Below are positions 1-64,000 of a DNA stretch of 64,000 nt, piece by piece; position 1 is the first letter of the stretch; every line of letters begins with the position of its first letter. The translations under genes were made by a program, and so were the position numbers. Location: positions 62,001 through 126,000 of the IMG/VR virus record IMGVR_UViG_3300042891_000711; one strand, written 5' to 3'. The notes under the pieces are model-generated. The model worked only from the letters and a program-made list of their open reading frames with translations. It ran no database searches and had not been told where the DNA came from.

Positions 1-1
1 T

Positions 2-232
2 GCAGATGACGATGATGACACAATGTTCAACGGTATCGAACTTGAACTAACATGGGAAGATATTGACATGTTAGAGGAAGATATCAATCAAGGTGCACTA
101 CCTGGTACAAGTGGTTTCTTCTTTGGTGATCCGGCAGACGATTATTATCGTGAAGATGACTTAAAGTTCATTAAAGAAGCACGTAGTCAATTGTTCTTAG
201 GCTTACGTGTATTTTATAATTCAAGTTGGTAA
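2..232 (+). CDS. hypothetical phage protein, 5' truncated by window edge
   Basis: Frame open from position 2 to TAA at 232; ends FYNSSW. Confidence 0.7.
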   Translation, partial: ADDDDDTMFNGIELELTWEDIDMLEEDINQGALPGTSGFFFGDPADDYYREDDLKFIKEARSQLFLGLRVFYNSSW

Positions 233-242
233 GGAGAATAGT

Positions 243-425
243 ATGGATAAGGCAATTAAAGTAATTAAAGGTATTGGTGAAGTTGGTATTGATACTGAAG
301 CAAGTCCGGGCAATGGTCCTTACTATGTTAAGCACTATCGTACAGGCTATGATGTCTGTGGTTTTGACAGTGTAGAAGAAGCACTAATGGAGTTAGAATT
401 TGTCGAAGATGGGACATTGGCTTGA
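243..425 (+). CDS. hypothetical protein
   Basis: AAGGAG RBS before ATG at 243 (MDKAIK...). Confidence 0.65.
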   Translation: MDKAIKVIKGIGEVGIDTEASPGNGPYYVKHYRTGYDVCGFDSVEEALMELEFVEDGTLA

Positions 426-649
426 TTAACCACACGCTACAATGGTTAGGCACAAGCTGTTTGATTGCTATGTATGTGATCATGAGTTTTTATCCTGAGC
501 TATATCCTGTGAACATTATCCTTGGAGTCACCGGCGGCGTGTTTTATTTTGCCTGGAGTTTCCGTGTAGCTAACAAGCCGCAGATGTTGGTTAATGCCGC
601 AGGTATATTAGTATGTTCAGCCGGATTAGTTAAATTATACTTTACCTAA
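422..649 (+). CDS. small 3-TM membrane protein
   Basis: Hydrophobic segments; overlaps upstream stop; pattern resembles 16597-16827. Confidence 0.6.
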   Translation: MINHTLQWLGTSCLIAMYVIMSFYPELYPVNIILGVTGGVFYFAWSFRVANKPQMLVNAAGILVCSAGLVKLYFT

Positions 650-689
650 CATTCGACTTAAATAAGTATATAATAAGGAAACAGCCACA

Positions 690-905
690 TTGGCAAAAGA
701 AGAAGTCTTAAAATTCAGTGGAGTAGTCGAAGAAGTACTAGGCAATTCCATGTTCAGAGTTAAATTAGAAAACAATCACACTGTAATAGCGTATATTGGC
801 GGTAAACTGCGTAAGTTTACTATTAAAATTATTCTTGGTGATAAGGTTGATGTTGAAATGTCACCTTATGACTTATCTAAAGCACGAATCGTATATAGGA
901 AATAA
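690..905 (+). CDS. infA: translation initiation factor IF-1
   Basis: MAKEE...[18 protein letters not shown]...[21 protein letters not shown], classic IF-1; TTG start after AAGGAA. Confidence 0.95.
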
Positions 906-906
906 C

Positions 907-1230
907 ATGATTACATTACAACCAACTGCTATTGCAAAACTTAAAGAATTATTTGCTGAAGAAGATAATCCAAATATAAAACTACGTGTTTTTGTACAAG
1001 GTGGTGGATGCTCGGGTTTTCAATATGGATTTACCTTTGACGAAGAAGTTAACGAAGACGACTTTGATCTAGAGTTTGATGGTGTACGTTTACTAGTAGA
1101 CAGCATGAGTTCAAGTTACTTACAAGGTGCAGAAATTGAATATGTTGAAAGCATAAATGGCAGTTCTTTTAGTATTAAAAATCCACAGGCAACAACTACT
1201 TGTGGATGTGGTAGTAGTTTTTCAGTTTAA
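907..1230 (+). CDS. erpA: A-type Fe-S cluster carrier (ErpA/IscA family)
   Basis: [16 protein letters not shown] and C-terminal TTCGCGSSF; start reassigned to ATG 907. Confidence 0.92.
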
Positions 1231-1245
1231 CTAATTTTACCCAAC

Positions 1246-1269
1246 AAGCCCGCCGAGTGCGGGTTTTTT
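1246..1269 (+). terminator. intrinsic terminator
   Basis: AAGCCCGC-CGAGT-GCGGGTTT plus T-run after erpA. Confidence 0.85.
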
Positions 1270-1305
1270 ATTGACTAGACAAATTAAACAATAATAGTTT
1301 TAACA

Positions 1306-1311
1306 TAAATA
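1306..1311 (+). promoter_or_regulatory. TAAATA late-promoter-like motif for structural operon
   Basis: Core of T4 late promoter TATAAATA; recurs intergenically at 659, 10081, 18633, 21974, 25782, 27290, 28354, 32402, 38939, 41245, 46411, 52216, 56690. Confidence 0.7.
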
Positions 1312-1338
1312 CTTAAACAAGTATATTAGAGTGAAACT

Positions 1339-3291
1339 ATGACCATAACTACAGCACAATTTATTGCAATTAATACCGGACTTGTAGCAAATGACGGAAC
1401 CGGAGATGATTTACGCACAGCGTTTACTAAAGTAAATGATGCGTTTGCTAATATTGCAGATATTGGTTTCAATGCAGCAAATATCAGTGCCAGTGGTGCT
1501 ATCGAAGTAACCGGAAATGTAACTGCTGGAAATGTTAGTGCTACAAATTTATACGGTCTTATTCAGACCCCAACACAATCACAAATTACATCACTTGGCA
1601 CATTAACTGGTGCAAATATTAGTGGCGTCACACGTATTACAAATACTACTCAATCATTACAATTTAACAGCGGTGCATTAGTAATTGATGGTGGTGTTGG
1701 TATTGCTAAAGACGTATATATTCAAGGCAATTTGTATGTTGCTAATGCACTTGCAACTAGTGTAACAACCTTAGTATCGACTAGCCCGTTGGTATTTTTT
1801 GATACTGTTCCATCATATCCGTATAACTTTGACATTGGCTTCTTTGGAAGATTTACCGGTGGCGTTGGGAATTTAAGTCAGTTAACTGGCTTTGTGCGCA
1901 ATGATGCTGACGGTAAATGGAATTTATTTAGTAATGTAGCAAATGCTACAGTTACCACACAAATGTCATTGACCAATGCCAAATATGATACGTTAGTACT
2001 AGGTAATATCGAAATTAACTCACCTACACCAACTGCAATTACCAACGGTGGTACAACTGCTACTGGTAATATTGGTGCTAGTGGTGCAACATTTAACTAT
2101 GGTTATTTTACTAATCTAGTTGGAACACTACAAACAGCGACACAAAATAATATCACATCAGCAAGTGCATTGGCTACTGTTGGTACAATTACTTCCGGAA
2201 CATGGAGTGCTTCGTTTGGAAATGTAAGTGGTGCAAACTTAACTGTATTAACTGCAGGTAATTTGATAGGTACTATACCAAGTACAGTCATGAGCAATTC
2301 AACTGTACACGTTGGTACAACTGCAATTCCGTTAGATCGTGCAAGTGCTATACAAACATTAAGTGGTGTAAGCATCGATGGTAGTGCTGGATCTGTTGCT
2401 GCCAGCGCACTTACGGGCGCAGCATTGCCAACTGCGGTCGTAGGTTCGAACTTACAATCGGTGGGTACTCTCGGGTCATTAGCAGTAACTGGTAACATAA
2501 GAACAAACGGCACGTTAATAGCCAATGGTGCTGTAGCAAGTACATCAACCGCAACTGGAGCATTACTGGTAACAGGCGGAGTTGGTGTCACTGGTAATAT
2601 TAATGCGGCCGGTAGTGTAACTGCACCAACATTTATTGGTAATGTAACTGGCAACATAACTGGTAACATAACTGGTAATACCGCAGGTACGCATATAGGT
2701 GCAGTAGTAGGCAATGTAACTGGTAATGTAAGTGGGTCAGCGTTAACAGTAACACAAGCGGCACAATCAGCAATCACATCACTAGGAACATTAACGGGAT
2801 TAACCGTAAGTGGCACAATCGCTGCTAGTACAAACAATACCATTAATATAGGTGCTGTAGGTACAACATTTGCCACAGTATTTGCTACTACATTTAGTGG
2901 TGTATCAACTACAGCAAGATATGCTGACTTAGCAGAAAATTATCTAAGTGACTCTAAATACGAAGCTGGCACGGTAGTAGTATTTGGTGGCGATAAAGAA
3001 ATTACAACTACACAATTATTTGCCGATACTGCCGTAGCTGGAGTTATATCAACTAACCCTGCATATTTGATGAACGATGCATTAGATGGGCAGCCAGTGG
3101 CATTACGCGGTCGTGTTCCAGTAAAAGTACAAGGTTTTACTAGAAAAGGTGATTTGTTAGTTACAGGTAATATTCCCGGTGTTGCAGTAAGTGTTGGCCG
3201 TGATGGCAAATACGGATATGCTGTATTTGCCAAAGCATTAGAAAATAAGACCACCACTGATGTTGGTGTTATCGAAGCAGTGATTATTTAA
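1339..3291 (+). CDS. tail fibre/baseplate-associated protein with probable C-terminal intramolecular chaperone domain
   Basis: N-terminal ANDGTGDDLRTAFTKVN (T4 gp9/gp10-like motif), GNITGNITGN and GALxVxGGVG repeats, C-terminal YADLAENY domain. Confidence 0.8.
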   Translation: MTITTAQFIAINTGLVANDGTGDDLRTAFTKVNDAFANIADIGFNAANISASGAIEVTGNVTAGNVSATNLYGLIQTPTQSQITSLGTLTGANISGVTRITNTTQSLQFNSGALVIDGGVGIAKDVYIQGNLYVANALATSVTTLVSTSPLVFFDTVPSYPYNFDIGFFGRFTGGVGNLSQLTGFVRNDADGKWNLFSNVANATVTTQMSLTNAKYDTLVLGNIEINSPTPTAITNGGTTATGNIGASGATFNYGYFTNLVGTLQTATQNNITSASALATVGTITSGTWSASFGNVSGANLTVLTAGNLIGTIPSTVMSNSTVHVGTTAIPLDRASAIQTLSGVSIDGSAGSVAASALTGAALPTAVVGSNLQSVGTLGSLAVTGNIRTNGTLIANGAVASTSTATGALLVTGGVGVTGNINAAGSVTAPTFIGNVTGNITGNITGNTAGTHIGAVVGNVTGNVSGSALTVTQAAQSAITSLGTLTGLTVSGTIAASTNNTINIGAVGTTFATVFATTFSGVSTTARYADLAENYLSDSKYEAGTVVVFGGDKEITTTQLFADTAVAGVISTNPAYLMNDALDGQPVALRGRVPVKVQGFTRKGDLLVTGNIPGVAVSVGRDGKYGYAVFAKALENKTTTDVGVIEAVII

Positions 3292-3299
3292 GGTATATT

Positions 3300-6200
3300 A
3301 TGGCATTACCAAAGTGGATTACTCCGGCAGGACAATTAGGAATCGTACCAGAAACTGAGTACTATGAATATAACTTGGATGCATACGATGCAACTGGTGG
3401 TACATTAGTTTATAGTCACATCTCAGGTAAGTTACCCTTAGGTATACAATTGATACCCACTGGTAAATTACAAGGTATTCCAATAAGTGAGTTAGGCGGC
3501 GACAGAAATGTCACCTATACATTTACCATCAGAGTAAAAAATTCTACCACAAACGGAGTGTCAGATAGAACATTTAATATTACAGTATCTAATGTTGCTC
3601 CCCCAATTATTATACCACGTGATGTTGATTTAGGTATATACTTCGATGGCACTATAGTTAATATACAATTAGAAGCAGTCGAATCTACCCCTGGCGCAAA
3701 TTTGATTTGGCGCAAAAGTAGTGGTGAATTGCCGCCGGGATTGTCCATTTCTGCGGCCGGATTAATATATGGATATATCGAACCAATCGTTGGGCCAGGT
3801 CCTGGTAGCGATCCAGGATGGGATCAAACTCCGTGGAATATACTTGGCTGGGATTTTTCATTAATAGCAATTAGTAAAGCATTTACTTTCACCGTGGAAG
3901 TTTCTGATGGTGTTAACTACGATGCAACTCCATACAGAATATTAATAGTACCACAGGATGCACTTCAAGCAGATGCTACTACAATTACAACAGATACCAC
4001 AGAAAGTGGTGGAGACGAACTTACCATTGATGTTGGTGCAAGACATGAACCAATTATAGTAACTACACAAGTCGAATTAGAACCACAGCGACAAAGCAGT
4101 TACTTTTCATTCCAAATTGTTGGATTAGATTTAAATGGTGATGTATTGCAGTATATATTGCCTGCTACCGAAACTGGCAAATTCGATGAAGAATTACTAG
4201 TCGGGCCAGAAAGTCCTTATATCAATTCAACTTTGATCGGCGGTAATTTATTTGTAGGTGTTAATTCAACTATTAATTCCACTGAGCCTGCATTATTATC
4301 AGGTGATGATATTAAGGTATTAAGTTTAACCAGCCCAGATGAATTAAATTGGTATAATGCCACCGTAAACAATTACATTAAATTAAGATTGACTGGTAAT
4401 AAAGTAATTACTGGTTCTGTTGGTAATTTTATCACACAGGCAATAAGCGGTGCCAACGCTACAATATCTAGTATTAGTACTACAACGGGTAGTATAGAAG
4501 TTGCAGGCAATGTTATTGTTGGTAGTTTAGAAATACGTGGTAATACCAACATAGGTACACTTTCAGTTTCAAACCAATTAATTACAGCAAATGTGGGCGA
4601 TTTTATTACGCAAGTTAGTGGATCTGCAAATGCCACAGTTCGAGCAAATGTAGTAAGTTCATTATCTGTACCAATTGAATTAACCTCAGGTGTATTTACT
4701 AATGGCTCCGAAAATATAAAAATTAATGGTAGTACCATTAATGCATATCCAGTATCTTCTACATTCGATGATATATTAGTCACTGCCAACATTGGCGATA
4801 TAATAACACAAACAAGTAGTGGTGCAACTGCTACTGTAACTGCAAATGTTGTATCTGTAGTCGAAATACCAGTAGTGTATACCAGCGGAACATTTACGTT
4901 TAATTCAGGCAATATACAAATTAATTCTACAAATATAAATGCGTATCCTCGTTTATTTACAGGAACCGTAAATCCAGTAGGAGTTACTGCTAATGTAGGC
5001 GATGTAATAACACAAACAAGTAGTGGTGCAACTGCTACTGTAACTGCAAATGTCGCATCAGCACTGGTTATCCCAGTAACGTTCACTTCGGGTATATTTA
5101 CTACAGGATCTGGCAATATCACAGTTGGTGCAACTAATGTACCAGCACACCCAACTAACATCGCGGCAGAAGCTGATGTGGGTATGGTATATAACAGTGC
5201 AAATAATTTTCTATTAGATTCAGCTGCCGCTTCGGCGATTGTATATATTAATTATGTTAGTACTGGGGCAACACCTACATCTGTAATCAGTGTTGGGGTA
5301 ACACTGGGATTGATATCAACTGAAGGCACTGTTGGATTTGATGAAGCTAAATTTGATCAAAGCCCGCTGGCTATTGCTGAAGGTATAACTTTAGATATAG
5401 ATTCTGGATGGTTAACTGGACGATTGCCAACTTTAACTGCCAACGAAACTAATTATCTATTTGAAGTGTTAGTGTACAAACGAGATTATCCTGCATACCA
5501 AACCAGTGGACTATTCACATTAACTGTGTTAGGCGATTTAAACAATAAAATTAACTGGATTACCCCAAGTGATTTGGGTACTATTGAGAATGGTCGTGTA
5601 AGTGATTTGTCTATTAATGCAGTATCCACCAAAGGTAAAAATGTACAATATTCATTGACACCAGCATCTGCACATCGATTGCCACAGGGACTAAAACTTA
5701 TCCCTAGTGGACTAATATCTGGCAGAGTTAGTTTTGAATTGTTTAGTTTAGATCAAGGCACTACATTCTTGGATGGAACTATACTCGGCGATGCAACTAC
5801 AACATTTGATGCTACATATACATTCACTGTCACTGCTCGTGATTATGATAACAGTATCACAGCGGATCGTACATTTACTATTCGAGTACTTAATAGAAAT
5901 ACTATGCCATATGAAGATTTATATCTTAAATCTCTGTCATCAAAAGAACAACGTGCGCAATTTACATCAATTATGCGCAACACATCTATATTTCCGCCAA
6001 ATCTAATATATCGTAATGATGATCCATATTTTGGCCTGGCGGATACTATAAAAACATTATTTTTACCAGGATTGAATCCAAGTTTATTATCAGAATATGC
6101 GGCGGCGGTATCGACTAACCACTACGAAAAAAGAATTACATTGGGTAATGTAAAAACAGCAGTTGCTCGAGATAGTAACTTTAATATCAAATATGAAGTT

Positions 6201-7310
6201 GTGTATTTAGAAGTGACTGATGATAATACAAATGCAGATGGCCAAGGGCCAGCAGATATACAATTTCCGGCCATGGCCACTCCGTATTATGATTATGAAG
6301 GAAATACTTACACTACTGCATACCCAAATTCTTTCAGTAATATGAAAGATGTTACTGTTTCGGCATTGGGATATGCTAATAAAGGGGCATTGCCTGACTG
6401 GATGACCAGTAGACAAGCAAATGGTTTCATACTTGGATTTACTCGTGCAGTAGTACTTGCGTACACTGTACCAGGTGCAAGTAGTTTAATTGCTTATAGA
6501 TTTGCGCAACAAGACTTTAATGTCAACGAAATTGACTTTACCGTTGATAGATATCAAGTTGATAATATATACACGGCTAATTACGATATTACTGCTGGTG
6601 CATTTATTACCAGTAGAGAAACAACCTTTGACCGTTATCCTGGATTATCCAGTGTGTTTGTGGCCACTGGCACAGTTGATTATGCTGTGAGTATATCATA
6701 TGAAAGTATCAACAATCGTGCAAAATCATCTATTATTAGTCTTGGTGGTTTAGATGGTATTAAGTCCTTCAAAGATGGTGAAACACTAGTATTTGCACGC
6801 CAAGAATTTAGACAAGATCAAAACGATATCGGTGATTACAACCAAGGGTGGAATGATGTTGCTACAGTGTGGGGCGGAGATTCTTGGGATTATGATAATA
6901 ACACAGCTACCTTGATAGATGATCTAGGATGGGATGCCGCTAGCGCAGTCCCTGGATATAGAGAAAATAATCTTGATCCAACGGTAGATAACGAACGTAT
7001 CGGCATATGGCGTATTAACATCGCAACTGATGGTATGGTTACCTTAACCTACCTACAAGAAGTATCATTCTATAATAAATTATACGTGAGAAATGGTTAC
7101 ACCTACGGTGCAACTAATATCTACTATGATCCAGTTATCAAACCAGGTAATTTAATACCAAATTACAGTATTATACCAGAAGAAGTAAAAATATTATCCA
7201 CACAATTTGACGGAAATGGTACACGTTTCTACAGCTATCGAGATAGTTATACTATACCTGAAGCCGGAGATAAATACATTAAATTTAGTAAACTCGGAGT
7301 ATTTAATTAA
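3300..7310 (+). CDS. large virion structural protein with putative Ig-like domains (baseplate/tail)
   Basis: Repeated LPxGL...G.ISG...YTFTV Ig-like motifs and internal ANVGDxITQ repeats; structural operon context. Confidence 0.75.
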   Translation: MALPKWITPAGQLGIVPETEYYEYNLDAYDATGGTLVYSHISGKLPLGIQLIPTGKLQGIPISELGGDRNVTYTFTIRVKNSTTNGVSDRTFNITVSNVAPPIIIPRDVDLGIYFDGTIVNIQLEAVESTPGANLIWRKSSGELPPGLSISAAGLIYGYIEPIVGPGPGSDPGWDQTPWNILGWDFSLIAISKAFTFTVEVSDGVNYDATPYRILIVPQDALQADATTITTDTTESGGDELTIDVGARHEPIIVTTQVELEPQRQSSYFSFQIVGLDLNGDVLQYILPATETGKFDEELLVGPESPYINSTLIGGNLFVGVNSTINSTEPALLSGDDIKVLSLTSPDELNWYNATVNNYIKLRLTGNKVITGSVGNFITQAISGANATISSISTTTGSIEVAGNVIVGSLEIRGNTNIGTLSVSNQLITANVGDFITQVSGSANATVRANVVSSLSVPIELTSGVFTNGSENIKINGSTINAYPVSSTFDDILVTANIGDIITQTSSGATATVTANVVSVVEIPVVYTSGTFTFNSGNIQINSTNINAYPRLFTGTVNPVGVTANVGDVITQTSSGATATVTANVASALVIPVTFTSGIFTTGSGNITVGATNVPAHPTNIAAEADVGMVYNSANNFLLDSAAASAIVYINYVSTGATPTSVISVGVTLGLISTEGTVGFDEAKFDQSPLAIAEGITLDIDSGWLTGRLPTLTANETNYLFEVLVYKRDYPAYQTSGLFTLTVLGDLNNKINWITPSDLGTIENGRVSDLSINAVSTKGKNVQYSLTPASAHRLPQGLKLIPSGLISGRVSFELFSLDQGTTFLDGTILGDATTTFDATYTFTVTARDYDNSITADRTFTIRVLNRNTMPYEDLYLKSLSSKEQRAQFTSIMRNTSIFPPNLIYRNDDPYFGLADTIKTLFLPGLNPSLLSEYAAAVSTNHYEKRITLGNVKTAVARDSNFNIKYEVVYLEVTDDNTNADGQGPADIQFPAMATPYYDYEGNTYTTAYPNSFSNMKDVTVSALGYANKGALPDWMTSRQANGFILGFTRAVVLAYTVPGASSLIAYRFAQQDFNVNEIDFTVDRYQVDNIYTANYDITAGAFITSRETTFDRYPGLSSVFVATGTVDYAVSISYESINNRAKSSIISLGGLDGIKSFKDGETLVFARQEFRQDQNDIGDYNQGWNDVATVWGGDSWDYDNNTATLIDDLGWDAASAVPGYRENNLDPTVDNERIGIWRINIATDGMVTLTYLQEVSFYNKLYVRNGYTYGATNIYYDPVIKPGNLIPNYSIIPEEVKILSTQFDGNGTRFYSYRDSYTIPEAGDKYIKFSKLGVFN
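4801..5053 (+). repeat. 49-bp exact direct repeat (4801-4849 and 5005-5053)
   Basis: TAATAACACAAACAAGTAGTGGTGCAACTGCTACTGTAACTGCAAATGT twice, 204 bp apart, in frame. Confidence 0.9.
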
Positions 7311-8828
7311 ATGTCATCAATTAACCCAAATAACATTAACGGAAGCTATCCTATTGCTGGTCAAGATAATGACTCGCAGGGATTTCGTGATAATTTCACA
7401 AACGTTAAAAACAACTTAACCTTTGCTAAGACAGAGATAGAAGATTTACAAACTAATGCTATTTTAAAAACTGGACTAGCAGGTACTACATTAAACAATG
7501 AAATGAATTATGCGCAGATTAAAGGTGCACAATTAATTAAGACAGTTGAAACAATCAAAGATTGGGCAACACAAACTTCAGTTGAAATTAGCTTTGCAGA
7601 TGGTCACTACCAAAAAGTAACTACCGGTGGCCCATTCACTATTAGTGCATTTACTGGTTGGCCAACAAGTCAATTATATGCTAAATTAAGACTTGAAATT
7701 TATATTTCTACTCCATTAACCGATACAGTAACATTGCCAAGTGCAGTTTCTGTAGGACTTACAAATATACAAGGAGCTGTTGGACAAACTATTACATTCC
7801 CAACTGCTGGTTCATATGTATTTGAATTCACAACATACAATGCAGGTACTACAATTACCATTAATGATTTAACCCGTAATTACAATATAGTATCGGGATC
7901 ATCGACATTTAGTACAATCCAAGTTAGTACATTGGCTAATATTACTAGCAATGTTATATCGACATCAACAACTACAGGTGCATTGAAAGTAGCTGGTGGT
8001 GCAGGTATTGTAGGTAATTTATATGTAGGCGGGGATCTTGTTGTTACTGGTGCATTAGTTGACCCAGCAAATATATTCGAAGTAACAGTAGATGATGATG
8101 GTTCTGGCGCGCAAGAAGTATTTTTTCTAAATGGTACAGAATTAAAAACTAATACTGGTACAGAATTTGGTCTACGTTTTTATCCCGGAAACACATATAG
8201 ATTTGATTTAAGTGATGCTACTAATTTACTTGCTCCATTAAGATTTTCCACTACTCCGGATACTGCGGTTCCTGCATCAATTACTCCGTATACTACGGGA
8301 GTAACATCGTCTGGCCTCTCAGGCAATGTAGGCGCTTATATACAAATAACCATTGAATCTGATACCCCTACGTTATATCTATACGGTGATGAAACTGGTA
8401 CTATGATGGATACTAGTTTAGTTGGTGCTGCGCTTCCTATAGGAAGTGGAATTGACGCAAATGGTGATTCAACTATCACTGGTGACTTTACTGTTACTGG
8501 TAATTTGACTGTTGGTGGTGCAAAAATTGACACCGGCTATCAATATAGTGCCGCAACGACTGGTTTTAACCAAACTGTTGGTGCTAGTGTATCGCGTGTA
8601 ATTTATAACCCAGCCGGCACATTAGCCAACGGTACATTAACTTTACCAGCAGGTAATGTTGAAGCTAAAGTTGTTACTGTATCAAGTACTGCTAATATCA
8701 CCGCATTCCAAGTATTACCGAGTGTAGGTACAACATTAGTACCAAGTGCCAACGTTACATTAACTGCTGGAACAAGTGTATCATACTTTTACCATGCATC
8801 AGAAACTAAATGGTATAAAATAGGTTAA
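7311..8828 (+). CDS. virion structural/tail protein
   Basis: N-terminal YPIAGQDNDSQGFRDNF, GALKVAGGAGIVGNLYVGG fibre repeat, Thr/Gly-rich. Confidence 0.7.
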   Translation: MSSINPNNINGSYPIAGQDNDSQGFRDNFTNVKNNLTFAKTEIEDLQTNAILKTGLAGTTLNNEMNYAQIKGAQLIKTVETIKDWATQTSVEISFADGHYQKVTTGGPFTISAFTGWPTSQLYAKLRLEIYISTPLTDTVTLPSAVSVGLTNIQGAVGQTITFPTAGSYVFEFTTYNAGTTITINDLTRNYNIVSGSSTFSTIQVSTLANITSNVISTSTTTGALKVAGGAGIVGNLYVGGDLVVTGALVDPANIFEVTVDDDGSGAQEVFFLNGTELKTNTGTEFGLRFYPGNTYRFDLSDATNLLAPLRFSTTPDTAVPASITPYTTGVTSSGLSGNVGAYIQITIESDTPTLYLYGDETGTMMDTSLVGAALPIGSGIDANGDSTITGDFTVTGNLTVGGAKIDTGYQYSAATTGFNQTVGASVSRVIYNPAGTLANGTLTLPAGNVEAKVVTVSSTANITAFQVLPSVGTTLVPSANVTLTAGTSVSYFYHASETKWYKIG

Positions 8829-8843
8829 TTTCTACCAAACCCA

Positions 8844-8872
8844 TTGACTCCTTAGCGATATTACTATATACT
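8844..8872 (+). promoter_or_regulatory. sigma70-type early promoter
   Basis: TTGACT-17 bp-TATACT. Confidence 0.8.
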
Positions 8873-8900
8873 AGTAGTATAACTAAGGAGTTTCTCATTT

Positions 8901-9335
8901 ATGCAAATTGATTTAAACAAATATTCAGACTTCGTAAAAGAAGTAACTAGCCAACCTAGTAACGACTTAACTACTTTTATGAATCGTTTAGATGACCTAG
9001 ATGGTAATTATGACCACGAAACACAATCACACGGTCCGGATGTTAATGTTTCTTTACTAATAACAGCATGCTTAGGACTAGCAGCAGAGTCCGGCGAGTT
9101 TTGCGAAATTCCAAAGAAAATGTTGTTTCAAGGTAAGCCACTTACAGAAGAAAATCTATTCCACATGAAACGTGAGCTTGGTGATATTATGTGGTATTGG
9201 GTAAATGCATGTCGTGCGTTGCGACTAGACCCTAATGATGTTGTTGCTGAAAATGTACGCAAATTAGAATCACGTTATCCTGGCGGAAGTTTTGATGCCT
9301 ACTATAGCGAGAATAGACAAGACGGAGACCTATAA
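8901..9335 (+). CDS. mazG: MazG-like nucleotide pyrophosphohydrolase
   Basis: GLAAESGEF...KRELGDIMWY...NVRKLESRYP. Confidence 0.88.
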   Translation: MQIDLNKYSDFVKEVTSQPSNDLTTFMNRLDDLDGNYDHETQSHGPDVNVSLLITACLGLAAESGEFCEIPKKMLFQGKPLTEENLFHMKRELGDIMWYWVNACRALRLDPNDVVAENVRKLESRYPGGSFDAYYSENRQDGDL

Positions 9336-9571
9336 TGCATCCACTTACACCAGACCTTTCGGGTTTATCAGATGATGAGCTACATAAAAAACGTGCCGAA
9401 TTGAGTAATCGTATGATGTTTGCTTATCGCATGGGTCATGGTGATATGATTGGTCAGATACAGATGGTCATGGGCGATTATGATATGGAAGTGCAACGCC
9501 GTAATCAAAAAATGCTCGACGATTTAGAAAAGAACAGCAAAACATTTAAAGATAAAATTGACATCAAATAA
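9335..9571 (+). CDS. hypothetical protein
   Basis: Coupled via TAATG overlaps. Confidence 0.7.
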   Translation: MHPLTPDLSGLSDDELHKKRAELSNRMMFAYRMGHGDMIGQIQMVMGDYDMEVQRRNQKMLDDLEKNSKTFKDKIDIK

Positions 9572-10083
9572 TGAAATACGATGAATATGGACAGGGTTAT
9601 ACAAACAGTACTGAATTGTGTGACCTACTGTATACCAAACCTGATTTAAATATTAACTTATTTCAAGTTGAAGATCCTCTTGAGTTTAATGCTAGTGTCG
9701 ATGCCTTGCATGCCGAAATAAACAAACTAGGCTTATACACTAGTAAGCGTATGCCTATAGACAAATATGATGATGCTATGCAGTCGCAATGGCGCATGCC
9801 CGATGAATATAAAGAATTAGACATTGCGGAATATATTTTAAGTTTGTGTTGTGAAGAGTACGAATTACAGCGTGTGGCACAAGAGTTACTACTATATCAA
9901 GAGCGTGATTTGTTTAACTTATTACGTTACTTGAAATATTTAGTAGATACACTACGTAAAAATAATTTAGTTTGGGGGGTTGGACGTGGATCAAGTGTAG
10001 CAAGTTATGTATTGTTCTTATTGGGCGTACATAAAATTAATTCCTTACATTATCAACTTGACATCACCGAATTCTTAAAGTAA
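9571..10083 (+). CDS. stand-alone DNA polymerase III alpha (DnaE) fragment
   Basis: RVAQELLLY...WGVGRGSSVASYVLFLLGVHKINS matches the DnaE GRGS region; only 170 aa. Confidence 0.8.
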   Translation: MKYDEYGQGYTNSTELCDLLYTKPDLNINLFQVEDPLEFNASVDALHAEINKLGLYTSKRMPIDKYDDAMQSQWRMPDEYKELDIAEYILSLCCEEYELQRVAQELLLYQERDLFNLLRYLKYLVDTLRKNNLVWGVGRGSSVASYVLFLLGVHKINSLHYQLDITEFLK

Positions 10084-10111
10084 ATAAGTACACATATAAT
10101 AGGAGAAAGAT

Positions 10112-10540
10112 ATGGCAACATATAAAACAGCAATGGGCAAGGCAGTTGATATCGACTCGCTTCGTGTAGCAAATGAAAATGTAATTGCAGTAGGCAATAT
10201 GCGTACTAATGCTCGTGGGGATGAGTTGGGTGCAGGCGGCAAAATATTAAAAACTCGAGCTCAGCTAATGCAGGAATATCATAAATTAAATACTCCGGTT
10301 GCATCGCACGATTATGTAGTTGCATCGACAGCCGACGCCCCAACAAAACCAGTTACAAAACTTGTTACACCAACAGCAGTTGATACACCAGTTGTTACGT
10401 CGGCTGCTGCATCAGTTGAATATACTAAACCTCGTGGTAGTTTTGCTGGTGCAGTTGCTAGTGAAACTGAAGTTAAACAAGAACTATTAACTCCGCTAAC
10501 ACCAACATCAACTACTGCACCGGGCGTTAAACGAATCTAA
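10112..10540 (+). CDS. hypothetical protein
   Basis: AGGAG RBS; TAAATA upstream. Confidence 0.75.
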   Translation: MATYKTAMGKAVDIDSLRVANENVIAVGNMRTNARGDELGAGGKILKTRAQLMQEYHKLNTPVASHDYVVASTADAPTKPVTKLVTPTAVDTPVVTSAAASVEYTKPRGSFAGAVASETEVKQELLTPLTPTSTTAPGVKRI

Positions 10541-10549
10541 AGGAATATT

Positions 10550-10906
10550 ATGGCCGCATTCGAAGCACACAAAATAAACAAGATTAGAGCACTGCAAGAT
10601 CATGTGCTAGTAACTGATATGAACTTTGATCAACGTGTTACTACCAGTGGTATTATTATACAAAACACAGACGGCAAATTAGAAGGTATACACGCACGCT
10701 GGGGTCGAGTATATGCTATTGGTACCAAGCAAAAAGATGTCAAAGTTGGACAATATGTTTTAGTTAAACACGGTCGTTGGACACGTGGTATCGAAATTGA
10801 AGATGCCGCTGGCGAACATACCTTGCGTAGAATTGATCATAATGATATTTTATTAGTTAGAGATACACCAACAGTAGACGAAATTATAGGAAGGGGTTTA
10901 ACATAA
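10550..10906 (+). CDS. groES: GroES-like co-chaperonin
   Basis: IRALQDHVLV...TTSGIII...GRVYAIG...VKVGQYVL. Confidence 0.8.
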   Translation: MAAFEAHKINKIRALQDHVLVTDMNFDQRVTTSGIIIQNTDGKLEGIHARWGRVYAIGTKQKDVKVGQYVLVKHGRWTRGIEIEDAAGEHTLRRIDHNDILLVRDTPTVDEIIGRGLT

Positions 10907-11064
10907 TGCAACATCCAGATCCATGGAAACATCAAGTAGTAAGTTTTGCCAAAAGTGGCCTGCGCATATTGGCAGGCGGCTTTTTATGTGCTAATATATT
11001 AGTAAGTGCTGGGATATTGTTTATTCTGGCAGAAATATTAGGAATCGTAGAGGAATTAGTGTGA
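10906..11064 (+). CDS. small membrane protein (52 aa, not in ORF track)
   Basis: TAATG overlap; MQHPDPWKHQVVSFAKSGLRILAGG...AEILGIVEELV. Confidence 0.7.
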   Translation: MQHPDPWKHQVVSFAKSGLRILAGGFLCANILVSAGILFILAEILGIVEELV

Positions 11065-11225
11065 ACGACTTAGATCAAGTAGTAATTGACCAACATAACC
11101 TAGCACGTCAAGTTGAAGAAGCATTTGGACAATGCAAACTTAGTATAGAAATGCGTAGAATTGCTGACACACTTTCAACTCTCAATAGTCCCTTTAAACC
11201 ATCAACAGCCAAAGGCGAACAATGA
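11061..11225 (+). CDS. small hypothetical protein (54 aa, not in ORF track)
   Basis: GAGGA RBS, GTG start overlapping TGA; MNDLDQVVIDQHNLARQVEE...; ends in ATGA overlap with next gene. Confidence 0.65.
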   Translation: MNDLDQVVIDQHNLARQVEEAFGQCKLSIEMRRIADTLSTLNSPFKPSTAKGEQ

Positions 11226-12145
11226 AACAATTATGGGTAGAAGCACACCGTCCTAAAGACGTAGACGGTTATGTATTTCGTGATGAAACACAACGTGAAC
11301 AGGTCAAGCAATGGATTAAGGAAGGTGCAATACCTCACTTACTATTCAGTGGTAGTGCAGGTATTGGTAAGACCACATTAGCTAAGATTCTTATTACAGC
11401 GTTAAACATTGATGAGTATGATATTTTACAAATCAATGCGTCACGTGATAATGGTGTGGACTTTATCAGGACACGTATCGAAGGCTTTGTGAGTACAATG
11501 CCGTTTGGTAAGTTTAAAATTGTACTATTAGATGAAGCTGATTACTTGAGCCCAGGTGCGCAGGCAGTGTTGCGTGGGCTAATGGAAACATACAGTGATA
11601 CAGCACGTTTTATTATGACCTGTAACTATCCGCACAAGATTATTCCTGCGCTACATAGTCGTTGTCAGGGTTTTCATATTGAGAAAGTTGACCACACTGA
11701 GTTTACAGCCAGGGCCGCAACTGTGTTAGTAACAGAGGGTGTAGACTTTGATTTAGATACATTGGATAGCTACGTTAAGGCAACGTATCCAGACCTGCGC
11801 AAGTGTTTAAACTTGTTACAAATGAACAGTACCGATAATAAACTTAAAGCGCCAAGCGAAACAGGCACGGGCACAAGTGATTACAAACTTGCTATGATTG
11901 ATTTGTTTAAACATGGTAAGATACGTGAAGCACGTAAACTGTTATGCGAACAAGCCCGCCCGGAGGAAATGGAAGAAATTATCTCTTGGGCATACAATAA
12001 CTTGAGCTTATGGAGCAAAACCGATGAAGGACAGGACGAAGCAATATTAATTATTCGTAAAGCCGCAGTTAATGCACCGCTTGTTGCAGATCATGAAATT
12101 AACCTCAGCGCAATGATGATTGAACTAAGTCAGGTGACACAATAA
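11222..12145 (+). CDS. clamp loader AAA+ subunit (RFC/T4 gp44-like)
   Basis: LWVEAHRP, Walker A GSAGIGKTT, INAS, LLDEAD, HSRC, YPDLRK. Confidence 0.93.
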   Translation: MKQLWVEAHRPKDVDGYVFRDETQREQVKQWIKEGAIPHLLFSGSAGIGKTTLAKILITALNIDEYDILQINASRDNGVDFIRTRIEGFVSTMPFGKFKIVLLDEADYLSPGAQAVLRGLMETYSDTARFIMTCNYPHKIIPALHSRCQGFHIEKVDHTEFTARAATVLVTEGVDFDLDTLDSYVKATYPDLRKCLNLLQMNSTDNKLKAPSETGTGTSDYKLAMIDLFKHGKIREARKLLCEQARPEEMEEIISWAYNNLSLWSKTDEGQDEAILIIRKAAVNAPLVADHEINLSAMMIELSQVTQ

Positions 12146-12444
12146 TGGCAGATTTAAGCATTTATCTAATTGCCAAATATACAGGACAACCCAAGGACCC
12201 TAAACAAACTCATAAAGCAGGATATATGAAAGATCCTGCCAATATTGAGTATGAGGAGCAAGTGTACATCACCCGTGGATTGCACAACAAACAGCTTAAA
12301 AACCAAGTGATTTTGAACCTAACCGAAGCCAAAATCATTAAAAACACCTTCAAAAATGCCAATAATTTTGAAGAGCTATTCACACACTATTATGACGGCT
12401 ACGCCGAATATATCGACGAAGCCGTTAATAGTTTAAATGAATAA
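12145..12444 (+). CDS. hypothetical protein
   Basis: Translationally coupled ORF. Confidence 0.7.
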   Translation: MADLSIYLIAKYTGQPKDPKQTHKAGYMKDPANIEYEEQVYITRGLHNKQLKNQVILNLTEAKIIKNTFKNANNFEELFTHYYDGYAEYIDEAVNSLNE

Positions 12445-13006
12445 TATGAAACAGCCAGATTGGTTTTTTAAATCAATCGATGTACCTGAACTAATTGATA
12501 TACAATTAGAACTTACAAGTATTTTACCCACATTAATTCTACCTGCTACAGAATTAACTTTCTTTTATATCAAACGAGAGCTTATACAAGACAATGTTCC
12601 AAGTTATGTAAAACTATTGGATCGGCTAAATGTTTTAGATCGATGGACTTATTCAGCCATAGTTACTACACAGGGTAATCAAGAATTTCCTATACATGTA
12701 GATGCGTTAGATTGGGAAACTAGATGTTATGGATTAAATTTGCCCATATTAAATTGCGAAGATAGTTATACAGTTTGGTATGATGCTCCTATTGATAACA
12801 CTCCTACTACATATGAAGCTGATCCAAGAAATTCTGCTAGATTTTGCAATACAGACTCAGCTGTAGAACTATGTCGAATGCCTGCAACTACGCCTGCATG
12901 GGTAAATATTTCTATTCCACACCGTCCCCAAACAAATCATACAAACTTACGAGCAATCATATCAGCTAGATTTAGCCCCGAAGTCCACGACCTAATTAAC
13001 ACTTGA
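12437..13006 (+). CDS. cupin/2OG-Fe(II) oxygenase-like protein
   Basis: PIHVD...LNLPI...IPH...R pattern. Confidence 0.55.
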   Translation: MNNMKQPDWFFKSIDVPELIDIQLELTSILPTLILPATELTFFYIKRELIQDNVPSYVKLLDRLNVLDRWTYSAIVTTQGNQEFPIHVDALDWETRCYGLNLPILNCEDSYTVWYDAPIDNTPTTYEADPRNSARFCNTDSAVELCRMPATTPAWVNISIPHRPQTNHTNLRAIISARFSPEVHDLINT

Positions 13007-13031
13007 CAAATCCTATTAATTAGTGTATACT
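13003..13031 (+). promoter_or_regulatory. sigma70-type early promoter
   Basis: TTGACA-17 bp-TATACT. Confidence 0.85.
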
Positions 13032-13057
13032 ACATATAGTTAATAAGAAAGGTAAAG

Positions 13058-13657
13058 ATGAGTTACAAAAATAAAAAAATAATATTAACGGACTGCGACG
13101 GTGTACTCTTAGACTGGGAGTATGCGTTTCATGTATGGATGCAAGAGCGTGGATATGTATTACACGAAGATGCCAAACTCACATACTACATTCATTTGAT
13201 GTACAATAACCTAGAACACGATGAAAGTAAGAAGTTAGTACGCTTGTTCAATGAAAGTGCGGCTATGGGCTTTGTACCGGCCTTGCGTGACGCTGTATAC
13301 TATGTTAAACGCTTACATGAAGAATATGGCTATGTGTTTCACTGTATCACTAGTATAAGCAAAGATGTTAATGCACAGAAGTTACGTGCAATGAATCTTA
13401 ATAAGTTGTTTGGTGCTAGTGCATTTGAAGAGATTGTTTGTTTAGATACAGGTGCGGATAAAGATGAAGCACTTGAGAAGTATAGAGCCAGTGAATTATA
13501 CTGGATCGAAGACAAACCCGAAAATGCAGACTTGGGTCATGCAATAGGATTAAAATCAATACTATTCGAACATGGGCACAACATGCATCATGAGTGCCCA
13601 TATCCTGTAGTTAAAAATTGGAAAGAAATCTTTGAGTTAATTACCCAATCGGATTAG
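13058..13657 (+). CDS. HAD-family 5'(3')-deoxyribonucleotidase-like phosphatase
   Basis: ILTDCDGVLLDW motif I, WIEDKPEN motif IV. Confidence 0.85.
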   Translation: MSYKNKKIILTDCDGVLLDWEYAFHVWMQERGYVLHEDAKLTYYIHLMYNNLEHDESKKLVRLFNESAAMGFVPALRDAVYYVKRLHEEYGYVFHCITSISKDVNAQKLRAMNLNKLFGASAFEEIVCLDTGADKDEALEKYRASELYWIEDKPENADLGHAIGLKSILFEHGHNMHHECPYPVVKNWKEIFELITQSD

Positions 13658-14420
13658 CTTCGTTCCACTGTTCTTCAGCAATAATAAATTCACGAACAAA
13701 TCCACTACGTACAATATCATCATGATTGAAGTACACACTACGGAATGATGGTATCATTGCTGCAATCTTCACAAATTTAGCAAAGCCACTGATGTCATTC
13801 TTTTTACGATGTAGGTCGTTTTGTGCAATATCACCACAATAGATAAGTTTAGAGTGTTGTCCGACACGTGTTGCTACTGTTGAAAGTTCTTCGTAGTTAG
13901 CATTTTGGAATTCATCAAAGATAACAATACTATTATCCCAGGTTACACCACGAATGTTGCCCGTAGTGTGAAATTCCACAATGCCTGCTTCTTTTAAGAA
14001 TCTATACTGGTTTGTTTTTCTGAATAAATCATTAAACAGTTGTGTATAAGGCAATTCATAAATTGCATTCTTTTCTTCTTGCGTACCTGGTACATATCCC
14101 TGCTCACGAGCTTGAACTGCACTACGTACAATAATTATTTTTTCATATCCATTAACTTTATCTAGTACATCACACAATGAAAGATATAATGCAATAAAAC
14201 TCTTACCCGACCCTGCCGACCCGGCTAATATCATGGAATAGTCATCATTCCACATATCAAAAACTCGTTCTTGGTTTGTTGTTTTGGGACTTACATTTAC
14301 TAAATCATGACTTGAAAATTTCTTTTGGTTGTATGCGGTTGGTATTGGTATTGGGTTGCTGTCTATAAATCTTACGAATTCACGTGCTTTTGTGCTGGTA
14401 CTGCTTCTGCGTTTTGTCAT
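13641..14420 (-). CDS. phoH: PhoH-like ATPase
   Basis: GSAGSGKS, IIIVRS, GYVPG, RGVT, DEFQN, TRVG, GDIAQ, DIVRSG. Confidence 0.93.
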   Translation of the reverse strand: MTKRRSSTSTKAREFVRFIDSNPIPIPTAYNQKKFSSHDLVNVSPKTTNQERVFDMWNDDYSMILAGSAGSGKSFIALYLSLCDVLDKVNGYEKIIIVRSAVQAREQGYVPGTQEEKNAIYELPYTQLFNDLFRKTNQYRFLKEAGIVEFHTTGNIRGVTWDNSIVIFDEFQNANYEELSTVATRVGQHSKLIYCGDIAQNDLHRKKNDISGFAKFVKIAAMIPSFRSVYFNHDDIVRSGFVREFIIAEEQWNEANPIG

Positions 14421-14727
14421 AGTTCACCATTGTTAGTTAATTAGTTATTAATCTTGCGGTGTGGTAAATGTTTCGCCACTGTTAATTAAAGGTTGGTTGT
14501 TAATTGATATGTGTGTTTGAATACAGTAGTGCAGAGTTTAATTGAGACTGTCCGAATATGCCTTCTTGTAGTGTCAGTGTATTAAAACCGTTGTCGTCTG
14601 AGTGTACAATTTATTAAACTTATGCTATTTCTGTATCGCTTTGTCCTCCTATGTTAAATTTATTTAACTATAAGAAACTGACTGAATGTGCTCAGTTATA
14701 TCAGAGATTTAATTACTAAATACTGAG

Positions 14728-15243
14728 CTAAGAGATCCACTCTGCATAAATTCTATTTCCAGTGTCCCACCTTGCAACAGCCATGTTATAACCAAATAGG
14801 TCAGCAAACTCTATATGTTTCTCTATAGTCCATGGATAGAAGTCTATAAATTTACATTCATCATTATTATGATCGGCTAGTCCAGGATTACAACGCCAAT
14901 AGATACGTGATTTAGGTTTAAGCGAATTAACTACTGCACTGATTTGATTTAAAATATTCTCTTCATTACCAAAATTAATACTGCCTAGACAAAATGCTAC
15001 ATCAAATTTGTTTGTGGAAGTAAATTCTTCTATAGATACTTTAACATCAGCGCAGTCGTTGGCAGGGTCAATGCCCAACAGGTTAGGCATACGTGCCCGG
15101 AATTCATTGAATCCGCACCCCACATCCAATACTAATTCATAAGGCTTTATTTTATCTACCAACTCCCACCCAGAATACTTGTATTGTTTTAGGTTGCTAC
15201 GCCACGTGGTACTAAAATAATTATTAAGTGCTGTTTGATTCAT
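14728..15243 (-). CDS. class I SAM-dependent methyltransferase
   Basis: VLDVGCG motif I, FDVAFCLGS. Confidence 0.85.
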   Translation of the reverse strand: MNQTALNNYFSTTWRSNLKQYKYSGWELVDKIKPYELVLDVGCGFNEFRARMPNLLGIDPANDCADVKVSIEEFTSTNKFDVAFCLGSINFGNEENILNQISAVVNSLKPKSRIYWRCNPGLADHNNDECKFIDFYPWTIEKHIEFADLFGYNMAVARWDTGNRIYAEWIS

Positions 15244-15255
15244 ATAATTACTTAT

Positions 15256-15840
15256 ATGAGCAATTTACCTAATCACATATTTTTTACAGGTGTACCCGGT
15301 TCACGGTGGAGTGGCATAGCACAGGTGTTGGAAACTATTCCGGGTATGAATACCAGCGATCGTACACCAGAGCGCAATTATACACATCACACCTATACAG
15401 GACATGTTGGAGCATACTTTGGCCGAGGCATGGAGTTTGATGCTATTCCTATTGCTAGTTATGTAGATCAAGCATGGACAGAATCGGGTGGGTGTAAGCT
15501 AGTTAAGAGTCATGATTGGGCATATAGATTAAATGAGCTACCTAGCTGGACTATGATGGTCTATCGTCCAGATATGTCGAGTTATGCTTGGTGGCACGAA
15601 GCAGGCGGATTTCAAATCAAATATCCCTGTTATGATGCTTATAAGGATAGTGTAGGGATGATGAATGAGATTATGGCACAGAATAAAGCCATATTAGAAT
15701 TTGGTATGATAAATAACTGTAAGTGGGAGTACTTTACATCCGGGTGGATTAAGGCTAACTTCAACGCAGATGTCAAGGTAACTAACGTCTGGCCAGATAT
15801 TCTAGTTACATTGATTAAAAATAACGTTATAGGAAAATAA
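15256..15840 (+). CDS. P-loop/sulfotransferase-like protein
   Basis: IFFTGVPGSRWSG N-terminal loop, LVKSH; start reassigned to ATG 15256. Confidence 0.55.
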   Translation: MSNLPNHIFFTGVPGSRWSGIAQVLETIPGMNTSDRTPERNYTHHTYTGHVGAYFGRGMEFDAIPIASYVDQAWTESGGCKLVKSHDWAYRLNELPSWTMMVYRPDMSSYAWWHEAGGFQIKYPCYDAYKDSVGMMNEIMAQNKAILEFGMINNCKWEYFTSGWIKANFNADVKVTNVWPDILVTLIKNNVIGK

Positions 15841-15841
15841 A

Positions 15842-16531
15842 ATGAACTCAAAACAATTTGTTGCCAAAATGGCACAAGACAATGAAGCACTATTTCAAGC
15901 AAGTGAAATGAACGTTGAAGCATACTTTGCTAGTAACCCTAGCCAAGAAGCACTAGTAGAACACTTTACTGGTCGTATGGTTAACGAACGTATGAACATG
16001 GTTGAAATCTCAACTAAAGTTGCTAATGCACCCGCTGATACATCAGTAGAAACACTAGCATTATTAAGTAAACAAGCATTAGATGAAGCTAATCACTTCC
16101 GTATGGTTAAAGAAGTTATCGAACACATCACAGGCAAAGAAGTTAATGTTGAAGCGGCTATTCAAGCCGAAGAGGCTAAACCAACTGCTAAAGGTGCTGC
16201 GTTATTAGCTAAGTATGAAGCACAAAACGATCCACTGGCACTTGCTGCATACCAATTCATTGCTGAAGGTCGTGCAGAACGGGTATGGGCTAAAATGGCT
16301 GAATGTATCCAAGACGAATTCATCTCAACTACCTACGCTAAGATTGCTAAAGATGAAGGCTTTCACAGCAACATCGGTCGTCGTAGTTTAGAGTTGTTGG
16401 CTACAGATGCTGATACACAAGCACGTATTGAAGAAATTGCGCAGACAATGCGTATGGACTTGTTTGCTATTAGCTGTATGAACACAACAGCAACAGTAGA
16501 AGCTAAAAAATTAATGGGCGTTACTCACTGA
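15842..16531 (+). CDS. ferritin-like diiron protein
   Basis: Two E...DExxH motifs (DEANH, DEGFH), all-helical. Confidence 0.75.
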   Translation: MNSKQFVAKMAQDNEALFQASEMNVEAYFASNPSQEALVEHFTGRMVNERMNMVEISTKVANAPADTSVETLALLSKQALDEANHFRMVKEVIEHITGKEVNVEAAIQAEEAKPTAKGAALLAKYEAQNDPLALAAYQFIAEGRAERVWAKMAECIQDEFISTTYAKIAKDEGFHSNIGRRSLELLATDADTQARIEEIAQTMRMDLFAISCMNTTATVEAKKLMGVTH

Positions 16532-16556
16532 GCATAATTAATTGTATAAGTTTCAG

Positions 16557-16581
16557 AAAAGGGGCTTAGGTCCCTTTTTTT
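16557..16581 (+). terminator. intrinsic terminator
   Basis: AAAAGGGGC-TTAG-GTCCCTTTT plus T-run. Confidence 0.8.
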
Positions 16582-16596
16582 ACCTCTAGGATTTCG

Positions 16597-16827
16597 ATGA
16601 AAGATTACACAAAGATAGTCAAATGGTTTTCAGCAACAATGATTTTATGTGCTATGCCTTTGCATATTTTGGGTATCACCCCTTGGAACAGTATATTACA
16701 AATTATTGGTGCCTGCGGGTGGGTCTATGTAGGTTTCAAATGGAATGAAAAAAGTTTAATCACTAACTTCTTACCGCAGATCTTTATGATCATCGCCGGT
16801 TTAATTTACTTTGCTTATTACAAATGA
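16597..16827 (+). CDS. small 3-TM membrane protein
   Basis: Hydrophobic; AGGA RBS. Confidence 0.7.
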   Translation: MKDYTKIVKWFSATMILCAMPLHILGITPWNSILQIIGACGWVYVGFKWNEKSLITNFLPQIFMIIAGLIYFAYYK

Positions 16828-17360
16828 ATATAATTATCACACAACGCCAAACTACTATTAACAACATAGTATATGATTGCTTAGATCCGAGTTGGTATAG
16901 TTTTCTCGATAATCATAATGTTATACCAATGCCCAATATTATAGAGGTAGATTTTAATGCCGACTTATTAATATTATCGGGCGGAAATGATACTACTGAT
17001 AGACTGGCAACTGAACAAAACTGTTACAACATTGCTGTAGATAAAAATATTCCAATCATTGGCATTTGTCGAGGTGCATTTGTATTAAATCAACTATACA
17101 ACGGTGCTAATAGAGAGTTACCAGGACATCGTAATGTTGATCATACTATAGAAATGGAGGGCAAAACATTTACAGTTAATAGCTATCATGATATGGGTAT
17201 ATACTTAATCGGTGACGACATAGAAGTTATTGCTGAATCCGATGACGGCATTGAAGCATTCAAGCACACATCGCTGCCCCATTGGGGAATTGTATGGCAT
17301 CCTGAGCGCATGAACAATCCCGTATTGCCCGAAGAAATAGCGGATATGCTCAATGGCTAA
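16824..17360 (+). CDS. class I glutamine amidotransferase / peptidase C26-like
   Basis: LILSGGND, GICRG, VNSYH, WHPE catalytic triad motifs. Confidence 0.9.
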   Translation: MNIIITQRQTTINNIVYDCLDPSWYSFLDNHNVIPMPNIIEVDFNADLLILSGGNDTTDRLATEQNCYNIAVDKNIPIIGICRGAFVLNQLYNGANRELPGHRNVDHTIEMEGKTFTVNSYHDMGIYLIGDDIEVIAESDDGIEAFKHTSLPHWGIVWHPERMNNPVLPEEIADMLNG

Positions 17361-17988
17361 GATGCTAATACTAACTGGTCCGCAAGGCGCTGGCAATCAC
17401 CTATGGAGTAAAATATTCAGCCTACATCCAGAAGTATACGGATGGAAAACTCTGCTAGAAAATTATTGGGAAGCTCATCGTTTTGCAGAACCCTTTGCCC
17501 GACACTGGAAGGACCACAGTCTGTTAGCTGCATTTGATTGGACTCAAAGTGACTATTATTTTACTAGTATTAGTTTACCGTTGGGTATTATTGGCAGTGA
17601 TATTAATCCTATATGGATTGCTGATGTACAAGGATTTGCAACTAATGTGTTAGCACAGGGTGTTGAAGTTGAAATAGCTGTAGTCGGCCGCGATCAAACT
17701 ATACTTGCAAATCAACAGACTCGCATTAGAACACAAAGTACCTTGCCACTGTTCTTAGAACAACTACCTAAACTATCAAATCCAACATTTCTAAGTTACG
17801 AATTATTGTATCTGTATAAACAGGATTATTTAAGAAGTTTAAAACTTAATATACCAGTGGCGCACGATAGTCCTAGACTAAGTGAAATACTAGCAGATGA
17901 TGCTAATACAAAATATGTACACAGCATAGACTATAATGAATTAGACAACGGCAACAAATTTGGAACAACATTTAAAACTAAACCATGA
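17353..17988 (+). CDS. P-loop/sulfotransferase-like protein, paralog A
   Basis: LILTGPQGAGNHLWSKIFS. Confidence 0.6.
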   Translation: MAKMLILTGPQGAGNHLWSKIFSLHPEVYGWKTLLENYWEAHRFAEPFARHWKDHSLLAAFDWTQSDYYFTSISLPLGIIGSDINPIWIADVQGFATNVLAQGVEVEIAVVGRDQTILANQQTRIRTQSTLPLFLEQLPKLSNPTFLSYELLYLYKQDYLRSLKLNIPVAHDSPRLSEILADDANTKYVHSIDYNELDNGNKFGTTFKTKP

Positions 17989-18635
17989 AAAAGTTATTAA
18001 TCATTACTGGCCCACAAGGCAGTGGCAATCATTTATTCAGCCGTATTTTAAGCACACACCCTGATGTAGGCGGCTGGAAAAGTTTACTTGAGCAATATTG
18101 GGTACCCAGCGATTTAGAACCTTTTGCTGAATATTGGGTCTATCCCGAACGTCTTACTGAATCACAGTTTACAGGACACGACTATTGGTTAGCTAATGTT
18201 AGCTGCCCATTCTTTTACGATGGTCGGCGCTACATACCTAAGATACTCGAAGTAGCCCAGCAGGCACGAGGCTTTGGTATAGATGTTAAGATTGCTATCA
18301 TAACCCGCGATAAGAATATTAATGCAGAACAACAGTTACGAGTACGTAAGGAAATAACCACTCCAATTGCGCAAGAATACTACTATAATCATCTGTTAAC
18401 CAGCGATTTTCCTATACATTTCCTGTCAAATGAATCATTATTTTTACACCGCGAGCATTACCTTAAATATATTAGTAAACTAGTAAGTTTCCCTATTGAT
18501 TACACTAATCCAGAAATATTTAAATTTATATCCGAAGATCCCAATGCCAAATATGTCAAGCATGTAGATGAATATTGGTTAGATCAGGAAGTGTGGCAAG
18601 GTGTACAATCGAAGCAAGCTCGCGGAATTGAATAA
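17985..18635 (+). CDS. P-loop/sulfotransferase-like protein, paralog B
   Basis: LIITGPQGSGNHLFSRILS; clearly homologous to upstream ORF. Confidence 0.6.
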   Translation: MKKLLIITGPQGSGNHLFSRILSTHPDVGGWKSLLEQYWVPSDLEPFAEYWVYPERLTESQFTGHDYWLANVSCPFFYDGRRYIPKILEVAQQARGFGIDVKIAIITRDKNINAEQQLRVRKEITTPIAQEYYYNHLLTSDFPIHFLSNESLFLHREHYLKYISKLVSFPIDYTNPEIFKFISEDPNAKYVKHVDEYWLDQEVWQGVQSKQARGIE

Positions 18636-18657
18636 ATAACATAAAGAACCTAATATT

Positions 18658-19224
18658 ATGACCCAAGCAATCACAGACGTTATACAAAATACTAAAGATA
18701 TATTCATGACTGACAGCAGTCTGAATACACTCTTGGACTTTGAACGAGTATTAGACGAACTTGATCTATATGTGTTTAAACATTGGAAAGAGGGTGAACT
18801 GGTGCAAGGACCTGCGTACGAAAAATACTTTGTAACCTGCACATTTATGTGGCCTGCAAAACGTATGCCGGATCCACGTGGTGGCGAGCGGTTACTAAGT
18901 TATGACTGCGAAGTTTACTACAGCAAAGATATGTTAGAATATCCAGTTAAAGTTAAAGAGCCAGATGACTTTGAACCGGGCGGCAAAATGCCTAAGATGA
19001 AAAAAGTTCCAGTCTGGCTAGTTAAAATCGTTATGCCTAAAAAGCTAATGCAAGAAATACAACAAGGTAGTTTGGAATTAGAAAGCGAAACACTGGACCT
19101 TGAGGATGTAAATCAAGCATACGAAGAAGGTGATGACGCAGCAGAAAATATGTCAAGCGAACAACAAGATAATGAGCAAGGCAATGAACAAGGTATCGCA
19201 CAAAATGCACAACAAACAGCTTAA
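18658..19224 (+). CDS. hypothetical late protein
   Basis: TAAATA upstream; LLDFERVLDELD. Confidence 0.75.
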   Translation: MTQAITDVIQNTKDIFMTDSSLNTLLDFERVLDELDLYVFKHWKEGELVQGPAYEKYFVTCTFMWPAKRMPDPRGGERLLSYDCEVYYSKDMLEYPVKVKEPDDFEPGGKMPKMKKVPVWLVKIVMPKKLMQEIQQGSLELESETLDLEDVNQAYEEGDDAAENMSSEQQDNEQGNEQGIAQNAQQTA

Positions 19225-19771
19225 CGAAAACTTAGAAGGCGGCGATTTAAAGCGTCTTGTTCACGACGAGCTACACATCGACGAATACAAAAGTAAAATG
19301 GGCGATGATGCAGATGTCTGTGTGGTCAGTTTTAAGGTAGCCGGTAAAGAACCAGCAATCGACCTAGTTAGCTTTATTGAAAAGGGCTACGATTGGGTAC
19401 TTGATGCGGATGTCAGCTCGGGTGAGAAAGAAGGTGGCGACTACTTGGTGTTTGTTGAACTAGATCGGACTGCGGCATTACCAGAACAAATTTATCAATT
19501 GATTGCAGATATAGTAAACCTAACAGAACAAGATATCACTGATTGGCGTGTGCGTTATTATAAATCCAACAACGAACATGACCTAACTGTTGAAACACTG
19601 GGACAGATTGTGCCATTGTCTCCGGAAAAATATCGTGCCAAGTACGAAAAAGATCAAGAACCGGATAGAGAATTAGATCAACTTAAAACAGCCGCAGGAG
19701 TTGATGTAACCACAACAGCGCCGATTAATGAATATACAGAAAGTTTAAGACGGGCGGCAGGAATAAAATAA
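19205..19771 (+). CDS. hypothetical protein, probably head-associated
   Basis: MHNKQLNE leader; C-terminal LKTAAGV and LRRAAGIK motifs. Confidence 0.7.
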   Translation: MHNKQLNENLEGGDLKRLVHDELHIDEYKSKMGDDADVCVVSFKVAGKEPAIDLVSFIEKGYDWVLDADVSSGEKEGGDYLVFVELDRTAALPEQIYQLIADIVNLTEQDITDWRVRYYKSNNEHDLTVETLGQIVPLSPEKYRAKYEKDQEPDRELDQLKTAAGVDVTTTAPINEYTESLRRAAGIK

Positions 19772-19789
19772 CAACAAGGATTTTCAATT

Positions 19790-20635
19790 ATGCAAATTAC
19801 AGCAGGTATAATCAAAGCAATATTTCCAAAGTACAAGCATCCAGAAGACCTAGCAGAAGTACTTACAGAGCAATTTGAAAAGTACGAGATTAACACAGTT
19901 AATCGTGCTGCAGGCTTCTTAGCACAATGCGGACATGAGTCTGCAGGCTTTACAATCTTAAAAGAAAACTTAAACTACTCAGCAGAGGGTTTAAACAAAA
20001 TCTTTAAAAAATACTTCCCTACACTAGCAAGTGCTCAACCATATCATCGTCAACCAGAAAAGATTGCTAACAAAGTCTACGGTGGACGTATGGGCAATGG
20101 ACCAGAGTCAAGCGGCGATGGATTTAAGTTCTGTGGCCGTGGTGCTATTCAACTTACAGGTCGCGATAACTATACTAAATTTGCTAATTCGGTAGGCTTA
20201 ACTGTAGAAGAAGCAGTGGCAGATTTAGAAACACTAGATGGTGCTATCGAATCAGCATGCTGGTTCTGGAAAACAAATGGCCTAAATGCTATCTGTGATA
20301 CAGATGATATTGTTAAAATGACTAAACGTATTAACGGCGGCACAATTGGCTTGGAAGACCGCACAAAACACTACAAAGAAGCTAAACACTTGTTAGGTGG
20401 CGGACACGTAGCAGAGTCACATGCGGCGCCTGCATCTACTACAGAGTACGTAACAGTGCGTGTAGGTAGCAATAACGACACAGTCAAAGCAGTACAAAAA
20501 GCATTAGGACAAACAGCAGATGGTAAGTTTGGTCCGGGTACAGAGAAAGCAGTTAAAGCATGGCAAACAGCACATGGCCTAACAGCAGATGGTATTGTTG
20601 GTCCGGCAACTATTCGTAAGATGCTAGGAGAATAA
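19790..20635 (+). CDS. endolysin, GH19 plus peptidoglycan-binding domain
   Basis: FLAQCGHES, ENLNYS, GRGAIQLTGRDNY, INGG; C-terminal ADGKFGPGT...ADGIVGPAT. Confidence 0.93.
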   Translation: MQITAGIIKAIFPKYKHPEDLAEVLTEQFEKYEINTVNRAAGFLAQCGHESAGFTILKENLNYSAEGLNKIFKKYFPTLASAQPYHRQPEKIANKVYGGRMGNGPESSGDGFKFCGRGAIQLTGRDNYTKFANSVGLTVEEAVADLETLDGAIESACWFWKTNGLNAICDTDDIVKMTKRINGGTIGLEDRTKHYKEAKHLLGGGHVAESHAAPASTTEYVTVRVGSNNDTVKAVQKALGQTADGKFGPGTEKAVKAWQTAHGLTADGIVGPATIRKMLGE

Positions 20636-20636
20636 C

Positions 20637-21089
20637 ATGTGGATGTTAACATTTATTCCGGATAGCATCTTACATGCGTTCGTTAATTCTGTATTCTATG
20701 CTGGTATCATTACTTCATTATTGGGCTTTGTATTCAATTTTAGTTATCTTAGACCCTATCGACTAATAGTACAAGTTGTAGGTATCATGCTGTTAGTAGC
20801 AGGTGTGTATTTTAAAGGCGGCTACGAAGTTGAACAACAATGGCGAGCACGTGCTGCAGAATTACAATCAAAAATAGATACTGCTGTAGTTAAAAGCCAA
20901 ACTGCTAACACAGTGATTCAAACTAAAGTAGTTACCAAAATTAAACGAGTTAAAGAAATACAGGTACAACTACAAAAAGAAATTATTGAAAAAGAAAAGA
21001 TCATCAACGGTGAATGTGTAGTGCCCAAAGAAGCTATCGAAATACTAAACAAAGCCGCTGAAGGGCCTAGCAAGGAGGAAACTAAATGA
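20637..21089 (+). CDS. i-spanin (Rz-like)
   Basis: N-terminal TM segments then coiled coil, downstream of endolysin. Confidence 0.7.
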   Translation: MWMLTFIPDSILHAFVNSVFYAGIITSLLGFVFNFSYLRPYRLIVQVVGIMLLVAGVYFKGGYEVEQQWRARAAELQSKIDTAVVKSQTANTVIQTKVVTKIKRVKEIQVQLQKEIIEKEKIINGECVVPKEAIEILNKAAEGPSKEETK

Positions 21090-21346
21090 GATATCTATTA
21101 GTAGTATTATTGCTCTCAGGATGTTCAACGCTAGTGCCAGTTCGAGCAACATTCCCAGACGTTCCTAGTGAACTTGCTATAGATTGCCCAGTTCTTAAAC
21201 AACTACCTGCAGACACAAACAAACTAAGTGATGTTGTAGGCAATGTAAGTGAAAATTACAGCACCTACTACGAGTGTCAGGCCAAACATGAAGCCTGGGG
21301 TATTTGGTATAAAGAACAACGTCGTATCTACGAGGAAATTAAATGA
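21086..21346 (+). CDS. o-spanin lipoprotein (Rz1-like)
   Basis: Lipobox LLSGC, Pro-rich, two further Cys. Confidence 0.75.
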   Translation: MRYLLVVLLLSGCSTLVPVRATFPDVPSELAIDCPVLKQLPADTNKLSDVVGNVSENYSTYYECQAKHEAWGIWYKEQRRIYEEIK

Positions 21347-21756
21347 AAAAGCTAGCCTTAGTTAGTCTAGTAGTATTATTAACTGGTTGCGCTAGTATTA
21401 ATACCATAATTGATGCTTACCGTATGGCCAAGTTCGACAGCAACGAATATAGTTTAGTCAATCAAATTCATACTCAAGCACAAGTGGGCGTGGCCAAATG
21501 TGGTACTAAAGATGTACTAGTTTATGTAGACAATGTTTATATTAAGAGCATAGAACTACGTAACTATTCAGCAAGCATTCCGCACAACAATGAAACAGTT
21601 ACAATGACTACAGAACTTGCGGCTATTACTAAAGGTCTTAAAGATCGTTATGATAGCGGTGACGAAGTTAGTAAAAAGTACTGCGAACTTAAATTTAACA
21701 ACATAGAAAACAGTTCGGGTACAATGAAAACAGTAATAGGAGCAAAACCAAGATGA
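21343..21756 (+). CDS. second lipoprotein in lysis cassette
   Basis: Signal peptide with lipobox LTGC. Confidence 0.7.
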   Translation: MKKLALVSLVVLLTGCASINTIIDAYRMAKFDSNEYSLVNQIHTQAQVGVAKCGTKDVLVYVDNVYIKSIELRNYSASIPHNNETVTMTTELAAITKGLKDRYDSGDEVSKKYCELKFNNIENSSGTMKTVIGAKPR

Positions 21757-21962
21757 GCAGTGTAGACAGTGTATTAATAGAAGTACATGCATTACAAGCA
21801 GAATTTGCTAGTGGTAAGTTATCACTAAGTGAATATAAAGAATTACTTAAAGATTTACAAAGCACTAAAGTTATCGAAGCAGCGGCTGGCGATCTAGCAA
21901 AATTAAGTCAGTTAAACGAAATAATTAATAATTTAATTGATATAGCCAGCGCAGTAAGTTAA
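21753..21962 (+). CDS. hypothetical protein
   Basis: ATGA overlap, AGGAG upstream. Confidence 0.65.
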   Translation: MSSVDSVLIEVHALQAEFASGKLSLSEYKELLKDLQSTKVIEAAAGDLAKLSQLNEIINNLIDIASAVS

Positions 21963-22008
21963 CCACAAACTAATAAATAATAATAACAATAATAATTAGG
22001 AGCATGAT

Positions 22009-22299
22009 ATGGTAACAGCAGCAGAAAAAAAATCAGAAGATTGGATGACCAGTAAATGGCGTCCACTAATGGCCGTAACATATATGGCAACAATTTGGTT
22101 TGACTTTATTGTAGGTCCAATCTTATTCAACTTACTTCAATATTGGAATCCAGGGCAGGCAGTGGGTATGTGGGTACCGTTAACATTACAGGGCGGTGGT
22201 TTATATCATATCTCTATGGGTGCTATTTTAGGTATTGCAGCATGGACACGCGGTAAAGAAAAAGTAGCAACTATCGAAGCAGGTGACTCGGGAAAGTAA
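22009..22299 (+). CDS. putative holin (3TM-holin/GTA-holin-like)
   Basis: KWRPLMAVTY...GAILGIAAWTRGKEK; follows endolysin and spanins. Confidence 0.75.
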   Translation: MVTAAEKKSEDWMTSKWRPLMAVTYMATIWFDFIVGPILFNLLQYWNPGQAVGMWVPLTLQGGGLYHISMGAILGIAAWTRGKEKVATIEAGDSGK

Positions 22300-22529
22300 C
22301 AGGGTTCGAAGACGCCCCAGTATTAAGTTCTTCGACAGAGCCTGTATGGTTAAGCCAACGCAATCCGGCAGATAATGTACCTGTAGCTAGTGTAGCACCA
22401 GTACTTAACGAACCAGAAGTTGCTGAAGGTTATGCGGCAGCAATTTCAAATGCTCCAGTTGAAGCAGAAGTTGCACCAGAACCTGTAGCAGTGGATCCTA
22501 ATAGACCGTTGCGTAGAAAGAAAACTTAA
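22290..22529 (+). other. predicted -1 programmed ribosomal frameshift site and 77-codon extension of the holin
   Basis: G GGA AAG (22290-22296) directly before TAA; -1 frame open to TAA 22527-22529 with no usable start; downstream stem TCGAAGA/TCTTCGA. Confidence 0.75.
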
Positions 22530-22553
22530 CCACAGGTAATTTCGATAGTAAAT

Positions 22554-22594
22554 AAAAAGGAGAGCTTGACAATTCTCCTTTTTTCACATACAAT
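22554..22594 (+). promoter_or_regulatory. terminator hairpin overlapping sigma70 promoter
   Basis: AAAAAGGAGA...TCTCCTTTTT hairpin with TTGACA (22566) in its loop, 17 bp, TACAAT (22589). Confidence 0.75.
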
Positions 22595-22601
22595 AACTAC
22601 T

Positions 22602-23435
22602 ATGACAGATGCATACTCAACACTAGGCGTACAACGTGGCGCCACAGACGAAGAAATTAAACGAGCTTATCGCAAGCTCGCTGCTAAACATCATCCTGAT
22701 AAAGAAGGTGGTGACACTGCTAAGTTTCAAGAGATACAGGGTGCATACGAAACGCTCTCGGATCCACAGAAACGACAACAACATGATAATCCAAATCCGT
22801 TTGCTGCAGGTGGTAATGGTGGTGGATTTGAATTTCATTTTGGCGGAGGTGGTCCTCAAGATATATTCAGCCAATTCTTTAGCCAACGTGCAGGAAATCC
22901 ATTTCATCAACAATCACAACCAAGACGTAATAAAGACCTACGTATCAATATAACTGTTACCTTAGCCGGTACGTTAAATGAACAACAAAAAACAGTAAGT
23001 GTACAGACTACTAAAAATGATAAGTTTAACGTAGATGTCAAAATACCGCGTGGTGTAAGTAACGGTACAACAATTAAATACACACAAATGGGCGATAACT
23101 TCTTCGAGTCGTTGACACGTGGTGACTTGTATGTTATTATTAATGTAATTGCTGATGCAAGGTTTGAAATACATGGTGTTAATTTAGTTAGTAATTTAGA
23201 AATTTCCTCAATTGAAGCCATGACAGGCACAGAAAAAGAAATAGAAGGCGTTGATGGTAGTACGTTCTTAATTAAGATCCCGCAAGGATGTCAATTTGGT
23301 ACTAAGTTTGGTCTACAAGGCAAAGGTCTATATCAAATGAATACAGACTATCGAGGTGATTTAATTGTTAATACAATAATTAAAACTCCAACATTAACAG
23401 CGGCACAGATAGAAATACTTAAAACAATTAACTAG
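22602..23435 (+). CDS. dnaJ: DnaJ/CbpA-class co-chaperone
   Basis: J-domain with HPD, G/F-rich linker, C-terminal domain, no Zn finger; ATG at 22602. Confidence 0.93.
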
Positions 23436-23449
23436 GCAAGGACTAAACA

Positions 23450-25759
23450 ATGGCAATAAATTCCAATCCCGAAATTGAAGAAATCATTGCGGCTGCAACT
23501 GATCTCGCACGTGATTATAGGCACGAATATGTAACACTCGAGCATTTGTTAATTGCACTCGTTGAATTTAGATCATTTAAGAAGTTGTTAACTGATTATG
23601 GCATTGACACTACACCGCTATTAGCAGACTTATACGAATACACTGCTCAACAGGATCATCTTGTTGACTTGTCGGATAAAGAAATCGTTCCACAACGTAC
23701 ACATAGTTTAGAGCGTGTGTTTAATCGTGCATTTACACAGGTGTTGTTTACAGCACGTGAGCAAATGGAGCCAGTGGATTTATTTCTAAGCATCAGTCAA
23801 GAAACTAATAGTCATGCCGCTTACTTTATGCTTAAATGGGGTATTAACCGTAAAGATCTAGTAAAATATTATGCAGATAAATTTGTCGATGGTAAAGCAG
23901 TCAAGACTAAAGATCCAAAAGTCAAACAGGATTACTCTGATGCAATATTAGAAGAATACTGTACAAATCTAAATGCCGTTGCTACAGAAGGCAAAATTGA
24001 TCCAGTTATTGGCCGTGAATACGAATTAGAAGAAATTGCACAGGTATTAGCACGTCGTCATAAATCCAACGTGCTTATGATTGGTGATCCAGGTGTGGGT
24101 AAAACTGCTATTGCAGAAGGTCTAGCATATAAAATAGTCAACGGTGAAGTGCCAGAATACTTAAAACCCTACACAGTCTATAACTTAGAGATTGGTAGCT
24201 TACTAGCAGGTAGTAAATATCGCGGCGAGTTTGAAGAAAAACTTAAAGATGTACTTGAATCACTGAACACCAAAGGCAATTGTATCTTGTTTATCGACGA
24301 AGCACATCAAATGCAAGGTGCCGGCGCAGGTAGTTCAAGCAGTGTAGATTTTGCTAATATGCTAAAACCTGCACTGGCCAAAGGTGGTATTAAAGTTATT
24401 GCATCAACTACCTACGAAGAATACACACAGTCATTCGAAAAAGACCGTGCGCTAATGCGTCGTTTCTATAAACTAAACATTGACGAGCCTAGTCCAGAAG
24501 TTGCCAAAGATATTTTACTTGGGCTTAAAGGGCACTTTGAAAAGTTCCATAATGGTGTAATCTTAGAAGAAGCAATTGAACTAGCTGTCGACCTAAGTGT
24601 ACGTTATCAAACAGACAAACGCTTACCAGATAAAGCTATTGACCTAATCGACATGAGTTGCGCACGTCTTAAAATTAATAATCCAACTTGGGTAGTTAAT
24701 GGCGATGCAATTGTTGAAACACTAGCTAAAGCAACTAAGATTCCTAAAGAGAATTTTGACAGCAAACATGCATCAACATCATTACCAAGTTTAGAAAGCA
24801 ACATTAAAGATAAACTATACGGACAAGATACCGCAGTTGATGCAGTACTTGAAAAGATTTATGTTGCTAAGGCCGGATTGAAAGCACATAACAAACCAGT
24901 AGGTAACTTTTTATTCTTAGGCCCAACTGGTACAGGTAAGACAGAGTTAGCTAAATTGCTTAGTGAAAACTTAGGTATGAAGTTAATCCGCTTTGATATG
25001 AGTGAATACCAAGAGAAGCATGCTATGGCTAAACTTATCGGCGCTCCCCCGGGCTATGTTGGCTATGAAGATGGTAACTTAGGTGGCGGCTTGCTAATTA
25101 GCGAAGTTGAGCGTAACCCACATTCAATTATCTTACTAGATGAAATTGAAAAGGCTCACCCGGACATCAGTAACTTGTTACTACAGATTATGGACGAAGG
25201 TACTATTACTGGTAGTAACGGTAAGAAAGCGGATTGCCGCAATGCTATGCTAGTATTAACTAGTAACTTAGGTTCAGCAGACAACGAGCAAAACAACATT
25301 GGCTTTGGGCGTGACTTACAAAAATCAGGCGAAGATGATAGTGCTGTTAAAAAGTTCTTCAAACCAGAGTTCCGCAATCGTTTAGATGCAGTTGTTAAAT
25401 TCAACGGACTTGATAAGATTAGCATGAAGAAGATTGTTGTTAAATTCTTAAACGAGCTTAACGAATTGCTTGCAGAGAAACAAATTAAACTACGTTCAAC
25501 AGAAGCACTAGTTGACCACTTAGTTGAAGTTGGATTCGATCGAGCAATGGGCGCACGTCCACTATCACGTAAGATCAGCGAGTTAATCAAAGTGCCGTTG
25601 AGTAAGAAAATCTTGTTTGATAACATTGCCAGTGGCAGTAGTATTACCGCAGACTATGTCAACGATGCTGTAGATTTTATAGTAGTTGATCCAATCGATG
25701 ATATGATTCTATTAGAAAATAAAACAGTTGATGACGAAGGTTTTATTATAGTAGAATAA
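23450..25759 (+). CDS. clpA: ClpA-like AAA+ unfoldase
   Basis: Clp N-domain, GDPGVGKT and [26 protein letters not shown] loop. Confidence 0.93.
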
Positions 25760-25816
25760 TTTATACCTGTATTTGCCATGATAAATAATTATATACAGCT
25801 ATTATAAGGATATATC

Positions 25817-25981
25817 ATGGCAAAGTTACAAGAAGAAGTATTAGTAATCAAAGTAAGTAAACTGTTGAAAGACAGTGAAAATTCAACAGAGATTATCAGC
25901 AATGATATATTGCATAGTCTCGAAGCAGTAGTAGAAGAGCTTGCGGGTGCAGGCACATTAGTAGAAATCGAAAGAGCATAA
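25817..25981 (+). CDS. small hypothetical protein (54 aa, not in ORF track)
   Basis: TAAATA plus AAGGA RBS; MAKLQEEVLVIKVSKLLKDSE...LVEIERA. Confidence 0.75.
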   Translation: MAKLQEEVLVIKVSKLLKDSENSTEIISNDILHSLEAVVEELAGAGTLVEIERA

Positions 25982-26007
25982 TTTAATTCAATAAAGAGAG
26001 ATTTTCA

Positions 26008-26835
26008 ATGGCAAAACGTATTAAACCTAATCAATCGGCGATTAATGCCGCACTACCACAAGCACAACAACAGCAACCAGACTTTAGCAAATATCACATT
26101 CACTTTGCTATCCCTTGTTACGGTGGGCAAATTAATGAACCTACGTTTACAAGTTTCCTACGTTTCATTCTTATGGCGCAACGTATGGGCTTGCAATGGT
26201 CATTAGACACGATGGTTAACGAATCATTGGTAACACGTGCTCGTAATAACTTAGTTGCTAAGATGATGACTAATGAAAAAGCCACACACTTTATGTTCAT
26301 CGATGCTGATATTAGATTCCAACCAGAAAGTATTTTCCAAATGTTGTTATGCGAAAAAGACATCATTGGTGGATTGTATCCTAAGAAAGCATTACCAATT
26401 AATTATGTAATTAACGTTAAGCCTGGCACACAGATTGTTAACGATATTTTCCCAGTAGATACTATGGGTACAGGCTTTATGATGTTTAAGCGTACAGTTG
26501 TTGAAAAAATGATCGAAGCCTACGGCGCTGATACAAAATACGTAGATGATGTTGGTCTCGGTAAACAATACGAGCCATACATGTATTCATTGTTTGACAC
26601 AGAAATTGATGAGAAAGGTCACTATCTAAGTGAAGACTGGACATTCTGTCGTCGTTGGTCTGCACTAGGTGGTGAGATTTATGCTCATGCCAAAGTGTTA
26701 TTGAACCATTGCGGTCACTATGAGTTTGCAGGTGATTTAAGTGTACTAACTGGTGGTAAACCAACAATGCCAGATATTACTCCAGATCAAATTGCAGCTA
26801 AAGCCGCACAAACTGCACAACATCACCCGGTATAA
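26008..26835 (+). CDS. GT-A fold glycosyltransferase-like protein
   Basis: FAIPCYGG, ESLVTRARN, FMFIDADI (DxD), LSEDWTFC. Confidence 0.8.
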   Translation: MAKRIKPNQSAINAALPQAQQQQPDFSKYHIHFAIPCYGGQINEPTFTSFLRFILMAQRMGLQWSLDTMVNESLVTRARNNLVAKMMTNEKATHFMFIDADIRFQPESIFQMLLCEKDIIGGLYPKKALPINYVINVKPGTQIVNDIFPVDTMGTGFMMFKRTVVEKMIEAYGADTKYVDDVGLGKQYEPYMYSLFDTEIDEKGHYLSEDWTFCRRWSALGGEIYAHAKVLLNHCGHYEFAGDLSVLTGGKPTMPDITPDQIAAKAAQTAQHHPV

Positions 26836-26837
26836 AA

Positions 26838-27287
26838 ATGGAACAGGAATCATTAGACTTTTCAGTTACAGTTAGCGGAACATATTGGAGTAAAAAACCA
26901 CAGTTCTCTATCTGGCTCGATAATGCAGTTATCATGCAAACTGAAATTTCTAGTGAATCTCCACAAACTCACAAGTTCACTCATACAATAGATGAAGGTG
27001 AACATACTCTTAGAATTAAATTAGAAAATAAAACTGATTATGATACACTAGTTGTTAATGATCAAGTAAGTAAAGATATGTTACTTAACATTGACGATAT
27101 TACGATTGATGATATATCTCTTGGACAATTATTATGGTCTGAATCAATATTTCAACTAGATAAACCACATGAATATCAGGGTAAAGAAATAACCGAATTA
27201 GATAATTGTGTTAATCTTGGATGGAATGGTTCATATATGCTTAAATTTACCAGTCCTTATTATATTTGGCTCTTAGAAAAATTATAA
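26838..27287 (+). CDS. hypothetical protein
   Basis: ORF in operon. Confidence 0.7.
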   Translation: MEQESLDFSVTVSGTYWSKKPQFSIWLDNAVIMQTEISSESPQTHKFTHTIDEGEHTLRIKLENKTDYDTLVVNDQVSKDMLLNIDDITIDDISLGQLLWSESIFQLDKPHEYQGKEITELDNCVNLGWNGSYMLKFTSPYYIWLLEKL

Positions 27288-27317
27288 ACTAAATATAGTA
27301 ATAGCTACAGGATTACT

Positions 27318-28034
27318 ATGTTTTTATCGCAACTCTTTGAATCAACTACTCCTAAACATGCTGCCTTTTGCTTTGGCCGTATGAATCCACCTACCGTAGG
27401 TCACGGACAATTAATCAACACAGTAGCATCAGCTAGCCAAGGTGGCGATTATTTTGTATTTGTTAGTCAGACACAAGATAAGAAAAAGAATCCTCTAAAC
27501 TATGCTACTAAAGTTAAATTTGTTCAAGCATTATTCCCAGAACATGCAGGTCATGTTGTATATGATGCTAGTATAAAAACTATTATGGATGTTATTCATT
27601 GGTTGTATGCTAATGGATATCGTAATGTAACAATGGTTGCAGGCAGTGATCGTATCAGTAGCTTTCAAGACCTATTGCCTAAATACAATGGCGTGGAAGG
27701 TGTAAACGGTGCCTACTATAAGTTTGACAGTATCAACTTTGTCAGTAGTGGCGAGCGTGACCCTGATGCAGACGGTATAGCCGGTGTTAGTGCTAGTTCA
27801 GCACGTGAAGCTGCTAGTCAAGGTAATTTAGAAGCGTTTGCACAGGCCACAGGTGCAGGTAAACTAGCTGAACCATTGTATAATGCTGTACGTAAAGGCA
27901 TGTTGTTAGAGTGTAGTGGCTATATTCCAAAGAATAAGAAAGAAGCAAAAGATCCACGCTGGAGTAATTCTCTTACTGTAGATATTAAACCAGGTGCGAT
28001 TAACAAAAATCTCAAAGCATTACGGTTAATTTAA
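27318..28034 (+). CDS. cytidyltransferase-like (HxGH) nucleotidyltransferase with leader peptide
   Basis: FGRMNPPTVGH, KNPL, AGSDR, SAS; MFLSQLFE leader. Confidence 0.85.
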   Translation: MFLSQLFESTTPKHAAFCFGRMNPPTVGHGQLINTVASASQGGDYFVFVSQTQDKKKNPLNYATKVKFVQALFPEHAGHVVYDASIKTIMDVIHWLYANGYRNVTMVAGSDRISSFQDLLPKYNGVEGVNGAYYKFDSINFVSSGERDPDADGIAGVSASSAREAASQGNLEAFAQATGAGKLAEPLYNAVRKGMLLECSGYIPKNKKEAKDPRWSNSLTVDIKPGAINKNLKALRLI

Positions 28035-28035
28035 T

Positions 28036-28356
28036 ATGACCGCATTAAATCTCACAGTTGAAGTAAACTGTCATAGACCGGCTTGGTCGATCAATAAAAA
28101 TTATCCAACCGCATATAGAATTTACAATAATAATGATTTATTGACCGAACGTACATGGATGTGGAATAATAATACCGTTATTCGAGAAAATATATGGTTA
28201 TATACAGATACCAACGTATCAAATGTACTGACTATAACTCCTGTTGTTAATATTCAAGAACAGGCTGCATTTAATCTTAACAATTTTACAGTATTAAATC
28301 ATTCAGTTAGTGCCGAACAAATCAATGAACATACCATAAGTTTTATATTACAATAA
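28036..28356 (+). CDS. hypothetical protein
   Basis: ORF track. Confidence 0.6.
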   Translation: MTALNLTVEVNCHRPAWSINKNYPTAYRIYNNNDLLTERTWMWNNNTVIRENIWLYTDTNVSNVLTITPVVNIQEQAAFNLNNFTVLNHSVSAEQINEHTISFILQ

Positions 28357-28364
28357 ATACATAT

Positions 28365-28532
28365 ATGAAAATAACCGATATTATCAAACGACCAGACTTA
28401 ACCGAAGATGCAACAGGCGGAGCAACCAGCTCTGGCGCTATTGCCACTGTACCAGGTGTTGGAACAGGTCCTAAAGTGGGCACATTGTTTGGTGGTACGT
28501 ATAAACAACCTAAAAAGAGAAAAACAAAATGA
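28365..28532 (+). CDS. small leader-bearing protein (55 aa, not in ORF track)
   Basis: MKITDIIKRPDLTE-DATGGATSSGAIA...KKRKTK; TAAATA 5 nt upstream; ATGA overlap with next gene. Confidence 0.75.
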   Translation: MKITDIIKRPDLTEDATGGATSSGAIATVPGVGTGPKVGTLFGGTYKQPKKRKTK

Positions 28533-31500
28533 GTATGATGCGAAAACTATTAGAAGCTATGACTAAATTTGCTGGTGAACCTGAGCAAAAACCGGGTGAG
28601 CAATGGAAGGGTACGGACAAAGGTACTCCAGGTAAAAAACTAGTAGGTGATAGCATCATTAAAGATCTAGTCAAGGGTCCTACTCCAAAAACTAAAGAAG
28701 AAGAATTAGCAGAGGCATACGCTAACTTTATGGAAGATGACATTGGTGTAGAACCTAAACGTCCGGGTCGTAAGAGTGATCGTCCAGCTCGTGAATATAC
28801 TAAACATGGTAAGCCAAGTAAACGTTATACTACAGTTGAAGAAGGTTGGAACACAGGCAATAACCGTGTAAGTTTACCTGATACGCCACACACTTACTGG
28901 AGTGGTACTGGAGCATTACAAAAAGAATACGATGCCTTATACGATGCACTAGTACCAAGTCAAGGTAAAGCAGATACTATTGAAGGCGAAGTATTACGTG
29001 CGTCTAGTAAAATTGTTTATCGTCACTATAACGACGGTGATGAATTTAACGAGGCTAGTTTTGATCAATTAACACCATACATCGGTACAGTTACTGGCTA
29101 CGATGATCTAGCACATAAAGCTATAGAGTTTGCTCTTAAAGCCAATGGTAACTATACTCCAAACCCAGACTGGGATAGTTTAGACGTTATGGACTACGGT
29201 CCTGCGGAAGATGACTACGAAGATGAAGATGAAGAAGATGACGATAGCTGGGATCATGATGACGACGAAGATTTATTAGGAGAAGGTATGGAAGAATTTG
29301 CCAAATCTCAAGCTAAACAACGTGCTGAAAAAAGAAAATCAATTCCTTGGCCTAAAGAAGTTCCAACTGATGCTGAACAAGAGCGCGATCGCACTCGTGA
29401 CGAAGAAGAAAACGATCCACATCCGTATGCAGACACTCCGGACTTAGATGAAGGTGCTACTGACGTTTACTCAATAACATCAGAAAGAAATGGTAGAGAG
29501 CGTAGCAAGTCTGGAACATTGGCTGAACTTATTGAATACTATAGCTACACATTAGAAACTGGTAAATCATACGAACATGAACGTGGTAACAGAAAAATCA
29601 ATCTTAACCCAAAGAGTATTGAATCATTGGTACAAAATTTAAACAATGCTAAAGACAATGCTGCAGCCAATGGTAGTAGCAACGAACGCTTTTACGTAGA
29701 TCATAGCAATATGGCAGAAGGTCGTGGTCCTAGCAAAGGTCTACACAAAAAAGTTACTATCGTTAAAGGTCGTGATGCTGGTAAAACTGGATATGTTCGT
29801 CAGATCAAAACTGACAAGTTAAGAAATCGTGTATATCTTGACCTAGACTTAGAAGATGGTGGGCAAGCAGTAGTGCTTAAACAAGATGTACGTTTAGTAA
29901 AAGACCTAGCAGAAAACTACACTGGTCGTGAAACTAAAGACGGTGTTTGGCGTGTATTTAAAGATGGTCAAGGCGGAAGTGTTGCTGGTCCATTTAAATC
30001 AGCTGAAGAAGCCAATGCATGGATTAAAAAGCAAAATCAAGGTGTGGTGGAAGCACGTACTACGTGGAACAACGATTTCTATGTGTACGATCCAGAAACT
30101 AAAACAGTTAAAAAGAAATTTCGCACACACAGAGGTGCTAAACAGTACGCAGAAGCCAACGGTTTAGCAGTAGCAAGTGCTGAATACTATCATGATTCTG
30201 TTAGTAAAGAAGTAAATGAACATGGTGACCAAGAAGGTTACGAACCGTGGGGCTCACAAGATCTAAAACCAGGTCAAAAGGCTATTCAAGGTAAACCTGT
30301 AAAGGATACTAAAAAATTCACTAAAGATTTGGCTAAAGATTTAGGCAAACAATTTAGTCAAGAACCTAAAGTTAAGGAAGGTTGGGAAAGTGGTCCTGAA
30401 GAACGTACCAGAGTTGAACGTGATCCAGACGCTGAATATGATGCACGTCGTCAAGAGAAATTAGATGCGCCTTATGCTCAAAAAGAACCAGAAGCTAAAG
30501 GATATCACGTAGTTAGCCTCGATACACGTCAGCCAGTCACCGATAAAGTGTTTCCAACTAAAGGACACGCTATGGCCTATATCCAATCTAACTACGGTAA
30601 GAACTTAGCTTATCGTGCTATCAATGAAGGTATTGAAAGCGGTGATCCAGTTGAAAGTGCTGTACTAAGTGCAGTACAAGAACTTATTCAACAAGGACAT
30701 ACAGAAGTAGCACCAGAAGTTATTACTAATATGGTAGTAGCGGCTACAAGTCAACCATTCTTACTTAAAGATCTAGTTGATTGTAACAATAATAGCCCAG
30801 CTATTCAACACTATGTTGACAGTATCAATCCTACTAAAGTTAAATTCTCTAATGAAATTTTAACTGTTAAAAATGAAGATCCTGCAAAAGATAAAAAGCA
30901 AGCACAAGCCGGTGTAAGCAGTATGGCGGCACGTGCGGCTAGTCGCAATCGTCTAGGCGAAACTAAAGCAATATCAGAATTGTCTACTGATTTAGTTACT
31001 AAAGTAGGTACTGCCAGGGCTCAACAACTTGCTCCGCATGTAGCATCTAATAGCACAAGTCCCGACAGATTGAAGTTTGCTATTAAAAAGAATAAAGCTG
31101 TAGATAATTTATTAGCAAAATCAAGAGCGGCAAACGAAATAGGTGATACAGCATCGGCACAGCACGCAGTTGCTGGTGTACGAAAAATTAAAGATACAGT
31201 TGATGGGATTAGTGAAGGCAGTGAAACTCCGTTACGTGATACAGAAGATTATCGGGCCAAACGTAGTGCATTACAACAAATTCAAATGGACCTGGATACA
31301 CATAAAGATCCACAACTTAAAGCTGAATTAACACGTAGATTGGGCAGTTTAAATCAACAATATGCAGATTTACAAAGTAAGTTACGTGAATTTAAAGAGT
31401 CTCGTGGACATAAAGTTATTGCTACCAAGTTAGGTAATATGGATCGCATGAACAATGTTCAGATTCCTACACCAGCAGAACGTCAAGAACAAATACGCTT

Positions 31501-31837
31501 ACGTAAAGAAAAGGAAGCAGGTAAAAAGCCTGTTAAAGAGTTTGCAGTTCCTGGCGCGGCTACTGTAGCTACAGCAACACCAGGTGCTAAACCAGCTGAT
31601 CCGGCGGCTGTAGCCAAAGCGGCAGCGGCAACTAATACACTAAAAGCCGCAACAGGCACTACAGTTGCTCCAGCAACATTAGATAAAGCACTCGATTCAG
31701 CTACACAAGGTACAGCAACATCAACTGATGTAAAAGCCCTTGCTCCAATAATGGGCGTACTTAATAAAGCCGCTGCAGATCCTAAACTTGCAACACAGTT
31801 TAAAACTATAGCAAATCAAGCTAAACTAACACCATAA
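28529..31837 (+). CDS. modular polyprotein-like internal head protein
   Basis: Unrelated short modules joined at (I/L/V/M/F)-x-E sites. Confidence 0.65.
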   Translation: MSMMRKLLEAMTKFAGEPEQKPGEQWKGTDKGTPGKKLVGDSIIKDLVKGPTPKTKEEELAEAYANFMEDDIGVEPKRPGRKSDRPAREYTKHGKPSKRYTTVEEGWNTGNNRVSLPDTPHTYWSGTGALQKEYDALYDALVPSQGKADTIEGEVLRASSKIVYRHYNDGDEFNEASFDQLTPYIGTVTGYDDLAHKAIEFALKANGNYTPNPDWDSLDVMDYGPAEDDYEDEDEEDDDSWDHDDDEDLLGEGMEEFAKSQAKQRAEKRKSIPWPKEVPTDAEQERDRTRDEEENDPHPYADTPDLDEGATDVYSITSERNGRERSKSGTLAELIEYYSYTLETGKSYEHERGNRKINLNPKSIESLVQNLNNAKDNAAANGSSNERFYVDHSNMAEGRGPSKGLHKKVTIVKGRDAGKTGYVRQIKTDKLRNRVYLDLDLEDGGQAVVLKQDVRLVKDLAENYTGRETKDGVWRVFKDGQGGSVAGPFKSAEEANAWIKKQNQGVVEARTTWNNDFYVYDPETKTVKKKFRTHRGAKQYAEANGLAVASAEYYHDSVSKEVNEHGDQEGYEPWGSQDLKPGQKAIQGKPVKDTKKFTKDLAKDLGKQFSQEPKVKEGWESGPEERTRVERDPDAEYDARRQEKLDAPYAQKEPEAKGYHVVSLDTRQPVTDKVFPTKGHAMAYIQSNYGKNLAYRAINEGIESGDPVESAVLSAVQELIQQGHTEVAPEVITNMVVAATSQPFLLKDLVDCNNNSPAIQHYVDSINPTKVKFSNEILTVKNEDPAKDKKQAQAGVSSMAARAASRNRLGETKAISELSTDLVTKVGTARAQQLAPHVASNSTSPDRLKFAIKKNKAVDNLLAKSRAANEIGDTASAQHAVAGVRKIKDTVDGISEGSETPLRDTEDYRAKRSALQQIQMDLDTHKDPQLKAELTRRLGSLNQQYADLQSKLREFKESRGHKVIATKLGNMDRMNNVQIPTPAERQEQIRLRKEKEAGKKPVKEFAVPGAATVATATPGAKPADPAAVAKAAAATNTLKAATGTTVAPATLDKALDSATQGTATSTDVKALAPIMGVLNKAAADPKLATQFKTIANQAKLTP

Positions 31838-31838
31838 G

Positions 31839-31860
31839 ATTAAAGGGGCAACCCTTTAAT
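31839..31860. terminator. bidirectional hairpin between convergent genes
   Basis: ATTAAAGGG-GCAA-CCCTTTAAT, GNRA loop. Confidence 0.8.
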
Positions 31861-32302
31861 CGTCCAGTGCTTCTGGCTCTTGTCCGTCTGTTTGTAAATC
31901 CAAGTCTAATTTCTTTAGATACACTTTAACAGCCGACAGTTTACCAAACATACGGCTAGCACGTTTCTTATTAAGATACACACAGAACTTACCGGCTAGA
32001 TCTCGTTTAACTTCAGCTAAGGTATCACGTTTGAATCCAATGTTTGCTGTGTACACAGGCTCAATGTCAGCCATTGTGTCAAAGCCAAGTAATATACTAT
32101 CACCCTTGTTGCCCACCTTGACTAACTTAGTATCAAAGTATCCACTACTATTTGCTCGACGCATGATTATAGCCGCTAACTTAACATTGTTCTCAGCTAC
32201 TTGTATTGTACCGTCGGCGTCAATCCAGTAATCCTCGCCTTCATATGGTCCGTTAATTGGATCACCGATAATTTCATTTAATAGTTCTGCTACTTGTGTC
32301 AT
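31856..32302 (-). CDS. hypothetical early protein
   Basis: ORF with own sigma70 promoter. Confidence 0.7.
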   Translation of the reverse strand: MTQVAELLNEIIGDPINGPYEGEDYWIDADGTIQVAENNVKLAAIIMRRANSSGYFDTKLVKVGNKGDSILLGFDTMADIEPVYTANIGFKRDTLAEVKRDLAGKFCVYLNKKRASRMFGKLSAVKVYLKKLDLDLQTDGQEPEALDD

Positions 32303-32336
32303 TGAGTTTACTCATAGGTTGATTAAAGACATAGCT

Positions 32337-32365
32337 ATTATACTATCTTTTGCTAATAAAGTCAA
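32337..32365 (-). promoter_or_regulatory. sigma70-type early promoter
   Basis: On minus strand TTGACT-17 bp-TATAAT. Confidence 0.85.
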
Positions 32366-32435
32366 GTCTTTTTATAAGTTTTACTTAGAATTAAATTAGC
32401 ATAAATATCTTATATGAGTCAGTCTGAGAACAAAT

Positions 32436-33128
32436 ATGAGAATATATGATTTAAATCCCGTAGTTAACGAAGATAATGAAATGTCAGATGTCATTACTGC
32501 TCGCGGACTAGTAAATAGAGCATTAGATAATCCCGCTGCACGTCAGGAATACTTTGATTACATGACGCATCTGCGTAATAAACACGGTAAAGAATACAGC
32601 ACACGTATACATCAAAAAGCCACATCATTTGCTAAATCAGTAGACGAAACAATTAAAAAAGTAGGCAGCCAATACGAACTTGTTAGTAAATCGGGTAAGA
32701 ACCTAGGCAAGTATCCTACTAGAGCTGGTGCTGAGAAACGTGAGCAACAGGTTAATTATTTTAAACACGTTAAAGAAGATGCGTGGACTGGTGAAAATCC
32801 ACCGTGGCATAACGGTAATGATCAATGGAATGATGGTACTGACCAATGGCATAGTGCAGATGATGGTGCAGGTAGCAGTGCTGCAACTCCATCATCTGCA
32901 GGTCCGCTAACTGGTGAGATACCAGTTAAAGAAGAGTTTAATGCACAAGATGTTGTTAGTGTTGATGTTCCACTATTAATACGCTTACTTGAATATGCTC
33001 GCGAAGATGCTAAAACAGACATGGATTTACACACAGTAGCTGAACGATTAATTGATCTCAGTCAAGAAGGCGTTACACTAACAATGCAAGATTACGACAC
33101 AATTTGCAACACCAAGGAAACTGATTAA
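32436..33128 (+). CDS. modular putative internal head protein
   Basis: MRIYDLNPVVNE leader; modules after VDE, VKE, VKE. Confidence 0.65.
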   Translation: MRIYDLNPVVNEDNEMSDVITARGLVNRALDNPAARQEYFDYMTHLRNKHGKEYSTRIHQKATSFAKSVDETIKKVGSQYELVSKSGKNLGKYPTRAGAEKREQQVNYFKHVKEDAWTGENPPWHNGNDQWNDGTDQWHSADDGAGSSAATPSSAGPLTGEIPVKEEFNAQDVVSVDVPLLIRLLEYAREDAKTDMDLHTVAERLIDLSQEGVTLTMQDYDTICNTKETD

Positions 33129-35911
33129 TGAGTCTTATAAGTCAAACCAATTCATACACTACACCCGGAACATATACATACACTATTCCTCAAGGAGTAG
33201 GGTCGCTTGAATTTCATATATGGGGTGCAGGTGGAGCTGCAGGTGCATCTGGACCAGCTATTCAGGTACAAAGTGGCACGACTACAGCTCGAATACCAAG
33301 TGGTTCAGAACAAGTTCAAAGTGGAACGACTCGAGTTGAATCTGGTGTAGCACAAATACAAACTGGAACAACACAGGTACAAACTGGCACAACACAAGAA
33401 GCCTATACAGTTACTACTACTTGTTTTCTTGGTAATGCATTAATAAGCACACCATCCGGTCTTGTTGCTATCGAATCGCTGGCAATCGGTGATTTGGTGT
33501 ATGGGTTCGATGCATATAGCGAAACGGGTGAAGTAGTCTATGATGCAGAATTAGTAACATCACCAGTGACTAAATTGTTTAAACATACCTGGGAAGAAGC
33601 TGATGAATTTTCGTATTTGTTAGTAATTACACACGAACAAGGTGTATTAACTGTAACAGGCGGACACGAAATATTAACATCATCAAGAAAAGACACAACC
33701 TGTTATGATGGTTTCGTACGTGCAGAAAATTTAAGAGTAGGCGATGTACTTTATACTGAAGACGGTACTGCTTCTGTAATACAAAACATTATCCGTGGTG
33801 GCGAATATGAGATGGTATACAATCTTGAAATTGATGGTGTACACACATACGTTGCTGATGGCATTCGTGTTCATAATGGTATTATTAATAATAACAATAC
33901 TACCAACACCAAAGGACAATCTACTACTAATACCAAATTCAATAAAGGAACAACAACAAAAACATTGTATCGAGATGTTCCAGTATACGCAACTGTTCCT
34001 GTGTACACTACTGTACCAACTTATAGTGATGTTCCGACATATACTACACAAACTACATTTACTACAGTATATAATCCTGTATATGAATCAGTTTCCGGCG
34101 GTAGTGGTGCCAGCGGTGGGGCAGGCGGTTATGCATCGAGAAAAATCCAAGTTACTGCTGGCGATGTAATCGTAATTTCAGTTGGTAGTGCAGGAGTTGG
34201 ATCCATAGGTGGACAAAGTTCGTCATCAATTGGTTTCAACGGCGGCAATGGCGGAGTATCATCAAACGGTGGACGTGGAGGCGGTGGCGGTGCTGCCACC
34301 GTGATTACTGTAAATGGAACTATTGTTGCAGTTGCCGCAGGCGGCGCCGGTGGTGGCGGTGGCGGAACATCTGGATCGGCAGGTACTGCGGGAACAGCTG
34401 CATCCATTTCAGGAATTGGATCAGGTACACAAGGTGCCGGTCTATCGTCGGTTGCTGGTCCAGCAACAGGTGGCGGAGGCGGTGGTGGTTTTTATAGCGG
34501 ACTTGCTGGTGCAAGCGGTAATGCCGGCGGAGGTGGACAAGGCGGAGTAAGTTTCGGCACAGTAATTTATGGTGGTAGCGGAACAACTCCTGGAGGCAAC
34601 AACATATCAGTTTATCCAGGAAGAAATGTTGGTGCTGCAGCATTTGGTGGTGCAGCTTTATTAATATTCAATAAATCATTTAATATAAATGTAAAACGTG
34701 CTGGAACTTGGAATCCAGTTAACAGTGCCTGGGTTAAAGTCGGTGGTTCATGGAAAGAACTATTAAATGGATGGACTAAAGTTAGTGGTGTATGGAAACC
34801 ATTGATTTCTGCAGATGCTGTAGTTGGTTCTGAAAATTTAACAACTCCTGCTATAACATATTCGTTATCTGCAGATTCAGCAAGTATTACCGAAGGTGAT
34901 TCAGTGGTATTTACACTAGCAACCACAGGTATTGCCGCAGGTACATCGATTCCGTATACTGCTACAGGTATTGCGGCAGCCGATTTATCAGCCGGCGCAT
35001 TAACAGGCAATTTTATTGTTGGCACAACCGATACTATCACATTTACTCCTAGAGAGAATAATACCACAAATGGTACCAGAACATTACGTGTATCTATTGA
35101 TAATTCTACTGCGGCTGCAACTTGTACAGTATTAGACACATCATTGACTCCAGTGTATTCACTTGTCGGCAATGTTGCAACAATAAACGAGGGTGGATCA
35201 GTTACATTTACTTTATCAACTAGTTATGTTGATTCAGGCACAGTAATTCCATATTCAGTTAGTGGCATTAGTGCTGCAGACTTATCATCTGGATCGATGA
35301 CTGGCAATTTTATAGTCGGAAATGTAACCACTGCAGCATTTACTTTAGCATCAGATTCACTCACAGAAGGTGCTGAACGAATAACTATTACCTTACACAG
35401 TGTACCAGGAAGTGCAAGTTGCGCTATAGCTGATACATCGACTACACCTTATGTAGCATTTAGTGGCTCAATTACATTAAGTGGTAATGGTACATGGACT
35501 GTGCCAGATTATGTAACTTCGTTATCTGTTTCAGTAATAGGCGGTGGCGGCGGTGGTGGTGGCAACCACAACAATTGTGGTAACCGAGCACATGCTGGTG
35601 GTGCTGGTGGCGGTGGTTATACAAATTCAGACACACTATCAGTTTCCCCAGGACAAAAATTTACATATCGAGTAGGTGTCGGTGGAGCAGGTGGTGCGGC
35701 TAGTGCATTAGGTGGTACTGGTGTATCTACATTCTTTGGTTCAGTTTCGGCCGCTGGCGGCGGTGGTGGTGGTGGTGGTACGAAAGGCACGGCGGGTGTC
35801 GGTGGAGCAGGCACCAATGGTGGTATAGGCGGCTTATATACAGATAACTTAGGTAAAGCAGGTGGTAGTGGATCCATTAGTCTTTCTTGGACAGGATCAA
35901 GACCAGGATAA
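33128..35911 (+). CDS. glycine-rich tail fibre/adhesin with inserted Hint domain and Calx-beta/Ig-like repeats
   Basis: WGAGG/GGGGG glycine-rich domains, SITEGDSVVFTL repeats, Hint motifs. Confidence 0.8.
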   Translation: MSLISQTNSYTTPGTYTYTIPQGVGSLEFHIWGAGGAAGASGPAIQVQSGTTTARIPSGSEQVQSGTTRVESGVAQIQTGTTQVQTGTTQEAYTVTTTCFLGNALISTPSGLVAIESLAIGDLVYGFDAYSETGEVVYDAELVTSPVTKLFKHTWEEADEFSYLLVITHEQGVLTVTGGHEILTSSRKDTTCYDGFVRAENLRVGDVLYTEDGTASVIQNIIRGGEYEMVYNLEIDGVHTYVADGIRVHNGIINNNNTTNTKGQSTTNTKFNKGTTTKTLYRDVPVYATVPVYTTVPTYSDVPTYTTQTTFTTVYNPVYESVSGGSGASGGAGGYASRKIQVTAGDVIVISVGSAGVGSIGGQSSSSIGFNGGNGGVSSNGGRGGGGGAATVITVNGTIVAVAAGGAGGGGGGTSGSAGTAGTAASISGIGSGTQGAGLSSVAGPATGGGGGGGFYSGLAGASGNAGGGGQGGVSFGTVIYGGSGTTPGGNNISVYPGRNVGAAAFGGAALLIFNKSFNINVKRAGTWNPVNSAWVKVGGSWKELLNGWTKVSGVWKPLISADAVVGSENLTTPAITYSLSADSASITEGDSVVFTLATTGIAAGTSIPYTATGIAAADLSAGALTGNFIVGTTDTITFTPRENNTTNGTRTLRVSIDNSTAAATCTVLDTSLTPVYSLVGNVATINEGGSVTFTLSTSYVDSGTVIPYSVSGISAADLSSGSMTGNFIVGNVTTAAFTLASDSLTEGAERITITLHSVPGSASCAIADTSTTPYVAFSGSITLSGNGTWTVPDYVTSLSVSVIGGGGGGGGNHNNCGNRAHAGGAGGGGYTNSDTLSVSPGQKFTYRVGVGGAGGAASALGGTGVSTFFGSVSAAGGGGGGGGTKGTAGVGGAGTNGGIGGLYTDNLGKAGGSGSISLSWTGSRPG
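33422..33877 (+). other. Hint (intein-like/BIL) domain
   Basis: CFLGNALI (block A), LTVTGGHEI (block B), VYNLEIDGVHTYVADGIRVHN (blocks F/G); +1 residue is Gly. Confidence 0.88.
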
Positions 35912-35917
35912 TAATTT

Positions 35918-35939
35918 TATAGTAGCACAGGCTACTATA
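35918..35939. other. intergenic hairpin
   Basis: TATAGTAGC-ACAG-GCTACTATA, followed by TAAGTA motif. Confidence 0.55.
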
Positions 35940-35976
35940 TAAGTAACAGTAACATCAATTAACTAAGGAAAGTTCA

Positions 35977-36315
35977 ATGTCAAAAATTACAATTAAAATT
36001 ATCGATATAGATCGTACGTCAAATAATATCATAGTAAAATATGCCAGTGAGGCAAGTGCAAAACCAATTGATGAATATTCAGCTATGGGTTTTCAAATAA
36101 CCGATACATCAATTCTAACACCAGAACAGTTTGTCGAATCTATTAGATACGAAGTATCACAGCACGTCGCAGTTAGAGATGCATTAGAAGCGCACACATC
36201 GGCACTAGATTTTAGTGCATGGAGTGGATATACAACTGAAGTCGATGCTAGTGTACTTGTAGCGTCAGCACCACCAGTAATAGATGCACTAGCGACCCCT
36301 GAAGTAGTCCTATGA
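35977..36315 (+). CDS. hypothetical protein (tail-fibre associated)
   Basis: AAGGAA RBS; follows fibre gene. Confidence 0.7.
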   Translation: MSKITIKIIDIDRTSNNIIVKYASEASAKPIDEYSAMGFQITDTSILTPEQFVESIRYEVSQHVAVRDALEAHTSALDFSAWSGYTTEVDASVLVASAPPVIDALATPEVVL

Positions 36316-36824
36316 TTTTAAATAATGCCCTCAATGCTGGTAACTTTGTTTACTGCATGATACACTGGAGCCCGCACGAAGAAATTGAATATTTCAACGA
36401 CGGTGATGGCCACTATCATCCATCTGTGTATGTTTTAGAGGGCAAGGGGTGGGCTGAATTTAAAACACCAGAAGGTGAAATATACATAAGTGAAGCCACT
36501 GGCGCTCCAGGAACAATTGTAGATACAAGTCATAGCAAGGGTAATTATCAAATTATCCGTACCATGGATAGTGGACTTACATTGTTTCACATAAACCCTG
36601 TACCAGCAACTAGAAATTTGCACACAGAAATAGTAAACGGTCCCATCACTCGCACAATTACTGCTGGTGATAAACGAGTAGTCGTTGTGGTTATTACGGG
36701 TCCAATTACTGCTAACGGTAAACAACTATCTAGTCTACAACATAGTAAAGTATTTCCCAGCAAGTCAGTAGAATTGATAATTCCAGAGCATGCAATATGC
36801 GCATTAGTGACCGAAATAAACTAG
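36312..36824 (+). CDS. cupin-like hypothetical protein
   Basis: HYH...YVLEGKG beta-rich pattern. Confidence 0.55.
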   Translation: MILNNALNAGNFVYCMIHWSPHEEIEYFNDGDGHYHPSVYVLEGKGWAEFKTPEGEIYISEATGAPGTIVDTSHSKGNYQIIRTMDSGLTLFHINPVPATRNLHTEIVNGPITRTITAGDKRVVVVVITGPITANGKQLSSLQHSKVFPSKSVELIIPEHAICALVTEIN

Positions 36825-37591
36825 CTATTAATCTACTAAATCCCTTTAGACAATTTGCTACGATATTACAACTGCTTTTGCCAGTTAGTATCTATCTTGG
36901 TATAACATCTGATGCAGGTGCAATGTGGTGGCTAGTTGCTGTTTTCTTTTACCTAGTAATCTACACAATGATTGGAAATAATATTGCACTGCATCGTTAT
37001 TTCACGCACGGACACTTTACAGTAGCAAAACCTGTTGAATACTTCTTTTTATGGTGCGGATCTATGATAGGCATGGGCGATCCGTTGAGCTATGCAATGA
37101 CGCATACTGTACATCACAATCCAAAATACACCGATACTCCTTTAGATCCACACGGCCCATCATGCGGACTACGTTCAATTCTATTTTGTTTTCAACGCCC
37201 GATTAATCCCAACATAACTCCTGTATTCAATAGACATGTTTTAGAATTAAGTAAAAGGTATTGGTGGTTACATAGATACTATGTTCCTATTATACTAGCC
37301 AATGCCGCACTTTTATGGATGATTGATTATAAAATATTCTTATTCTGCTGGTTAATCCCTGTGTCATTATCAATTTGGGGTATTGGGTTTGCTGTCTTAA
37401 GACAACATTGGCCAATGAAAGCTAATAACTGCCGTACACATTTAATTGAACCTTGGTACGAAGGTCTGCATTTAAATCATCACAATTGGCCAATGGCTCC
37501 GAATACTGCGATATATACTAATGAAATCGATTACACTTATCAATTTAGTAAAATATTTTTTCCTAAATTTAATACCAAAGGGCAACCGTGA
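36797..37591 (+). CDS. membrane fatty acid desaturase-like protein 1
   Basis: His boxes HRYFTH, HTVHH, HLNHH; DPHGP. Confidence 0.88.
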   Translation: MRISDRNKLAINLLNPFRQFATILQLLLPVSIYLGITSDAGAMWWLVAVFFYLVIYTMIGNNIALHRYFTHGHFTVAKPVEYFFLWCGSMIGMGDPLSYAMTHTVHHNPKYTDTPLDPHGPSCGLRSILFCFQRPINPNITPVFNRHVLELSKRYWWLHRYYVPIILANAALLWMIDYKIFLFCWLIPVSLSIWGIGFAVLRQHWPMKANNCRTHLIEPWYEGLHLNHHNWPMAPNTAIYTNEIDYTYQFSKIFFPKFNTKGQP

Positions 37592-38355
37592 ACAAATTTA
37601 TCAAATGGCTTATTCAACCTAATTATTTTTGGATGACTCTAATGCAGGTTATGTTGCCTGTATATCTATATCTAGCTGTTACCAGTGGTGCAGATTGGCT
37701 GTGGTGGATGGGTAGTTTTATCTTTTACTTCTTATATCTAGCTATCGGTAATAATATTGGCATGCACCGTTATTACTGTCATCATTACTTTACTATGAAC
37801 AGGTCCACAGAATGGTTTGTTGCTTGGTGTGCTATGATGGGCGGCATGGGCAGTCCAATATGCTATGCTAGTATTCATCAAGTACATCATAGAATACACG
37901 ATACTGAACAGGATCCGCATGGTCTAAATCGAGGATGGCGTAGCGTGCTGTACTATTTCCACAGACAAATAGATCAAAAAGAAATTAAATTTAATAGAAA
38001 CATGGCAGAATTAACAAAACGTTACGGATTTGTACATCAATTCTACTGGCCAGTTGTATTTGCTAACGCGGCTATATTTTATTTAATTAGTTGGAAAGCA
38101 TTGCTATTCTTATGGTTAATTCCTTGCAGTTTAACCTTGTGGGCAGTAGCATTAGTATTGTTAATGCAACACGACCAAGATGGTCCAAACAACAGTAGAA
38201 GTTATATGTGGTTTGGCTGGGGCGAAACATGGCATAAAAATCATCACGAAGACCAAAGTCTGGCAGATCATAGTCTAGGCAAGGGCGTCGACTGGACTTA
38301 CCAATTATCCAGATTATTAGCAAATGACCAATCCAATACAAACAAAAACAATTAA
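37588..38355 (+). CDS. membrane fatty acid desaturase-like protein 2
   Basis: HRYYCH, HQVHH, GETWHKNHH; DPHG. Confidence 0.9.
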   Translation: MNKFIKWLIQPNYFWMTLMQVMLPVYLYLAVTSGADWLWWMGSFIFYFLYLAIGNNIGMHRYYCHHYFTMNRSTEWFVAWCAMMGGMGSPICYASIHQVHHRIHDTEQDPHGLNRGWRSVLYYFHRQIDQKEIKFNRNMAELTKRYGFVHQFYWPVVFANAAIFYLISWKALLFLWLIPCSLTLWAVALVLLMQHDQDGPNNSRSYMWFGWGETWHKNHHEDQSLADHSLGKGVDWTYQLSRLLANDQSNTNKNN

Positions 38356-38941
38356 TCTAGATCTGGATCGACTTAAACGCGATGCCAGACGTATTAATAA
38401 TAAAATTATCAAAGCCTATAGTAACTTAGCGGTGCCTGATAATAAGTACTATCAAAACGAGCTAGCTAAACAGTTAGAAGGTGTGCCTATGAGTAGTAAA
38501 TATCATGACTACTATAATGCATTGACCTTTCCTTATCAAGAAATACATCAACTATACCGAGAAGCCTGTACATTCTTTAAGGAAGTTAATCAATATGATC
38601 AACCTTACTGTGTACATGCTTGGTTAAACTATTTAGAAAAAGGCGACAGTATTCCATGGCATAATCATTGGGGTGCCTTAAGTGGCTTGCACGAAACTTA
38701 TGTTTGTAGTTATTACATTAATGCAGAATCTAGCACCACTATATACAAATTCCCCAACGAAACCTACAATGTAGCTTGCAAAAACAACACTATTAACATG
38801 TACGAAGATGTAGGTGATGTTCACATGGTAGAGCCGTGGCAAGGTAATGAGCCGCGCATTAGTATTAGTATGGACTTTGTACCGTTAAAATACGTACATG
38901 CTACACCGTTTGTCTTAAATACTTGGATGCCGGTTGTATAA
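38324..38941 (+). CDS. 2OG-Fe(II) oxygenase-like protein
   Basis: AWLNY...WHNH...SYYI...HMV...RISISMD. Confidence 0.7.
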   Translation: MTNPIQTKTINLDLDRLKRDARRINNKIIKAYSNLAVPDNKYYQNELAKQLEGVPMSSKYHDYYNALTFPYQEIHQLYREACTFFKEVNQYDQPYCVHAWLNYLEKGDSIPWHNHWGALSGLHETYVCSYYINAESSTTIYKFPNETYNVACKNNTINMYEDVGDVHMVEPWQGNEPRISISMDFVPLKYVHATPFVLNTWMPVV

Positions 38942-38974
38942 ATAAACATAGTATATAATTAAGGAAGATTTTCA

Positions 38975-39688
38975 ATGAAAAAACTAGTATTATTAGTAGG
39001 TCTATTATTAAGCGTAAATGCTTATGCAGGCATCAATCAAGAGTGCCCTACACTAACAGCCGCAGGTGCAGCTACATACGCTGCCAAACCAGGCGATCAA
39101 GAAATTTGTCATAAGAACTACGCTGTTATCCATAGCTGTGCAGTTAAAGCACCTATTGCAGTATTTGAACGGTTGTCATTAGAAGACATGACAGGTCCTG
39201 CAAAACGTAAAGACGACTTCCGACCAGATCCAAAAGTTACTCCGGCATGTTCAGCTACCCTAGCTGACTATGCTACTGTAGGTCGTACACATGACCGTGG
39301 ACATATGAGCCCGGCTGGTAACAACACACAAGATCCAGCAATCATGAGTGAAAGTTTCTTCCTAAGCAATATGGAGCCACAAATTGCTAATAACAATCGT
39401 GGTATATGGAAACAGTTAGAAACATACGAACGTGAATGGGCTAAACAACCAGGTACAGATTATTACATTATTAGTGGTGGTATCTTTGATGCAGGCCATC
39501 AAAAAACAGGCAACGGCTTAGGTATTCCTACACGTTTATACAAGATTATTATTGAAAAGAATAGTAAGAAAGTTAAGGCTTACTTGATGCCAAACACAGC
39601 ATTACCTGTAGCAGACTTACCCAAATATGAAACTACAATAGCTAATGTAGAATCAGCAACTGGTCTTAAGTTTGCCCTACCTAAATAA
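38975..39688 (+). CDS. DNA/RNA non-specific endonuclease (NucA/EndA family) with signal peptide
   Basis: DRGHMSPA, SFFLSNMEPQ, NRGIWKQLE; MKKLVLL...NAYA signal. Confidence 0.92.
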   Translation: MKKLVLLVGLLLSVNAYAGINQECPTLTAAGAATYAAKPGDQEICHKNYAVIHSCAVKAPIAVFERLSLEDMTGPAKRKDDFRPDPKVTPACSATLADYATVGRTHDRGHMSPAGNNTQDPAIMSESFFLSNMEPQIANNNRGIWKQLETYEREWAKQPGTDYYIISGGIFDAGHQKTGNGLGIPTRLYKIIIEKNSKKVKAYLMPNTALPVADLPKYETTIANVESATGLKFALPK

Positions 39689-39690
39689 TA

Positions 39691-40455
39691 TTATTTTGCA
39701 GCTAATTTAAAAAATACTCTAACAAAATAATATTGAGGATTTATATACCTAACCCACGTGGGGCCTTTAAATATATGGCTCCACGTGGTATATTTTTCTC
39801 TGAAATCTTGATGATGTTCGTAATGCCACGCTTGATTTAAATTAAGTGGAAACAACCACGGATATGTTTTTTCTCCGTAGTGCAGAAGATAATAATCGTG
39901 TTGTACTTCTAATATAACTTTAAACAATATAGGTAATACGATTATATAGAAGTAATAATCAATACCAAATAATAATATAAAAATAATAGATAGTATCAGC
40001 TCTAGTTCTCGTAGATATTTAATTATAAATGGAAATTCTGTATATTGTTGTAATAAGATATTCATATTATCTATAGATGGCTTGCTAAATGGATTTAATC
40101 CAATCCAAAAATAGAAAATACCTTTATGCAATGTTGTTGTAAATATATCTTTGTCTGTTTTCCAATACAAATGATGATACCAGTGTGTTTTGATAGATGA
40201 CGATTTATCTGCATAAGTGTCCGGACTGACAATATAGATAAAACAATCAATTATATACCTAAAAAAAGTATTTTTTGGAAGTATATATCGATGTTCCACA
40301 TAATCATGGCCTATGATTTCCGCAAACATCCATACTATGTACGTAACAAGTAATGAGATTGTTAATAAATGCCAATTATTAAAATATAATAACCCGCTAA
40401 CGGCTATTATAATATAAGCATGCTGTTTAATAAATTCTATTAGAGTTTGTTTCAT
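39691..40455 (-). CDS. divergent desaturase-like membrane protein 3
   Basis: HDYVEH, HWYHH, HYEHH plus TM helices. Confidence 0.72.
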   Translation of the reverse strand: MKQTLIEFIKQHAYIIIAVSGLLYFNNWHLLTISLLVTYIVWMFAEIIGHDYVEHRYILPKNTFFRYIIDCFIYIVSPDTYADKSSSIKTHWYHHLYWKTDKDIFTTTLHKGIFYFWIGLNPFSKPSIDNMNILLQQYTEFPFIIKYLRELELILSIIFILLFGIDYYFYIIVLPILFKVILEVQHDYYLLHYGEKTYPWLFPLNLNQAWHYEHHQDFREKYTTWSHIFKGPTWVRYINPQYYFVRVFFKLAAK

Positions 40456-41233
40456 TTTTGGTAAATGCTATTAAAAATATCCAATACTGTAAGTTGATAT
40501 ATTTCCACCATTTACTGCCAAAATATAATTTATTTGGATTTTTATGATGACTAACGTGATATGCTGTATTAAACCAAATTGGTAACATCCATGGTAAATC
40601 TTTACAAGGTCGTTTACTTGTATGAAAAAAGATATCAGGGCCTGCACAATATACTATTACTATATATGTAAGAGGTAATACATAAAAAGATATGTAATTA
40701 GCAACGCCGAATAACAATATGTATACCACACTACATATTGTTAGTATCGTAAATCGATAGTTAACCAACCAATCAGGATAGTACCAAGTTGGCTGATACC
40801 TCGACACATCAATATCTAACATCATTGATGGTGTTGTTTTTTTATCAATCATGGTAAATGTATTACAAAAAAACATAAAGGTATTTTCATTGACTGCCGC
40901 TGTAACTGGATCTTGATTGATAAACCAAAATTTATGATGTATTATATGGCCGACAATATAACCTTTTTGATTTTTGGCCGATACAAATGGGGAATATATA
41001 TACGCTATCACTAAAAATAAATATCGTGTCAGTGAATGTTTAAATGTAATTATATTGTGTTGAGCATACTCATGAACAAATAATGTCAACATTGCGCATA
41101 TAACATATGAAAATATAAATCCCGATACCAGATTAACATAACCTAAATATGTCATTATGCTTAAAAATATAAGCAATAAAAGATAATAATAATCAACAAT
41201 TTTTATTTTAATAAAATTTAATAAGTTTAACAT
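40427..41233 (-). CDS. divergent desaturase-like membrane protein 4
   Basis: HEYAQH, HIIHH, HVSHH; start reassigned to ATG 41233 (MLNLLNF). Confidence 0.72.
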   Translation of the reverse strand: MLNLLNFIKIKIVDYYYLLLLIFLSIMTYLGYVNLVSGFIFSYVICAMLTLFVHEYAQHNIITFKHSLTRYLFLVIAYIYSPFVSAKNQKGYIVGHIIHHKFWFINQDPVTAAVNENTFMFFCNTFTMIDKKTTPSMMLDIDVSRYQPTWYYPDWLVNYRFTILTICSVVYILLFGVANYISFYVLPLTYIVIVYCAGPDIFFHTSKRPCKDLPWMLPIWFNTAYHVSHHKNPNKLYFGSKWWKYINLQYWIFLIAFTKNETNSNRIY

Positions 41234-41238
41234 AGTAA

Positions 41239-41250
41239 TATTTATAAATA
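41239..41250. promoter_or_regulatory. bidirectional late-promoter palindrome
   Basis: TATTTATAAATA gives TATAAATA on both strands between divergent genes. Confidence 0.75.
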
Positions 41251-41279
41251 CTAATTGTAAACAAAAATAAAGGTCCGGT

Positions 41280-42017
41280 ATGAAAATAACTGAAGGTGGG
41301 AATGTATTTAAACTAGCTGATGGTAGCGAAGCAACCGGACGTATCAATCGTGCAGATGTCATTCCTACAGTTAAATGGTTAGAGCAATTAACAGGACTTA
41401 ATCTAGTAGACAATATGCTAGGGTCAACTGGCTACAAAGAAACAAGTGGCGACCTAGACCTAGCAGTTGATGTAAGTAAAATCAGCAAAGATGTACTGGT
41501 ACAACAACTATTAAAGAAAGGCATTGAACCTACTGACATTAAAAAGACAGGCGACAGCGTACATTTTAAAACACCCATCAACGGTGAAGCAAAGAACGGC
41601 TACGTACAAACTGACTTTATGTTTGGTGATCCAAACTTCCAACGTTTTAGTATGACAGGTAGTCCAGAAGGTAGCCCATTCAAAGGCATGCATCGTCATG
41701 TATTACTTGCTAGTATTGCTAAAGCACAGGGCATGAAATGGTCATACAAGAATGGCCTAATGGACCGTACTACAAACGAAGTTATTTCAAAAGATCCAAG
41801 TGAAATTGCACACAAACTATTCAATGGTAGTGCCGCTGATCTAGCATCAGTTGAAACTATCGTTGCTAAGATTAAAAATCTACCTAACTACAATGCCTTA
41901 GTAGCAGATGCACGTGAAACATTAGGCAAGGAAAATGTACAACTACCGGAATCACAGCAGGCAATAGTAGGCGAAGGTTCGGCAGCATGGTTTAAGAACT
42001 GGAAGTCAGTGCTGTGA
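41280..42017 (+). CDS. Pol-beta superfamily nucleotidyltransferase with leader
   Basis: MKITE leader; LGSTG...SGDLDLAVD...VQTDFM. Confidence 0.8.
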   Translation: MKITEGGNVFKLADGSEATGRINRADVIPTVKWLEQLTGLNLVDNMLGSTGYKETSGDLDLAVDVSKISKDVLVQQLLKKGIEPTDIKKTGDSVHFKTPINGEAKNGYVQTDFMFGDPNFQRFSMTGSPEGSPFKGMHRHVLLASIAKAQGMKWSYKNGLMDRTTNEVISKDPSEIAHKLFNGSAADLASVETIVAKIKNLPNYNALVADARETLGKENVQLPESQQAIVGEGSAAWFKNWKSVL

Positions 42018-42955
42018 GAGCTAAGGAGTTTATCTTAGAAGGCGGTTGGGCAAGTACTTTAACACAAGGTACACATATCACACCTGCACTAGTTGATGTT
42101 GTTGTACAATCATTACCTGCATTTGAACAAGCATTAAATGCTTTCTTAAAAACCAAAGACCTAGCACCAGTTAAGATAGGCACGCCAGTTGGTAGTACAA
42201 CATACTACAAACGCGACCTTGCACAAAATCCTCAACGTGAATACGGTGACATTGATGTTAACTTCTTTGTGCCACGCTTGTCTGATATGTCGGACAATGC
42301 TAACGAACAAACATACAGTTCAGCTATTAAAGAGTTTTGCGACAGTAACCCTAACTACTCAACTAACAACGGCACAAATGTTATAATTAAAGTAGGCGAC
42401 GAATATGTACAAGTTGACTTTGTTACAGCATACTATGAGAACGAACAGTGGAGTCGTGCCTTAGGACCAGAGTACAATGTTAAAGGTGTACTAAGCGCAA
42501 GTTTATACTCATCACTAGCAGAAGCATTAAATCTCAGCTTTGGTGGACGTGGAGTACAGGTTAAATTACAAAATGGTGTGCCAGTTAGTTTTAGACAAAC
42601 TAAAGATACAGAGCTTAAAACCATAACAAATAATCCCGACACATGGGCAGTTGATATTGCTACATTCCTTGGTGCTAAAACTATCAGCGCACGTTTAGCC
42701 AAGTATCCAGGTATGGGTGACGAAATAAAAACTTCAAATACTATTAACAGTATTGTTGGCATTGCTGAAAGTTTAGGCCGTCCTGAGTTAATAGAACAAG
42801 TGAAAGCAATTTACATAAGTAAAATAAGCAAGGCAGTTAATAGCAGTAAGTTTGATAAAGCTGTGACATCAGAAGCTAAGAAAAAAGCTGAAGATACCAA
42901 AGCATTATTAACAAGAGAAGCACAGCGTATATTAGGACAGTTTGATGCGATTTAA
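42014..42955 (+). CDS. Pol-beta superfamily nucleotidyltransferase with leader
   Basis: MRAKEFILE leader; VGSTTY...YGDIDV...VQVDFV. Confidence 0.78.
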   Translation: MRAKEFILEGGWASTLTQGTHITPALVDVVVQSLPAFEQALNAFLKTKDLAPVKIGTPVGSTTYYKRDLAQNPQREYGDIDVNFFVPRLSDMSDNANEQTYSSAIKEFCDSNPNYSTNNGTNVIIKVGDEYVQVDFVTAYYENEQWSRALGPEYNVKGVLSASLYSSLAEALNLSFGGRGVQVKLQNGVPVSFRQTKDTELKTITNNPDTWAVDIATFLGAKTISARLAKYPGMGDEIKTSNTINSIVGIAESLGRPELIEQVKAIYISKISKAVNSSKFDKAVTSEAKKKAEDTKALLTREAQRILGQFDAI

Positions 42956-44297
42956 AGAATTTTTAAGAGAATACAGCAGAGAGAAAACAGTCAATGTCTT
43001 TGGCAACAAACTTGTTGCGGCATTAGGCAAGGATAAGAGCCACACTCTTTCTGGTACACAGTTAGGCACGGATCGTGCGTTCATTGATCAAAAGATCAAA
43101 GTTAATGATATGATTACAGCAGAACAACGTCAAATAATTATCGATCACATCATGGTTGTAATTGAAAATTCTGACCCTACAGCAAACAAAGAGTATGTAC
43201 AGTGGTTGACTAAAGTATATGCTAACCAAGGTATTAAACTAGAAGATATAATAAGTCGTGGTAACAGTGCGCTTAAAATGTATCACGAATTCAAAGTTAA
43301 AAAAATATTACCAGCAGAATATAGAGACATTGGTCGCATTGACTTTGCTGGCTTAGAAGCAATAGCACAAAATCTTGACCTACGTAATGCCTTAGCCGCT
43401 AAAGAAGAACAAGAAGCCGCTAAGACTGTAGACAAGGGCGAAGCTGAAACTGTATTTGAAAATGCTGCAGTGCGTATCATTGTACCCAAGAATGAAGCAG
43501 CATCCGGTTACTATGGACAAGGTACACGTTGGTGTACTGCTGGACGTGACAACAATATGTACGATCGTTATGCTCGTGATGGTGACTTGTATATCTTACT
43601 ACCTAAGAAACCCGACTACGAAGGTGAGAAATATCAACTACACTTTAGTAGCAATCAGTTTATGGACGAAGGTGATAACTACGTAGACAGCGTAAAAGAC
43701 CTAATAACTAAACGCTTTGGCAATTTATTACCATTCTTTATGGAGCGCGAGCCTTCACTTAAAGATTGGTTAGTGTTTACTCCAGATGAGGTATTAAAAC
43801 CATTATTGGCTAAAATTAAAACAGCCGTAAACGACCACGTAAGCGAAATAGTCAACGACTGGGAAGTACAAGACGACTACTGGTGGGATCACCTACGCAG
43901 TGAAGGATATGTATATCCAGAAGGTCACGACGAAGAAGGCGAGATTGACTTTGATGCTGCGGCAGATGCCGATCTAAGTTACACTGATTGGAACTACGAA
44001 GCCAGCGACTTTATTCGAACAATTAATAATGCTGTAGATCTAACGCCAGAAGAAGTGCGCGAAATTGCCCAAGAGGAAGAAGATGATTACAACGGAGATG
44101 TGGGTGTTAATGACCTTGATACTATCATAGAACGCAGTATATCAAAAAATATTGGTAGAAATAGTAGTGACGGTGGTGTGATAGAATGGATTAAAGATCA
44201 CATTTATATTAAGAAAACTGGTGGTGATGGAGCATGGGACGTTAGTTTGCTGTACACAGACAAAGAAGGAAAGCGTGCAGAATACGCAATACACTAA
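42945..44297 (+). CDS. PcfJ-like domain protein with leader
   Basis: MRFKEFLRE leader; YGQGTRWCTA...KYQLHF. Confidence 0.65.
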   Translation: MRFKEFLREYSREKTVNVFGNKLVAALGKDKSHTLSGTQLGTDRAFIDQKIKVNDMITAEQRQIIIDHIMVVIENSDPTANKEYVQWLTKVYANQGIKLEDIISRGNSALKMYHEFKVKKILPAEYRDIGRIDFAGLEAIAQNLDLRNALAAKEEQEAAKTVDKGEAETVFENAAVRIIVPKNEAASGYYGQGTRWCTAGRDNNMYDRYARDGDLYILLPKKPDYEGEKYQLHFSSNQFMDEGDNYVDSVKDLITKRFGNLLPFFMEREPSLKDWLVFTPDEVLKPLLAKIKTAVNDHVSEIVNDWEVQDDYWWDHLRSEGYVYPEGHDEEGEIDFDAAADADLSYTDWNYEASDFIRTINNAVDLTPEEVREIAQEEEDDYNGDVGVNDLDTIIERSISKNIGRNSSDGGVIEWIKDHIYIKKTGGDGAWDVSLLYTDKEGKRAEYAIH

Positions 44298-44298
44298 T

Positions 44299-45000
44299 AT
44301 GAGAGCTAGAGACTTTACAAAGAACAACGTTGCTTATAACAAACAACTAAATCCAGTGGCCTGGGACAATAATCAATTAAACGATGAAGTGCGAGATCGA
44401 CTACTAGAGATTGCTGAACGTTTTGTCAGCTACTTAGAGATTCCTAATTTTAAAGTAGAAGATGTTGTACTCACAGGTAGTATGGCCAACTACAACTGGA
44501 CTAAGTTTAGTGATTTTGATGTGCATGTTGTTACTAACTACAGTGACCTACAATGTGATGATATTGCCGAAGCGTTCTATCGTGCCAAGAAACAAATTTG
44601 GAATGACGGGCACGATATTACTATCTACGGTTATGATGTAGAATTGTATGTAGAAGATGTTGCGCAACCTCCAGTTAGCGAAGGTGTATATAGTTTGTTA
44701 AACAATAAGTGGCTTAAAACTCCCGACTTTAAAGTGCCATCAATCGATCGTGCTAGTGTTAATGCCAAAGTATTAGATCTACGTAGCCAAATTGATCATG
44801 CTATTGTAGCCGCTGATGATCCAGAAGATATTAAACGTATATCAGAAAAGATTCGTAAAATGCGCCGTGCAGGATTAGATGCTGGCGGCGAATTCAGCAC
44901 AGAAAATCTAGCATTTAAAATCCTACGTAATATGAAGTACATGGATAAATTAAGTAAAGCATATCGTCAACAACAAGACGATGATTTGAGTTTAAAATAA
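44299..45000 (+). CDS. Pol-beta superfamily nucleotidyltransferase with leader
   Basis: MRARDF leader; LTGSMANYNWTKFSDFDVH...DVELYVED; start reassigned to 44299. Confidence 0.82.
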   Translation: MRARDFTKNNVAYNKQLNPVAWDNNQLNDEVRDRLLEIAERFVSYLEIPNFKVEDVVLTGSMANYNWTKFSDFDVHVVTNYSDLQCDDIAEAFYRAKKQIWNDGHDITIYGYDVELYVEDVAQPPVSEGVYSLLNNKWLKTPDFKVPSIDRASVNAKVLDLRSQIDHAIVAADDPEDIKRISEKIRKMRRAGLDAGGEFSTENLAFKILRNMKYMDKLSKAYRQQQDDDLSLK

Positions 45001-46004
45001 TGAGAGCACGTGAATTTATAACTGAAGCTATTAGCAACAAGCGAGTAATTCAGTATATTAAACAACATCACCCTAGAGGCGAATGGACTGCGGTTGCTAA
45101 TAACATGGTTATGAAATACCCAAAATACGAATTATCGTGGGTTCCTGTTAGCCAACTTAAAATAGATGGTGACGAGCCAATTGAAGATCCGTATAGTCGT
45201 GTTATTGACGTAGATCAAAGTTATGCAAGCAGACTTTCTACACAAGATATTGAAGATAATCCTATTGTCATAGACGCACAAGGACATATCTTAGATGGTA
45301 ATCATCGTGCTTGGCAAGCAAAACAATTAGGCATGGATATGATACCAGCGTATGTGCCTGTTAAAGAATTAACTGAATCACTAGATCTTGAAGTTGAAGA
45401 ATTTTTAAATAATCTAACACCGGAAGATGTTGGTGTAGACGAAGTAGGCGATTACCGTGTACACTTTGAAGGCTTTACTGATGACTGCCAATCCAGCAGA
45501 GATTACTGTCGTAATCCAAAAAAAGTGTTTCAAGAAGTATTTGCTGATTTTATCCGCCGTGAGGGTGGACAACAACCTGTAGCGTCAGGTATGGTAGGTG
45601 ATGATGACTACCCTATTCTATACAGCGTGTTTAAGGACACAGTTAGAAAAAATGTGCCGTTAACTCCAGAAAAAGCATACCAAATAGCATATAATAAAAA
45701 GAAACCGTGGCCTACAGGCAGTGCTGAAGAGCAACTAATTCGTAGTGATTTCCAATTAAGTGATTTGTATGATAGGTATGTGTTGAATCAGACCGATATG
45801 AGAGCAAATGAATTTATAAGCGAAGACGAAGGATTAAGCTATCAAGGTAATTGTACCGATGATGATGTTATTGAATATATTTTCGGTGATGCCACTACGT
45901 TTGCGCAGTTGGTTGACGAATACGGCGATGAGTTTGTATTAGACGATTTAGTAGTAAAGTATAATCCAGAAGAAGATATACACTACTTCTATTATAAGAG
46001 CTAA
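45000..46004 (+). CDS. ParB/Srx-like domain fusion protein with leader
   Basis: MRAREFITE leader; PIVIDAQGHILDGNHR; second in-frame leader MRANEFISE at 45798. Confidence 0.75.
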   Translation: MRAREFITEAISNKRVIQYIKQHHPRGEWTAVANNMVMKYPKYELSWVPVSQLKIDGDEPIEDPYSRVIDVDQSYASRLSTQDIEDNPIVIDAQGHILDGNHRAWQAKQLGMDMIPAYVPVKELTESLDLEVEEFLNNLTPEDVGVDEVGDYRVHFEGFTDDCQSSRDYCRNPKKVFQEVFADFIRREGGQQPVASGMVGDDDYPILYSVFKDTVRKNVPLTPEKAYQIAYNKKKPWPTGSAEEQLIRSDFQLSDLYDRYVLNQTDMRANEFISEDEGLSYQGNCTDDDVIEYIFGDATTFAQLVDEYGDEFVLDDLVVKYNPEEDIHYFYYKS

Positions 46005-46005
46005 T

Positions 46006-46314
46006 ATGAGAGCCAATGAATTCTTAACCGAGTCGTACGAGTTTTTTGATACTATAGTAGATCAAATCAAAGCTCAAGTGCCAGCAGAAGAAATATGGTT
46101 TCACGGTAGCAGGGTAATTGGAACTGAACACGATGAAAGTGACTGGGATATCTTAGTTATTGTTCCTGATAACATAGTAGGTGATGAGTATATCAATGTT
46201 ACTAGGATATTACAATCTATAGCAAGAAGATACGAAAATTTTGATATACAACCTGCTCGTGCGTCAAACAATATTGCCCGTATAGCAAGAGAAGAAGGCG
46301 AACGAATAGATTAA
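46006..46314 (+). CDS. minimal nucleotidyltransferase (MNT-like) with leader
   Basis: MRANEFLTE leader; IWFHGSRVIG...SDWDILV. Confidence 0.85.
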   Translation: MRANEFLTESYEFFDTIVDQIKAQVPAEEIWFHGSRVIGTEHDESDWDILVIVPDNIVGDEYINVTRILQSIARRYENFDIQPARASNNIARIAREEGERID

Positions 46315-46316
46315 AG

Positions 46317-46395
46317 AACACCTACCTTAGGCCCATACTCGTTATGGTGTTTGGTGTGGCCGGCTGCTGGCCTGGAGGGATGCCAAAAGTGAGCA
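46317..46395 (+). ncRNA. candidate structured RNA (family not identified)
   Basis: GC-rich intergenic island with stems ACACC/GGTGT, CCATA/TATGG, GGCCGG/CTGGCC. Confidence 0.5.
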
Positions 46396-46422
46396 AGATT
46401 AAACAAGCGATAAATACTTAAT

Positions 46423-49400
46423 ATGCGATATAGTCAAATTAAACAAGCCTTAAAAGAAGCAGAGATCATTGATGAAGTATCAATGAGTCCTTCCAGCCTA
46501 GAAGCGTTCGCTAACAGTCCGGAAGCTGATGGTATGCTTATGGGTATTGAATTTGAAATGTGCGTACCCAATGCCAGCTCAGGTGACTATGAGCCTGAGT
46601 GGGAATACGATTACGAATACAACGAAAGCGCCTACAATATTGATGATATTCTTAACTTCTTCCGCAACGGTGATTTCAGTAACATGAGTCGTAGTGACTC
46701 TGAGCGTTATCGTAGTGAACTATATGACGAATACCTAGACTGGACTAATGAAGCATCTAATCGCTATATAGACGATAACGTAGATGAATTAGACAGCCTT
46801 ATCCGAGATCAACTTGAAGGCGAAATTGATCGTGATGATGTCAAAGATGCGGCACGTACTCGCTGGATAGAAGCAAACCCTGACGAAGATCCCGACAGTG
46901 ACGATGCTGATGCAGAAATTCGTGTCATAACATTAGAAATGATCGAAGATCGAGTAGATGAATTAATGGCAGATACCAGCGGTAGAGAGTATCAATATGC
47001 CTACGACCAAGCACGTCAAGAAATGGAAGATGACTTCCGTAACGGTGGTGATGGCGATGAAGGTGCTTGGTTAAGCGACATTGGCATTGGTGATATGCAG
47101 GACGCTGAACGTCATTGGGGCTTTGATTGGCCTCACATGTATGACGCTAACGAAGGCAATGATGGTGGTGATGCAGACATAGATCAAGTAGCAGATGACT
47201 TTTATGGTGCTACTGGATATGAAGCACGCGGGTTTAGTAATTACCACAGTGGCAATCGTAGTCAGCAACAACAAGAAGGTTACTTTATTATTGAACCCGA
47301 TGCTTCAATTGATGCTGAACAAGGTGATGCAGGCTTAGAGTTTATCAGTCCAGCTATGCCACTTAAAGATGGCTTGACTATGTTGAAAAAAGTTAAACAA
47401 TGGGCTAAGTTGGCAGGTTGTTATACTAACAAATCAACGGGCCTACACATGAACATCAGTGTGCCTAACATGACCACTGATAATCTAGACTATGTTAAAC
47501 TAGCATTATTCCTAGGTGACGAATACGTACTTCAAGAGTTTGGTCGTCAGTACAATACCTATGCTAAAAGTGCCATGAAGATTGTTAAAGAAAAGATTCA
47601 GGCCAATCCAGAAAACGCCACAGAATTGTTGGCCAAGATGAAAGAACATCTTGGAGCGGCAGCTAGTAAACTAGTACACAGTGGCGTTACACAAAAGTAT
47701 ACAAGTATCAATACCAAAGGCAACTACGTAGAATTCCGTGGTCCAGGTGGTGATTATCTAAACGAAGACATACCTAAACTTGTTAATACTGCTCTACGCC
47801 TAGCACAAAGCCTACGTATTGCCACAGACGAGTCAGCATACAAACAAGAATACGCTAAGAAATTATACAAACTAATCAGCCCAGAAGGCGAGTGGACTGA
47901 TCCTAATAACTCAGTAGCATTGTTCAGTCGCTATGCTCTAGGACAGATCAACAAATCAGAATTAGTAAGTAATGTTCGTCAAGCACAAACAGCTCGTAAA
48001 GAGAAGAAAGGCGAAGAAGTACAGTACTGGGTAATGAATAAAGATGGCACTGGTGGTAAGCAAATGGTATTTGCCGCTAGTGAAACAGCCGCTATCATCC
48101 TAGGCGGTAAACAAATGGGCATGAACCGTGAACAAAGTATCAGCAAACTTAAAGCTGAATTGTTTGTAGATACTAACAAAGAAAATACACCGCCAGCATC
48201 AGTACCACTTAGTTGGATTGATTGGATAACAGATACACTACCTACGGTTACTGTAGATACAGCAAATTCTGTAAGAGAAAGAATAAAAGATGGCAGAGAT
48301 AATTTAGATGCAGATGCCAATGGTTGGATAGTTAGACAGATTGACAACGAACTACGCAGTAGAATGGATCAAGGAGTAGTCGACGGCAATGAAACACGCT
48401 GGAAGGTTTATTTTGCTCGTGGTAGACATGTAGATCAAGACCCGGTATTCGTCGATGCTGATAGTCCTCGTCAGGCTAAACTTAAAGCCGCAGATATATT
48501 CATGCGAGAGCAACGGATATCAGTGGGCCTACACGATTTAGAAGCCATTGCTACCACACAAGATGCTGGCCGTCCAGAAGTAACTTGGAATATTATAAAC
48601 GGTCTAGGTGAACCTGCTGGTACTGTTAACGCAAGAACCAGTGACGAAGCACTACATGTATACGGTAGTGTTAATAATGTCGATACTAGATACTATAGAG
48701 CAACACCAGTTGAAACAACGCCAAGTGCAGGCACGTACACTAGTTTCGCAGATGCGCAGGCTGCGGCAGATAGAGCAAACGCTGGTAATACCACTAACAG
48801 AGAAGTGTTTGACGGTTTAGCCAATAACTGGCAAGAGTGGCTTCAGGGTGTTGGTAGACATACCGACGGTAATCTACAGCGTATACTTGATAATATGGCC
48901 CAGGGTGTTAATGCTCACTATACCAACTTAACTCTTGACGAGAAAGACTTTATTATTAATACTGTTAATCAAGAAATACGCCGCCGTAGTAGTAATAACG
49001 AATTAGCTGCCAACGCAGGTGGTGCCGAAAACGCAGTGCGTGATAGTTTGCCCCAAGCACATCGTGAGTGGTTAGACAATGTAGCCGATAAGAGTGACAT
49101 GGATCTAATCAACGTATTCCGTAATGTCAGCACAACCGCAGTATTAAATGATCAACAGACTGCTTACTTTAGAGTTATTATTAAACGTGAACTACGTCGT
49201 CGTGGTATCAGCGACAGTGAGCGCGATGCTAGCGAACAAGGCGCAACTCCAGTACCTAATTATGAGATATATGCGCCAGACAGCGGAGTAGTAGTACACC
49301 AATTCCACGCCGACAACGAAACAGACGCAAATAGAAAGTTCAGTGAATTTGAACAGAATTACGAATCAGATTACGATTTCCATCACGAGTATCGCAGAAT

Positions 49401-49650
49401 TGGCCCTGCACAACAGGAATTACCATTGGAACCCGCAGTGCCACAGACCACTGCTACAGATTTTGAAGTAGTTAAAGCTGATGGTAGTGTGGTGTCAAAC
49501 ATACGAGGTGCTGATATGGTCTATGCTCATCGTAAAGCACGTGAATTAGAACAAGACCTGGGCTTAGAAAGTGGTGCGTTAACAGTTAGAGCATTACCAA
49601 CAACAAACGAATCTATAAAACAATTACGCCGATTGGCAGGATTAGTATAA
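46423..49650 (+). CDS. putative amidoligase (COOH-NH2 ligase) multidomain protein
   Basis: GIEFEM, IEPDASI, GLEFISP, TNKSTGLHMNIS, KYTSIN, VEFRGPGG; leader ending LKE; C-terminal LRRLAGLV. Confidence 0.82.
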   Translation: MRYSQIKQALKEAEIIDEVSMSPSSLEAFANSPEADGMLMGIEFEMCVPNASSGDYEPEWEYDYEYNESAYNIDDILNFFRNGDFSNMSRSDSERYRSELYDEYLDWTNEASNRYIDDNVDELDSLIRDQLEGEIDRDDVKDAARTRWIEANPDEDPDSDDADAEIRVITLEMIEDRVDELMADTSGREYQYAYDQARQEMEDDFRNGGDGDEGAWLSDIGIGDMQDAERHWGFDWPHMYDANEGNDGGDADIDQVADDFYGATGYEARGFSNYHSGNRSQQQQEGYFIIEPDASIDAEQGDAGLEFISPAMPLKDGLTMLKKVKQWAKLAGCYTNKSTGLHMNISVPNMTTDNLDYVKLALFLGDEYVLQEFGRQYNTYAKSAMKIVKEKIQANPENATELLAKMKEHLGAAASKLVHSGVTQKYTSINTKGNYVEFRGPGGDYLNEDIPKLVNTALRLAQSLRIATDESAYKQEYAKKLYKLISPEGEWTDPNNSVALFSRYALGQINKSELVSNVRQAQTARKEKKGEEVQYWVMNKDGTGGKQMVFAASETAAIILGGKQMGMNREQSISKLKAELFVDTNKENTPPASVPLSWIDWITDTLPTVTVDTANSVRERIKDGRDNLDADANGWIVRQIDNELRSRMDQGVVDGNETRWKVYFARGRHVDQDPVFVDADSPRQAKLKAADIFMREQRISVGLHDLEAIATTQDAGRPEVTWNIINGLGEPAGTVNARTSDEALHVYGSVNNVDTRYYRATPVETTPSAGTYTSFADAQAAADRANAGNTTNREVFDGLANNWQEWLQGVGRHTDGNLQRILDNMAQGVNAHYTNLTLDEKDFIINTVNQEIRRRSSNNELAANAGGAENAVRDSLPQAHREWLDNVADKSDMDLINVFRNVSTTAVLNDQQTAYFRVIIKRELRRRGISDSERDASEQGATPVPNYEIYAPDSGVVVHQFHADNETDANRKFSEFEQNYESDYDFHHEYRRIGPAQQELPLEPAVPQTTATDFEVVKADGSVVSNIRGADMVYAHRKARELEQDLGLESGALTVRALPTTNESIKQLRRLAGLV

Positions 49651-50315
49651 TGAACTTATTTGAAATGTTTGAACAAGGGCCACCTAAGCCAACGCTGATA
49701 GATGCATTGCGTGATTTTTTGCCCATCGCAGTTCAACATTTAAAATTAGATCACATTCCTAAAATTCGTTTAGTTAAATCATTAGATGATACAACATTTG
49801 GTCGTTATGTCAATGATGAGCAAGTAATTTATGTAGTTGTTGATAATCGCAATCCTGTAGATATCTTGCGTACACTAGCACACGAAATGGTACATTATGC
49901 GCAGGGTCAAGATGATCAACTTGATAGCACTTCCGGCGAAACAGGCAGTCCAATTGAGAACGAAGCCAACGCAGAAGCAGGTGTTATTATGCGGTTGTTT
50001 AATCAAAAACATCCTAGCTATATGCAGGCCGATCCAATAGCATTACCTGAAGCATGGAGTGCAAAATACAAAAAGAGTATTAATTGCAGTAACCCAAAAG
50101 GATTCAGTCAAAAGGCGCACTGTGCCGGACGTAAGAAAACTGATGAGAACTTTGCAGATGGTAAGAAGCCAGGCCGTAAAGGACTAGCCAAACGTTCAGG
50201 TGTTGACTGTGGTCAAAGCATAAGTAAATTAAGAAGCGTTGCAAAAAATAGCAGTGGCGAAAAGCAACGTATGGCACACTGGTGCGCTAATATGAAATCA
50301 GGGAGAAGTAAATGA
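49650..50315 (+). CDS. zincin-like (HEXXH) protein plus basic Cys-pair modules
   Basis: MNLFEMFE leader; LRTLAHEMVH...ENEAN. Confidence 0.72.
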   Translation: MNLFEMFEQGPPKPTLIDALRDFLPIAVQHLKLDHIPKIRLVKSLDDTTFGRYVNDEQVIYVVVDNRNPVDILRTLAHEMVHYAQGQDDQLDSTSGETGSPIENEANAEAGVIMRLFNQKHPSYMQADPIALPEAWSAKYKKSINCSNPKGFSQKAHCAGRKKTDENFADGKKPGRKGLAKRSGVDCGQSISKLRSVAKNSSGEKQRMAHWCANMKSGRSK

Positions 50316-50989
50316 AGTCAAATGAATTTTTATCAGAATCTGAAAAGCAAAAAGGTGTTGACGGTAAAGCCTGCTGGGATGGTTATAAGCGCATGGGCAC
50401 TAAGAAGAAAGGTGGCAAGACTGTTGACAACTGTGTTAAGATGGAAGAATCCATTGATGAGTACGATGACGAAGCCGGCATGGTTGACAGTAATTTAGAA
50501 ACAATTAAACGTGCTGCTGAAGAATTAGATCAAGTGTTAGGCCAAGATGACAACATGGCTGAATGGGCACAGGAAAAACTAGCAGTAGTTAAGAGCATGT
50601 TAGTTGCTGTTAAAGACTATGTAGTTAGTCAAAAATCTACAGGCATCGATCCACAAATAGACGAAGAACTAGAAGAAACATACCACGGTGATGAGTTCTT
50701 CGAAGCCTACGGCGAAATGTGGTTTAACGAAGATGAACAATTAGACGAAGCTGAATATCACGGACGTAAAGTTCCCCTAGGTAAACCAATGCAGGGTGAT
50801 GTTAAGAAGTTTAAAGTATATGTTAAAGATCCTAGCACAGGTAACATCAAAAAAGTAAACTTTGGTGATCCTAATATGCGTATTAAGAAGTCAAACCCTG
50901 CGAGACGTAAATCATTTAGAGCACGTCACAACTGTGCAAACCCGGGTCCACGCACTAAAGCACGTTACTGGTCATGCCGCAAGTGGTAA
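50312..50989 (+). CDS. modular basic internal head-like protein
   Basis: MKSNEFLSE leader; ACWDGYK...DNCVK; RKSFRARHNC...YWSCRKW. Confidence 0.72.
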   Translation: MKSNEFLSESEKQKGVDGKACWDGYKRMGTKKKGGKTVDNCVKMEESIDEYDDEAGMVDSNLETIKRAAEELDQVLGQDDNMAEWAQEKLAVVKSMLVAVKDYVVSQKSTGIDPQIDEELEETYHGDEFFEAYGEMWFNEDEQLDEAEYHGRKVPLGKPMQGDVKKFKVYVKDPSTGNIKKVNFGDPNMRIKKSNPARRKSFRARHNCANPGPRTKARYWSCRKW

Positions 50990-50990
50990 T

Positions 50991-51410
50991 ATGACCAACT
51001 GGGAAACTTACGTTAAAGAATCCTATGAGCTTATTAAAGAAGCTGAAACTGCACTATCAATCACATTAGAACACAATGTTGAAGCATACGTTGTACACTT
51101 GTTCGCACACTTCCTAGACAAACCCAATGTCAATACAGAACCTGTGGGCATTAAACTAATGGCCAGTACCAATCTACCCGTAGCACAACGTAAGATATTA
51201 CTCAAAGATGTAGGCGATGAATGCTTGTTAATCAATGCTATGGAATGGAACCGACGTCGTTGGCCTACTGATACCTACTATGCTGAAATGGGGCAATCTG
51301 CTTATGTTACACGTGCTGTTGTGGCTAGGCCTGTAGAAGATATCTACGACGATTTGGCTATGGAATTTACTACAGTTACACAGGTTCTACGTAGATGTAG
51401 AATTAGTTAA
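50991..51410 (+). CDS. hypothetical protein
   Basis: ATG 50991 (MTNWETY); EAYVVHL...LKDVGDECLL...MGQSAY. Confidence 0.7.
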   Translation: MTNWETYVKESYELIKEAETALSITLEHNVEAYVVHLFAHFLDKPNVNTEPVGIKLMASTNLPVAQRKILLKDVGDECLLINAMEWNRRRWPTDTYYAEMGQSAYVTRAVVARPVEDIYDDLAMEFTTVTQVLRRCRIS

Positions 51411-52139
51411 TTTCATTAATTTCATTGCTATTAACACCCTGCAATACAACCAACTAGTATCAATTTCCCACCAATACCGATTGAAGTACGGAGTAGTTGT
51501 ATCATTATGATGATGCGCATGCAATACTTCACCGCCGCCGAATATACCCGGAAAAAATATTTTTGATTTATCCTTGCCACTATTGCCTGCATAGGTAAAC
51601 CCAATTTTATGATAGCCATAGTTTGATAATATTACAGCACAGGGATTAAAGACATAAAGAAAAAATGCGCCTATTACTGCACCAGGCACGCCAAATAATA
51701 TAGTCAGCACAGCCCACAATATAATTGTTCCCAATCTTGGATATTTACTATATAGATTAAGTTCAATCCAATCAATGGCAGTTATGATATCTGGTGCATA
51801 TAATTTCATTTCCTCGTCGCTGATATAATAAGGACGGCCTAGTTCATTGTGTTTATAGTCAAGCATCTGCGTAAATGTTAATTGATAAGGACTATGTGGG
51901 TCTAGCTCAGTATCACTATACTTGTGATGTTTTCTGTGTTGGGCGGCATAGTGTTGCATCCAATTGGGCCAAGAATACTGCATGGTAATCCATACCCAAA
52001 ATCTAAAAAAATGTTCTAGTCCAGGTGCAAAGCTAAAATAATGATGGCCTTTACCTCGATGTATGTAGATGGAAAATACCACAAATGTTACATGCATTAT
52101 TATTAAAAATGTAATTATAGCTGCGGTTAACCCAAACAT
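51387..52139 (-). CDS. membrane fatty acid desaturase-like protein 5 (delta-9-like)
   Basis: HRGKGH, HRKHH, DPHSP, GEVLHAHHH, WWEID. Confidence 0.9.
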   Translation of the reverse strand: MFGLTAAIITFLIIMHVTFVVFSIYIHRGKGHHYFSFAPGLEHFFRFWVWITMQYSWPNWMQHYAAQHRKHHKYSDTELDPHSPYQLTFTQMLDYKHNELGRPYYISDEEMKLYAPDIITAIDWIELNLYSKYPRLGTIILWAVLTILFGVPGAVIGAFFLYVFNPCAVILSNYGYHKIGFTYAGNSGKDKSKIFFPGIFGGGEVLHAHHHNDTTTPYFNRYWWEIDTSWLYCRVLIAMKLMKLTNSTST

Positions 52140-52201
52140 TGTGCGCCTCTTTGTATTATCATACTTATATATCAGCGTCGGTAATAATAAATTTTATAGT
52201 G

Positions 52202-52230
52202 TTGACATGGAGATGTAAATAGTATATAAT
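52202..52230 (+). promoter_or_regulatory. sigma70 promoter with nested TAAATA
   Basis: TTGACA-17 bp-TATAAT; TAAATA at 52216. Confidence 0.88.
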
Positions 52231-52256
52231 ATATTTTTAACTAAAGGAATGACATC

Positions 52257-52514
52257 ATGGCATTAATGTTTTCAGCTGAACAAAAGGCAAAACTTATTCA
52301 AATTGTTAACGAAGGCGTACAAGTACTACAAGAAGTAGAAGATTTAAGTGCCGGCCTTAGTGATACTATCAAAGCAGTAGCAGAAGAATTAGAAATTAAA
52401 CCTGGCCTACTTAAAAAAGCAATTAAGATTGCACAAAAAAGTAAATTCGGCGAGACAAACGAAGATCACGAAACTGTTACTGATATTTTAGAAACAGTTG
52501 GCCGCACACTTTGA
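52257..52514 (+). CDS. small dsDNA-binding protein (T4 DsbA/GapR-like)
   Basis: Helical ...DTIKAVAEELEIKPGLLKKAIKIA; upstream of polymerase. Confidence 0.55.
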   Translation: MALMFSAEQKAKLIQIVNEGVQVLQEVEDLSAGLSDTIKAVAEELEIKPGLLKKAIKIAQKSKFGETNEDHETVTDILETVGRTL

Positions 52515-52801
52515 TTGATTGGCACAAGACTGCGGAATTCATTCGTCGAGATTGGCACAGTCATCCAATACGACTAATATTAGAAACAGTCAACTGGGCA
52601 TTGAATTTTGTAATAGCTATGTTGTTTACACTAACAGTGCCCGATGTGCCATTACTGGTAATTTATCCATTGTTTTTCACAGCATTGGGTATCAGTATGT
52701 ATTCTGCAGCTAGTCGAGGCAGTTTTGGTTTATTAATGACCAGCGTAACTATATTTTTAATCGATTTAGTAGGCTATTACCGGCTATTAATGTTACAATA
52801 A
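52511..52801 (+). CDS. small membrane protein
   Basis: Three hydrophobic segments. Confidence 0.65.
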   Translation: MIDWHKTAEFIRRDWHSHPIRLILETVNWALNFVIAMLFTLTVPDVPLLVIYPLFFTALGISMYSAASRGSFGLLMTSVTIFLIDLVGYYRLLMLQ

Positions 52802-52862
52802 AAGAGTCGTACACTTTACGTACAAGCACAAGGTTAACCGGCCACAAGCGGTAGGAGAGTAA
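52801..52862 (+). promoter_or_regulatory. structured 5' leader of the DNA polymerase gene
   Basis: GTAC/GTAC hairpin; ACCG/CGGT stem abutting AGGAG RBS. Confidence 0.5.
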
Positions 52863-55526
52863 ATGAGTTATGTTGACGCACTGTTTGACAGGGCAAAAGA
52901 TCGTATCTACGTTGTAGAAAGAAAAGAAGGCATGCGCGAGTATGTCGAATACCCAGCAAATTATGTCATGTACATTGATGACCCTAAGGGTAAGTATCGC
53001 ACAGTATATGACACTCCAGTAAGTCGTTTCAGCACACGTGTTGGCAAGGAATTCCACAAAGAAACACGTATTCAATCGGGCAAGCGTATATGGGAAAGTG
53101 ATATCAATCCTGTGTTCCGTTGTTTATCAGATAACTATCTTGGTATTGATTCACCTAAACTACAAACTGCGTTTTGGGATATTGAAACAGACTTTGACCC
53201 AGCACGTGGGTATGCTCCTACCAGCGATCCGTTTAATCCTATTACAGCTATATCAGTTTACTTAGATTGGCTAGACAAGTTAGTTACCTTAGTTATTCCG
53301 CCCAAGAGCTATAGTTGGGAAACTGCACAGGAAATATGTGACCAGTATGAAAACTGTTTTATGTTTGAACGTGAAGCAGACATGTTGGATACATTCCTTA
53401 ATCTAATTGATGATGCAGATGTCTTAAGTGGCTGGAACAGTGAGGGCTATGATATTCCATATACTATTGGGCGTGTTACACGTGTGTTAAGCAAAGATGA
53501 CACTAGACGCTTTTGTCTATGGGGTCAGTATCCAAAACAGCGTGAATTTGAACGTTTTGGTGCCGCAAACATCACTTTTGACCTCATTGGCAGGGTTCAT
53601 TTAGACTACATGCAGTTGTACCGCAAATACACCTATGAAGAGCGACATAGTTATAGTTTAGATGCTATTGGTGAATATGAATTAGATGAGCGTAAGGTTG
53701 CCTATGAAGGTACATTGGATCAACTGTACAACAAAGACTTTCCTAAGTTCATTGACTATAACCGTCAGGATACTATGTTGCTAGGAAAACTAGATAAGAA
53801 GTTACGCTTCTTAGACTTAGCCAATGAACTTGCGCATGATAACACAGTGTTGCTACAGACTACAATGGGTGCTGTAGCAGTTACAGAGCAGGCTATCATC
53901 AATGAAGCACATCAACAAGGGTTAATTGTTCCTAATCGTAAGAATAGAGATGACATGGGCGATACACAAGCGGCAGGTGCTTATGTAGCCACTCCAAAAG
54001 CAGGCATGCATGATTGGATTGGTTCGGTTGATATTAACTCCCTGTATCCTAGTGCAATTCGTGCGCTTAACATGGGACCAGAAACTATTATTGGACAGAT
54101 ACGTCCAATTATGACAGACCATTATATCAATGAAAAGATGGCCAATAAGTCAAGTTTTGCAGATGCTTGGGAGGGCTTGTTCGCTACCCTAGAGTATACT
54201 GCGGTTATGGAAAGTAAACCCGGTGTTGAACTTACAATCGATTGGGAGGCTTCGGGAGAAAGTACTGTACACAGTGCGGCAGAAGTATGGACACTAATCT
54301 TCGATAGCAATCAACCATGGATACTCAGTGCTAATGGTACCATCTTTAGCTTTGAGAAAGAAGCAGTTGTTCCGGGTTTGCTAAAACGTTGGTATGCCGA
54401 ACGTAAAGAACTACAGGCTAAGATGCGTTCATGTACAGATCCAGAAGAGATTGCGTTCTGGGATAAGCGTCAGTTAGTTAAGAAGATTAACTTGAATAGC
54501 TTGTATGGTGCCTTATTGAATCCGGGCTGTCGTTTCTTTGATAAGCGTATTGGACAATCAACTACACTAACTGGTCGTACTATTGCTCGACACATGGATG
54601 CGTTTATTAATGAATGCTTCACTGGTGTATATGATCACACTGGTGATGCTATTATCTATGGTGATACAGACTCATGTTATTTTAGTGCTTGGCCTATGAT
54701 CAAAGATGAAGTTGAAGCTGGTAACATGGAGTGGAATGCCAGTATTGCTATTAAGCTGTATGACGATATTTCGGACCAGGTCAATGAAAGTTTTCCCGCA
54801 ATGATGGAACGTAGCTTTCACGTGCCACGCAGTATGGGCAGTGTGATCAAAGGCGGGCGTGAACTGGTTGCAAGTAAAGGCTTATTCATTAAGAAGAAAC
54901 GCTATGCTGTGCTGATTACAGACTTAGATGGCAAACGCATGGATACCCACGGCAAGCCTGGCAAGGTTAAGGCTATGGGCCTAGACTTGAAACGCAGTGA
55001 TACTCCAAAAGTAGTGCAGGATTTCTTAAGTGAGATTTTACTAGCGGCACTTACTGGTGTAGACAAAACTGCTATTATTGACATGGTGCGCGAGTTTAAG
55101 ATTGCGTTCCAAGATAGACCTGCTTGGGAGAAAGGTACACCCAAACGTGTAAACAATCTAACCAAGTTTACCAAAGCAGAAGAACGTGAAGGTCGTGCCA
55201 ATATGCCCGGACATGTACGTGCGGCTATGAACTGGAATAACCTAAAACGCATGCACGGTGATAACTATTCAATTAACATTGTCGATGGTATGAAAACTAT
55301 TGTGTGTAAGTTAAAAGATAATCCAATTGGATTTACCAGTGTGGGCTATCCAACAGATGGCACTCATATTCCGCAATGGTTCAAAGACTTACCTTTCGAC
55401 AATGACCTAATGGAGTCGACAATTGTTGATCAAAAAGTAGAAAACTTACTCGGTGTGCTTAAATGGAACATTACAGAAAGCACAGACATTAAAACTACAT
55501 TTGATGCATTGTTTAGTTTTGATTAA
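52863..55526 (+). CDS. family B DNA polymerase
   Basis: Exo DIET, GWNSEGYD; pol DINSLYPS, KINLNSLYG, YGDTDS, KKRY. Confidence 0.97.
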   Translation: MSYVDALFDRAKDRIYVVERKEGMREYVEYPANYVMYIDDPKGKYRTVYDTPVSRFSTRVGKEFHKETRIQSGKRIWESDINPVFRCLSDNYLGIDSPKLQTAFWDIETDFDPARGYAPTSDPFNPITAISVYLDWLDKLVTLVIPPKSYSWETAQEICDQYENCFMFEREADMLDTFLNLIDDADVLSGWNSEGYDIPYTIGRVTRVLSKDDTRRFCLWGQYPKQREFERFGAANITFDLIGRVHLDYMQLYRKYTYEERHSYSLDAIGEYELDERKVAYEGTLDQLYNKDFPKFIDYNRQDTMLLGKLDKKLRFLDLANELAHDNTVLLQTTMGAVAVTEQAIINEAHQQGLIVPNRKNRDDMGDTQAAGAYVATPKAGMHDWIGSVDINSLYPSAIRALNMGPETIIGQIRPIMTDHYINEKMANKSSFADAWEGLFATLEYTAVMESKPGVELTIDWEASGESTVHSAAEVWTLIFDSNQPWILSANGTIFSFEKEAVVPGLLKRWYAERKELQAKMRSCTDPEEIAFWDKRQLVKKINLNSLYGALLNPGCRFFDKRIGQSTTLTGRTIARHMDAFINECFTGVYDHTGDAIIYGDTDSCYFSAWPMIKDEVEAGNMEWNASIAIKLYDDISDQVNESFPAMMERSFHVPRSMGSVIKGGRELVASKGLFIKKKRYAVLITDLDGKRMDTHGKPGKVKAMGLDLKRSDTPKVVQDFLSEILLAALTGVDKTAIIDMVREFKIAFQDRPAWEKGTPKRVNNLTKFTKAEEREGRANMPGHVRAAMNWNNLKRMHGDNYSINIVDGMKTIVCKLKDNPIGFTSVGYPTDGTHIPQWFKDLPFDNDLMESTIVDQKVENLLGVLKWNITESTDIKTTFDALFSFD

Positions 55527-56665
55527 TGAATGATGTTCAGAAAAAATTAGATGAACTGATCTCACTACGAGAACAATTAGTTCATCTAACTAACAATTTT
55601 GAATTGGCAGGTATAAAAAATATCAGCGGTACATCCAATTATGTTAGTAAGGTGCAGGTTATTGCTGAACAATATCAAGATCGTCAGCTGGAAAATAAAA
55701 CAAATTTTAATAATGCAACTAATAAAGTTCGAAATAAGATTAAAGAAAGCCAACGATTGGCTAGAGAAAGTCAGTTGGCGGCTAGAGAAAGTCAACGTTT
55801 AGCTAACGAAAATATTAAAAATTTTAATAAATTAAATTTAGCTGGTACTAAACAATGTGTTAGTTCTATAGAAAGCCTAATAGGTACAATTGACGTAGAT
55901 ATTATTAACACAACTAAAGAGTTAACTAGACTAAAAACTTTAGATAAAATATATAATCAATGTAATACAGATGAATATTTAAAACATTTTTTAATAGAAT
56001 ATTTGAATAGTGACATTGTAGAAACTGTTGATGATGCACTATCAATAACTACATTTAAAATTAAATCACACTGCGATTGGAAATACCCAGGATTGCAGTT
56101 GCATCCTATGTCAGAAGAATGGATTAATTGTATGATAACAGCCGATCCATTGTATCTTACCTATCACACCGATATATCTATATATAATAAAAATTTATCA
56201 GCATTACCTGAAATTCCCGTTGCAGAATCAATTTCGACATTTACAATTGATTATCAACGACGATTAAGAATATACAACATAAAGAATCAAGATTTTTCTG
56301 CACTACCACAAGAATCATTTGGCTGTATTTCATGTTGTAATTTTTTAAATCAGTTTACTTTAGCAGATATCGAACATTATCTACGTAGGTGTTTTGAATT
56401 ATTGAAGCCGGGTGGTACTTTAATATGTACACTTAATTTTAATTATGTAATGGCGTCTGTCAACTTGGTTGAGTATGACTATTTTAAATATGCAGTTGAT
56501 AGAGTAATAGTTAAGTTTTTTGAAAATAATAGATATAAAATTATATCAACTGTTGATTTATCTGCAGGTGAATGGTCATCTGCAATATTAATAGAAGCAC
56601 AAAAACCCGGAGAATTAACTACCTCTAAGGCGCATCAGGTATTGGGTTCAATAATTGAAAAATAA
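55526..56665 (+). CDS. coiled-coil plus methyltransferase-like protein
   Basis: C-terminal LPQESFGCI...LLKPGGTLI; N-terminal coiled coil. Confidence 0.6.
   Translation: MNDVQKKLDELISLREQLVHLTNNFELAGIKNISGTSNYVSKVQVIAEQYQDRQLENKTNFNNATNKVRNKIKESQRLARESQLAARESQRLANENIKNFNKLNLAGTKQCVSSIESLIGTIDVDIINTTKELTRLKTLDKIYNQCNTDEYLKHFLIEYLNSDIVETVDDALSITTFKIKSHCDWKYPGLQLHPMSEEWINCMITADPLYLTYHTDISIYNKNLSALPEIPVAESISTFTIDYQRRLRIYNIKNQDFSALPQESFGCISCCNFLNQFTLADIEHYLRRCFELLKPGGTLICTLNFNYVMASVNLVEYDYFKYAVDRVIVKFFENNRYKIISTVDLSAGEWSSAILIEAQKPGELTTSKAHQVLGSIIEK
55745..55807 (+). repeat. 3 x 21-bp imperfect tandem repeat
   Basis: Encodes ESQRLAR-ESQLAAR-ESQRLAN. Confidence 0.85.
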
Positions 56666-56679
56666 TTTTACCATATCTC

Positions 56680-56708
56680 TTGCATTTTCTAAATACATCA
56701 TATACAAT
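56680..56708 (+). promoter_or_regulatory. sigma70-like promoter with nested TAAATA
   Basis: TTGCAT-17 bp-TACAAT; TAAATA at 56690. Confidence 0.65.
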
Positions 56709-56737
56709 ACATTATAACACTTTATTAGGAGAACTAC

Positions 56738-57469
56738 ATGCGTGATCATTTATTAGACATCGTTAAAAATACTTATGGCTTAGGTATTATTGATTTAGTT
56801 AAGGTAACAGGTACAGACACAGAAACAAATATAGAAGCAATTGCTGAAGATCGGTCAGTTATTGTGCAGGCAAAAATTAACAACCCGGTGCCAGAGTTTG
56901 TTGGTACGTTTGGTATGCCAAATTTAAGCAAACTAAGCACTATTCTTAACATTCCAGAATACAAAGACGATGCTAAGATTAGCTTAACTAAACAAGATCG
57001 CAACGGTGAATCAGTTCCAGTGGGCCTACACTTTGAAAACAAAGCAGGTGACTTTAAAAACGATTATCGTTTTATGAGTTCAGAAATTGTTAACGACAAA
57101 CTTAAAACAGTTAAGTTCAAAGGTGTTAGATGGAATGTTGAATTTCAACCAACCGTTGCTAACATTCTACGTTTGAAATTCCAAGCAAGTGCCAACAGTG
57201 ACGAAACTACGTTTACTGCAAAAACAGAAGGTACAGACTTAAAATTGTTCTTTGGTGATCACAGTAGCCACGCAGGTAACTTTGTATTCCAAAGCGATGT
57301 TGCTGGTACATTAACTAAAGGTTGGTCATGGCCAGTTGCGGCAGTTATTAGTATTCTTAACTTGCCAGGTGATAAAACATTCCGTATCAGTGATGAAGGC
57401 GCGGCGCAGATTACTGTTGACAGCGGTATGGCAACTTACAACTACATCTTACCTGCACAAAGCAAATAA
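56738..57469 (+). CDS. probable sliding clamp (gp45/PCNA-like)
   Basis: 243 aa, near PolB, alternating beta/alpha pattern, C-terminal YNYILPA; clamp loader present. Confidence 0.6.
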   Translation: MRDHLLDIVKNTYGLGIIDLVKVTGTDTETNIEAIAEDRSVIVQAKINNPVPEFVGTFGMPNLSKLSTILNIPEYKDDAKISLTKQDRNGESVPVGLHFENKAGDFKNDYRFMSSEIVNDKLKTVKFKGVRWNVEFQPTVANILRLKFQASANSDETTFTAKTEGTDLKLFFGDHSSHAGNFVFQSDVAGTLTKGWSWPVAAVISILNLPGDKTFRISDEGAAQITVDSGMATYNYILPAQSK

Positions 57470-57811
57470 ATGATTAAAAACTTAGATATTACTAGTCCGC
57501 ATTTAACTGGCAACTTCATCAGTACTCCCTACGTTAACAACAATGGACAGAGTGCTGGTAGTGTGCGCTGGAATATGATGACACAACAAATGGAAGTGTC
57601 AGACGGTAATAACTGGATTAACATTAGTCAAAATGCTAGTATCGGCTTAAGCTGGACTGCCAACGAAGCTATACAATGGGTACAGGAAAAGATGAAGGAA
57701 GAGTCTGCGCTTAAAGCTAAGTTGGAGAAATACCCATCACTTAAACATGCATACGAGCAATACAAAATAATAGAAGCATTGGTACATGAGGAAGAAACAA
57801 GTGGCACATGA
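57470..57811 (+). CDS. hypothetical protein
   Basis: ORF in operon. Confidence 0.7.
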   Translation: MIKNLDITSPHLTGNFISTPYVNNNGQSAGSVRWNMMTQQMEVSDGNNWINISQNASIGLSWTANEAIQWVQEKMKEESALKAKLEKYPSLKHAYEQYKIIEALVHEEETSGT

Positions 57812-59474
57812 AATAGATAATTTAACCGCAAAACAACTAGACTATGCAGTGTTCTTACCAGCACTTAGTGGTTTCTATGCTACATACGTAGGCAAACAAC
57901 GTTTTCCAGATCCTGTAAAAGGTTTGTATGTTGATTCTACTCGTATGCCGACAGACTTTGAAAATGGTATGGAAGGTCTTAACTGGCTTAATCCAGATGC
58001 GGCATACTTTCCTTATCAATGGAGTCTATATTCAGCAGGGCATGCTGAGTTAGATGTTAATAAGTTTAGTCCTAAAGAAGATATGGTTCGTAATCGTGAT
58101 AGATCACGTAGTTTTATCCTAGGTGACTCTGGTGGTTTCCAAATTGGTAAAGGTGTTTGGGAAGGTGATTGGAAGAATCCTAACTGTCCTAAAGCACAAA
58201 AGAAACGTGAGCTAGTTCTTACTTGGATGGACGCCTACATGGACTATGGTATGTGTTTGGATATTCCAGCTTGGGTAGCTCGTAGTCCGAATGGTCGAAA
58301 AGCAACTGGTATTAATACATACGAAGAAGCTGTACAGGGCACTTATATTAATAACGATTGGTTTATTAACAATCGTAATGGTAACTGTAAGTTCTTAAAC
58401 GTATTACAGGGTGAGAATCACGCAGACGCAGACGATTGGTATGATCGTATGAAGAAGTATTGTGATCCTAAACAGTATCCGGGTCGTCATTTTAATGGCT
58501 GGGCCATGGGTGGGCAGAACATGTGTGATGTACACTTGGTATTGCGCAGACTTGTTGCCTTACGTTTTGATGGCCTATTAGAAGAAGGTCTACATGATTG
58601 GATGCACTTCTTGGGTACAAGTAAACTAGAGTGGGCATGCTTATTGACTGACATCCAACGTGCTGTGCGTAAGTATCATAATCCTAACTTTACAATCAGC
58701 TTTGACTGTGCAAGTCCATTCCTTGCTAGTGCAAACGGGCAAATTTATACCCAGACTGAAGTTGAAGATGGTAAGAAATGGGTATATCGTATGGTACCTA
58801 GTGTAGACAATAAGAAGTATGCATTAGATACACGTAGTTTCCGTGATGCTGTATTACAAGATGGTAAATTTAAATCTTTTACAGAAAGTCCTGTTAGCGC
58901 ACGTATTAAAATTAATGATGTTTGTGTATATCACGATGGTGTACGCAAAACTGCTGCAGAATTGAACGGTGAGACATTTGATGTAACTAATCAAGATCAT
59001 TATAGCACGCCGCCTGCACTTAATAAGATTAACAAGGTTGGTAAGACTAGTTGGGATAGCTTTGCCTATGCCATACAAATGGGTCATAATGTTTGGAGTC
59101 ATTTAACTAGTGTGCAAGAAGCAAATAGACAATATGACCAAGGTATTCGTCCAGCGATGCTGTCAGCTATTACTGCTGATAAAAAATCACACAGAGCATA
59201 TGATTTAATTTACTTTAGAGATATCGTTGATGCTATATTTGCTATTGATAATAGAGCAGATGCAGAAGCAATGGTAGAACATTATAATCAATATTGGATG
59301 AATATCCCAGGTTCGCGTGGTGCAGTTGGTAAGAAGACTATGAATACCAGTACTACATTTGGTAATTTATTTGAAGAAGTAGCGGCGCCCGAAGTTGAAG
59401 AAGAACATCATATAGATGATAGCGGACTCGACGAAACAAATCTTAATAACTTAGAAGCAGGATTGGAGGACTAG
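57801..59474 (+). CDS. TGT/DpdA-like guanine transglycosylase
   Basis: LGDSGGFQI, MCLDIP, NVLQG, GWAMGG, HFLGT, SFDCASP; GTG start after GAGGA. Confidence 0.8.
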   Translation: MAHEIDNLTAKQLDYAVFLPALSGFYATYVGKQRFPDPVKGLYVDSTRMPTDFENGMEGLNWLNPDAAYFPYQWSLYSAGHAELDVNKFSPKEDMVRNRDRSRSFILGDSGGFQIGKGVWEGDWKNPNCPKAQKKRELVLTWMDAYMDYGMCLDIPAWVARSPNGRKATGINTYEEAVQGTYINNDWFINNRNGNCKFLNVLQGENHADADDWYDRMKKYCDPKQYPGRHFNGWAMGGQNMCDVHLVLRRLVALRFDGLLEEGLHDWMHFLGTSKLEWACLLTDIQRAVRKYHNPNFTISFDCASPFLASANGQIYTQTEVEDGKKWVYRMVPSVDNKKYALDTRSFRDAVLQDGKFKSFTESPVSARIKINDVCVYHDGVRKTAAELNGETFDVTNQDHYSTPPALNKINKVGKTSWDSFAYAIQMGHNVWSHLTSVQEANRQYDQGIRPAMLSAITADKKSHRAYDLIYFRDIVDAIFAIDNRADAEAMVEHYNQYWMNIPGSRGAVGKKTMNTSTTFGNLFEEVAAPEVEEEHHIDDSGLDETNLNNLEAGLED

Positions 59475-59475
59475 C

Positions 59476-59664
59476 ATGGACGCAGACAAATTACCTCATC
59501 ATATTGCACAGTTAGAAGAAAAACACCGTGTAATCAAACAACAAATTGCTGAAGGGTACACTCATTATTTAGATGATGCACATCTAGGCAAAATGAAGTT
59601 AGAAAAATTAATAATCAAACGTCAAATCGTAGAAGCAAAAACAAAACTTAAGGCACAACAATGA
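59476..59664 (+). CDS. small coiled-coil protein (DUF465/YdcH-like)
   Basis: LEEKHRVI...KLEKLIIKRQI; GGAGG RBS. Confidence 0.6.
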   Translation: MDADKLPHHIAQLEEKHRVIKQQIAEGYTHYLDDAHLGKMKLEKLIIKRQIVEAKTKLKAQQ

Positions 59665-60548
59665 AAAGTTTAATCGTAGGTATGGGTATTGGTAACTTGT
59701 ATAATGAAGTATTGACTAACTTAGGTCATGAGATTGTAACAGTTGACTTAGACCCAAGTAAAGCAATGTACACAAATGTGGAAGATGCTATTGCGGCACA
59801 TGAATATTTTGATACTGTACATATTTGTACCCCAAATTTTACACATGAACCTATTGCTAGAGCTGTCGCGCCATATGCCAAGATTGTGTTTGTAGAAAAA
59901 CCAGGATTTAAAACTTGGTTAGAATGGAAGTCTACTTGCGAAGCATTTCCACACACACGCTTTATGATGGTTAAGAATAATCAATGGCGTGACAACATTA
60001 AAGAGTTACGCAGACTTGCTAGTAATTCCGTTACTATTAACTTATGTTGGATTAACAAGAATCGCGTACCTAGTCCTGGTACATGGTTTACCACTAAAGA
60101 ACTAGCCTACGGTGGAGTTAGTCGTGATTTAATGACACACTTACTAAGTTTATTCCAAGCACTTAACTATTCATACAAGTCCACACCACTTATCAGCGCC
60201 AGTGCAGAACAACGTTATAGCTTAGAAGATGTTAGCGATACAGAATACGGCGCAGTTAAAGCAGATGGCATCTACGACGTAGACGATGTATGTAAGTTCA
60301 TATTCCAAGGTCCGCAACGTACATGGAATTTAATTGCTGACTGGCGCAGTACTAGTATTGAAGAACGTGCTATTACTTTTAAAATGGTAGATGGTACAAC
60401 TGAACGATTTGAGCTAGGTCTGTGCCCAGCAGAAGCATATCAGGCAATGATTGCGGATGCAGTAGCAAACGTAGACAACGATACGTTTTGGGCAAACCAA
60501 CTTGAATTAGATGTATGGATTCATGACATGGTTGAAGTGCAACTTTGA
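59661..60548 (+). CDS. Gfo/Idh/MocA family oxidoreductase
   Basis: IVGMGIG, ICTPNFTH, VFVEKP, GGVSRDLMTH. Confidence 0.88.
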   Translation: MKSLIVGMGIGNLYNEVLTNLGHEIVTVDLDPSKAMYTNVEDAIAAHEYFDTVHICTPNFTHEPIARAVAPYAKIVFVEKPGFKTWLEWKSTCEAFPHTRFMMVKNNQWRDNIKELRRLASNSVTINLCWINKNRVPSPGTWFTTKELAYGGVSRDLMTHLLSLFQALNYSYKSTPLISASAEQRYSLEDVSDTEYGAVKADGIYDVDDVCKFIFQGPQRTWNLIADWRSTSIEERAITFKMVDGTTERFELGLCPAEAYQAMIADAVANVDNDTFWANQLELDVWIHDMVEVQL

Positions 60549-61726
60549 GTTTGACAAGAAATGTTATAATTAGAAATACCCTAGCAGGAGTCACTACAAG
60601 TTTGGCTATGGTGCCAGAAGTAGTGGCTTTTGCTTTATTAGCACATGTTAATCCTCTAGTAGGGTTGTATGCCGCATTTATACTAGGCTTAGTAGCTGCC
60701 GTGTTTGGCGGCAGGCCAGGTTTAATTAGCGGCGGCGCAGGTAGTCTTGCAGTAGTCAGCGTAGCACTTGTGGTAACACACGGTGTTGAATACCTATTTG
60801 CCTGTATAGTACTCATGGGTATACTGCAACTGGCATTTGGTTATTTTAGATTGGGTAAGTTGATTAAATTAGTCAGTCCTACTGTAATGACTGGCTTTGT
60901 TAATGGACTTGCGTTGGTTATTTTTCTTGCGCAGTTTCATCAGCTTAAAACGAATGGAATGTGGCTACAAGGACTGCAATTATATACTACTGTAGGATTA
61001 GTAGCATTAACAGTATTGGCAGTATTGTTAGCTACAAAACTTATTAAACGTATTCCGGCAAGTTTAGTCGGTATTGTTGTTGCCACTACAGCGGCATTAA
61101 CATTTAATCTAGACACACATTATGTCAAGGATATTGCAACTATATCTGGTGCATTTCCTAGTTTTCATATACCTAATGTGCCATTTACATGGCAAACCTT
61201 AGCTATCATTGCTCCATACTCGTTTATACTTGCATCCATTGGTTTAATAGAAACATTACTAACTGCACAATTAGTAGATGATTATGTGCATCAGCATAAA
61301 CCCATTGGTAAAACGCACCCAAACAAAGAAAGTATGGCACAAGGCGCAGGCAACTTACTTACTGGATTATTTGGCGGCATGGGCGGCTGTGCTATGATTG
61401 GGCAAACTGTAATTAACTTGGAAGCTGGCGGCTTCGATAGATTAGCTGGCATAGTGCAATCGCTGTGTATACTTGCTTATATTCTATTTGCTAGTTTTAT
61501 AATTGAAAATATACCAATAGCGGCATTAGTCGGTGTAATGTTTGTTGTTTGCTATCATACGTTTGACTGGAAAAGTCTAACTCTTAATCAACCTAAAGAA
61601 AATATCTTATTGATATTGACAGTGACCACGCTAACTGTTATACTTAATTTAGCTTATGCAGTTTTAATAGGTATCGCATTAACTAGTTTAATACATTATT
61701 GGCAACATGTTAACACAAAGGAATAG
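60545..61726 (+). CDS. SulP/SLC26 anion transporter lacking STAS domain
   Basis: LAGVTTSLAMVPEVVAFA, GGRPGLISG, NKESMAQGAGN, GGCAMIGQT. Confidence 0.9.
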   Translation: MSLTRNVIIRNTLAGVTTSLAMVPEVVAFALLAHVNPLVGLYAAFILGLVAAVFGGRPGLISGGAGSLAVVSVALVVTHGVEYLFACIVLMGILQLAFGYFRLGKLIKLVSPTVMTGFVNGLALVIFLAQFHQLKTNGMWLQGLQLYTTVGLVALTVLAVLLATKLIKRIPASLVGIVVATTAALTFNLDTHYVKDIATISGAFPSFHIPNVPFTWQTLAIIAPYSFILASIGLIETLLTAQLVDDYVHQHKPIGKTHPNKESMAQGAGNLLTGLFGGMGGCAMIGQTVINLEAGGFDRLAGIVQSLCILAYILFASFIIENIPIAALVGVMFVVCYHTFDWKSLTLNQPKENILLILTVTTLTVILNLAYAVLIGIALTSLIHYWQHVNTKE

Positions 61727-61728
61727 CA

Positions 61729-62625
61729 GTGAACGTAAAACTATTATCTACAGATGGTAAAGGTACATTCCAAGAAATGGATTGGGATAAACCAGCAATT
61801 ACCGACGACGAAATTGAAGTGCGGGCAGTATTAACAGGTGTATGCCGCAGTGACATTGATATGATGCAGGGTGAGTTTGGTCCATTACCTATTAGTATGC
61901 ACGGACACGAAGGACTTGGACAAGTTACTAACGTTGGCGCCAATATTAAAGATGTCAGCATTGGTGATTACGTAGCCACCCGCGGTGAGCCTGCTTATGC
62001 AGATATGTACAATGTTAGGGCACGAGAATATGTCAGTGTGCCCACAGCAGAACCTAAATACATATTAGAACCTGTTGCTTGTGGTATTAATGTAGTCTAT
62101 CAAAACTTGCGCGAAGTTGCCGAACGTTCTGGTGAAGGTCGTCGCTTGTTAATATTGGGCAGTGGCTTCCTTGCATGGGTAGCGTATAACACCTTGTTAA
62201 TTAATCATTTAGAGTTTGATATCACAGTAATTGGTCGCAGTAATCAAGACTTGTGGCAGGGTAAATTATCTCAAGAAATTACTGGTGTTTATGATGTTAT
62301 TATTGATTTAACTGAACGCACTGATTATCTACAAGGCGACTGTGTTGCAAATAATGGTTTAATCATTATTGGTACTGACAAACATATTAATCAAACATTT
62401 GGACAATTGATTTGGAAAGCCGTTACTATTAGTTTCCCAAGCCCACGAACACCACGCTTTTATGAAGCAATGGTGTTAGCACGTGATTGGGTTGCTTCTG
62501 GTCAATTAACCGTTGACAAGTTCTGGACAAAGTCGTATAATAGAAAGATAGAGTGGCAATCTGCATTTGCAGATGGCGTTAATAGACCAGCAGGCTACAG
62601 TAGAGGATACATTAAGTGGGATTAA
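61729..62625 (+). CDS. zinc-dependent MDR alcohol/sugar dehydrogenase
   Basis: GVCRSD, GHEGLG, LEPVAC, ILGSG. Confidence 0.88.
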   Translation: MNVKLLSTDGKGTFQEMDWDKPAITDDEIEVRAVLTGVCRSDIDMMQGEFGPLPISMHGHEGLGQVTNVGANIKDVSIGDYVATRGEPAYADMYNVRAREYVSVPTAEPKYILEPVACGINVVYQNLREVAERSGEGRRLLILGSGFLAWVAYNTLLINHLEFDITVIGRSNQDLWQGKLSQEITGVYDVIIDLTERTDYLQGDCVANNGLIIIGTDKHINQTFGQLIWKAVTISFPSPRTPRFYEAMVLARDWVASGQLTVDKFWTKSYNRKIEWQSAFADGVNRPAGYSRGYIKWD

Positions 62626-63134
62626 ACACAGAAGAACGTCAGGAAGTAGTATATTTTACAGGATATGAAGTAGAGCATACAATATGTTATGGTATGAAAA
62701 CATTGTTTGTAGTGGGCACTCCACCTGTAGAAGAAATATTTGAAAAAGCTCGGGCAAATGAATGTAGTCACATTTACTTTGGTACTAGTCAAAGTTTTAA
62801 TCCGCAAGCAATGACCTATGAAGAATACAAGCCCTGGGATGATGTTATTCTTGAATGTTTAAAGAATGACTACTGGGTCAGCTTAGACTTTGGTGTAGAA
62901 CACATCGAAGGTGTTATTGAAAGCGGGTATTCTGAATACGCTAGATTTGTTCCTATGATCAGTGTTAAATTACCCTACATTAATCAACTTAACTACAATG
63001 CTACACTTAAACTTGATGACATTACGTGGGGTAAAACTAATCCTGGCGTGTGGACACATCATTTACAAACGCTAATGGGTAAAGATAAATTTACCTATTG
63101 GGATCAATATACTCAAGATACAGAGATCAAATAA
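62616..63134 (+). CDS. hypothetical protein
   Basis: YFTGYEVEHT...TLFVVG...HIYFG; GAGGA RBS. Confidence 0.7.
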   Translation: MGLNTEERQEVVYFTGYEVEHTICYGMKTLFVVGTPPVEEIFEKARANECSHIYFGTSQSFNPQAMTYEEYKPWDDVILECLKNDYWVSLDFGVEHIEGVIESGYSEYARFVPMISVKLPYINQLNYNATLKLDDITWGKTNPGVWTHHLQTLMGKDKFTYWDQYTQDTEIK

Positions 63135-63154
63135 TCAAATACAGAAAGGTTGAT

Positions 63155-63643
63155 ATGAACTTACAATTAGTTACAGAAATCTTAAAAAGCAAACATAATA
63201 ATTTAATGAAATTAGTACCAACATCTGCTAAACTTACTAGTCGAGATTATAATGAAGTTTTTGAAACTAACTATCCATGGTATCAAGTAGTCATCGGACT
63301 AAGCGGAAAATGCACTGACAGTAAAAAAAGAGCAGCCAAAATGGGATTTGACTATAATTTAGATTTAAGATATATGACAGATCTATGGATTAAACAAAAA
63401 GGACGATGTCAATTAACTGGTCAAATTATGAGTTTTCAACCAGGAAACCAATGGAATAAAAACCCGCTATCGTGTTCAATTGACCGAATTGATAACAGCC
63501 AAGGGTATATCAAAGGTAATGTTAGATTACTCACTCACTGGGCTAACAATGCTAAAAGCACATGGGATTTTAATGTCTTTGAGAGTATGATTAAAAGTTC
63601 TTCAATAAATTTGGGATTAATAAATGATACAAGCAGAACGTGA
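63155..63643 (+). CDS. HNH-like (homing-type) endonuclease
   Basis: KQKGRCQLTG...SIDRIDNSQGYIKGNVRL...AN.AK; start reassigned to 63155. Confidence 0.75.
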   Translation: MNLQLVTEILKSKHNNLMKLVPTSAKLTSRDYNEVFETNYPWYQVVIGLSGKCTDSKKRAAKMGFDYNLDLRYMTDLWIKQKGRCQLTGQIMSFQPGNQWNKNPLSCSIDRIDNSQGYIKGNVRLLTHWANNAKSTWDFNVFESMIKSSSINLGLINDTSRT

Positions 63644-64000
63644 ACAACTAGAACGTATTAAGTCCAATGGAATACGTACAACTTATATTAAAGTTAGAAC
63701 TGAATTTGAAGGGTTTCATTACTACCCTAACGCAGGTACTATTGATTCGCGTATCAAATTTCTTGAGAATGAACATCGACATATATTCAAAGTTGAGGTG
63801 AAAATATCAGTTACGCACCTCGACCGTGAATTAGAATTTTTCTTAGTTAAATGGGCTTTACAAGAATTTATTAAAGCAGGTAATCAAAATCACAAATCGT
63901 GTGAAATGATTGCTGTTAACATTTTAGAAAATCATTTAATACCATTGTATGGTAATAGATCTTATACTGTAGTAGTATCCGAGGATGGGGAATCAGATGG
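63624..64000 (+). CDS. QueD/PTPS-like protein, 3' truncated (not in ORF track)
   Basis: MIQAERE...FEGFHYYP...EHRHIFKVEV...SCEMIA...VSEDGE. Confidence 0.65.
   Translation, partial: MIQAEREQLERIKSNGIRTTYIKVRTEFEGFHYYPNAGTIDSRIKFLENEHRHIFKVEVKISVTHLDRELEFFLVKWALQEFIKAGNQNHKSCEMIAVNILENHLIPLYGNRSYTVVVSEDGESD

What the first reader, a model, noticed from the sequence alone, without database searches (positions are those of the whole stretch)
46317..46395. GC-rich structured RNA candidate inside the cargo array
Seen: ~80-nt intergenic island, much more GC-rich than other spacers. Stems: ACACC(46318)/GGTGT(46353) enclosing CCATA/TATGG and possibly CCTA/TAGG, then GGCCGG-CTG-CTGGCC and TGG/CCA, ending AAAAGTGAGC, which could pair with GCTGCT. 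No U-tract, so not a typical terminator; not tRNA-like. Inference: ribozyme, processing site or small RNA; I cannot assign a family.
Basis: partly seen in the sequence, partly recalled or inferred. Interest (0 to 1): 0.68.

Follow-up and report, generated by a model that had tools for sequence, protein, structure and literature searches.

The report
Conserved structured RNA in jumbo phages
The GC-rich 80-base spacer is a real, conserved folded RNA element of an uncatalogued family, found once per genome in a group of freshwater jumbo phages at the spot where they swap accessory genes; what it does is still unknown.

Summary
Window 46315-46395 is a GC-rich island (0.56 against 0.38 for the genome) in the only sizeable gap of a tightly packed + strand operon. 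Related phage and lake-metagenome contigs hold the same element in 56 distinct contexts. It has a variable hairpin P1 (sometimes with an inner hairpin P2), an adjacent 6-bp hairpin P3, and a nearly invariant 22-nt purine-rich tail (UGGAGGGAUGCC, three variable bases, AGUGAGC). P1, P2 and P3 are backed by compensatory changes: 94% of cells paired against 73% in shuffles, and 10 of 16 pairs changed on both sides. G-U pairs put the fold on the + strand. The P3-plus-tail half is 84-100% identical where the neighbouring gene is only 64-85% identical. The element is single-copy and syntenic, lying between an NTase/ParB-like block and an amidoligase gene, with cargo genes inserted on either side. It matches no Rfam family, tRNA, terminator, cultured phage or bacterial genome. 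Function is not shown. My best guess (about 0.4) is a cis-acting leader or regulatory RNA read by a protein or the ribosome through the invariant tail. A riboswitch, ribozyme, processed small RNA or DNA-level site remain open. It is a new family of a known general kind, of moderate interest.

The parts
46006..46314 (+). Upstream gene: 102-aa minimal nucleotidyltransferase (a cargo gene). Its stop codon TAA (46312-46314) abuts the element.
   Evidence: Pfam Polbeta 2.8e-7 and NTP_transf_2 4.1e-6. The gene is absent upstream of the element in many relatives.
46312..46317 (+). Conserved 5' flank (UAA-AGA of UAAAGAAC). It supplies the stop codon of whatever gene lies upstream.
   Evidence: Alignments: AAGAAC, or a close variant ending in AC, precedes P1 in nearly all members.
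46318..46322 (+). P1, 5' strand (ACACC)
   Evidence: All 5 pairs show changes on both sides; helix 94.8% paired. Recovered by RNAalifold on its own.
46325..46331 (+). Conserved unpaired CCUUAGG in the P1 interior (CCUAGG or CCCAGG in other members)
   Evidence: Alignments. No partner was found by covariation.
46333..46347 (+). P2 inner hairpin (CCAUA / CUCGU / UAUGG). Replaced by other stems with UUCG or UCCG loops in relatives, and absent in the short variants.
   Evidence: 2 of 5 pairs with double changes; a U-G wobble in L025.
46353..46357 (+). P1, 3' strand (GGUGU)
46358..46372 (+). P3 hairpin: 6 bp with a CUG loop. The outer 3-4 bp covary; the inner C-G, G-U and G-C pairs and the loop are invariant.
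   Evidence: 100% of cells paired, 3 pairs with double changes. Five stem versions occur on several different 5'-domain backgrounds.
46373..46394 (+). Nearly invariant purine-rich tail: UGGAGGGAUGCC, AAA, AGUGAGC
   Evidence: Identical in all members except one G-to-A change and three variable linker bases. P3 plus tail is 84-100% identical where the adjacent CDS is 64-85%.
46395..46422 (+). A/U-rich leader up to the amidoligase start. It holds GATAAATA six bases before the ATG.
   Evidence: 96% identical in L020 although the protein is 69% identical over its first 150 residues. The same leader is kept upstream of amidoligase when a GNAT gene is inserted.
46423..49650 (+). Downstream gene: 1075-aa protein with an Amidoligase_2 domain. 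It is the constant downstream neighbour (0-2 genes away) in relatives.
   Evidence: Pfam PF12224 1.3e-6; synteny table.

Best explanation
This is a functional, structured RNA element of about 80 nt, transcribed on the + strand inside a long polycistronic phage message. It consists of two adjacent hairpins, P1 (with an optional inner P2) and P3, which hold out a 22-nt, nearly invariant, purine-rich single-stranded tail containing GGAGG. It sits at one fixed syntenic point of a freshwater jumbo-phage lineage, between an NTase/ParB-like gene block and the amidoligase gene. This is a hot spot where accessory genes are gained and lost. I infer that it acts in cis as a leader or regulatory module for the gene(s) that follow. 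In this model a macromolecular reader (a phage or host RNA-binding protein, or the 30S subunit via the Shine-Dalgarno-like GGAGG) recognises the invariant tail and the P3 loop, and sets the translation or fate of the downstream message. Shown: the fold, its strand, its conservation, its copy number and its synteny. Inferred: that it acts in cis, and what reads it.
For: Homologues occur in 56 distinct contexts. Covariation supports P1, P2 and P3: 94.2% of cells paired against 73.3% in shuffles (0 of 500 reach it). 10 of 16 pairs changed on both sides. The covariation score is 0.368 against 0.083, and slid controls stay at or below 0.064. RNAalifold finds P1 and P3 independently. An invariant G-U in P3 and wobbles in P1 and P2 fit only the + strand. 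UUCG and UCCG tetraloops cap P2 in relatives. P3 plus tail is 84-100% identical next to a CDS that is 64-85% identical. There is one copy in the 219-kb record. The position is fixed relative to conserved genes, with cargo inserted on both sides. A same-strand gene starts 10-51 nt after the element in about 50 of the 56 contexts, often at exactly +10 or +11 with a shared leader. The host system uses Shine-Dalgarno sites: 34% of ORFs against 4% background. Metatranscriptome contigs from two studies carry the element joined to its upstream and downstream genes.
Against: No binding partner, ligand or regulatory outcome is shown. Single-sequence folding is no better than shuffles. In three lineages no same-strand gene follows directly: L053/L059 have an intrinsic terminator 12 nt after the element, and L014/L066 and L026/L064 have a convergent gene. 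So the element can function, or at least persist, at the 3' end of a transcription unit. GGAGG lies 27 nt or more from the next real start codon, too far for a normal SD. A simple standby site would not need 22 invariant bases. All instances are orthologous, so co-orientation with the flanking genes is close to a single evolutionary observation. RNA-library contigs may contain DNA and cannot show transcript ends.
Confidence: 0.4

Rival explanations
1. Metabolite- or ion-sensing riboswitch. The hairpins and the conserved tail would fold into a compact (pseudoknotted) aptamer, and ligand binding would change exposure of the GGAGG tail or formation of a terminator.
For: The pattern is riboswitch-like: covarying stems of variable length around invariant unpaired bases. 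The element lies upstream of genes. In L053/L059 an intrinsic terminator follows 12 nt after it, like an expression platform. Neighbouring genes are small-molecule-using enzymes: amidoligase, GNAT, GT2, radical SAM, sulfotransferase, NTase.
Against: There is no Rfam hit at E<=10. No covariation supports a pseudoknot, because the tail hardly varies. The genes directly downstream are functionally mixed. Most contexts have no terminator or SD-sequestering helix, and no + strand terminator is predicted downstream in the window.
Confidence: 0.12
2. Small self-cleaving ribozyme, or a site for a host or phage RNase, that cuts the polycistronic message between cistrons and leaves hairpins that protect the products.
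For: It has the size, conserved core and covarying stems of small ribozymes, and lies between co-transcribed genes in a phage. Its boundaries are sharp: it starts at the upstream stop codon and ends just before the next ribosome-binding region.
Against: No match to any ribozyme model in Rfam. RNA-library contigs run through the element without a break, though contigs cannot show ends. It is single-copy and strictly syntenic, unlike most phage-borne ribozymes (own knowledge).
Confidence: 0.12
3. Stand-alone small RNA, cut out of the operon or formed as a 3'UTR-derived species. It would act in trans through the invariant tail on a host RNA or protein, for example as a decoy against a host defence.
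For: In L053/L059 the element is the last feature before an intrinsic terminator. A 22-nt invariant single-stranded stretch resembles a seed or binding platform. It sits in a locus of likely injected or anti-defence-type cargo proteins.
Against: No conserved promoter lies upstream, since the upstream sequence is varying coding DNA. There is no complementary target of 12 nt or more in the phage's own 219 kb. No look-alike (such as a CRISPR repeat) appears in 185,579 species genomes with the 19-base pattern. The host is unknown, so host targets were not testable.
Confidence: 0.12
4. Passive RNA stability or termination element: GC-rich hairpins at the end of the upstream cistron that block 3' exonucleases or pause the polymerase.
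For: It begins within a few bases of the upstream stop codon in every context. It lies at the end of a transcription unit in three lineages.
Against: Such a role does not explain 22 invariant unpaired bases or the invariant P3 loop with its G-U pair. There is no U-tract. RNA-library contigs read through it.
Confidence: 0.08
5. DNA-level element: a strand-specific single-stranded DNA hairpin or a protein-binding site (replication origin, recombination or cassette-exchange site, ParB-type site) rather than an RNA.
For: It is single-copy and flanked on both sides by insertion and deletion of genes. A ParB-like gene lies nearby. P3 is a near-palindrome and CCUAGG-type palindromes occur in P1. It lies 5-10 kb from the replication module.
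Against: Covariation across a 30-40-nt variable insert (P1) and conserved G-U/G-T wobbles argue for a folded single strand, not duplex recognition. UUCG and UCCG loops are RNA-typical (own knowledge). No integrase or recombinase was seen in the neighbouring genes scanned. It lies in a transcribed operon and in RNA libraries.
Confidence: 0.07

Closest known systems
Phage antitermination RNAs that act in cis: HK022 put (two adjacent stem-loops) and lambda nut (linear box plus hairpin). Comparison from own knowledge.
   Same: Two adjacent hairpins plus a conserved linear stretch. One or two per genome. Located inside long operons and independent of which genes follow. In L053/L059 an intrinsic terminator comes right after it.
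   Different: No sequence resemblance. No boxA-like motif. No terminators are predicted downstream in the window. Binding to RNA polymerase or Nus factors was not testable.
Small riboswitch aptamers whose conserved 3' tail carries the Shine-Dalgarno sequence (preQ1-II, SAM-II/SAM-V). Comparison from own knowledge.
   Same: Hairpin(s) followed by a conserved purine-rich tail with GGAG; stems covary while unpaired bases stay fixed.
   Different: No hit to these or any Rfam models. No pseudoknot is supported. GGAGG is 27 nt or more from the real start codon. Downstream genes are functionally mixed.
Small self-cleaving ribozymes common in phage-like intergenic DNA (pistol, hatchet, twister-sister, hammerhead)
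   Same: 50-80 nt, a conserved core with covarying stems, lying between co-transcribed genes.
   Different: No covariance-model match. Single-copy and strictly syntenic. Cleavage untested.
PeSL cassettes (early promoter plus stem-loop) of T4-type phages that flank shuffled genes in hyperplastic regions. From own knowledge; I recall Arbiol, Comeau and Krisch 2010 but did not check it.
   Same: A stem-loop module at the borders of swapped accessory genes in a phage with T4-like replication genes.
   Different: PeSLs are many per genome and carry a promoter. This element is single-copy, far more conserved, and has no promoter consensus.
The 8,495 unnamed 'DNAVirus_X' candidate structured RNAs predicted from IMG/VR (PMC10690425)
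   Same: Same data source (IMG/VR intergenic regions), same size range (median 65 nt) and same kind of evidence (covariation).
   Different: Whether this element is among them could not be checked, because no supplementary files are held. That catalogue assigns no function to most entries.

Membership tests
Any Rfam 15 family (4227 models, including riboswitches, ribozymes, phage RNAs) | Score at or above the family's gathering threshold, or at least a suggestive E-value | tested here: not met
   No match in the whole window at gathering score. None at E<=10 in 46200-46520. None on the element in 8 other members.
tRNA / tmRNA | Cloverleaf or tmRNA fold detected by ARAGORN | tested here: not met
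   0 genes in the window. No tRNA in the whole 219-kb record.
Intrinsic (Rho-independent) terminator | GC-rich hairpin directly followed by a U-tract | tested here: not met
   P3 is followed by UGGAGGG, not by U's. The terminator scan lists nothing here. A true terminator follows the element separately in L053/L059.
Riboswitch (generic) | Conserved aptamer fold with covarying stems and fixed junction bases | tested here: met
Riboswitch (generic) | Consistent association with genes of one pathway, and an expression platform | tested here: inconclusive
   Downstream genes are mixed: amidoligase, GNAT, GT2, radical SAM, sulfotransferase and unknowns. A terminator is seen in only one lineage.
Riboswitch (generic) | Direct, selective ligand binding | not testable with these tools
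   Needs in-line probing or ITC.
Self-cleaving ribozyme | Site-specific self-scission | not testable with these tools
   Needs in vitro transcription assays. Contigs from RNA libraries cannot show ends.
T4-type PeSL cassette | Many copies per genome, each with an early promoter next to the stem-loop | tested here: not met
   One copy in 219 kb by BLAST and by covariance model. No promoter-like site inside the element on the + strand.
RNA anti-CRISPR / solitary repeat mimic | Close similarity to a CRISPR repeat of a host genome | tested here: inconclusive
   The 19-base pattern of P3 loop plus tail gave only 4 chance hits in 185,579 species genomes. The host is unknown and a looser mimic would be missed.
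Integron attC-like recombination site | One site per cassette, with an integrase nearby | tested here: not met
   A single site per genome. No integrase among the neighbouring proteins scanned.
Protein-coding small ORF | Conserved reading frame, with substitutions concentrated at synonymous sites | tested here: not met
   Member lengths differ by non-multiples of 3 (68-82 nt). Changes are compensatory in stems, and would-be third positions are invariant. The AUG becomes AUA in some members. The GUG mini-ORF ends at inconsistent places.

The most novel reading that the evidence does not exclude
The element is the first representative of a new class of catalytic or ligand-sensing RNA (a small self-cleaving ribozyme or a riboswitch) that gates expression of the swappable, probably capsid-packaged cargo enzymes of a jumbo-phage lineage.
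Probability: 0.2. Interest if true: 0.8.

Novelty: new variant of a known kind. Interest (0 to 1): 0.5.

Why it matters
Jumbo phages from lakes are almost unstudied and none of this lineage is cultured. A single-copy RNA whose 41-nt core has stayed nearly fixed while neighbouring proteins drifted to 40-65% identity must matter to the phage. It marks the exact spot where the phage exchanges accessory enzymes that look like injected, defence-related cargo. If it is a control element for that cargo, it would show how such phages express newly acquired genes. If it proves to be a ribozyme or riboswitch, it would add a new class. The alignment and structure are good enough for direct bench tests (self-cleavage, in-line probing, reporter fusions). 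Against this, thousands of unnamed structured-RNA candidates are already known in viral metagenomes, so without a function it is one more well-supported motif.

Tried and rejected
1. Thermodynamic signal. MFE was no better than shuffles on either strand. The consensus fold lies 1 kcal/mol above the MFE.
2. Known families. Rfam and ARAGORN were negative.
3. Repeats or extra copies in the genome. None found.
4. Cultured phages and bacterial genomes. No match.
5. Coding readings. An ORF through the element is not conserved. AUG is not conserved (AUA in L118, L126, L169, L217). The GGAGG-N10-GUG mini-ORF stops anywhere from -33 to +26 relative to the next ATG, so translational coupling is not a general feature.
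6. Not supported.
7. My own candidate tertiary pairings. These were the CCU of the P1 interior with GGAGGG, the 5' strand of P3 with GCC(A/U) of the tail, and GGUGU with AUGCC. Each fits some variants and fails in others (for example the GCGC-stem members). The tail varies too little to test them.
8. Antisense target in the phage. Only chance 11-mers.
9. T4 late-promoter reading of GATAAATA at 46409. It is too close to the ATG compared with the two TATAAATA sites that sit about 30 nt upstream of ORFs. Left open.
10. More distant amidoligase loci (L027-L038). They lack the element.
11. The csRNA catalogue of PMC10690425. It could not be searched because no supplements are held. A full-text search for the motif letters gave only unrelated PCR primers.
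12. A second GC-rich gap at 28357-28509. It appears to hold a small ORF missed by my 75-aa cut-off (read by eye from the sequence).

Full report
**Setting.** The window is bases 62001-126000 of a 218.9-kb IMG/VR virus record, estimated 62% complete. Its T4-type DNA polymerase (52863-55526; phrog_262, 1.6e-190) is closest to three groups of cultured phages:

- Sinorhizobium phage Phosso, 51% identity.
- Agrobacterium phage Atu_ph07, 46%.
- Rak2-like E. coli jumbo phages, 43%.

This is therefore an uncultured jumbo phage. DNA and RNA runs that hold the stretch are all lake or freshwater metagenomes. Genes from 41280 to 51410 form one tightly packed + strand block with overlapping stops and starts. 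The finding fills its only sizeable gap, 46315-46422. That gap lies between a 102-aa minimal nucleotidyltransferase and a 1075-aa amidoligase-domain protein.

- The island has GC 0.56 against 0.38 for the record. It is the second GC-richest of 54 intergenic gaps, and only 0.5% of all 80-nt windows reach that value.
- Folding the single sequence gives no signal. MFE z-scores are about +1 on both strands.
- The structure proposed below lies 1 kcal/mol above the MFE.
- Rfam finds nothing in the window at gathering thresholds, and nothing at E<=10 around the element.
- ARAGORN finds no tRNA.
- The element occurs once in the 219-kb record, both by BLAST and by covariance model.

**Relatives.** I fetched loci that encode relatives of the amidoligase and BLASTed the spacer against them. 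The element was 82-99% identical even where the amidoligase protein is only 44-66% identical.

- An exact-pattern scan with the P3 loop plus the first half of the tail found 32 IMG/VR contigs.
- A looser pattern added only two more members, with a single G-to-A change.
- The same pattern found 54 metagenome contigs, 46 of them true members.
- It gave only 4 chance hits in 185,579 species genomes.
- Cultured phage records have no match.
- In all there are 56 distinct sequence contexts and 38 unique cores.
- More distant amidoligase loci lack the element.

**Anatomy.**

- A short A-rich flank (AAGAAC or similar) often supplies the stop codon of the upstream gene.
- P1 is a hairpin of variable length (46318-46322 with 46353-46357 in the window). 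Its interior holds a conserved CCUUAGG, CCUAGG or CCCAGG.
- In the long variants P1 also holds an inner hairpin P2 (46333-46347). In some relatives P2 is capped by UUCG or UCCG tetraloops.
- P3 follows after 0-2 nt (46358-46372). It is 6 bp with a CUG loop. The inner C-G, G-U and G-C pairs and the loop never change, while the outer pairs do.
- A 22-nt tail follows (46373-46394): UGGAGGGAUGCC, three variable bases, then AGUGAGC. It is otherwise invariant.

**Covariation.** I used a model-guided alignment of 38 members with 22 distinct rows.

- 94.2% of cells form standard pairs, against 73.3% in shuffles (0 of 500 shuffles reach it).
- 10 of 16 pairs show changes on both sides.
- The covariation score is 0.368, against 0.083 for shuffles and at most 0.064 when partners are slid by 1-3 columns.
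- All five P1 pairs covary, and P3 is paired in 100% of cells.
- RNAalifold recovers P3 from a plain MAFFT alignment, and P1 plus P3 from the model-guided alignment.
- The five P3 stem versions (GGCC, GCGC, UGGC/GCCA, GGGC/GCCC, AGGC/GCCU) occur on several different 5'-domain backgrounds. The double changes therefore arose, or were kept, repeatedly.
- The invariant G-U in P3 and the wobbles in P1 and P2 would be A-C mismatches on the other strand. The fold therefore belongs to the + strand, the sense strand of the flanking genes.
- P3 plus tail is 84-100% identical between loci whose adjacent coding sequence is 64-85% identical in DNA and 37-89% in protein.

The alignment was fitted to the structure and the sequences are related, which inflates such counts somewhat. 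The slid controls and the independent RNAalifold result answer most of that concern.

**Context.** A synteny table shows that the element is not a roaming module. In nearly all genomes it lies downstream of the same conserved genes: homologues of 41280, the 259-aa NTase at 44221, the ParB-like 45000 and 42942. It lies 59-1550 nt upstream of the amidoligase homologue. The protease-like 49650 homologue and the DNA polymerase follow 5-10 kb further on.

- Between these anchors, 0-2 accessory genes are inserted on either side.
- These include the window's own 102-aa NTase, GNAT, GT2, radical SAM/SPASM, sulfotransferase, a sigma-70 region-4 protein and several unknown families.
- A same-strand gene starts 10-51 nt after the element in about 50 of the 56 contexts, very often at +10 or +11 with a shared short leader.
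- There are three exceptions. L053/L059 have the element followed after 12 nt by a clear intrinsic terminator and then a promoter-like AT-rich gap. L014/L066 and L026/L064 have a convergent gene next.
- Metatranscriptome contigs from two studies contain the element joined to the upstream NTase gene and to the variant with a GNAT gene inserted downstream. These are contigs, so they show presence in RNA libraries but not ends, strand or level.

**What it most likely is.** The fold, its strand, its purifying selection, its single copy and its fixed position are shown. The function is inferred.

- The combination of covarying clamps and a long, invariant, unpaired purine tract next to the following gene's start region fits best a cis-acting leader or regulatory RNA. 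It would be read by a macromolecule, either a phage or host RNA-binding protein or the ribosome.
- The phage's genes do use Shine-Dalgarno sites: 34% of ORFs against 4% background. The tail carries GGAGG.
- A transcription-level role of the put or nut type would also explain why cargo can be inserted behind it, and why a terminator follows it in one lineage.
- I put this family of cis-acting explanations at about 0.4.
- A riboswitch (0.12) is weakened by the mixed downstream functions and the lack of expression platforms.
- A ribozyme or processing site (0.12) and a processed trans-acting RNA (0.12) cannot be tested here. For the latter, no target of 12 nt or more exists in the phage's own genome.
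- A passive stabiliser (0.08) does not explain the invariant tail.
- A DNA-level site (0.07) is disfavoured by the long-range covariation and the wobble pairs.

**What did not hold.**

- Coding readings fail. Member lengths differ by non-multiples of three. The AUG in the tail becomes AUA in some members. A GUG mini-ORF behind GGAGG ends at inconsistent places.
The tail varies too little to test them.
- GATAAATA six bases before the amidoligase ATG is conserved, but it is placed unlike the two TATAAATA sites that sit about 30 nt upstream of ORFs 38975 and 41280.

**Comparison and novelty.** The element belongs to no Rfam family. It works most like known cis-acting phage leader RNAs or small riboswitch-type elements, but it meets the defining tests of none (see the membership table).

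A 2023 survey predicted 8,495 unnamed structured RNAs from IMG/VR (PMC10690425). This motif may be among them, but that could not be checked.

I rate it a new family within a known general kind. It is well supported as real and functionally open. Interest is moderate now, and would be high if the tail proves to bind a ligand or to catalyse cleavage.

Noticed in passing
window 46006-46035; also L004:1966-2000, L049:10831-10860, L062:10306-10335 (- strand), L061:1871-1900: The swapped cargo proteins around the element share an N-terminus (MRANEFLTE, MRAREFIIE, MLTLELFED, MIILELVEK, MRAKEFLKE). It resembles the T4 capsid targeting sequence MKTYQEFIAE, which is cleaved from internal proteins (PMC8442874). 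The 'cargo array' may therefore encode capsid-packaged, injected proteins.
   Followed up: partly
L012:2447-2990 compared with window 46395-46400: Presence/absence polymorphism. A 170-aa GNAT-like gene sits exactly between the element and the amidoligase leader in L006, L007, L008 and L012, with short GA/TTAA-type microhomology at the junctions. Metatranscriptome contigs carry this variant.
   Followed up: partly
window 46395-46422: The 28-nt A/U-rich leader before the amidoligase ATG is itself unusually conserved (96% against L020). It holds (G/A)ATAAATA exactly 6 nt before the ATG in several lineages. This could be a late-promoter-like or translation signal.
   Followed up: partly
window 38937-38944 and 41243-41250: TATAAATA (the T4 late-promoter consensus, from own knowledge) occurs only 3 times in 64 kb against 10.8 expected. 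Two of these sit about 30 nt upstream of ORFs 38975 and 41280. The latter would drive the operon that contains the element.
   Followed up: no
L053:4625-4660 (- strand), same in L059: In one lineage the element is rearranged to lie upstream of the 41280 homologue. It is followed 12 nt later by a strong intrinsic terminator (11-bp stem plus U-run) and an AT-rich promoter-like gap.
   Followed up: partly
window 44221-51410: The neighbourhood combines two NTases, a ParB-like protein, an amidoligase and a metalloprotease-like protein. Relatives add GNAT, GT2, radical SAM/SPASM and sulfotransferase genes next to the replication module. This set is reminiscent (own knowledge) of polyvalent or injected anti-defence proteins, or of DNA hypermodification clusters.
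   Followed up: no
G000:C1:42929-43341 (outside the window): ARAGORN calls a permuted tmRNA with a tag ending in ALAA. No tRNA genes are found in the whole 219-kb record. This is possibly a false positive.
   Followed up: no
window 4580-5101 and 34309-35772: There are three tandem-like 120-nt repeats spaced about 200 nt apart, and four Gly-rich 51-nt repeats inside the 927-aa tail-fibre-like ORF at 33128-35911.
   Followed up: no
window 28357-28509: This is the only intergenic gap with higher GC (0.57) than the finding. It appears to contain a small ORF starting at ATG 28366 rather than an RNA. That reading is by eye from the sequence; RNA fold z is -1.6.
   Followed up: partly

What the first reader, a model, noticed from the sequence alone, without database searches (positions are those of the whole stretch)
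57801..64000. Deazaguanine-type modification locus interleaved with sugar-type oxidoreductases
Seen: TGT/DpdA-like gene, Gfo/Idh/MocA oxidoreductase, SulP, Zn-MDR dehydrogenase, unknown gene, HNH and QueD-like gene, tightly coupled downstream of polymerase and clamp. Established: phage DpdA with FolE/QueD/QueE/QueC inserts 7-deazaguanines into DNA; Gfo and MDR enzymes are not part of that canonical pathway. Inference: a possibly new hypermodified base, e.g. a sugar- or cyclitol-decorated deazaguanine.
Basis: partly seen in the sequence, partly recalled or inferred. Interest (0 to 1): 0.7.

Follow-up and report, generated by a model that had tools for sequence, protein, structure and literature searches.

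The report
Jumbo-phage deazaguanine DNA modification locus
A lake-water jumbo phage carries a very divergent guanine-swapping enzyme, the genes for making 7-deazaguanine, a conserved sugar-adding enzyme and an optional oxidoreductase-transporter cassette, so its DNA probably holds a modified, perhaps sugar-decorated, guanine that could be tested directly in the cultured relative PA5oct.

Summary
Only the 'clamp' label, just outside the interval, is wrong: that gene looks like a methyltransferase.

- **Pathway.** The 'QueD-like' gene is a DpdL, the proposed 7-carboxy-7-deazaguanine decarboxylase. FolE, QueD and a QueE-like gene lie just past the window. QueC is absent, also from a complete 329-kb relative. 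This predicts a 7-deazaguanine-type DNA base.
- **Conserved core.** In relatives, in Pseudomonas phage PA5oct and in Acidovorax phage ACP17, the core is the transglycosylase, the 172-aa unknown, DpdL and a GT4-like glycosyltransferase.
- **Cassette.** Gfo-(SulP)-MDR occurs in about one in nine of the closest relatives, always in the same slot. In PA5oct it moved together with the 172-aa gene.

The sugar-decoration idea therefore has independent genomic support, but there is no chemical evidence, and the cassette could be an unrelated metabolic module. I rate it a new variant of a known kind, interest about 0.7.

The parts
52863..55526 (+). Family-B DNA polymerase; upstream context that opens the conserved gene block.
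   Evidence: PF00136 E 4e-34 and PF03104 E 4e-16. It is 48-71% identical to the two halves of the PA5oct polymerase.
55526..56665 (+). 379-aa SAM-methyltransferase-like protein.
   Evidence: Weak Methyltransf_11/12/23/25 hits at residues 237-306. Relatives hold a methyltransferase-like or a UDP-glucose-dehydrogenase-like gene in this slot.
56738..57469 (+). 243-aa conserved protein, homologue of a PA5oct virion structural protein.
   Evidence: phrog_12062 E 1e-33. It is 38% identical to PA5oct gp314, found in the virion by mass spectrometry according to that record. It is present in nearly all related loci.
57786..59474 (+). 562-aa DpdA-like guanine transglycosylase, the founding member here of an unnamed, very divergent TGT-superfamily branch.
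   Evidence: - Model: AF2 pLDDT 91.
- Sequence: hhalign to E. coli Tgt, 92.6%, E 4.5e-7, pairs D114 with D89 and D307 with the nucleophile D264. Both are invariant in 88 family members.
- Nearest named family: hhalign to the DpdA2 of ACP17, 96%, E 2e-9.
- Family size: 955 representatives at 50% identity.
59476..59664 (+). 62-aa coiled-coil-like ORF with weak DUF465 likeness, conserved after the transglycosylase in many relatives.
   Evidence: PF04325 E 1e-3, below the cut-off. Homologues are found in most loci.
59661..60548 (+). Gfo/Idh/MocA NAD(P)-dependent oxidoreductase, first gene of the accessory cassette.
   Evidence: PF01408 E 4e-7. GMGIGN, VEKPG and GGVSRDLMTH motifs. 1764 homologous clusters. 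It keeps a fixed position after the TGT-like gene in 38 of 41 viral loci. PA5oct gp362 is 31% identical.
60545..61726 (+). STAS-less SulP-family anion permease, inserted between Gfo and MDR.
   Evidence: PF00916 E 5e-49 over profile positions 5-363 of 380, with no STAS domain. More than 120 clusters are at least 70% identical. It lies in the same Gfo-SulP-MDR slot in 320-360 kb contigs and in L110. It is absent from the 90%-identical relatives L016/L105.
61729..62625 (+). Medium-chain (Zn-type) dehydrogenase/reductase, last gene of the accessory cassette.
   Evidence: ADH_N E 1e-10. GVCRSD and HGHEGLG catalytic-zinc motifs, a GSGFLA Rossmann motif, and no structural-zinc lobe. PA5oct gp363 is 39% identical, E 1e-69.
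62616..63134 (+). 172-aa conserved protein of unknown function ('p172'), a core partner of the transglycosylase.
   Evidence: Present in every related locus with enough sequence. 31 residues are invariant. Homologues are PA5oct gp364 (43%) and ACP17 gp122 (32%), the latter directly upstream of that phage's DpdA2. AF2 pLDDT 84. No significant fold match, only recurrent weak QueE likeness that sequence comparison does not support.
63098..63643 (+). HNH/endonuclease VII-type homing endonuclease; a mobile insert, not part of the pathway.
   Evidence: phrog_3322 E 1e-21 and phrog_1035 E 3e-13. Found only in the near-identical loci. Lake-water contigs join 63132 to 63623 without it.
63624..64000 (+). 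dpdL, a QueD paralogue and the proposed 7-carboxy-7-deazaguanine decarboxylase. The gene ends 28 bases past the window (L092:6624-7028).
   Evidence: LENEHRHIF matches LxxxHRHxF, the DpdL signature of PMC10516641. tblastn hits phiST CGPG_00067 and ACP17 gp125, the two named DpdL proteins, and 27 further phage records.

Best explanation
The interval is the first half of a roughly 17-kb DNA-modification module in the replication region of a freshwater jumbo phage related to Pseudomonas phage PA5oct.

**Shown by sequence and fold**
- The module encodes FolE, QueD and a QueE-like enzyme, which together make 7-carboxy-7-deazaguanine (CDG) from GTP.
- It encodes a DpdL, the QueD paralogue proposed to decarboxylate CDG to 7-deazaguanine.
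- It has no QueC.
- It encodes a TGT-fold enzyme with both catalytic aspartates intact.

**Inferred**
- The TGT-fold enzyme is the phage's DpdA. After replication it swaps guanine in phage DNA for the deazaguanine base.
- This protects the DNA from restriction, as in Cellulophaga phage phiST.
- It also accounts for the G-dependent restriction resistance reported for PA5oct.

**Inferred with less confidence**
- The conserved GT4-like glycosyltransferase, the mini-DegT and the 172-aa protein act in the same pathway and decorate the base further, probably with a sugar or amino sugar.
- The purine phosphoribosyltransferase salvages the released guanine or handles the free deazapurine.

**Least certain**
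- Gfo-(SulP)-MDR is an optional tailoring cassette that works with the 172-aa protein. It would oxidise or reduce the sugar or its donor, with the permease importing a precursor anion.
- On this reading, lineages with and without the cassette carry different variants of the modification.
For: **TGT fold and catalytic residues.**

**Pathway genes.**
- FolE: PF01227 E 9e-38.
- QueD: PF01242 E 1e-26, with the CRHLHGH motif.
- QueE-like: TIGR03365 E 9e-13, and 31% identity to the PA5oct gene annotated as QueE.
- DpdL motif and homology.
- No QueC here or in a complete relative with terminal repeats.

**Conserved context.**
- In 80 related loci the order polymerase, structural gene, TGT-like, p172, DpdL, GT, FolE, PRTase, QueE is kept.
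- PA5oct has TGT-like, GT and DpdL adjacent, with QueE four genes on.
- ACP17 has p172, DpdA2, GT, DpdL and QueE in a row.
- 17 of 29 phage records with DpdL also hold the GT homologue. In the six groups read (PA5oct, ACP17, Phosso, X1, BUDD, BCSR5) it lies within about 3 kb of DpdL.

**Sugar genes.**
- GT: EX7E invariant and Glycos_transf_1 hits in 7 of 17 members, with GT4 neighbours in the Atlas.
- The mini-DegT keeps its lysine motif. In other viruses it is fused to a GT.

**Cassette position.**. It relocated together with p172 in PA5oct.

**No pyrimidine route.** ThyA is canonical and there is no Tet/JBP gene, so nothing points to a hydroxymethyl-pyrimidine acceptor for the GT.

Against: - There is no chemical or read-level evidence of modification. 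Only assembled contigs were available.
- The enzyme is too far from any tested DpdA for activity or substrate to be transferred by homology: 14% identity to TGT, no BLAST hit to DpdA1-4, and no conserved Zn-site cysteines.
- DpdL's decarboxylase activity has never been shown, and the ACP17 pair failed in E. coli (PMC10516641).
- 7-Deazaguanine offers no hydroxyl for a glycosyltransferase.
- The cassette is absent from 71 of the 80 closest loci and from ACP17.
- Joints in contigs from the same lakes suggest cassette-less variants at similar depth, though the joints rest on only 29 letters per side. The cassette therefore looks dispensable.
- A membrane permease is not an expected part of base synthesis.
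- Two loci have Gfo-MDR without a TGT-like gene within 6 kb upstream.
- The QueE-like protein lacks the usual third cluster cysteine.
Confidence: 0.6

Rival explanations
1. The deazaguanine core is real, but Gfo-(SulP)-MDR is an auxiliary metabolic module. It would import an anion or oxidise a host sugar or polyol to support infection. It sits in a permissive, recombination-prone slot and has nothing to do with the DNA base.
For: - SulP is a membrane transporter.
- The cassette is missing from 71 of the 80 closest loci and from ACP17.
- Joints in contigs from the same lakes suggest variants without it.
- The same slot holds unrelated genes in relatives, such as a halogenase-like enzyme, DUF6445 and a radical SAM enzyme.
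- The closest curated families are catabolic sugar or inositol dehydrogenases, all far below their cut-offs.
Against: - Position and translational coupling are kept across lineages whose TGT-like genes are only 40-70% identical.
- In PA5oct, Gfo-MDR moved 26 kb away together with p172, a gene that otherwise sits beside DpdA-type genes.
- The locus and its relatives are rich in other sugar-tailoring genes.
Confidence: 0.3
2. The modified base enters DNA as a nucleotide, not by base exchange. The phosphoribosyltransferase would turn the free deazapurine into a nucleotide that the phage polymerase incorporates. The TGT-like protein would then have another role, for example on tRNA.
For: - A purine-type PRTase with an intact PRPP motif is conserved in the module.
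- MazG-like genes occur in a relative and in phiST.
- The module lies next to the polymerase.
- From general knowledge, deazapurine nucleoside antibiotic pathways use such a PRTase on CDG.
Against: - The TGT-like protein keeps both catalytic aspartates invariant across 88 members.
- It occupies the place of DpdA2 in the ACP17-type gene order.
- Every deazaguanine-DNA phage examined so far encodes a DpdA (PMC10516641).
- The genome has no QueA, QueF or QueC to make a tRNA-type base.
Confidence: 0.12
3. The glycosyltransferase, the mini-DegT and the oxidoreductases glycosylate something other than DNA, such as virion proteins or host envelope. The DNA base would then be plain 7-deazaguanine, as in phiST.
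For: - 7-Deazaguanine has no obvious acceptor group.
- A virion structural gene lies just upstream.
- From general knowledge, phage-encoded virion glycosylation exists.
Against: The GT lies between or beside DpdA-type and DpdL genes in six separate phage groups, including ACP17, where it is flanked on both sides by deazaguanine genes.
Confidence: 0.25

Closest known systems
dDG systems of Cellulophaga phage phiST (DpdA3) and Acidovorax phage ACP17 (DpdA2): FolE, QueD, QueE, DpdL and DpdA without QueC (PMC10516641)
   Same: The pathway gene set is the same and QueC is likewise absent. The DpdL has the same LxxxHRHxF motif. ACP17 also shares the p172 homologue and the GT homologue in the same order.
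   Different: The transglycosylase cannot be found from DpdA2 or DpdA3 by BLAST and is 100-300 residues longer. The module also holds a PRTase, a mini-DegT, a B12-radical SAM enzyme and the Gfo-SulP-MDR cassette. phiST has no GT.
Pseudomonas jumbo phage PA5oct (Wroclawvirus), whose DNA carries a modified G of unknown chemistry (PMC12191111)
   Same: The replication module is syntenic. Homologues are gp316 (TGT-like, 37%), gp317 (GT, 41%), gp318 (DpdL, 33%), gp322 (QueE, 31%), and gp362-364 (Gfo 31%, MDR 39%, p172 43%).
   Different: In PA5oct the Gfo-MDR-p172 block lies 26 kb from the transglycosylase. There is no SulP. The MDR has altered zinc-site residues. The published work named only QueE and a PTPS, not a transglycosylase.
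tRNA-guanine transglycosylases (bacterial Tgt, eukaryotic QTRT1, archaeal ArcTGT)
   Same: They share the TIM-barrel fold, the DSGGFQ and FDC motifs and both catalytic aspartates.
   Different: Identity is about 14%. There is no Pfam TGT match and no conserved zinc-binding cysteines. The C-terminal region is extra. The genomic context is DNA replication and the DpdL/GT genes.
Glycosylated DNA bases of phages (glucosyl-hydroxymethylcytosine of T4 and related glycan hypermodifications) and glycosylated queuosine in tRNA
   Same: A phage-encoded GT-B glycosyltransferase sits in a DNA-modification module. Among structural neighbours of the GT family is the tRNA-queuosine mannosyltransferase family, at TM 0.74.
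   Different: No hydroxymethyl-pyrimidine pathway is present. No glycosylated deazaguanine in DNA was found in the papers searched.

Membership tests
TGT/DpdA superfamily | TGT-type (beta/alpha)8 barrel fold | tested here: met
TGT/DpdA superfamily | Catalytic aspartates: the nucleophile (E. coli D264) and the general acid/base (E. coli D89) | tested here: met
   hhalign pairs D307 with D264 and D114 with D89. Both are invariant in 88 members.
TGT/DpdA superfamily | Zinc-binding CxCxxC...H subdomain of tRNA TGTs | tested here: not met
   No cysteine is invariant or nearly invariant in the family alignment. The hhalign match ends before that region.
TGT/DpdA superfamily | Match to the Pfam TGT model PF01702 | tested here: not met
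   No hit at E up to 10 for the protein or for the six-frame genome. One of 88 members hits at E 0.009.
TGT/DpdA superfamily | Guanine exchange in DNA (DpdA) rather than tRNA | not testable with these tools
   Only context speaks for DNA: DpdL, GT and QueE neighbours, and the restriction resistance of PA5oct.
DpdA2 (Vibrio phage nt-1, VH7D, ACP17) | Sequence similarity detectable to the type members | tested here: not met
   tblastn of the 562-aa protein finds only PA5oct-like phages, Phosso and one Vibrio jumbo phage. tblastn of ACP17 DpdA2 finds nt-1 and VH7D but not PA5oct. Only the profile comparison links them, at 96%, E 2e-9.
DpdA3 (phiST, Campylobacter phages) | Sequence or profile similarity over the barrel | tested here: not met
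   hhalign reaches 85% over 83 columns only. In BFVD the phiST protein ranks 26th, E 7.5e-3.
DpdA4 (DUF6610, archaeal viruses) | Match to PF20314 | tested here: not met
   No Pfam family at E up to 10.
DpdL (QueD paralogue, proposed CDG decarboxylase) | LxxxHRHxF in place of QueD's CxxxHGH | tested here: met
   LENEHRHIF at residues 47-55. The genome's true QueD has CRHLHGH.
DpdL (QueD paralogue, proposed CDG decarboxylase) | Homology to phiST CGPG_00067 and ACP17 gp125; found with FolE, QueD and QueE and without QueC | tested here: met
   tblastn E 1e-7 and 3e-11. Pathway genes. No QueC.
DpdL (QueD paralogue, proposed CDG decarboxylase) | Decarboxylation of CDG | not testable with these tools
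   Also unproven in the literature (PMC10516641).
Canonical preQ0 pathway (FolE, QueD, QueE, QueC) | QueC present | tested here: not met
   No PF06508 match in this record (62% complete) or in the complete 329-kb relative G001.
Gfo/Idh/MocA oxidoreductases | N-terminal Rossmann domain with GxGxxG, an EKP motif and a GGx3Dx3H catalytic motif | tested here: met
   PF01408 31 bits, above the 24-bit cut-off. The motifs can be read.
Medium-chain Zn dehydrogenases (MDR) | GroES-like domain with Cys/His/Glu catalytic-zinc ligands and a Rossmann domain | tested here: met
   ADH_N 42 bits, above the 23.5-bit cut-off. GVCRSD, HGHE and GSGFLA motifs. The structural-zinc lobe is absent.
SulP anion transporters | Sulfate_transp membrane domain plus a C-terminal STAS domain | tested here: not met
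   The membrane domain is complete (E 5e-49) but no STAS domain is present. The whole phage family is 380-410 aa long.
GT4-type GT-B glycosyltransferases (gene just past the window) | GT-B fold and EX7E motif | tested here: met
   E273 and E281 are invariant. Glycos_transf_1 or Glyco_transf_4 hits occur in 7 and 4 of 17 members, all below the cut-offs. Atlas neighbours are GT4 families at TM 0.7-0.8, but for a related model, not this protein.

The most novel reading that the evidence does not exclude
The virion DNA of these freshwater jumbo phages, of PA5oct and of ACP17 carries a glycosylated 7-deazaguanine. This would be a sugar or amino sugar joined to the deazapurine, for example a C-glycoside at C7 freed by decarboxylation. 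A fifth, unnamed DpdA branch would install the base, and the conserved GT4-like enzyme, the 172-aa protein and the mini-DegT would elaborate it. The Gfo-(SulP)-MDR cassette would then give a lineage-specific variant of the sugar. This would be the first glycosylated purine-type base in DNA.
Probability: 0.25. Interest if true: 0.9.

Novelty: new variant of a known kind. Interest (0 to 1): 0.7.

Why it matters
- **Coverage of the DpdA signature.** 7-Deazaguanine DNA modifications are a main way for phages to escape restriction and some CRISPR enzymes. DpdA is used as their signature gene. This branch is invisible to Pfam and to BLAST from the four viral DpdA subfamilies (DpdA1-4). Yet it has more than 7,700 protein clusters at 90% identity in metagenomes, so surveys based on known DpdA models miss a large group of abundant lake phages.
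- **PA5oct.** The analysis names the candidate genes for the unexplained G modification of this cultured therapeutic-candidate phage: gp316, gp317, gp318 and gp362-364.
- **Unexplained partners.** A glycosyltransferase and a 172-aa protein are conserved partners of DpdL. This may explain why DpdL plus DpdA alone gave no product in E. coli.
- **If the sugar reading holds.** It would add a new chemical class of DNA base and new enzymes for DNA labelling.

Tried and rejected
**Led nowhere**
- Sequence-only searches of the 562-aa protein and of its 88-member profile against PDB chains found nothing.
- Pfam, NCBIfam and PHROGs gave nothing for the 562-aa protein.
- megablast of the region against phage records found nothing.
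- The predicted complex of the transglycosylase with p172 gave 'no answer', which is neither for nor against binding.
- Supplementary tables of PMC10516641 are not held, so ACP17's subfamily had to be inferred from tblastn.
- Only assembled contigs exist for the runs holding this phage, so no read-level sign of modification could be sought.

**p172**
- Foldseek against PDB and AFDB, a wide VIA-align search and the Atlas gave no significant match.
- The recurring weak QueE likeness is not supported by profile comparison, at 0.4% probability, so I do not call it a QueE paralogue.

**Ideas rejected**
- The p172 subtype does not track the presence of Gfo-MDR. It seemed so, but both subtypes occur with the cassette.
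- SulP is not a one-off recent insertion. It recurs in the same slot in distant 320-360 kb genomes.
- The 194-aa DegT is not a broken gene. It belongs to a conserved viral family of that length.
- The GT does not serve a hydroxymethyl-pyrimidine pathway. ThyA is canonical and there is no Tet/JBP gene.

Full report
**Where the window lies.** The window is bases 62001-126000 of a 218,902-bp viral contig, estimated 62% complete. At least 22 lake-water metagenome runs hold near-identical sequence. Complete or nearly complete relatives are 329-343 kb, one of them with direct terminal repeats. This is a freshwater jumbo phage. Its replication region is syntenic with Pseudomonas jumbo phage PA5oct.

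**The observation.** From 57786 to the end of the window there is an unbroken run of + strand ORFs whose stops and starts overlap or abut.
- A 562-aa protein.
- A 62-aa ORF.
- A Gfo/Idh/MocA oxidoreductase: PF01408 E 4e-7, with GxGxxG, EKP and GGx3Dx3H motifs.
- A SulP membrane domain without STAS: PF00916 E 5e-49.
- A zinc-type MDR dehydrogenase: ADH_N E 1e-10, with GVCRSD and HGHE motifs.
- A 172-aa unknown.
- An HNH/endonuclease VII-type nuclease.
- A 134-aa gene that runs 28 bases past the window.

The upstream polymerase is a family-B enzyme. It is followed by a homologue of a PA5oct virion protein. The seven genes inside the interval are confirmed. The 'clamp' is not.

**The TGT-like protein.**
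- It matches no Pfam, NCBIfam or PHROG model, and no PDB chain by sequence, even as an 88-member profile.
- It carries DSGGFQ and FDCASP motifs.
- A model built on the family alignment is confident, at pLDDT 91.
- Foldseek puts Z. mobilis tRNA-guanine transglycosylase first, at probability 1.0.
- Profile comparison with E. coli Tgt (92.6%, E 4.5e-7) pairs D114 with the general acid/base D89 and D307 with the nucleophile D264. Both are invariant in the family.
- The zinc-site cysteines of tRNA TGTs are not conserved.

Among viral models, the nearest named ones are large phage TGT/DpdA proteins, including Vibrio phage nt-1. The phiST protein ranks far lower. Profile comparison links the family best to the ACP17 protein (96%, E 2e-9). 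That protein is a DpdA2, because it finds nt-1 and VH7D by tblastn. The link to phiST DpdA3 is partial, and there is no DUF6610 (DpdA4) match. BLAST does not connect the family to any named DpdA.

The family is large. There are 955 representatives at 50% identity and more than 7,700 clusters at 90% identity, all unnamed. No paper in the library names a fifth DpdA branch.

**Beyond the window.** Downstream lie, in order:
- a NUMOD3 homing endonuclease on the other strand;
- a 365-405-aa protein;
- a 194-aa DegT-like protein;
- FolE (E 9e-38);
- a SnoaL-like protein;
- a purine-type phosphoribosyltransferase;
- a B12-radical SAM methyltransferase-like enzyme;
- a QueE-like protein;
- a flap endonuclease and an exonuclease;
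- a canonical QueD with CRHLHGH.

QueC is absent from this record and from a complete relative.

The in-window 'QueD-like' gene reads LENEHRHIF. This is the LxxxHRHxF signature that defines DpdA's partner DpdL, the proposed CDG decarboxylase of phiST and ACP17. It finds exactly those proteins by tblastn. The gene set is thus that of the 7-deazaguanine (dDG) branch described in PMC10516641, not the preQ0 branch.

**What is conserved.**
- In 80 viral contigs whose TGT-like gene is 64-100% identical, one order is kept: polymerase, structural gene, TGT-like, 172-aa protein, DpdL, the 365-aa protein, usually the mini-DegT, FolE, PRTase, QueE and the flap endonuclease.
- The 365-aa protein is a GT-B glycosyltransferase. 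Its E-x7-E motif is invariant. Seven of 17 members touch Glycos_transf_1. Its Atlas neighbours are GT4 families.
- The GT is 33% identical to ACP17 gp124 and 41% to PA5oct gp317.
- Of 29 phage records with a DpdL, 17 also hold this GT. In the six groups read (PA5oct, ACP17, Phosso, X1, BUDD, BCSR5) it lies within about 3 kb of DpdL.
- The 172-aa protein also has homologues in PA5oct (gp364) and in ACP17 (gp122, directly upstream of DpdA2).

The conserved core is therefore a DpdA-type enzyme, the 172-aa protein, the GT and DpdL, together with the CDG genes. The published account of the ACP17 cluster does not discuss the GT or the 172-aa gene, and it reports that DpdA plus DpdL gave no dDG in E. 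coli.

**The oxidoreductases and the permease.**
- Gfo and MDR are present in only 9 of the 80 closest loci.
- Searching from Gfo instead gives 41 viral loci at 48-100% identity. MDR follows directly in 39; the other two loci end there. The TGT-like gene is upstream in 38. The 172-aa gene, DpdL and the GT follow.
- Two loci have Gfo, MDR and a p172-like gene without a TGT-like gene within 6 kb.
- SulP is missing from 90%-identical relatives. It recurs between Gfo and MDR in a lineage whose TGT-like gene is only 42% identical, and in 320-360 kb contigs. Its STAS-less family numbers more than 120 clusters at 70% identity or above.
- In PA5oct, Gfo (gp362), MDR (gp363, 39%, E 1e-69) and the 172-aa homologue (gp364) are contiguous, 26 kb from the transglycosylase. 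The pair thus travels with the 172-aa gene.
- Lake contigs include joints that skip 59666-62775 (the cassette) and 63132-63623 (the HNH gene), at depths similar to the full form. The joints rest on only 29 letters per side.
- The slots around these genes hold other tailoring-type genes in relatives. Examples are a halogenase-like flavoenzyme, DUF6445, a radical SAM enzyme, an SDR epimerase, a UDP-glucose-dehydrogenase-like gene and a cytidylyltransferase.

**How it most likely works.**
- *Shown:* the fold and catalytic residues of the transglycosylase, the pathway genes to CDG, the DpdL signature, the absence of QueC, and the conserved gene order.
- *Inferred from the known systems:* CDG is made from GTP and decarboxylated, and the base is exchanged for guanine in replicated phage DNA. 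This gives restriction resistance. It matches the report that PA5oct DNA resists several enzymes with G in their sites and is attacked by nucleases that sense modified G (PMC12191111).
- *Inferred with less support:* the GT, the mini-DegT and the 172-aa protein elaborate the base. The mini-DegT keeps its PLP-lysine motif and in other viruses is fused to a GT.
- *Least certain:* Gfo-(SulP)-MDR is an optional tailoring set.

The main difficulty is chemical: 7-deazaguanine has no hydroxyl to glycosylate. A C- or N-glycoside, an ester on CDG, or a target other than DNA all remain open. No hydroxymethyl-pyrimidine route exists in the genome to supply another acceptor.

**Rivals.**
- The cassette may be a metabolic module in a permissive slot.
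- The PRTase may point to a nucleotide-level route.
- The sugar genes may act on virion proteins.

Each is set out with its evidence in the Rival explanations section. None is excluded by computation.

**Verdict.** Its deazaguanine reading is supported and made sharper: a DpdL-type pathway without QueC, with a new DpdA-like branch. Its sugar hypothesis gains support from genes it could not see but remains untested. I rate this a new variant of a known kind, of clear interest because PA5oct offers an immediate experimental test.

Noticed in passing
window 55526-56665 (+): The gene after the polymerase looks like a SAM methyltransferase, not a clamp. In relatives the same slot holds a 310-aa methyltransferase-like gene or a 258-aa UDP-glucose/GDP-mannose dehydrogenase-like gene.
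   Followed up: partly
window 63098-63643 (+) and genome 126003-126740 (-), i.e. L092:7003-7740: Two homing-endonuclease genes (HNH/EndoVII type and NUMOD3 type) flank dpdL. Both are present only in the closest relatives. A variant without the HNH gene occurs in the same lakes.
   Followed up: partly
L092:11696-13738 (genome 130696-132738): A 680-aa B12-binding radical SAM enzyme of the KedN5 C-methyltransferase type (E 1e-48, below the family cut-off) sits between the PRTase and QueE. Relatives have other genes there.
   Followed up: no
L092:9130-9714 (genome 128130-128714): A 194-aa 'mini-DegT' keeps the PLP-lysine motif but is half the length of normal sugar aminotransferases. It belongs to a viral family of 192-200 aa that in other viruses is fused to a glycosyltransferase and a methyltransferase.
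   Followed up: partly
L092:13763-14623 (genome 132763-133623): The QueE-like protein has the QueE N-terminal motif and C35-x3-C39, but the third cysteine of the usual radical-SAM triad is missing. The next cysteine is C74.
   Followed up: no
window 51387-52139 (-): A 250-aa ORF on the opposite strand has a weak fatty-acid-desaturase match (E 8e-6, below the Pfam cut-off).
   Followed up: no
L096:10785-12326 and 12891-13541; L142:11527-11967; L143:10907-11377: Relatives carry further enzymes inside the same module: a tryptophan-halogenase-like flavoenzyme, DUF6445, a fatty-acid-hydroxylase-like gene and a cytidylyltransferase. This points to a hypervariable tailoring region.
   Followed up: no
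window 57801-59665: Two metatranscriptome runs from one freshwater sample hold contigs about 91% identical to the transglycosylase gene. These contigs join straight to the 172-aa gene, skipping the cassette. DNA carry-over in those libraries cannot be excluded.
   Followed up: partly
L002:1611-6837 (PA5oct): The PA5oct family-B polymerase is split by a Hef-like homing endonuclease into two annotated genes. In this phage it is a single 887-aa ORF.
   Followed up: no
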